32,000 nt of DNA from an uncultured candidatus Brocadiaceae bacterium (GTDB lineage Bacteria; Planctomycetota; Brocadiia; SM23-32). The stretch is from assembly GCA_964655775.1 (NCBI GenBank), contig CAZZNQ010000005.1, positions 11,157 through 43,156 on the forward strand. Reading direction: 5' to 3'. Both the position numbers and the translations under genes were made by a program. Shown here one piece after another: positions 1-32,000 of the stretch (positions are counted from its first letter, which is position 1; each line of letters starts with the position of its first letter). The notes below the pieces were generated by a model. That model saw nothing but the letters and a program-made list of their open reading frames with translations. It was not told the DNA's origin and made no database searches.

Positions 1-1
1 G

Positions 2-715
2 GCGGAAGCGGCATGCGACGCGGCGATTGCGTCCCGCGAAGCCGCGCAGACGGCCGTGGAGAAAGCCAAGCTGGACCTGGAGCGCACGGTCATCCGGGCG
101 CCGTTCAACGCACAGATCCGGTCCCGTGCAGTGGATCTGGGCGCGCAGATTTCAGCGGGGATGCAGTTGGCGGAGATAGTCGACACGGACTGGTTTTGGG
201 TCGAGGCGGCAGTGCCGGTCTCGGCGCTCCGATGGCTCGACGTTCCGGGTCTAAGCGCGAAGCAGGGCTCCACCGCATGGGTGTTCTACGAGGCAGCCTG
301 GGGACCGGAAGACCATCGAGAGGCGGAAGTGCTGCGGCTGGCTTCAGAGCTGGAACCGGGTGGGCGGCTGGCGCGCCTCATCGTCTCCGTGCCTGACCCG
401 CTGGGCCTCGGGCCCGAGAAGACCGGGCAACCGGCGCTGATCCTGGGAGCATACGTTCGGGTAGAGCTGCATGGGAAGACGGTCCCGGACGTGGCTGCGA
501 TCCCGCGAGGCGCCCTCCGGGACGGCAATCGCGTGTGGTTGATGCTACCGGACGGCTCGCTGGAGATCCGCAACGTAGAGCCGGTGTGGGGTGACGAGGA
601 TCGGGTCTACATCGGCGACGACCTGCGGGAGGGCGAGATGCTGGTCACCAGCGACCTGGCGGCCCCGGTTGCCGGCATGGCGTTGCGCATCAGGACCGAG
701 GGAGGCGCGCAATGA
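2..715 (+). CDS. RND efflux periplasmic adaptor (membrane-fusion protein, HlyD/AcrA family), 5'-truncated by window edge
   Basis: Frame 2 is open from nt 2 (AEAACDAAIASREAAQTAVEKAKLDLERTVIRAPFNAQI...: coiled-coil hairpin followed by beta-barrel-type sequence). The track ORF 56..715 simply starts at an internal GTG. The stop overlaps the ATG of the downstream RND pump (ATGA at 712-715). Confidence 0.85.
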   Translation, partial: AEAACDAAIASREAAQTAVEKAKLDLERTVIRAPFNAQIRSRAVDLGAQISAGMQLAEIVDTDWFWVEAAVPVSALRWLDVPGLSAKQGSTAWVFYEAAWGPEDHREAEVLRLASELEPGGRLARLIVSVPDPLGLGPEKTGQPALILGAYVRVELHGKTVPDVAAIPRGALRDGNRVWLMLPDGSLEIRNVEPVWGDEDRVYIGDDLREGEMLVTSDLAAPVAGMALRIRTEGGAQ

Positions 716-3700
716 CCGACAGACCGGACAACAACACGCACGGCCCCATCGCCTGGATGGCGGGGCATTCGGTGGCCGCCAACCTTATCATGGTAGCCTG
801 TCTGCTCGGGGGCTTTCTCTCGCTGCGCAATATCAAGCAGGAGGTCTTTCCCAACATCGAGATCGACGCGGTGTCGATCAGGGTTCCCTACCCCGGGGCC
901 AGCCCGGAGGAGGTCGAAAGCGGCATCGTGCTGGCCATAGAGGAAGCCGTGCGGGGGCTGGACGGTGTGGACGAGGTGACCTCCGTGGCCGGCGAGGGCT
1001 CTGGTAGTGTTACGGTTGAAGTGCTGCTCGGGGAGGACGTGCAACAGGTCGCCCAGGATGTGCAGAGCGAGGTGGACCGGATAACGACGTTTCCCGAGGA
1101 TGCCGAGGAGCCGCGCGTGGCCGTCGTCTCCCACAAGCGCGAGGTCCTGGAGGTCGTTCTCTACGGCGACGCGCCGGAGATGGTGTTGCACGAACTCGCC
1201 GAGCGGGTGCGAGACCAACTGCTGCAGGATCCGGACATAACACAGGTGGAGGTTAGCGGGCTGCCGCCCCTCGAGATCGGCATTGAGGTGCCCGAGGAGA
1301 ACCTCCGCCGCTACGGGCTGACCATCGACACCATCGCGTCGCGCCTGCGCAGTGCTTCGGTGGACCTGCCGGCCGGGGGCGTGGACACCGAAAGCGGCGA
1401 GGTCCTGGTCAGGGTGAAGGAACGCCGCGACTACGGACGCGAGTTCGCGCGGGTGCCCATCATCACTACTTCCGACGGAAGCCAGGTGCTGCTGGCCGAC
1501 ATCGCCACCATCAACGACAGTTTTCAGGACACGGACCGCTACTCCACCTACAACGGACAGCCTGCCGTCAATTTGGAGGTCTACCGCGTGGGAGATCAGA
1601 CGCCTATACAGGTATCCGATGCGGTTCGCGCACGGCTGGAGGAGATCAAAGCCGAGCTGCCCCCGGGTATCTCCACGAGCATCGAACACGACCGCTCCGA
1701 CATCTACCGGCAGCGCGTGGAGCTTCTCCTGAAGAACGCCAGCATCGGCCTGGTCCTGGTGTTGATCTTGCTCGGCGTATTCCTGGAAGCACGACTTGCC
1801 TTCTGGGTGATGCTGGGGATCCCGATATCCTTCCTCGGCTCATTCCTGCTGCTGCCGGCCACGGGCGTAACCATCAACATGATCTCGCTCTTCGCGTATA
1901 TCATCGCTTTGGGCATCGTAGTGGACGACGCGATTGTAGTGGGAGAGAACATCTACCACTATCAGCAGGCGGGCCTGCCGTTCGCAAGGGCCGCGGTGCG
2001 TGGCGCGCGCGAGGTGGCCATGCCCGTAACGTTCAGCATCCTCACCAACTGTGCCGCGTTCCTGCCGCTGTACTTCATACCGGGCGTGATGGGCAAGATA
2101 TTCAAGATGATCCCCATCGTCGTCTGCGTCGTCTTCATTATCTCGCTGGTGGAGAGTCTCTTTGTGCTGCCGGCGCACCTCGCACATCAGAGGACCGGCG
2201 GGCGGCGCGGGTTCTCCGCCTGGCTGCACGCCAAGCAACGGGCCTTCAGCGACGCCTTCATGCACTGGGTAAGGGACGGATACGGTCCGTGGCTGGACTT
2301 CGTGTTGCGGCATCGATATGTGACGATAGCGGCGGCACTGAGCGTCCTCGCCGTGCTGGCGTCTTACGCACTCAGCGGGCGGATGGGATTCGAGCTGTTC
2401 CCCAAGGTAGAGTCCGACTTTTCCGACGCCCAGGCCGTGCTTCCTTACGGTTCGCCGGTCGAGAAGACGGAGGCCGTCTGTCGGAAACTGCTTGCCGGCG
2501 CGCAGACCGTGATCGACGAGATAGGCCGGGACGAACTCGTCGAGTCCGTGACCTCGGACGTTGGCATCGGCGGCGGCCACAACTGCCGTGTTCGCGTGAT
2601 GCTGGCGGACGCGGAGGTGCGCGACCAGATCATCAGCACCGAGGAGTTCACGAACCGGTGGCGCCAGGCCGTGGGCGAGGTGCCGGGCGTCGAGTACATG
2701 CGCTTTGCCGCCGACGTGGGCGGCCCCGGCGGTCGAGGTCGACCGGTGACGGTCGAGCTCAGCCACCGTGACATCGAAGTCCTGGAGCGGGCCAGCGCCC
2801 GCCTGGCGAACTCCCTGAGCACCTATCCTATCGTCAAAGACGTGGACGACGGCTTTCAGCCGGGCAAGCAGCAGTTGGACTTCGCGATTAAGCCCGAGGG
2901 CCGAAGCCTTGGCCTCAGCGCAAACGACGTGGCTCGTCAGCTTCGCAGCGCCTTCTACGGCTCCGAAGTGCTTCGGCAGCAGCGAGGCCGCGAGGAGATC
3001 AAAGTCATGGTGCGCCTGCCCGAGCACGACCGCGCCCGCGAGTACACGCTTGAAAGCATGATGATCCGGACGCCGGCGGGTACCTTCGTTCCCCTTCCGG
3101 AGGTGGCAACGGTGAAGCGTGGTCGAGCGCACACCACCATCGACAGGCGCAAGGGCCGGCGGGTGATATCTGTCTCCGCCGACGTATCGCCCCAGAGCAA
3201 GGCGGGCGAGGTGCTTGGCGACCTTCGGACAACCGTGATGCCGACCCTGACGGGCCAGTACCCCGGCCTGACATACAGCTTCGAGGGACACCAGGCCGAC
3301 ATCCGCGAGAGCATGGGCAGCCTGCGCGTGACGTTCGCCCTCGCCCTGCTCGCCATCTACGCCATGCTGGCCATACCGTTCCGGAGCTACATCCAGCCGC
3401 TCATCGTCATGATGAGCATACCCTTCGGCGTGGTCGGCGCACTCCTCGGGCACCTCATTATGGGCTACGACCTGTCGATCATGAGTATGTTCGGCATCGT
3501 CGCCCTGTCCGGCGTCGTCGTGAACGATTCTCTGGTTATGATCGACTTTGCCAACCGGCGCCGCCGTGAGGACGACGCCGACCCGCACGATGCGATACAC
3601 TCCGCCGGCATCCAGCGGTTCCGGCCCATCATGCTCACCACGCTCACGACCTTCGGCGGGCTGGCACCCATGATCTTCGAGACTTCGCGACAGGCACGCT

Positions 3701-3900
3701 TCCTCATCCCGATGGCCCTGTCGCTGGGATTCGGGATCGTGTTCGCCACGTGCATCACGCTGATGATCGTGCCGTCGCTGTACCTGATGGTGGAAGACGT
3801 GCGTGCGCTCGCCCGAGCGACGCGCAGGCTGCCGGAGGCCGTTTTCTCCGACGAACCCACGCCCACGGGCGAGGTCCGGGAGGAGCCTTCCACTACGTAG
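712..3900 (+). CDS. RND efflux transporter permease (AcrB/CzcA superfamily inner-membrane pump)
   Basis: 1062 aa with an N-terminal TM segment, two large periplasmic loops and two TM bundles. Contains typical RND strings (GIVVDDAIVVGENI, LSGVVVNDSLVMIDF, FRPIMLTTLTTFGGLAPM). Translationally coupled to the adaptor. No outer-membrane factor follows; the next gene is convergent. Confidence 0.95.
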   Translation: MTDRPDNNTHGPIAWMAGHSVAANLIMVACLLGGFLSLRNIKQEVFPNIEIDAVSIRVPYPGASPEEVESGIVLAIEEAVRGLDGVDEVTSVAGEGSGSVTVEVLLGEDVQQVAQDVQSEVDRITTFPEDAEEPRVAVVSHKREVLEVVLYGDAPEMVLHELAERVRDQLLQDPDITQVEVSGLPPLEIGIEVPEENLRRYGLTIDTIASRLRSASVDLPAGGVDTESGEVLVRVKERRDYGREFARVPIITTSDGSQVLLADIATINDSFQDTDRYSTYNGQPAVNLEVYRVGDQTPIQVSDAVRARLEEIKAELPPGISTSIEHDRSDIYRQRVELLLKNASIGLVLVLILLGVFLEARLAFWVMLGIPISFLGSFLLLPATGVTINMISLFAYIIALGIVVDDAIVVGENIYHYQQAGLPFARAAVRGAREVAMPVTFSILTNCAAFLPLYFIPGVMGKIFKMIPIVVCVVFIISLVESLFVLPAHLAHQRTGGRRGFSAWLHAKQRAFSDAFMHWVRDGYGPWLDFVLRHRYVTIAAALSVLAVLASYALSGRMGFELFPKVESDFSDAQAVLPYGSPVEKTEAVCRKLLAGAQTVIDEIGRDELVESVTSDVGIGGGHNCRVRVMLADAEVRDQIISTEEFTNRWRQAVGEVPGVEYMRFAADVGGPGGRGRPVTVELSHRDIEVLERASARLANSLSTYPIVKDVDDGFQPGKQQLDFAIKPEGRSLGLSANDVARQLRSAFYGSEVLRQQRGREEIKVMVRLPEHDRAREYTLESMMIRTPAGTFVPLPEVATVKRGRAHTTIDRRKGRRVISVSADVSPQSKAGEVLGDLRTTVMPTLTGQYPGLTYSFEGHQADIRESMGSLRVTFALALLAIYAMLAIPFRSYIQPLIVMMSIPFGVVGALLGHLIMGYDLSIMSMFGIVALSGVVVNDSLVMIDFANRRRREDDADPHDAIHSAGIQRFRPIMLTTLTTFGGLAPMIFETSRQARFLIPMALSLGFGIVFATCITLMIVPSLYLMVEDVRALARATRRLPEAVFSDEPTPTGEVREEPSTT

Positions 3901-3916
3901 GCCGTGGGCTCTGGTG

Positions 3917-5302
3917 TCAGGTGTAGAAAAACTGTGCGCTTGCCCGTGTGTCGGAACCGGCCGTGACGCGCACCCAGTGTGCACTGAAGCCGTCCGGGAA
4001 CTCATGGTGGAGATATCCGTCCGACTGCACCTCCAGCCTGGCATACGTCTTCCAGGCGCCCGTGCCCAGGAAGTCCACTTCGACCCGGAACTCGACCGCC
4101 TCGTCCCGATCGTGAGAGATGTGCAGGACCTTCTTGTCGAATCCCGTCATGAGGAACGGATCCGACGGCGCGCCAGCCTCGACCTCGTCTTCCCACCAGG
4201 GCCCACCCCACCCCCGCGGTTTGCCGAAGGCCCACAGGTCGTCCGTCTTGCCAAACCACAGCCCCGACTGTGGCTCGCCGCAGAGGGCATTGTGCCTCCC
4301 GTGGGGGCTGGCGTTGTCCGCCCCCACCACCAGGTAGCCCCGCCATGTGCAGAAGTCGCCCAGTACCCACAGGTGCGTACTGATTGGACGGATGCCCCAG
4401 ACGGCTCCGCTGTAGGCCCAGGGGCTCAGCTCGTAGAACATGCCGTGGCAGTCCATCAGCAGGCGCTCGTGCTCCGTCTGGCGGATGCGGGGCCATTCGG
4501 TGCTCCAGCCGTGGTCGAAGGTATGGCTGGCTTTGGGGAGGCGGTAGGTGCGCCAGCAATCGCGGCGAGCGTCGAACATCCTGAGGATGGCCGATGCACG
4601 GTCCCAGCCCGTCGCGAACATCGTATGGCTCAGGCCGTCCAGACCGGTCACCTCGTAGAACGGCTTGCGTTCCAGCACCTGCCACTCGGTTCCGTCCCAT
4701 TCGGCCAGTCGTCCTGCGCAGTCCTCGCCCTCGAAGTCGCGGTGCTCGTAGGTGTTGGAGGCAACCACGACCCGCCCGAATGCGCTGTACCCGGCCTTGA
4801 AATGCGGCCAGTGGTCGGCGGGCACGTCCAGCTCGTCCAGCAGATTGCACAGTTGCCGGGCCTTCAGCGTATGGACATCCATCTCGAAGAACTCGCCCTC
4901 CATACCCAGCATGTAGACCTTGTCCTCGGGATCGGTCAAGTGCCGCATCGTCGAGCAGATGCGCACGTCAACCAGGTCCTCGATAGTCCGCACGTTGCGG
5001 GCAGCGTCGATGGCGTAAGGGCCGATGATGAGCTGGTTCGACTCGAAGTGGACCATGCGGTTCGTGTAGGTCCCCACCAGGCTCTCGGGCCGCTTCGTCA
5101 TGCGGAAGTCCGGCTCGATCTCGTAGAGCCCTGTGCCCACGCCGCTGACGGACTTATGTGAGACGTAGGTGACGGCCCAGAGCCGGTCCGCCCAGGGGAA
5201 CAGAGCGCCCGGTGCGCACTCGGTGCGGGGCGGCCCCAGATCGGCGCCCAGGCAGAGATGCGGTGCGATGCCGCTGACGAACATCGGTCGGTCTACCTCC
5301 AT
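3917..5302 (-). CDS. Conserved hypothetical protein, Trp-rich, no signal peptide (function unknown)
   Basis: 461-aa ORF with balanced composition. GGAGG lies 8 nt upstream of the ATG at 5302 (minus-strand CGATCGGAGGTTAGTGCCATG). The overlapping + ORF 3803..5161 is Arg/Pro/Ala/Val-rich shadow sequence. I recognised no named domain. Confidence 0.8.
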   Translation of the reverse strand: MEVDRPMFVSGIAPHLCLGADLGPPRTECAPGALFPWADRLWAVTYVSHKSVSGVGTGLYEIEPDFRMTKRPESLVGTYTNRMVHFESNQLIIGPYAIDAARNVRTIEDLVDVRICSTMRHLTDPEDKVYMLGMEGEFFEMDVHTLKARQLCNLLDELDVPADHWPHFKAGYSAFGRVVVASNTYEHRDFEGEDCAGRLAEWDGTEWQVLERKPFYEVTGLDGLSHTMFATGWDRASAILRMFDARRDCWRTYRLPKASHTFDHGWSTEWPRIRQTEHERLLMDCHGMFYELSPWAYSGAVWGIRPISTHLWVLGDFCTWRGYLVVGADNASPHGRHNALCGEPQSGLWFGKTDDLWAFGKPRGWGGPWWEDEVEAGAPSDPFLMTGFDKKVLHISHDRDEAVEFRVEVDFLGTGAWKTYARLEVQSDGYLHHEFPDGFSAHWVRVTAGSDTRASAQFFYT

Positions 5303-5357
5303 GGCACTAACCTCCGATCGCTGCGCGTGAGAGCTGCCTTAGAATGCCTCCGCGTGC

Positions 5358-5387
5358 ATGATCGCACCGTGTGGGGGGAGTCGTCAA
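5358..5387 (-). promoter_or_regulatory. Candidate sigma70-type promoter for the 3917..5302 gene (TTGACG-18 nt-GATCAT)
   Basis: Minus-strand TTGACG (5387..5382), an 18-nt spacer, then GATCAT (5363..5358), about 55 nt upstream of the ATG. Hexamer match only. Confidence 0.25.
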
Positions 5388-5424
5388 GGAACGCACCGTT
5401 GCCGCTTTTCCATCGGGATTCGCC

Positions 5425-5453
5425 TTGTGCACGGTGGCCGCGCGCGATATAGT
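5425..5453 (+). promoter_or_regulatory. Candidate sigma70-type promoter (TTGTGC-17 nt-TATAGT)
   Basis: TTGTGC at 5425-5430, a 17-nt spacer, then TATAGT at 5448-5453. It lies upstream of the small two-TM ORF. Hexamer match only. Confidence 0.3.
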
Positions 5454-5528
5454 GCGTGAGTGGCCAAGACCCGATTCGGGAACCGGTGTCCGGCCCGTCT
5501 AGCTCGGTCCAGATCGGAGAACTTCAGG

Positions 5529-5711
5529 ATGCGACTGCAGACGGTAGCGAGAATTGTCATTGGCTCCCTGATCGTGGTTGCGATAGTCGTATCTCTGTTC
5601 CACGCCGTGGCTTCCCCAGAGTTGAATCAGATATACGTGAGCGCCCGTGCGGTGATCATGGCCGTGATCGCGATGTGCCTTGCGGTCATCTTCGTGCGCC
5701 TCCCCCAATAG
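5529..5711 (+). CDS. Possible small (60 aa) two-TM hairpin membrane protein
   Basis: ATG at 5529 is preceded by GGAG (5515-5518). The product is MRLQTVARIVIGSLIVVAIVVSLFHAVASPELNQIYVSARAVIMAVIAMCLAVIFVRLPQ, two hydrophobic helices with a short polar loop. The 5460 GTG in the track would add an Arg-rich extension. More A/T-ending codons than neighbouring genes, so coding status is uncertain. Confidence 0.4.
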   Translation: MRLQTVARIVIGSLIVVAIVVSLFHAVASPELNQIYVSARAVIMAVIAMCLAVIFVRLPQ

Positions 5712-5752
5712 ACGGGTGCGGACGACCCCCTGCTGCCCGCGTGCGTTCCCTG

Positions 5753-7162
5753 TCACTCCGCCTGAGCCATCTCGTCAAGATAGGGCCGAATCTCCTCCCT
5801 GACCGCCTCCAACCTCGCGTCCACGTTCTCCCTGTCGGCCGGCTCCGGCAGATCGGATGCTGTGCGGTGAACCATACGGGCATGGCGCCAGACCGCGGCC
5901 CGCTGCTCGTCGGTGCGCACCTGGCCCGCAAGACGTTGCAGACCCTCCAGCAGACGGATTACGACCGCGGCGTTCCCCCGCGCATGCTGGCGGATCTGGT
6001 TGAAGGCCGCATTGCATACCCCGGCGAAATCCGTCTGATCCAGCACGAGCCGAAGGTTGCCATCGTCGTCGTAGTACACCGCAGGCGGCATGCGGCGTCT
6101 GGCGATCTCGCACAGGGCCGCGCTGAGTCGGTCGATGCAGGTCATGGCGGTGAACGGATCGTTAATGCCCGGCGAGAGCGCCCGTGTCGCGATCTCCACC
6201 AACTGCAGCATGACGAACTCCGGATCCTGGGTGGCCGTCCGTTCGCTGCCCAGGATGATCGATTCGCGGATCTCCTGCTTGGGCAGCGCGGCCCGCAGGT
6301 CGTGCCGCGTTGCCCCGCGGCTGTATGCTAACGCCTCACGCACGGCACTGACCGCCCGGTCCAGTTCCTCCCCCATCTCTTCCGGGCCGCAAACCTCCAC
6401 CAGCCGCTCTCCGCCCGCGACGAAATGCCCGGGCCGGTGCACGACATGCAGGATCACACCGAACTTAGCGGCAATGGCCAGCAGGCCGCGCGCATCCACC
6501 GCCTGGAGATAGCCGTCCCAGTCGGCGGTAACCGTGCCGCGCGCAGCCGGGAGGGACTCCGGAGCCTGCTCGGCCATCCTCCCCTCCTCGATGGACTCCG
6601 GGAAGAGGCGCTCGATCAGGTTTCCCAGCTCCTTCGAGACGGACGTCACCACATTCGGTGCCTGTATCGACCGCGCCGCGTGGTGGATGAAGTAGATCAG
6701 GAGCACGAAACTCACGCACGCCAACAGGAATCCGCCGAGCACGGTGATGTGCGGCAGCTTCTCCGGTCGTACGGCACCAACAATGCGCAACGTCACCAGG
6801 CAGTATAGGAATGTGGAGATGAACACGCCGAGGACGGCCTGGTTGGCGCGGTCGCGCATGAAGCTGCGCAAAAGCCGAGGCCCAAGCTGCGAGGCCGCCA
6901 GGGTCAGCGCCACCACCGTGATGGAGAACACGATGCTGAGCGCCGTCATAAGCGAGCCAATCAGCGCGATCAGCAGGCTGCGCACACCCTCGGCGTCACC
7001 GGCCCTCAGCCATCCCAGCGCATCGGACGGCGGAATATCGAGCCGGGCGTCCACAGCCGCCAGAACCAGGCACGCGGCCACCGAGATGAAAGACATTAGC
7101 AGCGGCAGGAACAGGAAACTGGTCCGCAGCAGGTCCCATTTGTTCTCCACCCATGTCTTCAC
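5753..7162 (-). CDS. DUF2254-family integral membrane protein (four N-terminal TM helices plus a soluble C-terminal domain)
   Basis: 469 aa. The GTG start at 7162 has GAGGAGG 7 nt upstream. Four TM segments are present, with the string QLGPRLLRSFMRDRANQAVLGVFISTFLY, which I recall as characteristic of DUF2254 (from memory, not searched). The start overlaps the ATPase stop (GTGA, 7159-7162). Confidence 0.8.
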   Translation of the reverse strand: MKTWVENKWDLLRTSFLFLPLLMSFISVAACLVLAAVDARLDIPPSDALGWLRAGDAEGVRSLLIALIGSLMTALSIVFSITVVALTLAASQLGPRLLRSFMRDRANQAVLGVFISTFLYCLVTLRIVGAVRPEKLPHITVLGGFLLACVSFVLLIYFIHHAARSIQAPNVVTSVSKELGNLIERLFPESIEEGRMAEQAPESLPAARGTVTADWDGYLQAVDARGLLAIAAKFGVILHVVHRPGHFVAGGERLVEVCGPEEMGEELDRAVSAVREALAYSRGATRHDLRAALPKQEIRESIILGSERTATQDPEFVMLQLVEIATRALSPGINDPFTAMTCIDRLSAALCEIARRRMPPAVYYDDDGNLRLVLDQTDFAGVCNAAFNQIRQHARGNAAVVIRLLEGLQRLAGQVRTDEQRAAVWRHARMVHRTASDLPEPADRENVDARLEAVREEIRPYLDEMAQAE

Positions 7163-9957
7163 GCCGTCGCCTCCTCAACTCCACGAGAGCGCGCGCGGCG
7201 CAGCGCCTTCAGCCCCTCCCAGCACCCGAGGAAGACCAGCGCCGCACCCCAGACGAAGAGCCAGTCGACCAGACCGATGGATGCGAACTCCAGGAAGCTG
7301 CTCACATACGGGGCATAAACGCCGATCAGCACCATCACGATCGACACCCCGATGGACGAAAGCAGGATCTTGTTTGTCAAGATGTTGCGGCTGAAGATCG
7401 TCCGGTACTGATAACGCCAGGACAGGATGTTGACGAACTGGCAGTAACCGATCGTAAGCCACGTCATAGTGCTGGCCCGCATGTAGGCGACGGTGCCGAC
7501 ATCTCCTTGAGTCAGAATACCCCCGTGCCGGAGCATGTAGAGTATGAAGTTGGCGACGGCCAGAATGCCGATCGTGGAGCCCAGGAACAGCACCTCTCCC
7601 CCGCTCACCGGCTGCAGAATGTGCTCGGACCGGCTGCGCGGCTGGCGTGTCATAACCCCGGGCCCGGGCGGGTCGAAGCACAGGAACGTCAGCGGCATGA
7701 TCTCCGCCAGAAGGTCCACCGCCAGAACCTGGATGGCCAGGATGGGGATAGCCATGTTGCCGATGGCGATTCCCACCAGACCCAAGAGCACGGCCACCAA
7801 CTCGGCTGTATTGGTCGTCAGGCTGGCCAGCACCACCTTCCGGATGTTGTTGTAGATGGTGCGCCCCTCCTCCACCGCGTGCACCAGCGTTGGGAAGCTG
7901 TCGTCCAGCAGCACCACCTCCGCGGCTTCCTTCGCGACGTCCGTGCCCGTCTGCCCCATTGCCACCCCGATGTGCGCGCGCTTCAGGGCGGGGGCATCGT
8001 TCACCCCGTCGCCCGTCACCGCCACCACCTGGTCCATGCGCTCCTCCAGCAAGGTGACCACGCGCAGCTTGTCCGCCGGGTCCACGCGCGAGAAGATCAG
8101 CGAATCGTGCTCTCGCATGGTCTCCACCAGTGAATCGTCGGAAAGGTCAGCCATTTCCTGCCCTCGGATCACGGGAAGCTCCTCTCCCTCGTGCGCAAGC
8201 CCGATCTCATGGGCGATGGCCTGGGCAGTGACCGCGTGGTCGCCGGTGATCATGTAGGTGCGGATGTGAGCGTCGTGGCACTCCTCCACCGCCTCGCGAA
8301 CGCCCTCGCGGGCGGGGTCGATGATGCCCACCAGCCCCAGGAATATCACGTCCTTCTCGACCTCCTCCTCCACGTAATCCTCGCCGGTCTCCTCCAGCGG
8401 ACGATATGCAATGGCCAGCACGCGAAGGGCACGTTCGGAGTACTCGCGGTTCACCAGCTGAACGGTCTTCCAGTCCTCGTCGGTGATCGGTTCCGCACCG
8501 CCGTCGCGGTAGATGTACTTGCTTATCTCCAAAAGTGCGTCGGTGGAGCCCTTCATCGTCAGAACGTGCCTGTCGCCGAAGTCGCGCACCGAGCTCATGC
8601 GCTTCCGCTCGCTGGTGAAGGGGAACTCCTGGATCTCGGGGTTCTCCTCGTCTTCGTTTTCCGCGCGGGTGCCGATCTTGGTGGACATGGTGATCAGCGC
8701 CGCCTCGGTGGGATCCCCCACCGGATACCAGTTCGGGTGATCATCGTCGGGCGGGTGGATCTCCGCGTTGGAGGCCATCGTCGCCGCGTCCATCATCACC
8801 TCGATCTCGTCGATCTGCTCTTGGCCAAGCGGGTCCTTGCCCTCCAGGAGGATCTCCCCTTCCGGCTCGTAGCCGATGCCGGTAAAGGTGTAGTGCCAGC
8901 CGTTGAACCACGCCGTCTTGACGGTCATCTCGTTCCGCGTGAGGGTGCCCGTCTTGTCCGTGCAGATCACGTTCGTGGACCCGAGGGTCTCCACCGAAGG
9001 CAGGCTCTTGACCACGGCGTTCTTCCCGGCCAGGCGGCGGCTCGCGGTGGACATGGCCACGGTGAGCTGCGCGGGCAGCGCCTGCGGCACGCAAGCGACG
9101 GCCACGCCCAGGGCGTAGGTTACGCTGACCAGCCAGCCCAGGCCCTGCCAGAGGGCCACGCCGAACAGGGCGACGCTGATGACGATGACAGCCGCCGTCA
9201 GACGCCTGGCCAGCAGGTCCAGTTCGTCCTGCAGCGGCGAGGCGACCTCGCTCGTCTCCTCGGTCATGGTGGCGATGCGGCCCAGCTCGGTGTCCATACC
9301 GGTCTTCACCACAACGCCGGTAGCCGTGCCACTCACCACCGTGGTGCCCACGAAAGCCATGTTGTCGCGGTCTCCCAGCACCAGGCTCCCGGAAAGCGCA
9401 TTGGTCTGCTTGTCCTGCGGCATGGATTCGCCGGTGAGGCTGAACTCGTTCGTGCGCAGATTGAACGACTCCATCAGCCGCAGGTCGGCGGGCACCTTAT
9501 CCCCTTCCTCGATCCGCACAACATCCCCGGGCACAAGCTGTCGCTGCGCGACCTCGGTGACGTCTCCGTCCCGCACCACGTCCGCCGGGGAGCGGATCAG
9601 TTCCCGCAGTTCCTCCACGATGCGGCTTGCCTTATGCTCCTGGATGAATCCGATCACGGCGTTCAGGATCACAATCAGGAACATCACGGAACCGTCCCGG
9701 AAGTTGGCCCATGAGCCCTCGACGGCCGCAATCACGTAGGAACCCAGCCCGGCGAAGATCAGCACAAGCACCAACAGGTCCTTGAACTGCGAGAGAAACA
9801 TCAGGAGCTTTGAGGGTGCCCCTGCGGTGACCAGCACGTTCTCACCGTGCTCTTCCCTGCGCGCCTCCGCTTCGTCCGCTGAAAGGCCCTCAACCGACGT
9901 GTCCAGGTCTTCCAACACCTCATCGACGGTCATCCGGTAGTATTCGGTCTCAGCCAT
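7159..9957 (-). CDS. P-type cation-transporting ATPase, P2-like architecture with non-canonical ion-site residues
   Basis: Contains DKTGTLT (ICTDKTGTLTRNEM), TGES (LTGESMP), MITGDH, GDGVNDAPALK and an N-terminal cation-ATPase motif (LSADEAEARREEHGENVL). I chose the ATG at 9957 (MAETEYYRMTVDEV) because GAGGA lies 4 nt upstream; the track start at 10041 adds 28 Arg-rich residues. Confidence 0.95.
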   Translation of the reverse strand: MAETEYYRMTVDEVLEDLDTSVEGLSADEAEARREEHGENVLVTAGAPSKLLMFLSQFKDLLVLVLIFAGLGSYVIAAVEGSWANFRDGSVMFLIVILNAVIGFIQEHKASRIVEELRELIRSPADVVRDGDVTEVAQRQLVPGDVVRIEEGDKVPADLRLMESFNLRTNEFSLTGESMPQDKQTNALSGSLVLGDRDNMAFVGTTVVSGTATGVVVKTGMDTELGRIATMTEETSEVASPLQDELDLLARRLTAAVIVISVALFGVALWQGLGWLVSVTYALGVAVACVPQALPAQLTVAMSTASRRLAGKNAVVKSLPSVETLGSTNVICTDKTGTLTRNEMTVKTAWFNGWHYTFTGIGYEPEGEILLEGKDPLGQEQIDEIEVMMDAATMASNAEIHPPDDDHPNWYPVGDPTEAALITMSTKIGTRAENEDEENPEIQEFPFTSERKRMSSVRDFGDRHVLTMKGSTDALLEISKYIYRDGGAEPITDEDWKTVQLVNREYSERALRVLAIAYRPLEETGEDYVEEEVEKDVIFLGLVGIIDPAREGVREAVEECHDAHIRTYMITGDHAVTAQAIAHEIGLAHEGEELPVIRGQEMADLSDDSLVETMREHDSLIFSRVDPADKLRVVTLLEERMDQVVAVTGDGVNDAPALKRAHIGVAMGQTGTDVAKEAAEVVLLDDSFPTLVHAVEEGRTIYNNIRKVVLASLTTNTAELVAVLLGLVGIAIGNMAIPILAIQVLAVDLLAEIMPLTFLCFDPPGPGVMTRQPRSRSEHILQPVSGGEVLFLGSTIGILAVANFILYMLRHGGILTQGDVGTVAYMRASTMTWLTIGYCQFVNILSWRYQYRTIFSRNILTNKILLSSIGVSIVMVLIGVYAPYVSSFLEFASIGLVDWLFVWGAALVFLGCWEGLKALRRARSRGVEEATA

Positions 9958-10395
9958 GTGTGTCCTCAAGAGAACCGGGCGCATGCAAGGGCCGCATTGC
10001 GTTGGTCGTCCAGACCGGCGGCCCGTTCGAAGTCTCCCCATTTTAGCGTCAAACGCCCCCCATCACACTGGAAGTCCCATAAAGGCGCTGCACCTCCTAA
10101 GACACAGTGCCGTGCGCGGCCAAAATAAGCCTTGCGGTTTCACGCGCGTTTGCGCTAAACTCCGGCATGCAGGCGGCGAGCGCCCGCCTGAGGCCAGTTT
10201 CTGGGAGGCGGCAAGGAGCATGCTTGACCGGCCACCATCGGGGCAGCAGATACCCGGCCCACTCCAGGCGCGTGCCCATTCCCCCGCACACGCGCACAGT
10301 CATCGCGCCTTCGCAATGCGCCATCCCGGCCGATTGCCTCCGGATCGGTCGCTTTATGAAGCCGCCGACACCACTGCTCTCCCCGGGGAATCAAC

Positions 10396-13300
10396 ATGAG
10401 AATCGAGAACAGAGTCCTTCTTCTGTGCATGTTGCTGGGAATCGGTTTCTGGGTGCTGGAGGGCCTCGTGGACTACGCGGTCTTTCATGAGGGACCTTTC
10501 TGGGGCACGATGATCACCGAAGTAGAATCCGCGGAGGTCTTCGACCGCGCCGCCGGCGTTGCAGCGTTCGTCGGCTTGGGGTTCGTCCTCTGGTGGATAG
10601 TGCGTCAGCGCCGACGCACCGAAGAGACTTTGGCCGAGCGCGTAAAGGAGCTAAGCTGCCTCTACGCAGTGAGTTCGCTGATAGAGAAGGGGGGCTCGGA
10701 TCTGCCCGCGGCCTTGGAGGGCGTAGTGCACGCCATCCCTGCCGGCTGGCAGCAGCCCGAAGCTATTTGCGCGCGGATCCGGCTGGATGGGCAGGAGTAT
10801 GTAAGCGACGGTTTCCGCGAGACGCAGTGGAAGCTGCAAGCACCGATCATTGTCAAGGAACATACCATCGGCAGCGTTGAGGTGTTCTGCATCGGCCCGA
10901 AGCCCGAGGAGGGCGAAGCCGTATTCCTCAACGAGGAGCGGCAGTTGCTGGACGAGATCGCCGAGCGAATCGGTCGCTTGATGGAGCGGTTGCGCGCATC
11001 CAGGGCGCTGCGCGACAGCGAAACGCGCTTCCGGAGCGCCGTGGTGATGGCGCCGGTACCCATCATGGTGCACGCCGAGGACGGCGAGGTTCTATCTCTG
11101 AGCCGGCGCTGGGAGACGATGACGGGATACACCCTCGGGGACATACCGACGGTAGATAAGTGGTGTCAGAAGGCCTACGGCGCCGACGCCGAGCGCATCA
11201 GACAACGCATCGGACAACTTTACGAGGAAGGTGATGGCGTGCATGATGCGGAGGTCACCGTCACCTGCTCGGACGGCTCAGATAGTACCTGGATGATCCG
11301 AACGTCCCTGCTGGGGCGACTGCCCGACGGAAGGGCGGCTGCCATCACGGTGGGCACTGACGTGACCGAGCGCCGACAGGGGGAACGCCGGATCGCCCAT
11401 CTCAACGGTGTGCTCAAGGCCATCCGCAACGTGAACCAGCTCATCGTGCGTGAGAAGGACAGAAGCGCTCTGCTGAGGCAGGCCTGCGAGTGCATGGTCG
11501 AGACCCGTGACGTCGACAGCGTGTGGATCGCGTTGTTTGACAAAGGTGACCTCACCGAGAGCGCCCAGGCCGGCCTGGGTGAAGCTTTTGACGAGCTTCG
11601 AAAGGAGATGGAAGCAGGCGATTTGCCGATATGCGTGCGGACGATAATGGCGGAAGGAGCCGACTTAGTGACCGGCAGCACGGACACTTGCGAAGGATGC
11701 CCGGTGGCAGGCGCATGCCCCGCCGCATCCGCTGTCATAGCGTTGGGGCACGCAGGCACTCGCTACGGCGTCCTGGCTGTGAACATCCCGTCCAGCGGGG
11801 AGCCGGACGAAGAGGAACTGTTCCTGCTGAAGGAACTGGCCGATGACATCGGCCTCGCCCTCCACAGCATCGAGTTGGAGCAGGAACGCGACCAGGCTGA
11901 TGAAGCACTCAGAGAAAGCGAAGAGAAGTACCGGATGCTGGCGCAGAACACGCTGGACTGCATCTGGACGCTGGACATGGACATGCGCTTCACCTACGTG
12001 AATCCTGCCGTCGAACGCATCTTCGGCTTCACACCCCAGGAGTTCATCGGCAGCCCCCTCAGCGACTACTGCACGCCCGAGCAATACGAACGGATGGCAG
12101 CCTTAGCCCAGGCGGAACTCGCCAAGCCGCCGCACGAGTCACGAATCATGTTCGAGGCATTTCTGCTCGACAAACAGGGCAAGGAGGTCCCGGTCGAGAT
12201 ATACGGCCGAGTCAACTACGACGACGATGGCCGGCCCGTCTCCATCCAGGGCGTCACGCGCGACGTGTCGGAGCGGTTCGAGATGCAGGAACGGCTGCGT
12301 CTGTCCCAACGCATGGAGGCCGTCGGCCAGCTCGCCGGTGGAATCGCCCACGACTTCAACAACATTCTCACCGGCATCATCGGCTACACCCAACTCATCC
12401 TCAACCAGACCGAGGAAGGCTCAGAGCAGCACGAAGACCTGCAGGAGGTGGAACACCTCGCGAAACGGGCCGCCGACCTGACACAGCAACTGCTCGCTTT
12501 CAGCCGCAAACAGGCCCTCGAACCGCGTGTGGTCAACATCAACTCCCTCATCGCGAACGTGACCAAGATGCTGGGACGCGTGCTGGGCGAGAACATCGAC
12601 CTGGAGTTCCATTCCGACCCGTCACTGTGGAACGTGCAGGTCGATCCGGGGCAAATCGAACAGGTGCTGATGAATCTGGCGGTGAACGCGCGGGACGCAA
12701 TGCCGGACGGCGGCAAGCTGACCATCGAGACTGCCAACGTGGAACTCGATGAGGAGTATGCACGGAACCACGCGGCGGTGGCACCTGGGCCACACGTGAT
12801 GATCGCCGTCTCCGACACCGGTGCGGGGATGGACGCCGAGACACGAGAGCGCATCTTCGAACCGTTCTTCACAACCAAGACCGCCGGCCGAGGAACCGGA
12901 CTGGGGCTCTCCACCGTTTACGGCATCGTCAAGCAACACGAGGGGAACATCTGGGTCTACAGCGAGCCCGGACAGGGAACGACGTTCAAGGTCTACTTCC
13001 CGCGCGTGGAAGCGGAAGTGGAGCCTGCCGATCTGCAGAAACCGGATGACCCTGGCTACGGGTCGGAGACCGTCCTCATCGTCGAGGACGAACCGGACGT
13101 GCTCAGTGTCGCCCGGCGCAGCCTGGAGCGACGGGGATTCCGGGTGATGGCCGCGAAGGACGCTTCCGAGGCCGAACGAATCATGGCCGAGAGAGCCGAC
13201 GAAATCGCGCTGCTGCTCACCGACGTTGTCCTGCCCGAGGTGAGCGGACGCGCGCTCTACGACGGACTCGCCGAGAAGTACCCGGAGCTGAAGGTCCTCT

Positions 13301-13428
13301 ACATGTCCGGCTACACGGGCAACGCCATCGTCCATCACGGAGTGCTCGACCGGGGGACAGCATTCATGCAGAAGCCGTTCACGCCTGACCGGATCGCCCG
13401 TCGCGTGCGCGAAGTGCTGGACTCCTGA
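10396..13428 (+). CDS. Hybrid sensor histidine kinase / response regulator (2 TM, unnamed N-terminal module, PAS, GAF-like, PAS, HisKA, HATPase_c, REC)
   Basis: 1010 aa. H-box AHDFNNILTGIIGY; N-box LMNLAVNARDAM; G-boxes DTGAGMD and GTGLGLS. Receiver domain shown by VLIVEDEPDVL ... LLLTDVVLP ... YMSGY ... KPF. PAS-type segments start near RFRSAVVMAPVPIMVH and KYRMLAQNTLDCIWTLD. Confidence 0.95.
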   Translation: MRIENRVLLLCMLLGIGFWVLEGLVDYAVFHEGPFWGTMITEVESAEVFDRAAGVAAFVGLGFVLWWIVRQRRRTEETLAERVKELSCLYAVSSLIEKGGSDLPAALEGVVHAIPAGWQQPEAICARIRLDGQEYVSDGFRETQWKLQAPIIVKEHTIGSVEVFCIGPKPEEGEAVFLNEERQLLDEIAERIGRLMERLRASRALRDSETRFRSAVVMAPVPIMVHAEDGEVLSLSRRWETMTGYTLGDIPTVDKWCQKAYGADAERIRQRIGQLYEEGDGVHDAEVTVTCSDGSDSTWMIRTSLLGRLPDGRAAAITVGTDVTERRQGERRIAHLNGVLKAIRNVNQLIVREKDRSALLRQACECMVETRDVDSVWIALFDKGDLTESAQAGLGEAFDELRKEMEAGDLPICVRTIMAEGADLVTGSTDTCEGCPVAGACPAASAVIALGHAGTRYGVLAVNIPSSGEPDEEELFLLKELADDIGLALHSIELEQERDQADEALRESEEKYRMLAQNTLDCIWTLDMDMRFTYVNPAVERIFGFTPQEFIGSPLSDYCTPEQYERMAALAQAELAKPPHESRIMFEAFLLDKQGKEVPVEIYGRVNYDDDGRPVSIQGVTRDVSERFEMQERLRLSQRMEAVGQLAGGIAHDFNNILTGIIGYTQLILNQTEEGSEQHEDLQEVEHLAKRAADLTQQLLAFSRKQALEPRVVNINSLIANVTKMLGRVLGENIDLEFHSDPSLWNVQVDPGQIEQVLMNLAVNARDAMPDGGKLTIETANVELDEEYARNHAAVAPGPHVMIAVSDTGAGMDAETRERIFEPFFTTKTAGRGTGLGLSTVYGIVKQHEGNIWVYSEPGQGTTFKVYFPRVEAEVEPADLQKPDDPGYGSETVLIVEDEPDVLSVARRSLERRGFRVMAAKDASEAERIMAERADEIALLLTDVVLPEVSGRALYDGLAEKYPELKVLYMSGYTGNAIVHHGVLDRGTAFMQKPFTPDRIARRVREVLDS

Positions 13429-13458
13429 GCGCGCGCGTCCCCTCGTTGTCGGCGCATA

Positions 13459-14073
13459 CTACGCCCGCAACTTCGTCGTCGCTTCCGCCACACGCCGGCC
13501 CAGTGCCTCGGCGATTCTCAGATCCTCGTCGGTCGGCTCCAGGGAGTTGTCCGACCCCGCTACGGTCGACGGCCCGTACGGCGTTCCTCCCCTGCCGTCC
13601 GTGTGCAGCATTCCGTCCGTCGAATACGGCACGCCCACCACAATCATGCCCAGATGCAGCAGGGGCACCATCATCGTGAGCAGCGTCGTCTCCTGGCCGC
13701 CGTGCGTCGTGGCGGTCGACGTGAAGACGCCGGTCGGCTTGCCCTCCATGGCGCCGTCCAGCCACAGGCCGGCCAGGCCGTCGATCACGCGCTTCATCTG
13801 CGCGATCATGTTGCCGAACCTCGTCGGCGTCCCCCAGATGACGGCATCGGCCTCGCGCAGGTCGTCAGCCGTGCACTCCGGCACGTCCTTCTGCCGCTCC
13901 CAGACGGGCGCGGCGTGCTCGCTCTCCATGATCGCTTCGAGGTCCTCCGGGAACTCGGGCGCGCGACGGAACACCACCTCGACTCCCTCAACGCCCTCCG
14001 CACCGCGCTCCACCGCCCGCGCCATCTTCAGCACGTGCCCGTACTTCGAGTAATAGACAATCAGCACCTTCAT
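13459..14073 (-). CDS. wrbA: NAD(P)H:quinone oxidoreductase, WrbA type (flavodoxin-like fold)
   Basis: MKVLIVYYSKYGHVLKMARAVERGAEGV... with GTPTRFGNMIAQMKRVIDGL and GVFTSTATTHGGQETT, matching WrbA signatures. The ATG at 14073 has AAGGGGGG upstream. The track ORF extends 60 codons further through Arg/Gly-rich sequence, which I judge non-coding. Confidence 0.9.
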   Translation of the reverse strand: MKVLIVYYSKYGHVLKMARAVERGAEGVEGVEVVFRRAPEFPEDLEAIMESEHAAPVWERQKDVPECTADDLREADAVIWGTPTRFGNMIAQMKRVIDGLAGLWLDGAMEGKPTGVFTSTATTHGGQETTLLTMMVPLLHLGMIVVGVPYSTDGMLHTDGRGGTPYGPSTVAGSDNSLEPTDEDLRIAEALGRRVAEATTKLRA

Positions 14074-14232
14074 TGCACTGCCCCCCTTCATCTGCCAAGA
14101 GACTCCGGACACGGCGGCCGCCCCCGGCCGCCTGCAACCGATGATACTGCCTCCGCCCGTGCCCAGGCAAATCGCGTCGCCGCGCCGGCACACGCCGCCG
14201 CGGAACCCGCACGGATTTCGATCCATCAGCAT

Positions 14233-14261
14233 TTGACGCCTCCGAGAAAGCACAGTAGGAT
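14233..14261 (+). promoter_or_regulatory. Candidate sigma70-type promoter for the arsR-family operon (TTGACG-17 nt-TAGGAT)
   Basis: TTGACG at 14233-14238, a 17-nt spacer, then TAGGAT at 14256-14261. This implies a very short leader before the ATG at 14281. It sits in the only AT-rich patch of the wrbA/arsR intergenic region. Confidence 0.4.
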
Positions 14262-14277
14262 ATTAGTGGATACTAAT
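14262..14277. promoter_or_regulatory. Candidate operator: perfect 6-4-6 palindrome ATTAGT-GGAT-ACTAAT
   Basis: Seen directly at 14262-14277, between the putative -10 box and the arsR ATG, the position expected for an autorepressor site. It can also be read as an imperfect direct repeat, GGATATTAGT / GGATACTAAT (14258-14277). Confidence 0.4.
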
Positions 14278-14280
14278 GCT

Positions 14281-14598
14281 ATGGAAGCCAGCGACCCCAG
14301 AGACATCCGGCGGATGACTAAGGTGCTCTCCTCGGAGGTGCGCGTCCGCATACTGCAGCTCCTCAAGGGCCGCGCGCTGTGCGTCAACGCCCTGGCGTCG
14401 CGGCTGGACGTTACGCAGGGCGCCGTGTCGCAGCACTTGCGCATCATGCGGGACGCGGACCTCGTCATCGATGAGAAGCGCGGATCCTTCGTCCACTACC
14501 GTCTGAACAAAGGAACTCTTTCCGCATGGCAAGAGGCGCTGGGCCGGCTTCTGGACTCCTCGAACTCACCACCCGTTGACTCCGAAGGAGCATGGTAA
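14281..14598 (+). CDS. ArsR/SmtB-family winged-helix transcriptional repressor
   Basis: 105 aa. VLSSEVRVRILQLLKGRALCVNALASRLDVTQGAVSQHLRIMRDADLVIDEKRGSFVHYRL is a typical ArsR helix-turn-helix plus wing. Only one Cys (C34) lies where ArsR has its CVC metalloid site. It is the last 105 codons of track ORF 13603..14598. Confidence 0.9.
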   Translation: MEASDPRDIRRMTKVLSSEVRVRILQLLKGRALCVNALASRLDVTQGAVSQHLRIMRDADLVIDEKRGSFVHYRLNKGTLSAWQEALGRLLDSSNSPPVDSEGAW

Positions 14599-14744
14599 TG
14601 TGTTGCTGCAAGGACAAGGAAACCTCGTGCAGGAAGCCGGAGAACCTGAAGGGCAAGCCCGGGGACTGCTCCGCCGACCAGATTGAGAAATGCCACGGCA
14701 GCGCCAAGGAGCACCCCTGTGTGCGCACCACCGACCGAGGATAG
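14598..14744 (+). CDS. Unannotated 48-aa Cys/His-rich, Lys-rich microprotein (putative metal- or thiol-reactive binding peptide)
   Basis: The ATG at 14598 overlaps the arsR stop (TAATG). AAGGAG (14585-14590) lies 7 nt upstream. Product: MCCCKDKETSCRKPENLKGKPGDCSADQIEKCHGSAKEHPCVRTTDRG, with 7 Cys, 2 His and 7 Lys. By hand count, 40 of 47 codons after the ATG end in G/C. Stop TAG at 14742-14744. Below the length cut-off of the ORF track. Confidence 0.65.
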   Translation: MCCCKDKETSCRKPENLKGKPGDCSADQIEKCHGSAKEHPCVRTTDRG

Positions 14745-15744
14745 CGGCCCAACCCCCACCGCGGGCGCCGCAATCGAGGTCGAGCGGCTGGCGAAGAGTT
14801 TCGGCGACGTCCGAGCCGTGTCGGGTGTACACTTCCAGGTGCGCGAAGGGGAGCTCTTCGGCTTCCTCGGGCCGAACGGCGCCGGGAAGACCACCACCAT
14901 CAACATGCTCACCGGCCTGGCCCGGCCCGATGCGGGAACGATCCGCTTCTTCGAGCGGGACTACACGACGAACGTGAAGCGCGCACAGCACCTGATGGGC
15001 GTGGTGCCGGACGAGAGCAACCTGTACCCCGAACTCGACGGCTTCGAGAACCTCCGCTTCTGCGCGTCACTCTACGGCATGCGCCGACGCGAACGCGAAG
15101 CCCGCGCGCGCGAGCTGCTGGACACTTTCGGCCTGGCGGACGTGGGCGGGCGGAAGTTCGCCGCCTATTCGCGTGGCATGAAGCGCAAGCTGGCCATCGC
15201 CGCCGGCATCATCCACCACCCGCGCATCCTCTTCCTGGACGAGCCGACCACGGGCATCGACGTCGCCAGCGCGCGCCAGATACGCCGCCTGATCGCCGGG
15301 ATGAACGATGCCGGCACCAGCGTCTTCCTCACCACGCATTACATCGAGGAAGCCGAGCGCCTCTGCGACCGCATAGCCTTCATCGTGGAGGGGCGTGTCG
15401 TGCGGATCGACACCGTTGCGGACCTGGTCAGGGACGTGCAGGGGCGCCACGTCGTACAGCTCGCCCTCGGCGCTGAGGCCGGCTCCCTGCTGGATCCGCT
15501 GCGTGCCGAGTTCCCGAAAGTCGAGTTCGAGCCGCTCGCCGGCAACAGCCTGCGCGCCCACACGGAGAAGCCGCTTCCGCTGGCGCCCCTCGTGCGGTTC
15601 TTCGAGGAGCAGGGCGTGGACGTCACCGAGGCGCGCGCCATCCGACCGTCGCTGGAGGACGTGTTCGTCCGGGTCACCGGCGTCGCCCTGGAGCGCATGC
15701 GCAAGGAGAAGGAAGGCGGCAAGCAGAAAGGGGGCGGGAAGTGA
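14719..15744 (+). CDS. ABC transporter ATP-binding protein (DrrA/NatA-like, partner of an ABC-2 permease)
   Basis: Walker A GPNGAGKTT, signature SRGMKRKL, Walker B ILFLDEPTTGID, and a C-terminal extension typical of ABC-2-type ATPases. I chose GTG 14719 because AAGGAG (14706-14711) lies 7 nt upstream. The track start at 14683 is a TTG with no SD. No start codon exists downstream of the microORF stop and ahead of the conserved core. Confidence 0.9.
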   Translation: MCAPPTEDSGPTPTAGAAIEVERLAKSFGDVRAVSGVHFQVREGELFGFLGPNGAGKTTTINMLTGLARPDAGTIRFFERDYTTNVKRAQHLMGVVPDESNLYPELDGFENLRFCASLYGMRRREREARARELLDTFGLADVGGRKFAAYSRGMKRKLAIAAGIIHHPRILFLDEPTTGIDVASARQIRRLIAGMNDAGTSVFLTTHYIEEAERLCDRIAFIVEGRVVRIDTVADLVRDVQGRHVVQLALGAEAGSLLDPLRAEFPKVEFEPLAGNSLRAHTEKPLPLAPLVRFFEEQGVDVTEARAIRPSLEDVFVRVTGVALERMRKEKEGGKQKGGGK

Positions 15745-16478
15745 AGTCCTGGATCGCCTTCTGGAGCATCCTCAAGAAGGACATGCGCACCTATTACCTT
15801 AAGCCGCCGAACCTGAGCTGGGGCATCATCTTCCCGCTGGCGTGGACGCTGATGTTTTTCATCAAGTCCGGCAGCGGTTTCGGCGACGTGCGCGGCATCC
15901 TGCCCGGAGTCATGGCGCTCTCCATCCTCTTCGGCACCACCTCCATGCTGGCCGTGACGGTGACGTTCGAGAAGAAGGGGCGGTCGTTCGAGCGCCTGCT
16001 TCTGGCGCCGATGCCGTTGGAGTTGCTGATGCTTGCCAAGACGTCGGGGGCGGTGATTTTTGGCGTCGCGAACGCGTTCGTGCCGGTGCTGATGGCCGCG
16101 TTCCTCACGGATCTATCCGGCGTGGACTGGCTGACACTCGTGCCCGCCATCGTGCTCATCGCGATCAGCTCGACGTTCCTGGGCCTGCTGATCGCGGTGT
16201 CCGTCAGCGAGGTCTTCGAGGCGCAGACGTTCTCGAACTTCTTCCGCTTCCCGATGCTGTTCCTGTGCGGCCTGTTCTTCCCGCTGGAGGCACTGCCGGG
16301 CGTGCTCCGGCCGGCCAGCTATCTCCTGCCCCTCACCTACGGTGCAGACCTTCTTCACGGTGCAGTCAATCGGGCGGCCGTGAGGCCCGTGCCGCTGAAC
16401 TTCGCGCTGCTGGCCGCCTTCTGCGTCGTCCTGTTCCTGGTAAGCCTGCGCAACGTCAACCGCAAGTGGATCCTGTAG
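15741..16478 (+). CDS. ABC-2 type transporter permease (6 TM)
   Basis: 245 aa and hydrophobic throughout, with ABC-2 topology. The GTG start overlaps the ATPase stop (GTGA, 15741-15744), with AAGGGGG upstream. Confidence 0.9.
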   Translation: MKSWIAFWSILKKDMRTYYLKPPNLSWGIIFPLAWTLMFFIKSGSGFGDVRGILPGVMALSILFGTTSMLAVTVTFEKKGRSFERLLLAPMPLELLMLAKTSGAVIFGVANAFVPVLMAAFLTDLSGVDWLTLVPAIVLIAISSTFLGLLIAVSVSEVFEAQTFSNFFRFPMLFLCGLFFPLEALPGVLRPASYLLPLTYGADLLHGAVNRAAVRPVPLNFALLAAFCVVLFLVSLRNVNRKWIL

Positions 16479-16616
16479 CGCCCTGCCCTCAGGCCCAGCC
16501 GGTGCAGTGTGCGGCGAGGGCCGCCCAATTCTCTTAGCGGAACCCGCCCTTATCCGTTACCATGCAGTCGTGGAGGCCGTCCCTCCGGACGGTGACTCAG
16601 GGAGAGGGAGGGACAT

Positions 16617-19235
16617 ATGCACGTTGCACGTCGGTGGGGATTCCTGTGGTTGTGCACCTTCTGTCTGCTGCTGCCCGGCTGCGGGGAGAACATCCATTCT
16701 GCGTCCCTCCGGGGAGACGTTGAGGAGGTGCGCCTGCTCCTGAGGCAGGGAGCCGACCCCGATGCCCGGCGAGTGGCCGCCATGCCGGGCCACGATGAGG
16801 CCTACACTCCCCTGATCTACGCCGCCATCGGCGGCCATCCGGACGTCATCCGCCTCCTCTTGAAACACGGTGCCGATCCCCATCTTGCCGACTCCCACGG
16901 CTACACGGCCCTGCACCACGCCGCCTGGGAAGGCCACGAGGCCGCCGCCCGCGCCCTTCTGGCCCACGGCGTGGACGTCGATACAGGGAACGATTTCGGT
17001 GAGACGCCCCTCCACCACGTCACCAACAAGACCGCCGACCGAACCCGCGAACACCTGGGCGTCCTCCGGCTGCTGCTCGAGAAGGACGCCGACGTGAGCG
17101 CCACCGACCAGGACGGGCAGACTGCCCTGCACAACGCGGTGGAGCACGGCTGGCAGGCGGGCGCCGAGATGCTGCTCTCCCACGGCGCGGACGTCGCGGC
17201 GGCCGACGGCAGCGGGGAGACGCCCCTCCGGGAAGCCGTCCGTCGCGGCGACGCCCGGATGATGGACACTCTCCTGGAGCACGGAGCGAGGCACGATGCC
17301 TTCACCGCCGCTGCCCTGGGGAAAGCCGACCTGCTGGCCGACATGCTCGAAGACGACCCCGGCCTCGTTCGCAGCCGGGACGAGGCGAGCGGAGACACGC
17401 TCCTGCACCTGGCCGCCGCCCGCGGCAACCACGCAACGGTGGAGCTTCTGCTCGCGTCCGGCGCGGACGTCGACGCGGCGAACAAGTGGGGGGAAACGGC
17501 GCTCTCGGCGGCATCCCGGCGGGGGCACACGCAGGCCGAATCGCTGCTGCTGGCGAGCGGGGCCGACCCCGGCGACCGGGTTGACCTCACCCGGAGGACG
17601 GTTTCCCGGCCGGGCCTGAGGCTGCGCCATCCGGGTCCGGCGCACTGGATCGTCTCCACCGAGACCTGGCAGCTCTACGCTGCCGTTCCGGAACCCGAAA
17701 TCGAAGCCGAATACGCCGTCTGGGACATCGGCATGGTCGGGGCAGACAGGAACCGAGGGGGTGCCGCATCCGCCGGGGGAGCCGACGCCGAGGACCTCAT
17801 CGACGCCGTCCGGGTGGTGATCGCCAAAGAGCCCTCCCGGACCGTGGCGGAGCTGCGCAGACTTCGCGTGCCCTTCGAGCGCGACGACCTGGAGCGCGGC
17901 TACACTCGCCGACGGTTCCGGTTTCCGCAGGCGGGCCGGTACTGGCTCCGATGCACCTTCCACGATTCGGACGACCGTCCGGTGGCCGAAAGCCTCTGGG
18001 CCGTGACGTCGAGCGACAACTACCTGGCCGGGCTGGGCTGGGCTTTCGACCCTTCCGAGCTGGGGGAGATGGTATTCATCGAGGGAGGCAGCTTCCGGAT
18101 GGGGGCGCCGTCTTCTGCCCGGGCCAGGGAGGGGGAGCGCCCCCCGCACAGGGTGCGCGTGGACGACTTCTGGATCGGCAAGTATCCGGTTGCCGCCCGG
18201 GAGTTCTCGGAGTTCCTCAACGATCGCGGCAACCCGGACCATCGCTACCTGCGCGGGGACGCGTGGCGCCTCGCCTTCATGAAAGGGCATTTTGAGGAGG
18301 ACCTCGCGGCGGGGCGTGACGACCCGGAGAGGATCCAGAGACATATCGAGGACCTCGATGCCTTCTTTGCTCCCGTCGTCCAGTGGCCTCCCCGGCCCGA
18401 GATGGCCGCAAAGCACGATTTCGTCTACGAAGAGATGCTGGGCGCCCAGGGATCGATGGTTCCCGGTTGGTGCAATGTCGTTCTGGACCCCCGGACGGGC
18501 CTCTACCGTCCGCGGGGCGAACTGGACTTCTGTCCCGCCCATCGCGTCACGTGGTTCGGGGCGGTGGAATACTGCCGCTGGCTGAGCGAGCGCACGGGCC
18601 GCAGCTACCGCCTGCCCACCGAGGCCGAGTGGGAATACGCCGCGCGGGGGCGCGAGGGGCGGTCGCAGCCATGGGGCTTTCGGGCGCCTTTCGGCAAGGG
18701 CAAGGTGCCGTGGAGCTCGCTGTTCGGCGTTTTCGACAGGCAGATGGGCGTCTACCTGAACTACAATCACATCAACGTGGGATCGTTCCCGTACGGCGAT
18801 ACGCCGGAGGGCGTCGCGGACATGGTGGGCTATGTGCCGCAGTGGTGCAGCGACGCCTACTCCCGGGATTACTACAGACGCTCGCCGGTGGACAATCCCA
18901 CCGGCCCGGAGGTGCCCGAGGGGGAGCGAGATACCGTGCGGAGGTCTTTGAGGGGTGAAGGCTGGGGAACCGGAAGCTGGCTGAAGACGGAATACGTGGT
19001 CGCGCCCGCCTGGGCTCGGGCTGCGGTACCTCCGGCTTACCTGACGGACTATGGATTTCGGGTGGTGATGGAACCCGTGCACGGCGAGAAGGGAGGGACG
19101 CGTTCGTCGCCCAGCGCCTCCGGAACCGGAAACCAGGGAGCGGTCATCCTGGGAGCGACGGCGTCTGTGATGCTGACTCTCCTGGTGTTTGCCCTCTATC
19201 GCGCGCGGATTGAGCAAGCGGGCAGGACCAGGTAG
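16617..19235 (+). CDS. Envelope protein: signal peptide/possible lipobox, ~8-9 ankyrin repeats, linker domain, FGE-sulfatase-fold domain, C-terminal TM anchor
   Basis: GGGAGG lies 5 nt upstream of the ATG. N-terminus MHVARRWGFLWLCTFCLLLPGCGEN. Ankyrin consensus recurs (G-TPLH/TALH..A...GH......LL..GADV). FGE-sulfatase strings: FIEGGSFRMGAP, HRVRVDDFWIGKYPV, YRLPTEAEWEYAARG, GFRVV. C-terminal hydrophobic stretch AVILGATASVMLTLLVFALY followed by RARIEQAGRTR. The full-length antisense ORF 16557..19244 is shadow sequence. Confidence 0.85.
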   Translation: MHVARRWGFLWLCTFCLLLPGCGENIHSASLRGDVEEVRLLLRQGADPDARRVAAMPGHDEAYTPLIYAAIGGHPDVIRLLLKHGADPHLADSHGYTALHHAAWEGHEAAARALLAHGVDVDTGNDFGETPLHHVTNKTADRTREHLGVLRLLLEKDADVSATDQDGQTALHNAVEHGWQAGAEMLLSHGADVAAADGSGETPLREAVRRGDARMMDTLLEHGARHDAFTAAALGKADLLADMLEDDPGLVRSRDEASGDTLLHLAAARGNHATVELLLASGADVDAANKWGETALSAASRRGHTQAESLLLASGADPGDRVDLTRRTVSRPGLRLRHPGPAHWIVSTETWQLYAAVPEPEIEAEYAVWDIGMVGADRNRGGAASAGGADAEDLIDAVRVVIAKEPSRTVAELRRLRVPFERDDLERGYTRRRFRFPQAGRYWLRCTFHDSDDRPVAESLWAVTSSDNYLAGLGWAFDPSELGEMVFIEGGSFRMGAPSSARAREGERPPHRVRVDDFWIGKYPVAAREFSEFLNDRGNPDHRYLRGDAWRLAFMKGHFEEDLAAGRDDPERIQRHIEDLDAFFAPVVQWPPRPEMAAKHDFVYEEMLGAQGSMVPGWCNVVLDPRTGLYRPRGELDFCPAHRVTWFGAVEYCRWLSERTGRSYRLPTEAEWEYAARGREGRSQPWGFRAPFGKGKVPWSSLFGVFDRQMGVYLNYNHINVGSFPYGDTPEGVADMVGYVPQWCSDAYSRDYYRRSPVDNPTGPEVPEGERDTVRRSLRGEGWGTGSWLKTEYVVAPAWARAAVPPAYLTDYGFRVVMEPVHGEKGGTRSSPSASGTGNQGAVILGATASVMLTLLVFALYRARIEQAGRTR

Positions 19236-19388
19236 CAGCTTCATTTTGGATCTTGACTCTTATGGCCCATCCGCCCACAGGCTAGCAGACCGTGCTCGCC
19301 CTTCCGCGAAGGGGTACGCGATGCACCGTAGTAGCCGGGACACGCGGACGGGCGGCGCACGCGCTGACGCGGGCGCCACGGCGAGCGC

Positions 19389-19417
19389 TTGACAGGACGC
19401 ACCGGGACCTGTAGAAG
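19389..19417 (+). promoter_or_regulatory. Candidate sigma70-type promoter for the glycan cluster (TTGACA-17 nt-TAGAAG)
   Basis: TTGACA at 19389-19394, a 17-nt spacer, then TAGAAG at 19412-19417, about 60 nt upstream of the ATG at 19478. Hexamer match only. Confidence 0.35.
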
Positions 19418-19477
19418 CGTGTCGTGCGGCGTGCACGGTGCGCCGGAGCAGCAAGAACTGTGAGCGAGGAGTATGCC

Positions 19478-21178
19478 ATGACGCCGAAGAGAGCCCGCCT
19501 TGTCTATCTTGTGGTCTGCTTAGCGATGGCGTTCGCCCTCCCCTGTCGAGCGACGCTGCGGGTGGTCGACACCGGAAATCCTACGGCCTCGGACGAGAAC
19601 CCCGGCACGGAGGCGGCCCCGTGGCGGACCATCGCCAAAGCGGCGACGGAGGTGCAGCCCGGCGACGTGGTCTGCGTGATGGCCGGCACCTATCCGGAGC
19701 GCGTCAGGCTCTCGACCTCCGGCACGCCGGACCGCCCCATCGTCTTCCGCAGCGTGCCTCGGCACCAGGCCGTGATCCAGGGCTTCGAGTGCGACGACGC
19801 GAGCTACGTGCGCATCGAGGGATTCAAGGTCCACGCGCCGGATCCCGCGGACCGCGCGCCCGGCATCGTGCTGGGCAGCGGCGGGCACGTCGCGGCGATC
19901 GGCAATGAAGTGGCGGAACAGTACATGGGCATCTCGGGCGGCGGGCGCAACTGTCGGGTTGCGCTGAACCGCACGTTCAAGACTCAGTTCGGGCTGCTTG
20001 TAGGCGCCAGGAGCAGCAGCTGGATCATCGAGCGCAACGAGTTCCGCCGTCAGTACCAACACCAAAGCGGCGACTGCGACTACTCGCGGATGTGGGGTAA
20101 GGATCACGTAGTGCGGTTCAATCGCTACCACGACACGCGTCGGGCCGAGGTAGGCCAGGCCCACCTGGACTGCGTCCAGACGTTCAACGTGCGCGAGGAT
20201 CCCGATCAGTATCTCCAGAACATCACCTTCGAGCGCAACGTCTGCAGCCAGTTCAGCCAGGGGTTCATGCTCTCCACCAGCCTGCCGGGCACCGTCAACA
20301 CGTTCATCTTCCGGCGGAACCTGTTCTTCGAGGGCGGCTCGTGGGGCCTGAACGTGAAGAGGATCCCGGGATGCACCTCGGCGAACAACACGTTCTACCA
20401 CATCAAGTGGTACGGCTTCGGCAACGCGGGCGGCGAGAACGGCCGCGCCGAGAACAACATCTTCGTGCAGATCAACACGCCCTACACCACCGGCCCGGGC
20501 TTTGAGGGCGCCAACAACCTTATTCACGATTACGAGAACGCGCCCGAGGGCTCGGAAGGAGCCGAATACTTCCGGGGCGATCCCGCGTTCGCAGGAGCGG
20601 GCGTCGGCAACTTCCGGCTGACCGACGGCAGTCCGGCGATCGATTCGGGCAGCAACGGCGGGGACGTCGGCGCCGTCGAATACCCGAATGTCTACTACGT
20701 CGACGTCGACCATCCGGCCGCTGACGATCAGGGGTTCGGCTACGGTGGGTGGCCGTTCAAGACACTGGCCAGGGGGCTGGAGGTCGCGGGCGACGGAGAG
20801 ACGATTGTGGTCCGCGACGGCGTGTACCGAGAGTCGGTCGACCTCTCCAATCCCAACGTGACGGTGCGGGCAGCCGACGGCGAGACGGCGCGTATCTGCA
20901 CCGCCGCCCTGGTCACCGGCTGGGAGCGCAAGGCAGGGAGATGGACCGCCGGTGTCGCGTCCCGTCCCGAGAACCTGCTGCTCGACGGCGCGGTGCTGAA
21001 GGACTTCGAATACGACCGCGCGGCCGGGACCGTCTCGGTCAGGGGCTTCGACCCACGTCTACACACGGTGGAGATCCCGGACGCCTTCACTGTGAAGGTA
21101 CGTGACCGCGACGATCCGGCGGCGAGAGGCATCATCGTCTGTGACAGCTTCGTGCCCCACAACGCGGGGACCAGATAG
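19478..21178 (+). CDS. Secreted right-handed parallel beta-helix protein (pectate-lyase fold, two DUF1565-like caps)
   Basis: GAGGAG lies 6 nt upstream of the ATG at 19478. Signal peptide MTPKRARLVYLVVCLAMAFALPCRA. N-cap motif NPGTEAAPWRTIAKAATEVQPGDVVCVMAGTYPERV, with a second copy WPFKTLARGLEVAGDGETIVVRDGVYRESV. Between them is repetitive Asn/Gly-rich coil sequence. Confidence 0.8.
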   Translation: MTPKRARLVYLVVCLAMAFALPCRATLRVVDTGNPTASDENPGTEAAPWRTIAKAATEVQPGDVVCVMAGTYPERVRLSTSGTPDRPIVFRSVPRHQAVIQGFECDDASYVRIEGFKVHAPDPADRAPGIVLGSGGHVAAIGNEVAEQYMGISGGGRNCRVALNRTFKTQFGLLVGARSSSWIIERNEFRRQYQHQSGDCDYSRMWGKDHVVRFNRYHDTRRAEVGQAHLDCVQTFNVREDPDQYLQNITFERNVCSQFSQGFMLSTSLPGTVNTFIFRRNLFFEGGSWGLNVKRIPGCTSANNTFYHIKWYGFGNAGGENGRAENNIFVQINTPYTTGPGFEGANNLIHDYENAPEGSEGAEYFRGDPAFAGAGVGNFRLTDGSPAIDSGSNGGDVGAVEYPNVYYVDVDHPAADDQGFGYGGWPFKTLARGLEVAGDGETIVVRDGVYRESVDLSNPNVTVRAADGETARICTAALVTGWERKAGRWTAGVASRPENLLLDGAVLKDFEYDRAAGTVSVRGFDPRLHTVEIPDAFTVKVRDRDDPAARGIIVCDSFVPHNAGTR

Positions 21179-21200
21179 CCCAGACGGGGACGGCAGAGAC

Positions 21201-22559
21201 ATGGCAAGATACGCCCTGAAAACCAGCGATGTTCCGTTGGACGACTCCTGGGACGTGATCGTGGTCGGCGGAGGTCCGGCTGGATGCACGGCGGCCGCCT
21301 CCGCCGCGCGCGAGGGCGCCCGCACGCTGCTGATCGAGGCCACCGGCAGCCTTGGAGGAATGGGCACCTCCGGCCTGGTGCCGGCGTGGTGCCCGTTCAC
21401 GGACAAGGAGCGGATCATTTACGGCGGCATGGCCGAGCGCGTTCTCAAGGAGACGATGGCCGGCATGCCGCACGTCCCGGCGGACAGCTATGACTGGACG
21501 CCCATCGACCCGGAGCGCCTCAAGCGGGTCTACGACGACCTCGTCACCGAACACGGCGCCGAGGTGCTATTCAACGCGATGGTGACCGGAGTCGAGACGG
21601 ACGGAGCCGGTCGCGTGGACGCGTTGCTCGTCGCCTCTAAGGCCGGCCTCACGGCATACCGGGCGGACGTTTACGTGGACTGCTCGGGCGACGGGGACGT
21701 TGCGGTCTGGGCCGGCGCAGAGTACGAAAAGGGAGACGATGAGGGCGACCTGCAGCCGGCGTCGCATTGCTTCGTCATCGGCAACGTCGACATGTACGGA
21801 TACCTGCACTGCGGCAACGTGAAGTACCGGCCGGGGCCGCCCATCATCGACGAGATCGTCGCGTCCGGCAAATACCCGGAGATCCCGGACACTCACGCCT
21901 GCAATAACATTGTCGGCCCTGGCGCCGTCGGCTTCAACGCGGGGCACATCTGGGACGTCGACAACACAGACCCGTTCAGCGTCAGCCGGGGTCTGATGCA
22001 GGGCCGACGGATCGCGGCCGCGTTCCGGGATGCCCTGGCGGAGTTCTTCCCCGCTGCGTTCGGCAACGGCTTTCTCGCCGGCACCGGCAACTTACTGGGC
22101 ATCCGCGAAACCCGCCGCATCATCGGCGATTACTGCCTGACGCTCGATGACTTCGTCGCGCGCCGCAGCTTTCCGGACGAGATATGCCGCAACTGCTACT
22201 TCGTGGATGTACACCACAAGCAAACTGAGGCCGCCCGGTACACGGACGACACCGACGGTTCGTGGACCAAGAACCGCCACATCGGACTCGGTCCCGGGGA
22301 ATCACACGGGATCCCGTACCGCTGCCTGACGCCGAAAGGGCTGAAGAACGTTCTGGTGGCAGGACGCTGTATCTCCACGGACCGCCCCGTCCAGGGCAGC
22401 ACGCGTGTGATGCCCGTGTGCCTGGCCATGGGAGAGGCGGCGGGAATGGCGGCAGCTCGCGCAGGGCACGGCGTTGAGGCGGATGTGCGATCGGTGGACG
22501 TTGATCGGCTTCGCAGTGACTTGCGCGAAGCCGGCGCCTATCTTCCTGAGGTGCGATAG
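21201..22559 (+). CDS. FAD-dependent oxidoreductase (FAD_oxidored-type; GIDA/thiazole-synthase-like Rossmann N-terminus)
   Basis: DVIVVGGGPAGCTAAASAAREGARTLLIEATGSLGGMGTSGLV dinucleotide-binding motif 19 aa after the ATG at 21201. Begins 22 nt after the preceding stop, so probably co-transcribed. The track start at 21102 lies inside the upstream gene. Confidence 0.85.
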   Translation: MARYALKTSDVPLDDSWDVIVVGGGPAGCTAAASAAREGARTLLIEATGSLGGMGTSGLVPAWCPFTDKERIIYGGMAERVLKETMAGMPHVPADSYDWTPIDPERLKRVYDDLVTEHGAEVLFNAMVTGVETDGAGRVDALLVASKAGLTAYRADVYVDCSGDGDVAVWAGAEYEKGDDEGDLQPASHCFVIGNVDMYGYLHCGNVKYRPGPPIIDEIVASGKYPEIPDTHACNNIVGPGAVGFNAGHIWDVDNTDPFSVSRGLMQGRRIAAAFRDALAEFFPAAFGNGFLAGTGNLLGIRETRRIIGDYCLTLDDFVARRSFPDEICRNCYFVDVHHKQTEAARYTDDTDGSWTKNRHIGLGPGESHGIPYRCLTPKGLKNVLVAGRCISTDRPVQGSTRVMPVCLAMGEAAGMAAARAGHGVEADVRSVDVDRLRSDLREAGAYLPEVR

Positions 22560-22666
22560 GAAGACCATCGGCGGGCAGGCTCTTTCGGTGCGGCCCTCTG
22601 CGGGCCGTCGCACAGGTGAACCTTGGTCCCGACCCCGTAGCGCTCACTTTCCTGGAGTCACATGCG

Positions 22667-25189
22667 ATGCTGTTACGAGACAGGTGGCAGATCGAGTCTT
22701 CCGCTAAGGTGCGCGAAGATGGGGAACGTATTTCGGCGCCCGACTACGATGCAGGCGATTGGGAACCGACGCACGTGCCCACGACGGTGATGGGCGCACT
22801 GCACCGAAACGGCCGCTACCCCGACCTCTTCGTGGGGAAGAACCTGGAGAAAGTCGACCGCAGCCGGTTCGAGGTCCCGTGGTGGTTCAGGACGGAGTTC
22901 GAAGTCGGCGACGAGTCGGCACTTACCCATTCGCGCCTGGAACTCGATGGCGTGAACTACCGGGCGGGGATCTGGCTCAACGGCCGGCGTATCGCCTCGG
23001 ACCAGGAGGTCGCCGGCCCCTTCCGGAGGTTTTCTTTCGACGTGAGTTCCGTGCTTCGGTGCGGACTCAATGCCCTGGCGGCGAAAGTCACCGGACCCGA
23101 GCCGACGGACTACACCATAGGCTTCGTGGACTGGAATCCGATGCCACCCGACCGCAACCTGGGCCTGTGGCGACAGGTCCGGCTGCGTCGGACAGGTCCC
23201 ATTACACTCAGCGAACCGTTTGTGGCCACTGACGTTGACCTCGAGACTCTCGACTCGGCGTCGCTGACCATTGCCGTTGACGTGCAGAACAACACTTCCG
23301 AAGCAGTGGCCGGCTGGCTCCGCGCACGCGTAGCCGATGCCGAAGTCGAGCTTCCGGTGAGCCTTGGACCGCAAGAGACAAAGCGCCTGCGTCTGGACGC
23401 CGAACAGTTCCCCGAACTTCGACTGAGCGAGCCGCACCTGTGGTGGCCCCACGACCTCGGTGAGCCGCACCTGTACTCCCTCGACGTCGAGTTTGAGTCG
23501 GAGGGACGGGTATCCGATCGCCGTTCCGTCCGGTTCGGTGTCCGCTCTGTCTCTGACTATTTCACGGAGGAGGGGCACCGCGGCTTCAGAGTAAACGGAG
23601 AGCCCGTCCTGATCCGAGGCGGCGGGTGGACGGACGACATCTTCCTGGACGACGATGCAGACCGGATCAGAGCCCAGGTGGACTACGTCCGTCACATGAA
23701 CCTGAACACAATCCGCGTGGAGGGATTCTGGGGCAACAGTCCCCTGCTCTACGATCTCTGCGACCAGCGCGGCATCCTGGTGCTGGCCGGATGGAGCTGC
23801 CAATGGGAATGGGAGCACAACCTGGGCAAGCCGTCCGATGAATTCGGGTGCATCCATGCCCCGGAGGATCAGGACCTCATCGCTGAGAGCTGGCGCGACC
23901 AAGTCTGTTGGCTGCGAAACCACCCGAGCATCATCGCGTGGTATCCCGGCAGCGACAAGCTTCCGCCGCCTGAGCTAGAGCGTCGCTACCTGCAGACACT
24001 GAATAAGTGCGACCCAACGCGCATCTACGTCGGTTCGGCCGCGAAGCGCGACAGCGAGGTAAGCGGCCCTTCCGGCATGAAGATGCTGGGCCCGTACGCC
24101 TACGTGCCGCCAGTCTATTGGCATGAAGACACGCACCGGGGTGGCGCCTACGGCTTCAACACCGAGACGGGGCCGGGCGCCCAGCCGTCGCCGTTTAGCA
24201 GTCTCGTCCGGATGATGCCCGAGGACGACCTGTGGCCGCCTGATGAAATGTGGGACTACCACTGCGCCCGAGGCAAGTTCGGGGCCATCGAACGCTACTA
24301 CGATGCGCTCTCCAACCGCTACGGCCGGCCGGAGGGACCCGAGGAGTTCTGCCGGATGGCCCAGATCGCCAGCTACGAGGCGATGCGCGGCATGTTCGAG
24401 GCATTCCGTGCCCGCAGACCGGCAGCGACCGGCGTGGTCCAGTGGATGCTCAACTCGGCGTGGCCGAAGCTCTACTGGCAACTCTACGATTACTACCTGA
24501 TGCCGAACGGTGCCTTCTACGGTGCCCGAAAGGCGTGCCAGCCGCTGCAGCTCATCTATGACTATGCCAACCGGCAAGTGTACGTCGCGAACAGCACGCG
24601 GTCGGCATACGAGGGACTGGAGGCAACCATCCAGGTGACTGACGCTGTGGGGAGCGAAGTCGCCAGGCGACGTGTGCCGCTGTCCGTGGCGCCCAACCGC
24701 TCGGAAGCCGTTGCAGAGCTGCCCGCTTCCGGCTCAGAAGACGCTCTGCGCTTCCTTCGCCTGATCCTGGCCGGAGCAGGCGGAACTCGGATCGCCGAGA
24801 ACGTCTACTGGCTCCCGCGGCGTCGCGACGTAATGGACCACGAGAACGGGAACTGGTTCGTCACGCCGATCAAGGAGTACGCGGACTTGACCGCCCTGAA
24901 GGCCCTTCCGGACGCAGACCTGAACGTACGGTGCGATTGGCAGGAGCAACGGACCGGCACCTCTGTGCGCGTCTCGCTGGCCAACCGGGCAGAGGTGGTC
25001 GCCTTCGGCGTGGAGCTTACGGCCGTTAGCCCGGAGACTGGGGAGCCGATACTGCCGGTCCTCTGGGACGACAACTACATGGCCGTGTTCCCCGGCGAGA
25101 CGGTTGCGATCGCGGGCCGGTTACCGACATGGTGCGGCCCTCGGCCCGAACTAAAGGTGTCAGGCTGGAACGTTCGGCGGCGCTGTTGA
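22667..25189 (+). CDS. Glycoside hydrolase family 2, exo-beta-D-glucosaminidase/beta-mannosidase-like, no signal peptide
   Basis: GH2 sugar-binding N-domain strings (DWEPTHVPTTVMGAL, LELDGVNYRAGIWLNG), Ig-like spacer, and TIM barrel with IRVEGFW, NHPSIIAWYPGSDKLPP and FNTETGPGA. ATG at 22667 (MLLRDRWQIESS). Confidence 0.9.
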   Translation: MLLRDRWQIESSAKVREDGERISAPDYDAGDWEPTHVPTTVMGALHRNGRYPDLFVGKNLEKVDRSRFEVPWWFRTEFEVGDESALTHSRLELDGVNYRAGIWLNGRRIASDQEVAGPFRRFSFDVSSVLRCGLNALAAKVTGPEPTDYTIGFVDWNPMPPDRNLGLWRQVRLRRTGPITLSEPFVATDVDLETLDSASLTIAVDVQNNTSEAVAGWLRARVADAEVELPVSLGPQETKRLRLDAEQFPELRLSEPHLWWPHDLGEPHLYSLDVEFESEGRVSDRRSVRFGVRSVSDYFTEEGHRGFRVNGEPVLIRGGGWTDDIFLDDDADRIRAQVDYVRHMNLNTIRVEGFWGNSPLLYDLCDQRGILVLAGWSCQWEWEHNLGKPSDEFGCIHAPEDQDLIAESWRDQVCWLRNHPSIIAWYPGSDKLPPPELERRYLQTLNKCDPTRIYVGSAAKRDSEVSGPSGMKMLGPYAYVPPVYWHEDTHRGGAYGFNTETGPGAQPSPFSSLVRMMPEDDLWPPDEMWDYHCARGKFGAIERYYDALSNRYGRPEGPEEFCRMAQIASYEAMRGMFEAFRARRPAATGVVQWMLNSAWPKLYWQLYDYYLMPNGAFYGARKACQPLQLIYDYANRQVYVANSTRSAYEGLEATIQVTDAVGSEVARRRVPLSVAPNRSEAVAELPASGSEDALRFLRLILAGAGGTRIAENVYWLPRRRDVMDHENGNWFVTPIKEYADLTALKALPDADLNVRCDWQEQRTGTSVRVSLANRAEVVAFGVELTAVSPETGEPILPVLWDDNYMAVFPGETVAIAGRLPTWCGPRPELKVSGWNVRRRC

Positions 25190-25221
25190 CGTTGCCGGCG
25201 GGCGCCCCGACTCCGGCCGAA

Positions 25222-26934
25222 TCAGGAGTTCGGACCTACGTGGCCACTGTAGATGTGGACCGCCAGCGGCTGGAATTCGTCCGAGAACTTCCCCCCCTGC
25301 ACGGGCACCGAGCGGTCCTCGTAGAGCAGGTCCAGAGAGCCGGTCGGAGCCGGACCGCCCAGCGAGAAGGTCGCCTGCAGCACTTCGCGCGTGGGGTTAA
25401 CCGCGATCACGTAGACGCGGCCTTCATGGTCGCGGCGGCACGCATGGATGCCGCCCTCGCCTCCCGTTGCGCTCACCTCAAGAGCGGCCCCAGCAGCCGG
25501 CGGGCTCAGGATGATCGGTGCCAGCTCAGTGAGCCTACCATTGATCGTTCGCAGCCCCTCCTCCATCTCGGCGGTCAGGTTGTTCCACTCGAACGGGTTG
25601 AAAGCGATCGTGAAGTAGCCGATGCCCTTGGCGCCGTTCGCGATCGCGGACCAGACCTCCGCCGCGGTCTCCTCAGGCGTCGGACCCCGGGTGTCCGCCG
25701 GCGTCCAGGAGAGACGCTGGTCGCTTGCCTCGACGATGGTCCAGACCGGCTGGCCCGGGCGTGCAAGGCGGATTAGCTCGGCCGTTGCATTCCCCACTTC
25801 CGGTAGCCGTTCGGGTTTGTCCCAACCGGTCACCGGATAGTGATCGAAGCTGATGATGTCCGCCAGGTCGGCGAACGTGCGATACCAGGAGGTCTCGATG
25901 CGGCGATATCCGCCATAGAAGCCCGCCCCCACAATGCCCCAGGTCAGGGCGTCGGGATCCCAGTCTCTAACGGCTTCAAACACAGGTCGGATCGTGTCCG
26001 GCTTCCGGCGCGGGTCGGGTTTCCGCTCGACGCGGGGCGGGAACGATTCTCCTGTCGTCAGGTATATCGCGTCCAAGCCGAAGATCGGCTCCGCGCTCGG
26101 TTCCCGATCAGCCCGCCCGCGCGTGCGTCCGGGCTCCGGGCGAACGCTCAGGGAATGTGTGCCCGGCTCCAGATCGACTGTGCCGTAGCGGCACCATCCC
26201 ACGCCCCGCCCCTGCCCCAGGTCCAGCACCTCGTCGGCGGACAGTTCCCGCGGGGTCGTGTGCCACTGCCCGCCGTGGATCCGCCACCCAGTCGGATTTG
26301 CCCAGCGTTTGTTGAACTCGCGCGTCCAGACCGTGTAAGTCCCGGCACGGTCGATTTCGAACTCGTAACGCGCGACGCATTCGTGTTCCTTTCCCTGCTG
26401 CTCTGCCGCGGCCGTGATCCACTGTCCACCGCTGAGTCCGGCAAGCGGTTCCCCCTGGTCAAGCCAGGTGTAGTCCGGGAAGGTGCTCTCGGCCGCGTCC
26501 TCCGCCTCGAGCCAGACATAGTTGGCATCTTCGGGCAGGTCCACCTGATAGCCCGCCTTTGCGGGCAGATCAGGCTCGTGAAACGTCGTCCATGCCAGGA
26601 CGGCCGGATGGTCCTTGAGTTCGTCGGCCTGCCCTTCGCTCCAGTCCGAGAAGTTCAGCAGCGCCATCATCCCGGCTTCGCGGCACTTCTCCGCATAGGC
26701 AAGAGGGCCGCCGGCTGCGCCGACATCGGATGCGTGCACGCCATTCATGCCGAGCGATCTCTGGTACTCGACCAGATTCGCCGGCTGCGCCCAGACGAAT
26801 ATCGGCAGGAACGGCTTGCCGTCAACGAGGACCGCCCCTTCCGGGGTGAGCGTCGCCGGACCGGCCGCTGAAGCACGGGCTGACACTCCCAGCAGGATAA
26901 CTGTCAGGACAAGCAACATAACTCTCCAACGCAT
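25222..26934 (-). CDS. Secreted clan GH-A-like TIM-barrel glycoside hydrolase with nested CBM6/35-like beta-sandwich insert (family unassigned)
   Basis: GGAGAG SD, ATG at 26934, signal peptide MRWRVMLLVLTVILLGVSARASAAG. HEPD (NEP-like acid/base motif), then a later VWTIVEAS (candidate nucleophile strand). Between them is an insert starting YVWLEAEDA, resembling the first strand of CBM6/35 modules. Confidence 0.75.
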   Translation of the reverse strand: MRWRVMLLVLTVILLGVSARASAAGPATLTPEGAVLVDGKPFLPIFVWAQPANLVEYQRSLGMNGVHASDVGAAGGPLAYAEKCREAGMMALLNFSDWSEGQADELKDHPAVLAWTTFHEPDLPAKAGYQVDLPEDANYVWLEAEDAAESTFPDYTWLDQGEPLAGLSGGQWITAAAEQQGKEHECVARYEFEIDRAGTYTVWTREFNKRWANPTGWRIHGGQWHTTPRELSADEVLDLGQGRGVGWCRYGTVDLEPGTHSLSVRPEPGRTRGRADREPSAEPIFGLDAIYLTTGESFPPRVERKPDPRRKPDTIRPVFEAVRDWDPDALTWGIVGAGFYGGYRRIETSWYRTFADLADIISFDHYPVTGWDKPERLPEVGNATAELIRLARPGQPVWTIVEASDQRLSWTPADTRGPTPEETAAEVWSAIANGAKGIGYFTIAFNPFEWNNLTAEMEEGLRTINGRLTELAPIILSPPAAGAALEVSATGGEGGIHACRRDHEGRVYVIAVNPTREVLQATFSLGGPAPTGSLDLLYEDRSVPVQGGKFSDEFQPLAVHIYSGHVGPNS

Positions 26935-26986
26935 CGTCTTCTCTCCGCTCGCAAGATTGATCACATTGTCCCCGATGTCTCCGCCG

Positions 26987-27016
26987 ATTGTACCGGCCTG
27001 CTTGTCGCTCGGTCAA
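26987..27016 (-). promoter_or_regulatory. Candidate sigma70-type promoter for the secreted hydrolase gene (TTGACC-18 nt-TACAAT)
   Basis: Minus-strand TTGACC (27016..27011), an 18-nt spacer, then TACAAT (26992..26987), about 50 nt upstream of the ATG at 26934. Best hexamer pair seen in the window. Confidence 0.5.
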
Positions 27017-27212
27017 CGTCGGCTGCATGCACCAATGCTTCAATCGGCCGCCCTGTTGCGCAGGTGCACCCCTGATTGGCACGCGGCGTTCAGGAGTAGT
27101 ACCGGCGATGCGCTAGCCACGTGAGCAGCTTTGAGCACCGGACGTTCCCCGCTTGCCCCGGAGCCGTGCGGTGCGCCATGGGGCCCGGCTCTCGTCTGGA
27201 AACACAGTGGCA

Positions 27213-27239
27213 GAGAGCCCGGGCACTGCCCGGGCCCTC
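27213..27239 (-). terminator. Candidate intrinsic terminator of the giant repeat-protein gene
   Basis: Minus-strand RNA GAGGGCCCGGGC-AGU-GCCCGGGCUCUC has a 12-bp stem with one G.U pair; on the + strand that position is an A/C mismatch, so the hairpin is strand-specific. It lies about 60 nt past the stop at 27299-27301. The downstream U-tract is weak (UGCCACUGUGUUU). Confidence 0.4.
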
Positions 27240-27298
27240 CAGACCCCTCCACGCGCTGTGCGGTTTCCCAGTCGATGCAGCCTTGACGGGCTGGCCGC

Positions 27299-30200
27299 TC
27301 AGAGCACGTAGGCGTGCACGCCGTCCAGCCACAGACCGGCTGCGTCGAAGATGGTGTACTTGTCGCCCATCTCGTAGAGCTTGAACGTACCGGTATGCGC
27401 GCGTATCTCGTCGTCAGGACCGGTGGTGCTGGAGATGTTGCCGCGCACCTTGACCTTGCCCAGAGTCTGCGCATCCAGGCTTGTATCGGTCCAGTTGCCG
27501 CGCACATCCATCTTGGCGATACCCACGTCCGCGGAGAGCTCGCTGTCGATAGCGCTTCCACCGATCTTGATCTTTGAAGCGCCCACGCTGAAGTCGAACA
27601 TCGAGTCGACCACACTGCCGCCGATCTTGATCTTCGAGGCAACGCCCGCCTCGAGAGTCAGGTTCGCCGCACCGGCCGACGTCTTCAGCTTGGACAGTCC
27701 GTTGGTCGCCTTGATCTGCGCATCGATCAGGCCTCCACCGACGTATGTTCCGGTATCCTTGCGCTTGGCAGTCTTGACGTCGATCTTGCCGATCTCGTCC
27801 GCCTGCACCAAGCCGCTCAGATTGCCACCCTTGATCTTGAACTTGCCAAGGGTGCTTTCGGCAACGATGCTCGAACCGAAGTCGCCTCCCTTCGCGTAGA
27901 CCTTGAGGATGGCACCGGAGCTGTAGATATCGGAATGGATTCCGCCGCCGACCCAAGCGCCCACGGCGTTGTAGTCGGCCTTCGCCTCTATCTTACCGAT
28001 GGTGCTCGCCCACGGATCGGCCAGCGCTGTGACGTCGCCGAGTATATCACCGGCTTTCGCACTAACATCCTCGATTCCGCCGTACGCCATGATATCGCCG
28101 GCGATATGGCCGAACGAGTCGACCTCCTCGATGCCGCCGCCCCAGGCGACGACGTCGCCGAAGAATCCGGCATCGCTCTCAAGCTTGCCAATAGAACGCT
28201 CGGAGACGATGTCGCCCGTATTCCGCATACCGAAGTATGCCTCGCTAATGAATCCGAAGGCATACAGACCGGTCTCATCGTAGGTCAGCCCGTCTTCATC
28301 GATATCGTCAGGCAGCACCCAACCGTCTACGCTAATGAAGCCGTTCAGGTTGGCGCCGCTCAGACCGTTGTCGAACTCGGCCTCACCGATGTGGCCCTGG
28401 ACAGCCAGGAAGGCCACGGGCGCGTTGAACGCCAGATCGCGCGAGTCCTTGAAGTCTCGCAGTCCCGTGAGGCCCGAAACAACGATGCCCAGGTCGCGTG
28501 TCTGCGCGCCGTTGCCCAGCAGCTCGATCTCCCTGATGTAGAACGGGAGGTCCTGCCGCGTGTCAACGAAGATGTCCATCGTTGACGTGCGCTGGTTTCT
28601 GCCCCATGCAATCTCCGGAGCGCTTACGCCGTTGTCCGGGTCCATATCGTAGAACGATACCCAGGTATCACCGATCTGCCTTGAGGCGATCAGCGTGTAG
28701 TTGACTTCCCCGGCCGTGCTGACGACGGGGCTGTAGTCGCTGTCGATGTCCAGCGCACGCACGAAGTAGACCTGGTCCGGGTTGAAGCTCCAGCCGCTGG
28801 TGTCCACTGTGAGCTGCCAGACGCCACCGCCCATGTCGACGCCGCTGCCGAGAAGCTCGTCCACCGCATCGTCAAAGACACCGTCACCGTCCAGGTCACG
28901 CCAGAACTCGACGTCCACCACGCCGCCGAACGGCGCAGGCTCGATGTCCTGCACTCCGTTGACAGTGAGTGTCTGATCCTGGCCGATGGCAACCGGATCC
29001 CATTCCGCCGTCAAAGAACCGTCGATCTCGGGTGCATGGTTGCCCACCTCGCCGATCGTGCTGACCTCGTCCCCGACCGCCGTGTCATCGTCAACAGGCA
29101 CGGCGAAGTAGGTGGTCGGCCCGAGCGGCCACGTAGTGCCGGCAGGCACGACGAGCTGCCACTCGTCCTCGTTGCCGCCGCCGATATCGCCCACGTTGGT
29201 GCCGGTGCCGAGTAGTTCGTCAGTCGCCGTTTCCAGGGTGCCGTTGGCGTTGGAGTCGTAGTAGAAGCGGACCTCCGTAACCACTCCGTCGGTGTCGCTG
29301 GCGTCGATGGCGGTGAGCGTGAGATCTTCGCCTCTGACCACCGGATCCGGGTTGTCCGTTACCCCGGCCAAGGACGGCTCGGTGGTCACCACAACTCCGT
29401 CGGTCTGCACGGACAGGCTCTCTCCACCGTCCACGTCGTAGGCGATGGCGAAGTAGGTCTGGTCTCCTGCCGGCCAACCGGCGGTGCCCACGATGAGGCG
29501 CCACTCGTTGCCGGCACCACCGGAGACGTTGCCGATGTTCTCGCCGACGCCGAGCAACTCGTCGATCAGAGGGTCGAGCACGTCGTCACCGTCCGCATCG
29601 CGGTAGAAGCGGACAAGCGAGACTCCCAGCGCATCCGGGTCAACGACGTCCACTGCGACCAGTGTCAAGTCGTTGCCTTTGAAAACCGGATCCGGGGTGT
29701 CCGTGAGTCCGGCGACGGTCGGACGGAGGTGAACGCGCCCGGTGCCCGTAACGGCCGTGCTCCATGCGCCGTTGTCGTCCTGAGAGCGGGCGAAATAGGT
29801 TACCGTCCCGACTGGGAAGCCGCTGGTGTCCACTCCGGCCAGCTCCCAATCGGTCGCGCCGACCTGCGTCCCGGTTCCCAGAAGGGCATCGCTTGCCAGG
29901 TCGAACGTCCCGTTGCCGTTGGTGTCGCGGTAGAACTCGACTTGAACAACGGTCCCGTCCACGTCATCAACGCCAAGGGCCGTCAAGGTCAGGTCCATTC
30001 CCTGCGCAACCGGATCGGGGTTGTCCGCCAGACTTGCGACGCTGGGCGGGTTGTTCACTCTCACCGTCCCGGAGGTCGCCGGCACCGGTCCCCAGGAGCC
30101 CGAGTTGTCCTGCGCACGGACGAACAACGTCTGCACCTGTGGTTCCCATCCAGTGGTGGCAACCGTCAGAGTCCAGTCATCGTCCGCCCCGCCGGCGATG

Positions 30201-32000
30201 TCGCCGGCGTTGGTGCCGACACCGATCAGGGAGTCGAGTCCGATGTCCAGGACACCGTTAAAGTTGGTGTCCCGGTAGAACTGCACGCCCACAACGGTGC
30301 CGTCCAGATCGGTCGCATCCACTGCCGTCAGCGTCAGGCTTGCGCCGCGTGTGACCGGGTCTGGCGCCGCCATCAAGGAGTCGACAAGGGGACGCCGATT
30401 GACGTAGCCGACGGTGCTTGCGCTGTCCTCAGGACGCGTGAAGTTCCCGGTGTTATCCCGCGCCTGAGCGAAGTAGGTGTGCAGGCCCCCGGTCCAGGTA
30501 ACCGGTCCGAGGAACGCCCAGCCGTTTCCAGAAGTGGTGTCGATGCCCAGCAACTGGTCGACGGCCGGGTCGAGCAGGCTGTTGCCGTTGGCGTCGCGGT
30601 AGAAGTAAACGGCATCCACCTGTCCGTCGACGTCATAGACGTCGCTCGCCTCCAGCCTTATGGTCGCGCCCTGCGTGATCGGGTCAGGCGAGTCATTGAG
30701 CTGGCCGACCACCGGCAGCCGGTTCACCACGGCACTGGTAGCCGCGAAGCTCCAGCCGCCCATGTCGTCCTGGGCGCGGGCGAAGTAGACAAGGCTGTCC
30801 GTGGCGACCGGGAAGCTTATGGACCACCCGTCCCCACCGACGGTGTCGGAACCGATCACCTGGTCGAAACCGTCGTCGAACTTGCCGTTGTTGTTGCTGT
30901 CGCGGTAGAACTGCATCCGCACTACGCTGCCGGCCGGATCGGTGTCGTAAACGCCGGTCGCCGTCAGCGTAAGGGTGCCGTTCACCGGTATCGGGTTAGG
31001 CGACGGAGTCAGGGTCTCCACCACCGGCCGTCCGTTGACAAAGCCGGTCGCCGAGACGACCTCGCTCCACGCGTCGTCGTTGTCCTGTGCCCGGGCGAAG
31101 TAGAGCGCACTGCCCGGATCCCAGTCCACGACCTTCATCAGCGAGTAGTCGCTTCCCTCGGCCGTGGTATTGACGCCGAGGAACTCATCCGTCCCCAGAT
31201 CGAGGGCACCGTTGTTGTTGCTGTCGCGGTAGAACTCAACCTGCTGGATCGTTCCGTTGGCATCCTGCACGTTAGCGGCGACCAGCGTCAGGCCATACCC
31301 CTGAGTAACCGGATCGGGGCTGTCCTGAAGCCCACCCACGATCACCGGCGGCGGATTAGTCACGGTGCCCGACTGGAGGGCACTGTGGCTCCAGCCTCCG
31401 CGGCTGTCCTGCGCGCGGGCAAAGTAGGTGTGATCGCCGACCGCCCAGGTCACGGGGCCCGCCCACTGGTACACGAGCCCACCGTTCTGCACACCGATGA
31501 AGCTGACCCCGTCTGGGTCGAGCTGCTCGTCGATTCCGACATTCAGCGAACCATTGCCGTTGGTGTCGCGGTAGAACTGGACGAGGGTGATAGCATCGCC
31601 GTCGGGATCGCGGAGACCGGTAGTCTCCAGCACCAGCGTGCTCCCCTGGTCGACCGGGTCGTAGTCGCCGGCGCTGTTCTCGTCCGCAAGCGCCTCGATG
31701 CCGCTCCAGAACTCGACGCCCGAAGCCGGATGGGCCGTGAACAGATCGGGGGCCTCGTCGCCGCCGATCACAACGGCCAGCGCCACCGCGGGGTTGGCTC
31801 CAACGGCATAGTTAACGGTCGGTGCGAACTCGCCGCCGCCATTGTTCAACAGAACCGAAACGTCGCCGGAGGCGGAGTTAGCAACCAGCAGGTCTGGTCG
31901 CGTGTCCGCATCCAGGTATGCGCTGCTGATTGCGACCGGCGTGTTCCCGACGGGCAGCACGGCTCCCGGCATGAACGCTCCGGTGCCGTCGCCAAGCATG
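27299..32000 (-). CDS. Giant repeat surface protein: FG-GAP/VCBS repeats, nine ~110-aa modules, and a ~460-aa C-terminal solenoid-like domain; 5' end unresolved at window edge
   Basis: A 1566-codon open frame reaches the window edge (first in-window ATG at 31999, no room to test for an SD). FG-GAP-like sequence GDGTGAF...DLLVANSASGDVSVLLNNGGGEF. Nine recurrences of PDPV..G..LTL.A..V.D.DG.V..V.FYRD.NGNG.LD...D.LLG ... TYFARAQD..G.WS. Stop at 27299-27301. Confidence 0.9.
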   Translation of the reverse strand, partial: MLGDGTGAFMPGAVLPVGNTPVAISSAYLDADTRPDLLVANSASGDVSVLLNNGGGEFAPTVNYAVGANPAVALAVVIGGDEAPDLFTAHPASGVEFWSGIEALADENSAGDYDPVDQGSTLVLETTGLRDPDGDAITLVQFYRDTNGNGSLNVGIDEQLDPDGVSFIGVQNGGLVYQWAGPVTWAVGDHTYFARAQDSRGGWSHSALQSGTVTNPPPVIVGGLQDSPDPVTQGYGLTLVAANVQDANGTIQQVEFYRDSNNNGALDLGTDEFLGVNTTAEGSDYSLMKVVDWDPGSALYFARAQDNDDAWSEVVSATGFVNGRPVVETLTPSPNPIPVNGTLTLTATGVYDTDPAGSVVRMQFYRDSNNNGKFDDGFDQVIGSDTVGGDGWSISFPVATDSLVYFARAQDDMGGWSFAATSAVVNRLPVVGQLNDSPDPITQGATIRLEASDVYDVDGQVDAVYFYRDANGNSLLDPAVDQLLGIDTTSGNGWAFLGPVTWTGGLHTYFAQARDNTGNFTRPEDSASTVGYVNRRPLVDSLMAAPDPVTRGASLTLTAVDATDLDGTVVGVQFYRDTNFNGVLDIGLDSLIGVGTNAGDIAGGADDDWTLTVATTGWEPQVQTLFVRAQDNSGSWGPVPATSGTVRVNNPPSVASLADNPDPVAQGMDLTLTALGVDDVDGTVVQVEFYRDTNGNGTFDLASDALLGTGTQVGATDWELAGVDTSGFPVGTVTYFARSQDDNGAWSTAVTGTGRVHLRPTVAGLTDTPDPVFKGNDLTLVAVDVVDPDALGVSLVRFYRDADGDDVLDPLIDELLGVGENIGNVSGGAGNEWRLIVGTAGWPAGDQTYFAIAYDVDGGESLSVQTDGVVVTTEPSLAGVTDNPDPVVRGEDLTLTAIDASDTDGVVTEVRFYYDSNANGTLETATDELLGTGTNVGDIGGGNEDEWQLVVPAGTTWPLGPTTYFAVPVDDDTAVGDEVSTIGEVGNHAPEIDGSLTAEWDPVAIGQDQTLTVNGVQDIEPAPFGGVVDVEFWRDLDGDGVFDDAVDELLGSGVDMGGGVWQLTVDTSGWSFNPDQVYFVRALDIDSDYSPVVSTAGEVNYTLIASRQIGDTWVSFYDMDPDNGVSAPEIAWGRNQRTSTMDIFVDTRQDLPFYIREIELLGNGAQTRDLGIVVSGLTGLRDFKDSRDLAFNAPVAFLAVQGHIGEAEFDNGLSGANLNGFISVDGWVLPDDIDEDGLTYDETGLYAFGFISEAYFGMRNTGDIVSERSIGKLESDAGFFGDVVAWGGGIEEVDSFGHIAGDIMAYGGIEDVSAKAGDILGDVTALADPWASTIGKIEAKADYNAVGAWVGGGIHSDIYSSGAILKVYAKGGDFGSSIVAESTLGKFKIKGGNLSGLVQADEIGKIDVKTAKRKDTGTYVGGGLIDAQIKATNGLSKLKTSAGAANLTLEAGVASKIKIGGSVVDSMFDFSVGASKIKIGGSAIDSELSADVGIAKMDVRGNWTDTSLDAQTLGKVKVRGNISSTTGPDDEIRAHTGTFKLYEMGDKYTIFDAAGLWLDGVHAYVL
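27425..28192 (-). repeat. Short-period (~17-20 aa) Gly/Lys/Ile repeats, beta-solenoid-like, in the C-terminal domain of the giant gene
   Basis: Protein strings ASKIKIGGSVVDSMFDFSVG / ASKIKIGGSAIDSELSADVG / IAKMDVRGN / LGKVKVRGN / LGKFKIKGGN / IGKIDVK. At the DNA level ccaccgatcttgatctttgaagc (27558-27580) and ccgccgatcttgatcttcgaggc (27618-27640) lie exactly 60 nt apart. Confidence 0.7.
28700..31663 (-). repeat. Nine divergent tandem coding repeats (period about 305-358 nt) inside the giant gene
   Basis: The FYRD-type codon block (plus strand gtcgcggtagaa and variants) recurs near 31570, 31228, 30902, 30597, 30265, 29927, 29600, 29258 and 28900. The copies are diverged at the DNA level, so this is not a recent duplication. 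Confidence 0.85.

Follow-up and report, generated by a model that had tools for sequence, protein, structure and literature searches.

A free Cys4His2 mini-domain as a candidate sensory partner of an ArsR-family repressor in a predicted ABC-2 exporter operon

The window, a stretch of 32,000 nucleotides from an uncultured candidatus Brocadiaceae bacterium, contains four consecutive genes on its forward strand that encode an ArsR-family regulator, a Cys/His-rich microprotein, an ABC ATPase and an ABC-2 permease, with wrbA on the opposite strand (Table 1). The three junctions claimed in the preliminary description are all present when read from the sequence: TAATG at 14596–14600, a 26-nt overlap at 14719–14744 and GTGA at 15741–15744. 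For the micro-ORF, the alternative start ATG 14592 lies too near GAAGGAG. The ATPase start is the least certain one; TTG 14683 is also open, and, measured from the conserved core, the orthologues of this ATPase begin some 15 residues further in. The overlap with the micro-ORF is nevertheless unavoidable because no other canonical ATPase start exists. In related loci, an SD-like motif occurs at −16 to −4 of the micro ATG in 54 of the 56 split loci, versus 18% of control 13-mers. The distances themselves vary widely, from −100 to +641 nt at the ArsR–micro junction and from about 10 nt to 2 kb between the micro gene and the ATPase gene. The exact overlaps are specific to the window and are not conserved in relatives, so that the fixed stoichiometry once read from them cannot be upheld as a design feature.

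Table 1. Genes and sequence features of the locus, in window coordinates
Feature	Position	Strand	Details
wrbA	13459-14073	-	coordinates read from sequence
Sigma-70-like operon promoter	14233-14261	+	TTGACG, 17 nt, TAGGAT; consensus scan
Candidate ArsR operator	14262-14277	+	perfect inverted repeat ATTAGT-GGAT-ACTAAT (ATTAGT-N4-ACTAAT)
arsR	14281-14598	+	ATG 14281, TAA 14596-14598; 105 aa; ArsR/SmtB-family repressor
Shine-Dalgarno GAAGGAG for microprotein	14584-14590	+	inside arsR 3' end; 7 nt before ATG 14598
micro-ORF	14598-14744	+	ATG 14598, TAG 14742-14744; 48 aa, MCCCKDKETSCRKPENLKGKPGDCSADQIEKCHGSAKEHPCVRTTDRG; Cys/His-rich microprotein
Shine-Dalgarno AAGGAG for ABC ATPase	14706-14711	+	within microprotein codons K-E-H; 7 nt before GTG 14719
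DrrA-like ABC ATPase	14719-15744	+	GTG 14719, TGA 15742-15744; nucleotide-binding subunit, ABC-2 / type V exporter
ABC-2 family permease	15741-16478	+	GTG 15741; 245 aa

The consensus scan for sigma-70-like promoters returned 2 sites, versus 0.2 expected, and the relatives compared have the same layout of TTGAC(A) and a TA-rich −10 upstream of arsR. The palindrome begins right after the −10 hexamer and only 3 nt separate its end from the arsR ATG, which makes the operon leader very short. ATTAGT-N4-ACTAAT has its sole match in the 32-kb window here, with 0.03 expected. With two related palindrome types taken together, the 90 nt that precede arsR contain one in 48 of 55 ArsR+micro loci and in 31 of 41 ArsR-only loci, and both types are absent from all 64 control segments. 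Judged from sequence, ArsR is predicted to bind this element. Autoregulation through an inverted repeat that overlaps the promoter is a trait of the ArsR family, and both the promoter and the conserved palindrome (the predicted operator) are present at this locus; the DNA proposed earlier for EMSA (14233–14280) contains the two of them.

The first gene product is an ArsR/SmtB winged helix-turn-helix protein, scoring 51.7 bits against HTH_5 (PF01022, cut-off 22) and 78 bits against NF033788 (cut-off 55). The AF2 model of a fused relative, P0041, has the ArsR fold with pLDDT >90 over residues 10–90 and matches the structures of SmtB, CzrA, CadC and NolR, with BigR, HlyU and PagR also among the fold matches. 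As had been noticed from the sequence, the known As(III) and α5 sites are lacking. The three-cysteine As(III) site of α3 (ELCVCDLC) is absent, C34 in ALCVNAL being the only cysteine of the protein. For the SmtB/CzrA site, there is no histidine in residues 76–100 (NKGTLSAWQEALGRLLDSSNS...) and no conserved α5-type column in the alignment of split-partner ArsRs. C34 is invariant in 17 of 17 aligned split partners and 52 of 52 fused relatives, and it is the only cysteine of the ArsR core in most micro-partnered ArsRs. Assignment to more specific families fails as well: NF040642 for the BigR/SqrR persulfide sensors gives 36.9 bits against a cut-off of 155, with one cysteine where two are required, and NF033789 for the SdpR autorepressors gives 63.3 bits against 100, with no SdpI-like membrane partner. 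TsoR (NF045707) was set aside as an identity; the match is weak (41 bits against 115) and no literature on TsoR was found.

The microprotein gene is genuine, far beyond chance. The ORF is NCBI-called (P0001) and homologues with 48–75% identity are encoded at 26 genome loci. A profile search was needed because a single-sequence word-index search with the microprotein gave only itself and one relative; the family found in this way comprises 300 clusters at 50% identity, mostly of 40–90 aa, and 1650 clusters at 90% identity, and tandem two-domain free forms are the commonest top matches. P0008 (1275 aa, 14 matched stretches) was rejected from the family as a eukaryotic low-complexity repeat protein. 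The family signature is C-x-KPExLKGxP-xx-CSPEQI-xx-CHG-x4-HPC, in which C11, C24, C32, H33, H39 and C41 of the microprotein are conserved together with KPENLKG and SPEQI. The whole 40-residue domain is kept from Planctomycetota to Clostridia, while the number of N-terminal cysteines varies (MC, MCC, MCCC). The earlier view of a real, undescribed, thiol-rich protein is borne out. Pfam and NCBIfam contain no match to the window microprotein and none to 49 family members even at E≤1, and the PDB contains no sequence match to the profile at E≤10. By sequence, the microprotein matches none of metallothionein (SmtA/BmtA), HMA chaperones (CopZ), ArsD and YHS/TRASH, and literature searches turned up no relevant account of a small Cys-rich protein or domain that is associated with ArsR. 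AF2 models the domain with moderate confidence (pLDDT 65 alone, 60–76 within a fusion) and predicts little regular structure without metal; the fold search with the microprotein, whose own model is of low confidence, gave no match.

The distribution of the two genes was analysed in related loci, where genes of high-GC genomes were identified by GC3-weighted calling with tblastn/HMM anchoring. Of the 26 genome loci anchored on the microprotein, 21 have ArsR immediately upstream of it, and of the 80 loci anchored on the ArsR clade of the window, 38 have the microprotein immediately downstream; most of the closest evaluable ArsR relatives have the microprotein next to them, and fewer of the distant ones do. 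In L001 and five genome loci, no ArsR is adjacent to the microprotein, and these six cases speak against a sensor shared by the two proteins. In-frame ArsR–micro fusions of 147–198 aa, with 40–88% identity, make up dozens of clusters from Thermodesulfobacteriota, Syntrophorhabdaceae, Poribacteria, Lindowbacteria and a Clostridia MAG, and these fused regulators also head the same ATPase and ABC-2 pair. The fused genes retain an SD and a start codon within the reading frame: the Met is conserved to at least 90%, and all 9 genes that were checked have the internal SD and ATG. This argues that a free copy of the domain is needed. Such a need would suit a chaperone or a buffer too, and to that extent it counts against a split sensor.

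The domain is found in three genetic states: fused, fused with a conserved internal ribosome-binding site and ATG, and split in the −1 frame relative to arsR. The arsR ORF extends 43–58 nt into the micro ORF at 24 loci and beyond that at a 25th, and the relative frame is the same in every case. Programmed −1 frameshifting as a means of making the fusion from split loci was set aside in favour of a simpler explanation, by which the split locus would be a fusion that has suffered a frameshift, its ArsR frame running on until the first out-of-frame TGA in the ENLK codons. Where the microprotein is missing, sister ArsRs have other Cys-rich modules at the same place: a C-x7-C-x-C-x-C tail, with C34 replaced by Ser, a CCCC tail or HGECGCHG repeats. 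In others, a different small Cys/His protein is encoded downstream; an identification of this protein as Pfam DUF5320 was discarded. The exchange of Cys-rich modules at one place fits a swappable sensory module.

The ATPase (ABC_tran, 107.3 bits versus a cut-off of 25) and the permease (ABC2_membrane, PF01061, 92.2 bits versus 26.9), encoded by adjacent genes with a 4-nt GTGA overlap, form an ABC-2 transporter. Neither reaches the threshold of the Drr subfamilies, the ATPase scoring 285.1 bits against 312.45 for DrrA (TIGR01188) and the permease 56.9 bits against 223.05 for DrrB (TIGR01247). A PDB search with both subunits gave no substrate clue, with generic ABCA/ABCG, LptB, NosF and Rv1218c relatives only and no informative relative for the permease. 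Orthologues of the ATPase (54–74% identity) follow ArsR+micro in other phyla, and those of the permease in related loci have 66–78% identity. Taken together, the orthologous exporter genes come after ArsR+micro in 32 of the 49 loci that could be evaluated, across several phyla, and in 17 of the 32 the exporter is directly adjacent, as in the window (ATPase start ≤130 nt from the micro domain). The four genes form one module, as the preliminary description had proposed, and it recurs in other genomes, but they are not its core: the link of the micro domain to ArsR is tighter than that to the pump, and ArsR and the micro domain together make up the core unit, for which the pump is the most frequent among several outputs. 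The same pump is present at six ArsR-only loci, which lack the microprotein, implying that the latter is not indispensable for regulating the pump. Other ArsR+micro loci contain genes for a methyltransferase, a DsrE-like protein or a MOT1-type or ChrA-type transporter. Sulfur-related neighbours (DsrE-like, TauE) occur in some loci, and so do metal-efflux genes, with RND and Metal_resist in L112 and OEP/CzcB-like MFP/MacB in L108. MOT1-type and ChrA-type transporters, MoaE, FmdE and a tungstate importer recur near these regulators. The quinone and redox theme suggested by the divergent wrbA finds no counterpart in the family. The tblastn search with the window WrbA gave 0 matches in L001–L107, no WrbA/FMN_red gene is among the listed genes of L108–L118, which makes 0 of 117 related loci (L002–L118), and in the window wrbA, whose product matches the WrbA equivalog model with 224 bits, has a promoter-like site of its own by the consensus scan.

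The reading that we favour, with a probability of about one half, is an autoregulated ArsR/SmtB-type operon in which the sensor is split into two polypeptides, with a Cys4His2 module acting in trans, and controls an exporter. The ArsR dimer would bind ATTAGT-N4-ACTAAT at the −10 element and keep arsR, the micro gene, the ATPase gene and the permease gene off. The 48-aa protein would be a detached Cys4His2 mini-domain, one that appears as the C-terminal tail of the same ArsR clade in many bacteria. Its Cys and His ligands would bind the inducer, possibly a thiophilic metal or metalloid, a metal-sulfur species or a thiol-reactive oxidant, and the ligand-bound microprotein, together with the invariant C34 of ArsR, would release the repressor from DNA. 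The ABC-2 exporter would then be made and would remove the offending compound. Physical contact between microprotein and ArsR, ligand binding and any role of C34, as well as the identity of the effector and of the pump substrate, are what we infer. Because the family forms the tail of the same ArsR in many bacteria, the microprotein most likely aids sensing by the repressor rather than serving as cargo. Among the three roles suggested earlier for the peptide, that of co-sensor fits best, since the domain accompanies ArsR irrespective of the cargo and frequently forms one protein with it. The module's four Cys and two His could also be a purely structural zinc site, a possibility that weighs against the split sensor. 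A wider proposal, that an undescribed and widespread Cys4His2 sensory mini-domain gives a site-less ArsR its ligand specificity in trans, and in its daring version responds to a group-6 or metal-sulfur effector, is tentative, and we consider it possible rather than probable. In that version, suggested by the recurrence of MOT1-type, ChrA-type, MoaE, FmdE and tungstate importer genes nearby, the module may sense thio-molybdate, thio-tungstate, chromate or a metal-sulfur cluster in anaerobes.

Other functions of the microprotein have to be weighed against the same evidence. It is unlikely to be a small metal(loid)-binding protein of the cytosol, controlled by ArsR, that captures a toxic species and hands it to the ABC-2 exporter or simply buffers it, and that may also deliver it to the repressor. 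The parallels are CopZ in copYZAB, ArsD in arsRDAB and SmtA under SmtB. The order of repressor, small Cys-rich protein, ATPase and permease speaks for this role, the coupling of translation to the ATPase and the closeness of the ATPase start in the 17 loci agree with it, and so do the metal-efflux neighbours in L112 and L108. The internal start of the fused genes implies that a free copy is probably always made, and tandem two-domain free forms are expected of a binding protein. However, the ABC-2 pump is missing from about a third of the ArsR+micro loci, the same pump is found with ArsR and without the microprotein, and in many lineages the domain is covalently part of the regulator, which is natural for a sensor but unusual for a carrier. 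In addition, ABC-2 (type V) exporters are not known as metal-ion pumps, and the microprotein has no similarity to the HMA, ArsD or metallothionein families.

A structural or accessory role for the module appears distinctly improbable. In that case the Cys4His2 set would hold a structural zinc, the domain would serve ArsR in oligomerisation, DNA contact or partner recruitment, and an effector, if the regulator answers to a ligand at all, would be sensed at some other site. A Cys/His pattern in Lys/Glu-rich surroundings is typical of small zinc-stabilised domains, little regular structure is predicted for this one without metal, and several members of the ArsR family, such as HlyU, NolR and PagR, are not metal sensors. 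Nevertheless, the ArsR partners hold exactly one invariant cysteine at the classical α3 sensing position, sister clades swap the module for other obviously metal-binding tails, and the regulated genes are exporters and transporters, fitting ligand-responsive control. As for the peptide as exported cargo, as a RiPP-type precursor or as a leader peptide whose Cys codons would attenuate the pump genes, a small ORF directly upstream of an ABC exporter and overlapping it, with an N-terminal MCCC run, would suit these ideas, which we regard as very improbable indeed. The full 40-residue domain is conserved, with no variable core behind a conserved leader as in RiPP precursors, the N-terminal Cys number is not constant, and no modifying enzyme, protease domain or signal is consistently adjacent. 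The domain also occurs without any ABC pump and within a cytosolic DNA-binding protein, and the overlap of the micro-ORF with the ATPase start leaves no room for an attenuator in the window. The idea that the peptide is the cargo is not supported on these grounds, to which the loci with ArsR and pump but without the microprotein can be added.

Several known systems share parts of this organisation. In Enterococcus hirae copYZAB, the repressor CopY, the small chaperone CopZ and export ATPases are encoded together, and CopZ is thought to feed the repressor its ligand. The window likewise has genes for a repressor, a small Cys-containing cytosolic protein and an exporter in one operon with autoregulation, which is predicted here. 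However, CopY does not have the ArsR fold, the exporters of copYZAB are P-type ATPases and not of the ABC-2 type, and CopZ has the HMA/ferredoxin fold with MxCxxC, whereas the microprotein has no HMA match and is homologous to a domain of the regulator itself. The Sulfolobus cop cluster, with CopR/CopT carrying a C-terminal TRASH domain, a small stand-alone TRASH protein and CopA, is similar in having a small Cys-rich domain, a metal-binding one in the case of TRASH, both fused to an HTH regulator and as a separate neighbouring protein upstream of an exporter. The regulator fold and the transporter class differ, the TRASH signature is C-x19-22-C-x3-C versus C-x12-C-x7-CH-x5-H-x-C in the microprotein, and the micro family has no YHS or TRASH Pfam match even at E≤1. 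SmtB and ArsR control small Cys-rich binding proteins, SmtA and ArsD, as is predicted for the window ArsR, and the arsD gene is flanked by arsR and a gene for an ATPase. The sensing sites of these repressors lie in the proteins themselves, an α5 site for Zn in SmtB and a CVC site for As(III) in R773 ArsR, neither of which the window ArsR has; the microprotein has no sequence similarity to SmtA or ArsD, and neither of these is known as a domain of its repressor. BigR, SqrR and HlyU are two-cysteine persulfide or redox sensors of the ArsR family, with both cysteines in one chain and no extra domain. The fold and a conserved cysteine in the α2/α3 region are shared, and by analogy a second thiol, possibly from the micro domain, could close a di- or polysulfide with the ArsR cysteine; the four Cys and two His, in contrast, look more like a metal or cluster site. 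The pump resembles DrrAB and NatAB in its separate DrrA-like ATPase, which has a weak match to the DrrA C-terminal domain, its six-helix ABC-2 permease and its translational coupling, but the ArsR type of regulator and a Cys-rich partner are not features of those systems.

For the ArsR/SmtB repressors, in textbook fashion, a few known sites on the protein tell which ligand is recognised. Here, a whole ArsR clade without the known sites is accompanied by a small extra domain, fused or free, that is nameless in databases. With their conserved internal start, the fused genes provide a clear case from nature of one gene nested inside another, and the comparison of fused and split genes indicates that a frameshift can split a two-domain regulator with its function kept. 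If the domain is the sensor, it would represent a new, trans-acting type of sensory site for the ArsR/SmtB family, would explain thousands of 'hypothetical' microproteins and 'ArsR family' annotations in the genomes and metagenomes of anaerobes, and would provide a handle on what an uncharacterised ABC-2 exporter cassette found across phyla removes. Sensing of group-6 or metal-sulfur species, if true, would be new chemistry for ArsR/SmtB regulators.

The cysteine- and histidine-rich microprotein of 48 aa is encoded by the second gene of a four-gene module (arsR, microprotein, ABC ATPase and ABC-2 permease) whose layout and overlaps, as set out in a preliminary description, are confirmed from the sequence and by HMM searches. 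The three junctions read from the sequence are TAATG at 14596–14600, an overlap of 26 nt at 14719–14744 and GTGA at 15741–15744. The motif GAAGGAG lies 7 nt upstream of the microprotein ATG, and AAGGAG lies 7 nt upstream of the ATPase GTG. The large genes in the flanks, for a hybrid histidine kinase and an ankyrin-repeat protein, are unrelated to the module. Long antisense ORFs in the window, such as that at 16557–19244 on the minus strand, were rejected as high-GC artefacts.

Features of the window and of related genome and metagenome loci (L numbers)
Feature	Location	Strand	Assignment or remark
Hybrid histidine kinase	10396–13428		1010 aa; GAF, PAS, HisKA, HATPase, receiver
wrbA	13459–14073	minus	HMM search: WrbA
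Intergenic region wrbA/arsR			207 nt
Sigma-70-like promoter	14233–14261		TTGACG-17-TAGGAT
Perfect palindrome	14262–14277		ATTAGT-GGAT-ACTAAT; directly 3' of promoter, 3 nt between its end and the arsR ATG
arsR	14281–14598		HMM search: ArsR/SmtB
Microprotein ORF	14598–14744		48 aa; no match in HMM searches
ABC ATPase	14719 (GTG)–15744		HMM: ABC_tran, DrrA-like, below DrrA cut-off
ABC-2 permease	15741 (GTG)–16478		HMM: ABC2_membrane
Ankyrin-repeat protein	16617–19235		872 aa; FGE-sulfatase domain
Fused genes with internal Shine-Dalgarno and ATG	L108 5001–5456; L110 5001–5465; L024 4970–5413; L112, L114–L118		ArsR-microprotein fusions
Split loci with arsR run-on	L002–L007, L009, L012, L016, L017, L019, L020, L027		plus 12 metagenome loci
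Sister ArsR, C-x7-C-x-C-x-C tail	L069, L070, L073–L075, L077, L084, L085, L094, L106		RLNRICTCGC; alpha3 Cys replaced by Ser
Sister ArsR, C-x4-C-x5-C insertion	L071, L072, L083, L087, L090, L092, L096, L098–L100, L105, L107		insertion precedes alpha3 Cys
Membrane-anchored MarR-like protein	L003 3611–3964; L011 6198–6545; L043		about 115 aa; N-terminal TM helix and winged helix, between microprotein (or arsR) and ATPase
Small Cys-containing protein	L006 6486–6803; L020 6201–6500; L102		about 100 aa; M-x-YN-x-IRCEAV...GICCQALS, between microprotein and ATPase
MFS_MOT1	L004, L039, L046, L088, L089, L091, L116, L117		molybdate-transporter family
ChrA	L025, L060, L063, L114, L117 and others		chromate-transporter family
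MoaE	L117 4977–5357		molybdopterin synthase
FmdE	L110, L114		
Tungstate importer	L027 6501–9771		TupA/WtpC/MobB-like

The microprotein gene is real, and its product belongs to a large family that has no name. Scanning one genome per species with a pattern gave 26 loci, mostly in Planctomycetota (Phycisphaerae, Sedimentisphaerales) and otherwise in Anaerolineales, Hydrogenedentota, Spirochaetota, Clostridia and Fermentibacteria. Profile searches recovered 300 clusters at 50% identity (exhaustive search) and 1650 clusters at 90% identity (word-index search), all of them unnamed or annotated as hypothetical and none with a Pfam domain. The family signature is (M-C)-x4-8-C-x-K-P-E-x-L-K-G-x-P-x-x-C-S-P-E-Q-I-x-x-C-H-G-x4-H-P-C, and proteins of about 78 aa with two such domains in tandem are frequent. 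Pfam and NCBIfam searches gave no family, a PDB sequence search no relative, a fold search no match and literature searches no description of the protein. AF2 modelled the lone domain with a confidence of only 65 and a single helix, over SPEQIxxC; such confidence is usual for metal-dependent mini-domains.

An ArsR orthologue is encoded directly upstream of the microprotein in 21 of the 26 genome loci. The WrbA link proposed earlier is not borne out, as WrbA occurs in none of these 26 loci and wrbA has a separate promoter-like site on the opposite strand. A search in the other direction, through 80 metagenome loci chosen by an ArsR of this clade, placed the microprotein directly downstream of ArsR in 38; of the 33 closest ArsR relatives with enough downstream DNA, 24 are followed by it on our own count, and behind more distant ones it is rarer. 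With orthology of the exporter defined as at least 54% identity for the ATPase and at least 66% for the permease, an orthologous exporter lies downstream of ArsR and microprotein in 32 of 49 evaluable loci (12/20 genome and 20/29 metagenome loci), directly adjacent in 17 as in the window, and six loci with ArsR only also have the orthologous pump. Elsewhere other genes intervene or take the place of the pump, including those for a SAM methyltransferase (9 loci), a DsrE-like protein (4 loci), a small Cys protein, a membrane-anchored MarR-like winged-helix protein, MOT1-type transporters, ChrA, DUF134 with NifX-like and MinD-like proteins, Gfo/Idh/MocA and type-1 ABC exporters. The module of four genes thus recurs, with ArsR and the microprotein domain as its constant core. 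The small Cys protein of about 100 aa has no Pfam or NCBIfam match. Permeases 66–78% identical to that of the window are found in L008, L011, L014, L025 and others, in MAGs assigned to separate phyla (Planctomycetota, Hydrogenedentota, Spirochaetota), which suggests that the exporter cassette may be horizontally mobile.

The profile search also recovered two in-frame ArsR-microprotein fusions of 151 and 170 aa, and a further fusion is encoded in L024, a Clostridia MAG. A search with the 151-aa fusion gave dozens of clusters (147–198 aa, 40–88% identity) from Thermodesulfobacteriota, Syntrophorhabdaceae, Poribacteria and Lindowbacteria. Across 52 aligned fusions, the invariant residues include the ArsR cysteine (C32 in fusion numbering) and the Cys and His residues of the domain, and in five of eight distinct contexts examined the fused regulator precedes the same ATPase and ABC-2 pair. 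Fusions of this kind, as in the classical Rosetta-stone argument, are evidence that ArsR and the microprotein act together. In these 52 fusions, conservation of the Met at which the free microprotein begins is at least 90%, and at the DNA level an AGGAGG-like sequence lies 6–10 nt 5' of this internal ATG in 9/9 fused genes. Fused genes, too, thus probably yield a free copy, which points to nested translation of the free domain inside the regulator gene. In 25 of 59 split loci, where the two proteins have separate ORFs, the arsR frame extends at least 43 nt into the microprotein ORF (43–58 nt in 24); in those genome loci that were inspected closely, its stop is an out-of-frame TGA from the ENLK codons. 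In these loci, as in the window, the microprotein ORF lies in the −1 frame relative to arsR; in the window an earlier TAA, overlapping the microprotein ATG, trims the tail. The simplest reading of these frames would be that the split loci are frameshifted fusions and that the internal start, already in place, made the split tolerable.

Where the microprotein is missing, ArsR proteins of this clade bear other Cys-rich modules. Some have a Cys-rich tail together with loss of the alpha3 Cys, one (L095) has a CCCC...CC tail and one (L103) six HGECGCHG-HEPEEHRP repeats. In a sister subtype, found in 12 loci, the alpha3 Cys is preceded by a Cys insertion, and a distinct small Cys/His protein is encoded downstream (MCCESESHHGGWHQGHRHGCSCGCGG..., then a coiled coil); this protein has no Pfam match and stands for a further unnamed microprotein family, the second at this genomic position. 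Given this variety, the position after the ArsR core behaves as a site where one thiol-rich module can be exchanged for another, which supports a sensory role.

The palindrome next to the promoter occurs only once in the window. The relatives have a common promoter-palindrome layout and keep the very short arsR leader, with a palindrome of the form TTAG(C/T)-N4-(A/G)CTAA or AGTATC-N6-GATACTT; one or the other type is present in 48 of 55 loci with ArsR and microprotein versus 0 of 64 control segments. From this conserved layout it is very probable that the operon is autoregulated through the candidate operator in the window. No Shine-Dalgarno sequence is visible at the arsR start in the window (14262–14283) or in relatives (e.g. 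...ACTAAAATG), and the arsR mRNA is probably leaderless or near-leaderless for translation.

The reading we prefer, at roughly even odds, is that the microprotein would be a detached Cys4His2 sensory module that acts on ArsR in trans and so controls the exporter. The earlier proposal of a co-sensor for the repressor holds, in view of the ArsR gene directly upstream and of the fusions, whereas fixed stoichiometry and a role as cargo of the pump found no support; the exported-cargo reading was rejected, as was that of a leader peptide. The main rival is a chaperone or buffer like CopZ or ArsD, which is compatible with a split sensor because CopZ does both jobs.

For the effector of this putative sensor there are three tentative leads. 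The first is a group-6 oxyanion or Mo/W theme, for which genes near the regulators give raw counts of eight loci for MOT1-type, eight for ChrA-type, two for MoaE and four for FmdE; a Mo-enzyme operon also adjoins L110, and a TupA/WtpC importer adjoins L027. The others, likewise leads only, are a sulfur theme (DsrE-like, TauE and cysteine desulfurase genes) and metal efflux (RND with Metal_resist; a MacB/OEP/CzcB-like MFP set).

The window ArsR belongs to the ArsR/SmtB family and falls outside the As(III), alpha5, BigR and SdpR definitions, with a single Cys (C34, in ALCVNAL of the alpha3 region) and an alpha5 that lacks the His/Asp pattern. Its pump scores below the DrrAB cut-offs and counts as a generic ABC-2 (type V) exporter, and neither ATPase nor permease has an informative structural relative. 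The nearest functional analogies are copYZAB, the archaeal TRASH-domain cop cluster (where one domain is both fused and free), SmtB/SmtA and ArsR/ArsD; by sequence, the microprotein belongs to none of the copYZAB, TRASH cop, SmtA or ArsD families. What is new here is that an ArsR/SmtB regulator is paired with a Cys4His2 module that is separable and so far undescribed.

Follow-up and report, generated by a model that had tools for sequence, protein, structure and literature searches.

The locus considered here lies in the window, by which we denote the whole 32-kb stretch of DNA that was analysed. It comprises an arsR gene, a short Cys/His-rich open reading frame (the microORF) and two ABC transporter genes, with the features as follows.

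14233..14261, + strand: sigma-70-like promoter, TTGACG-17 nt-TAGGAT, a consensus match with presumed function
14262..14277, no strand: putative ArsR operator, a perfect palindrome ATTAGTGGATACTAAT with core TTAG-N6-CTAA, between the -10 box and the arsR ATG
14281..14598, + strand: arsR, encoding a 105-aa ArsR/SmtB winged-helix repressor, with no Shine-Dalgarno (SD) sequence and a very short leader
14585..14590, + strand: SD sequence AAGGAG of the microORF, read directly within the 3' end of arsR
14598..14744, + strand: microORF, 48 aa, with one C-x12-C-x7-CH-x5-H-x-C module, from the ORF reading and homologues
14706..14711, + strand: SD sequence AAGGAG of the ABC ATPase, in the variable 3' tail of the microORF, 7 nt before GTG 14719
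14719..15744, + strand: ABC transporter ATP-binding protein, DrrA-like, with a 26-nt overlap with the microORF
15741..16478, + strand: ABC-2 type permease (Pfam ABC2_membrane, 4.3e-26), with a 4-nt overlap with the ATPase stop

Two sigma-70-like promoter matches were found in the region against 0.2 expected, and the TTGAC-17-TAnnnT layout recurs 5' of arsR in related loci. The palindrome core TTAG-N6-CTAA occurs a single time in the 32-kb window, with 0.02 expected, and in its strict form it was found for 18 of the 72 unique regions 5' of arsR, as compared with about 0.003 expected per region, while looser variants are present in 25 further such regions, with the position being always the same. 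We infer that ArsR binds to this putative operator. On the other side of arsR, a WrbA gene is divergently oriented. The ATPase matches Pfam ABC_tran with 1.2e-30 and the NCBIfam drrA subfamily with 285 bits, which is under the cutoff of 312, and the permease is 63-82% identical to the permeases that lie behind the peptide gene in many related loci.

The microORF product is MCCCKDKETSCRKPENLKGKPGDCSADQIEKCHGSAKEHPCVRTTDRG, reading from ATG 14598 to TAG 14744. On re-reading of the letters, the signals on which the original prediction had relied are all borne out: AAGGAG at 14585-14590 precedes the ATG with a gap of 7 nt, the arsR stop TAA (14596-14598) and the ATG overlap by one A (TAATG), 40 of the 47 codons counted after the ATG end in G or C (GC3 of 0.86 versus 0.79-0.91 in the neighbouring genes), the peptide contains 7 Cys, 2 His and 7 Lys, and both the SD sequence and the GTG start of the ABC ATPase are embedded in the 3' end of the microORF. 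A second in-frame ATG is present at 14592, ahead of that at 14598, and the latter is favoured because the homologues open with MC... and because of the SD spacing. The microORF is not hidden, as had been thought, since the identical 48-aa protein has already been called, nameless, on a public NCBI contig, where the 105-aa ArsR and a 341-aa ABC ATPase beginning at GTG 14719 are called, also nameless.

It is noted that the DNA of the window has 65% GC, with 68 ORFs of at least 30 aa within 7 kb, and with so many short ORFs a 48-codon ORF alone is unremarkable, so that the weight is carried by evidence from outside the window. It could thus be supposed that the ORF is untranslated, being either a chance ORF or the leader of an ABC ATPase that begins at TTG 14683, which is in frame with the ATPase. 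We regard this as scarcely credible. A search of 5.8 billion proteins gave homologues of the microORF product with E from 3.5e-22 to 5.9e-9, the full HMMER scan gave 352 representative clusters and the profile search gave 1,996 clusters at 90% identity, with the family clusters all labelled hypothetical and the nearest relatives coming from metagenome-assembled genomes of Planctomycetota/Phycisphaerae; in the plasmid collection, tblastn of the peptide gave no match. The conservation is frame-specific, with a median dN/dS of 0.26 over 663 pairs (0.12-0.47 in the 12 listed pairs involving the window), and 80 of 82 unique related loci have an SD core between -18 and -4, with the reading frame intact. 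Moreover, the same sequence occurs as a protein domain within fused ArsRs. As for TTG 14683, it has no SD sequence, the alignment with ATPase homologues begins only at residue 18 of the GTG-14719 form, and no further in-frame start codon is present from GTG 14719 to the conserved core of the ATPase. Judged from these comparisons, the microORF is a real gene under selection, and, with its homologue family, its dN/dS, the conserved SD sequence and the TAATG overlap, it is a coding microORF coupled to arsR as originally claimed.

The family is defined by a module of about 32 residues, which keeps 45-70% identity across phyla over its whole length. The spacing C-x12-C-x7-CH-x5-H-x-C is present in 435-447 of about 460 module copies (about 95%), and in the window peptide Cys11, Cys24, Cys32, His33, His39 and Cys41 stand at this spacing, with the family segment K-P-x-x-L-K-G-x-P between the first two Cys reading KPENLKGKP. 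The six ligand positions and KPENLKGKP are invariant in the six closest members, and in a set of 73 members their conservation is 90% or more. The peptide is thus Cys/His-rich as predicted, while its N-terminal CCC (Cys2-4), which the prediction had stressed, varies across the family, with Cys2 alone being widely kept. The rigid ligand spacing looks like that of a defined metal or cofactor site rather than a metallothionein-like Cys array.

No family was found for the peptide in Pfam and NCBIfam at E <= 1, and a PDB sequence search with the 73-sequence family profile gave no match at E <= 10. The AlphaFold model of the peptide, made with the family alignment, has a pLDDT of 66 and a single short helix at residues 26-33, and Foldseek gave no PDB structure at E <= 0.001; with a low-confidence model and an empty Foldseek search, no fold can be assigned to the peptide. 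These searches of sequence and fold agree with the earlier view that the peptide resembles neither SmtA/BmtA nor any nameable family. For a fused ArsR-module protein, AlphaFold gives a winged helix-turn-helix (wHTH) part with pLDDT >90, and the module has pLDDT 57-70 in the peptide and the fused form. The low values would be in keeping with a fold dependent on a metal or cofactor, and a shallow alignment could also explain them.

With the narrower alignment A1, 80 genome loci were found, which by virtue of this query are biased towards KPENLKGK-type members. All of them come from metagenome-assembled genomes, of Phycisphaerae, Brocadiia, Bipolaricaulota, Desulfobacterota, Aegiribacteria and Thermotoga, lineages that we take to be mainly anaerobic. 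In 67 of the 80 loci, spread over many phyla, the gene immediately preceding the peptide gene on its strand is a related arsR (39-80% identity by tblastn), and an adjacent arsR is missing in the other 13; the two ORFs abut or overlap in 55 of 76 loci, and in the window an arsR of the LCVGAL...GAVSQHL...KRGxFVHYRL type shares TAATG with the peptide gene. Downstream of the peptide, an ABC ATPase is present in about 50 of the 80 loci, mostly with an ABC-2 permease, an exporter is absent in 30, and nothing is conserved downstream of the arsR-peptide pair in 27. A SAM methyltransferase gene adjoins the peptide gene in 26 of the 80 relatives, the peptide gene lies behind an RND pump gene in some Brocadiia loci, and the other neighbours include RND, MFP, MacB, Metal_resist, DsrE-like and rubredoxin-flavoprotein genes. 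Judged from gene order, the constant partner of the peptide is the ArsR repressor, not the exporter. The two checks proposed along with the original prediction, one on the conservation of Cys spacing together with ArsR synteny and the other on dN/dS across homologues, thus came out in its favour.

Two further ideas were considered on these loci. A regular arsR/peptide overlap of 43-52 nt prompted the idea of programmed −1 frameshifting between the two frames, which is rejected for now since no more than 8 of 44 loci have canonical slippery heptamers and the overlap in the window is 1 nt. Arsenic as the inducer was also rejected, since the neighbouring methyltransferase matches ArsM and DVU_1556 far below the cutoffs and only in the generic SAM-binding part.

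A short Cys-rich ORF directly 5' of an ABC-2 exporter, with a SAM methyltransferase adjacent in 26 of 80 relatives, could also bring to mind a RiPP or bacteriocin-like precursor that is exported by the ABC-2 transporter. We consider this very improbable, because the peptide shows no apparent division into leader and core, the genes scanned in the window and the related loci include none for a cognate modification enzyme (radical-SAM, lanthionine, cyclodehydratase or protease), the identity across phyla extends over the whole module, unlike that of hypervariable RiPP cores, 30 of the 80 loci have no exporter, and the module is found fused to a cytoplasmic DNA-binding protein.

These fusions are as follows. 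At least 75 clusters have the module at the C-terminus of an ArsR, in proteins of 140-170 aa, and the fused forms with two modules have 196-216 aa, with dozens of the fused ArsR proteins falling at 147-196 aa; the sources are Desulfobacca, Syntrophobacterales, Poribacteria, Lindowbacteria and Syntrophorhabdaceae, with several independent contigs. One fused gene (P0284) precedes an ABC ATPase and an ABC-2 permease that are orthologous to the pair in the window and 44% and 41% identical to it, respectively, and it has the TTAG-N6-CTAA palindrome upstream; the palindrome also precedes the fused arsR-module gene of locus L088. In the fused forms Cys32 of the ArsR part and Cys109, Cys128, His137 and His143 are invariant, and Cys98, Cys115, Cys136 and Cys145 are at least 90% conserved. 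Since the fused genes retain an internal SD sequence and ATG, the fused and the free module may both be made. Gene order and gene fusion thus tie the peptide tightly to this ArsR subfamily, to which it is fused in many relatives heading the same operon, and the module would have switched repeatedly among fused, overlapping-frame and separate-gene arrangements via 1-nt frame changes. Note also that the module is fused to CMD/AhpD-like domains in two loci (L079 and L087), and it is therefore not exclusive to ArsR.

The window ArsR matches Pfam HTH_5 (PF01022) with 8e-14 and NCBIfam HTH_metalloreg (NF033788) with 78 bits versus a cutoff of 55, and is thus an ArsR/SmtB winged helix-turn-helix protein, with the ArsR-family regulator 8qkf and SmtB (1r1t) as the closest solved structures, at E of about 1e-8. 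The canonical inducer sites of the family are the alpha3 site with CxC(x2)C, the alpha3N site formed by N-terminal Cys/His and an alpha3 Cys, and the alpha5 site with DxH...HxxE/H. In the window ArsR, GSFVHYRLNKGTLSAWQEALGRLL, inspection gave no alpha5 pattern, and N-terminal Cys or His ligands and a conserved alpha3 Cys pair are absent. It holds one Cys, Cys34 in ALCVNAL, which is the single conserved Cys (98%) among 90 partner and fused ArsRs, and it has no counterpart of Cys98, the near-invariant linker Cys of the fused forms. By its residues, therefore, the window ArsR is without the canonical inducer sites, for which the definitions are also given in PMC11672702, and no inducer site of the kind that marks a canonical metal or metalloid sensor is found in the regulator itself.

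Based on these data we propose a model, where the microORF encodes a sensory or co-regulatory module of ArsR that is supplied in trans, to which we give a slightly better than even chance. The best explanation is that the peptide is a small cytoplasmic Cys/His protein acting together with the ArsR encoded upstream, and that its module corresponds to what, by sequence, appears as a sensory domain at the C-terminus of ArsRs from this subfamily in other lineages. In the model, an ArsR dimer bound to ATTAGTGGATACTAAT, which overlaps the promoter, would repress the genes of arsR, the peptide, the ABC ATPase and the ABC-2 permease. The peptide would be translated from its own strong SD sequence, coupled to the termination of arsR, and would form a metal or cofactor site with Cys11, Cys24, Cys32, His33, His39 and Cys41, together with Cys2, and it may complete a site with Cys34 of ArsR. 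The binding of the inducer to this site or its modification by the inducer would alter the interaction of the peptide with ArsR, after which ArsR would leave the DNA and the exporter would be made. The inducer may be a thiophilic metal or metalloid, a reactive sulfur species or a redox change. The physical interaction of the peptide with ArsR and the direction of its effect are presumed in the model. That the pair would be the first two-piece sensor of the ArsR family, with the inducer site in trans on a separately translated peptide of 40-80 aa having five Cys and two His and with a repressor that lacks such a site, is put forward more tentatively, at somewhat less than an even chance.

Several points argue against such a split sensor. 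Fusions also join a regulator to a protein that merely cooperates with it; 13 of the 80 loci are without an adjacent arsR, CMD/AhpD-like fusions occur and the window ArsR is without Cys98; and the two-module tandem forms, which make up 158 of 355 family members, resemble the capacity expansion of metal-binding proteins. In addition, since the SD sequence of the peptide is strong and arsR, with almost no leader, has none, the peptide may be made in large excess of the repressor, which would be more in line with a buffer or chaperone than with a stoichiometric subunit. The peptide may accordingly be regarded as cargo, i.e., as a metal or metalloid buffer or chaperone under ArsR control with a role like that of metallothionein, CopZ or ArsD, which would sequester a toxic species or pass it to the co-encoded exporter. 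This also fits with a protein (P0151) that joins the module to a His/Cys-rich stretch, with the efflux-rich neighbourhoods, and with the 27 loci where the peptide gene stands alone behind arsR as if it were itself the regulated product. By contrast, at least 75 clusters fuse the module to the repressor and none to a transporter, ArsR is constant where the downstream transporters vary, and the rigid ligand spacing and the KPENLKGKP segment invariant in close relatives point to a defined fold or interface rather than a flexible thiolate sponge; moreover, the SmtA, HMA and ArsD families are all unlike the peptide. We thus consider the cargo role possible but rather unlikely. Note that it is compatible with the split sensor, since a CopZ-like donor to the repressor would, by analogy, satisfy both.

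A variant of the split-sensor model is that the module holds an oxygen- or redox-labile Fe-S cluster, with ArsR and the peptide together serving as a redox or oxygen sensor rather than a sensor of metals. Four to five Cys and two His within about 40 residues could ligate a cluster, all of the 80 loci come from lineages presumed to be mainly anaerobic, and redox-linked partners recur, i.e., the CMD/AhpD-like fusions, the DsrE-like proteins, the rubredoxin-flavoprotein and the divergent WrbA in the window. We nevertheless consider it improbable, since the known Fe-S domain families in Pfam, NCBIfam and the PDB are all unlike the peptide, and the commonest cargo, an exporter together with a SAM methyltransferase, points to detoxification more than to redox defence; Zn and Fe-S ligation look the same in the letters of a protein.

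It is instructive to compare the split-sensor model with known systems. The original prediction saw here an echo of SmtB controlling SmtA. The pairing of an ArsR-family repressor with a small Cys/His-rich protein is indeed alike, SmtB (1r1t) ranks with the solved structures closest to the window ArsR (E = 9e-9), and the LCVG motif is common to the window ArsR group and to SmtB. As a metallothionein plus exporter, however, the idea is borne out only in part: smtA is divergently transcribed and is pure cargo, whereas the module is co-translated with the repressor or forms part of its chain; the Pfam family of SmtA, Metallothio_Pro, gives no match to the peptide; and the module has far fewer Cys per site than SmtA, a rigid spacing and the invariant KPENLKGKP. 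Neither a bacterial metallothionein profile nor Cys9His2 was found for the peptide in Pfam/NCBIfam at E <= 1 and the PDB at E <= 10. With the fusion to the repressor, the constant ArsR with varying exporters and the rigid spacing, SmtB/SmtA is a less apt comparison than a repressor with a detached sensory domain.

CadC has an N-terminal arm at its alpha3N site and the Acidithiobacillus ArsR has C-terminal Cys95/96/102, and both are winged-helix ArsR repressors that place sensing thiolates outside the core fold. The fused relatives are built on the same general lines, with a Cys-rich C-terminal part behind the wHTH, but the extension is here a self-contained module of about 32 residues that can be duplicated and that no Pfam or NCBIfam model describes, and in the window it is encoded by a gene of its own. 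Section 3.2.2 of PMC11672702 treats extensions of the core fold as a feature of the ArsR family.

For a sensor or donor peptide acting in trans, CopY-CopZ is the closest functional analogy. In the copYZAB operon of Enterococcus hirae, CopZ delivers metal to the repressor; CopZ has the ferredoxin-like HMA fold with MxCxxC, as has Atx1, and CopY is of the BlaI/MecI type. The window peptide resembles CopZ as a small Cys protein, proposed to bind metal, that is co-transcribed with a repressor and an exporter. It has no sequence relation to CopZ (no Pfam HMA match), and, to our knowledge, CopZ has not been found fused to CopY, whereas the module is often fused to ArsR. ArsD of arsRDABC, a thioredoxin-fold protein of about 120 aa with Cys12/13/18, is a chaperone of the ArsAB pump and a weak trans-acting repressor. 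Like the peptide, it is a small Cys-bearing protein encoded straight after arsR, but the peptide has no Pfam ArsD match and the pump in the window is an ABC-2 exporter. With no Pfam match, one predicted helix and no Foldseek hit at E <= 0.001, the peptide has the hallmarks of neither an HMA metallochaperone (CopZ/Atx1) nor ArsD.

In the literature searched with the motif strings and for ArsR with cysteine-rich small proteins and TsoR, no description was found of the module or of an ArsR whose sensory part is encoded in trans; the accessible part of a 2024 metallostasis review likewise has no trans-encoded ArsR sensor. The hgcAB-linked ArsR2 of Pseudodesulfovibrio was considered as a match and rejected, its four-Cys site being internal and of a different kind.

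ArsR/SmtB repressors are the largest bacterial family of sensors for metals, metalloids and reactive sulfur, and in every characterised case known to us the inducer site lies within the repressor chain. The present locus points to a large subfamily, with about 2,000 protein clusters in many anaerobe phyla and no Pfam or NCBIfam model, where the sensing chemistry would reside in a small modular Cys/His unit that is found as a domain, in tandem duplicate or as a free peptide. If the model is true, the unit would be a new sensory domain, widespread in anaerobes and controlling ABC-2 exporters and SAM methyltransferases, and it would bring a split-sensor architecture to the ArsR/SmtB family. It would also offer an entry point to an uncharacterised detoxification operon with an ABC-2 exporter and often a SAM methyltransferase and a DsrE-like protein, an operon that is common in sediment Planctomycetota, Bipolaricaulota and Desulfobacterota. 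The model can be tested directly, two small proteins and a 16-bp operator being sufficient. Finally, we note that, if it is true, genes of 40-50 aa can be essential halves of regulators.

Comparison with related sequences shows that the microORF between arsR and the ABC ATPase gene is a real gene under selection and that it belongs to a large unnamed family. The features of the window that the argument needs are as follows.

Features of the arsR-peptide operon in the window
14233-14261, + strand: putative sigma-70-like promoter TTGACG-17 nt-TAGGAT, matching the consensus, upstream of arsR
14262-14277: perfect palindrome ATTAGTGGATACTAAT, putative operator, directly after the promoter
14598-14744, + strand: microORF from ATG 14598 to TAG 14744, encoding MCCCKDKETSCRKPENLKGKPGDCSADQIEKCHGSAKEHPCVRTTDRG, 48 aa

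The coding signals named in the original prediction are borne out: AAGGAG at 14585-14590 lies 7 nt 5' of the peptide ATG, the arsR stop TAA (14596-14598) has its last base in common with this ATG in TAATG, G or C is the third base in 40 of the 47 codons following the ATG (GC3 of 0.86, with 0.79-0.91 in the neighbouring genes), and the SD of the ABC ATPase lies inside the 3' end of the microORF as a second AAGGAG (14706-14711), 7 nt before GTG 14719. It is noted that a 7-kb part of the window has 68 ORFs of 30 aa or more and that the length of the microORF is unremarkable in DNA of 65% GC, and thus the case must rest on comparative evidence. Nor is the ORF hidden, as had been claimed, since an identical 48-aa protein is already called, unnamed, on a public NCBI contig, as are a 105-aa ArsR and a 341-aa ATPase starting at GTG 14719. 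In codon alignments of single-module members the median dN/dS is 0.26 over 663 pairs, with 0.12-0.47 in the 12 listed pairs involving the window peptide; the peptide frame is intact in the loci recovered, so that the selection and frame-disruption checks both come out in favour of the gene. The SD core precedes the peptide start in 80 of 82 unique loci, despite its position within the arsR coding sequence. That the microORF is non-coding is effectively excluded, its probability being next to nil.

A word-indexed search of 5.8 billion proteins gave five homologues, 59-70% identical to the peptide (E 3.5e-22 to 5.9e-9). Searched in full with HMMER using the profile of these homologues, 1.84 billion cluster representatives gave 352 matches at E <= 1e-3, with 91 at E <= 1e-10, and a broader profile gave 1,996 clusters (90% identity), where the source-given names are all 'hypothetical protein' and a Pfam domain is present in none. 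The peptide has no match in Pfam or NCBIfam at E <= 1, and the PDB holds no match to the peptide or family by sequence or by fold, in agreement with the view that it has no known family and no likeness to SmtA. Invariant in the six closest members are C11, K13, P14, N16-P21, D23, C24, Q28, C32, H33, G34, H39 and C41, while C11, P14, L17, P21, C24, Q28, C32, H33, G34, H39 and C41 are kept at 90% or more in 73 diverse members. The Cys spacing is conserved, with C-x12-C-x7-CH-x5-H-x-C (the module) fixed in 435-447 of about 460 copies from 355 family proteins, which have either a single module (40-55 aa) or a tandem pair (75-81 aa). By contrast, the N-terminal CCC that had been stressed is present in the window peptide but variable across the family, most members beginning with MC. 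The rigid spacing and the invariant Lys/Pro segment suggest a well-defined site for a metal or cofactor, together with a surface for interaction, and do not resemble a metallothionein-type thiolate array. The AlphaFold model, of moderate confidence (pLDDT 66), has a single helix at residues 26-33; a metal-dependent fold would fit this level of confidence, and a shallow alignment could also cause it. The proposal that the peptide is a RiPP precursor is effectively excluded, with a very small probability.

The neighbourhood of the peptide genes was scanned with one genome per species, giving 80 loci, which were retrieved with KPENLKGK-type patterns, so that the counts describe that part of the family; ORFs were called by a simple greedy procedure. 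All 80 are metagenome-assembled genomes, mainly of anaerobic lineages (Phycisphaerae and other Planctomycetota, Brocadiia, Bipolaricaulota, Aegiribacteria, Hydrogenedentota, Desulfobacterota, WOR-3, Thermotoga and Clostridiales).

Genes adjoining the peptide gene in the 80 loci
67/80: related arsR, directly upstream, same strand
about 50/80: ABC ATPase downstream, usually with ABC-2 permease (tblastn matches >45 bits within 3.5 kb, a few distant ATPases included)
26/80: SAM methyltransferase, about 215 aa, between peptide and ATPase
10/80: DsrE-like protein, 106 aa
27/80: arsR-peptide pair followed by unrelated genes
L052:303-3380, L065:1399-4509 and L077:1352-4429: Brocadiia RND-pump loci

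The repressor is thus the constant partner while the downstream genes vary, the unrelated ones including a sulfatase, an aminotransferase, a HicA toxin and a Calx-beta giant protein. The expected synteny therefore stands for ArsR and in part fails for the exporter: across the family the peptide is not regularly chained to the exporter, and from these neighbourhoods the exporter is judged a frequent, dispensable cargo of the arsR-peptide unit. In several Brocadiia loci without adjacent arsR, a gene for an RND pump of the AcrB/CzcA type comes before the two-module peptide gene, and methyltransferase, ABC ATPase and ABC-2 permease come after the latter. The methyltransferase-bearing operons include L016:5269-6284, L019:5222-5884, L023, L030, L057 and L083; the window operon has neither this gene nor the DsrE-like one.

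What decides the matter is that elsewhere the module forms part of ArsR itself. Two ArsR proteins ending in the module, P0098 (151 aa) and P0056 (216 aa, two modules), were found in the search of representatives, and P0098 as query gave dozens of ArsR clusters (147-167 aa and 196 aa) covering 90-100% of the fusion, from JGI, ENA, NCBI and Logan, many seen on several contigs, in Desulfobacca, Syntrophobacterales, Thermodesulfobacteriota, Poribacteria, Lindowbacteria and Syntrophorhabdaceae. Alignment of 75 fusions shows no variation at C32 (the alpha3 Cys of ArsR), C109 (the Cys at the junction), C128, H137 and H143, and linker C98, M108, C115, C136 and C145 are kept at 90% or more. The fused gene P0284, intact on three independent contigs, lies directly 5' of an ABC ATPase (44% identical to that of the window) and an ABC-2 permease (41%), with OEP, MFP and MacB genes after these, and thus the window operon is the split version of an operon of arsR-module fusion, ABC and ABC-2. 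Fused genes keep an internal AAGGAGG and then ATG at the domain junction (L088:6231-6245), where the residue is Met in most of the 75, a few having Leu, Ile or Val. Translation starting there could yield free module as well as the fusion. Apart from ArsR, the module has a second fusion partner, of redox flavour: a CMD (carboxymuconolactone-decarboxylase/AhpD-like) domain, to which it is N-terminally fused in L079:722-1198 and L087:5004-5543 (PF02627, 6e-16 and 3e-12).

The two reading frames also occur overlapped. In 44 unique loci (L001, L003, L008-L019 and others) arsR extends 43-52 nt into the peptide ORF, itself in the -1 frame, and ends at a TGA formed by the conserved Leu-Lys codons CTG AAG of the peptide; the overlap, coding in both frames, adds a basic KCAAAM-RKKAA-SRKT-type tail to ArsR. 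In the window the arsR stop comes sooner, with the 1-nt overlap (compare 14592-14600), and other loci have gaps of 30-180 nt. Since the fused, overlapping and separate states differ by single-nucleotide frame changes, the sequences indicate a single functional unit that has been split and fused repeatedly. Programmed frameshifting in the overlaps is not supported, canonical slippery heptamers being present in only 8 of the 44 loci.

The window ArsR is a bona fide ArsR/SmtB protein (HTH_5 8e-14; HTH_metalloreg 78 bits against a cutoff of 55), with an ArsR-family protein and SmtB as nearest solved relatives. Across 90 partner and fused ArsRs the sole conserved Cys is Cys34 (98%), and conserved His are limited to the recognition helix (SQHL) and the wing (HY). 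Cys34 corresponds to the LCVG Cys that, in SmtB and CadC, contributes to the alpha3N site, and would thus be an obvious partner for the module in a common ligand site. By inspection, the window ArsR has none of three canonical sites as generally defined (see also PMC11672702): no arsenite site of the alpha3 CxC(x2)C kind, no alpha5 Asp/His site and no N-terminal ligands of an alpha3N site. On its sequence it would have no sensing site of its own.

TTAG-N6-CTAA occurs once in the 32 kb window (0.02 expected). Of 72 unique upstream regions, 18 have its strict form, where about 0.003 would be expected in each, and another 25 a looser one. The layout TTGAC-17-TAnnnT plus TTAG-N6-CTAA recurs 2-12 nt before the arsR ATG in L005-L017, L020, L037, L055, L088 and others, the palindrome also preceding the fused gene (L088). 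Such a position is typical of an autoregulatory operator, to which ArsR would bind. The arsR mRNA is nearly leaderless, with no SD; the peptide gene has a perfect one. Divergent from arsR is a WrbA-type flavodoxin-like NAD(P)H:quinone oxidoreductase (Pfam FMN_red; 13459-14073, -) with its own promoter-like site (14141-14170, -).

Beyond gene reality, synteny and fusion, the function is what we infer. We cautiously favour the peptide being a detached sensory or co-regulatory module of the window ArsR. The operon would be repressed by ArsR at the palindrome; a signal would be bound at the Cys/His site of the peptide, and peptide-ArsR contact would lift repression and allow the ABC-2 exporter to be produced, the methyltransferase and DsrE-like protein being induced too in relatives. 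Possible signals are thiophilic metals or metalloids, reactive sulfur species and redox changes that act on an Fe-S or Zn-thiolate site. Arsenic cannot be claimed, because the class I SAM methyltransferase has a weak likeness, far below cutoffs, limited to the generic SAM-binding part of the ArsM and DVU_1556 models. The main rival, which we find possible but rather doubtful, is a buffer or chaperone merely under ArsR control; in its favour are the strong SD, the tandem duplications, the efflux-rich surroundings and the 124-aa P0151, where the C-terminal module comes after an N-terminal stretch very rich in His and Cys (HDHHGHH...CCC...CHHHGH) and a segment predicted to be coiled, but the module is fused to a regulator and to no transporter, and its architecture is rigid. 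A CopZ-like donor loading the repressor would reconcile the two readings.

Upstream of the arsR operon in the window there are an RND efflux pump (712-3900, +), a type II P-type cation ATPase (7159-10041, -) and a GAF-PAS hybrid histidine kinase with receiver domain (10396-13428, +); this setting, with many genes for transport and sensing, could be part of one stress response with the operon. Downstream, an 872-aa protein has N-terminal ankyrin repeats and an FGE-sulfatase (SUMF1-like) domain (16617-19235, +); the 895-aa mirror ORF opposite (16557-19244, -) is probably a high-GC artefact. GH2 is also present. Such gene content, taken with the best-matching relatives, suggests that the genome is that of a Phycisphaerae-like member of the Planctomycetota.

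Functionally, arsR plus peptide resembles CadC and Acidithiobacillus ArsR, sensors of this family with ligand-bearing terminal arms, and the peptide resembles the small partner proteins that follow repressor genes (CopZ with CopY, ArsD with ArsR, SmtA with SmtB), although profile tests place it outside the SmtA, HMA and ArsD families. The literature search, limited in scope so that absence is not proof, gave no description of the module or of a trans-encoded sensory part of ArsR. The regulator type itself, ArsR/SmtB, is known; what we regard as new is its modular Cys/His domain, which a separate gene can encode.
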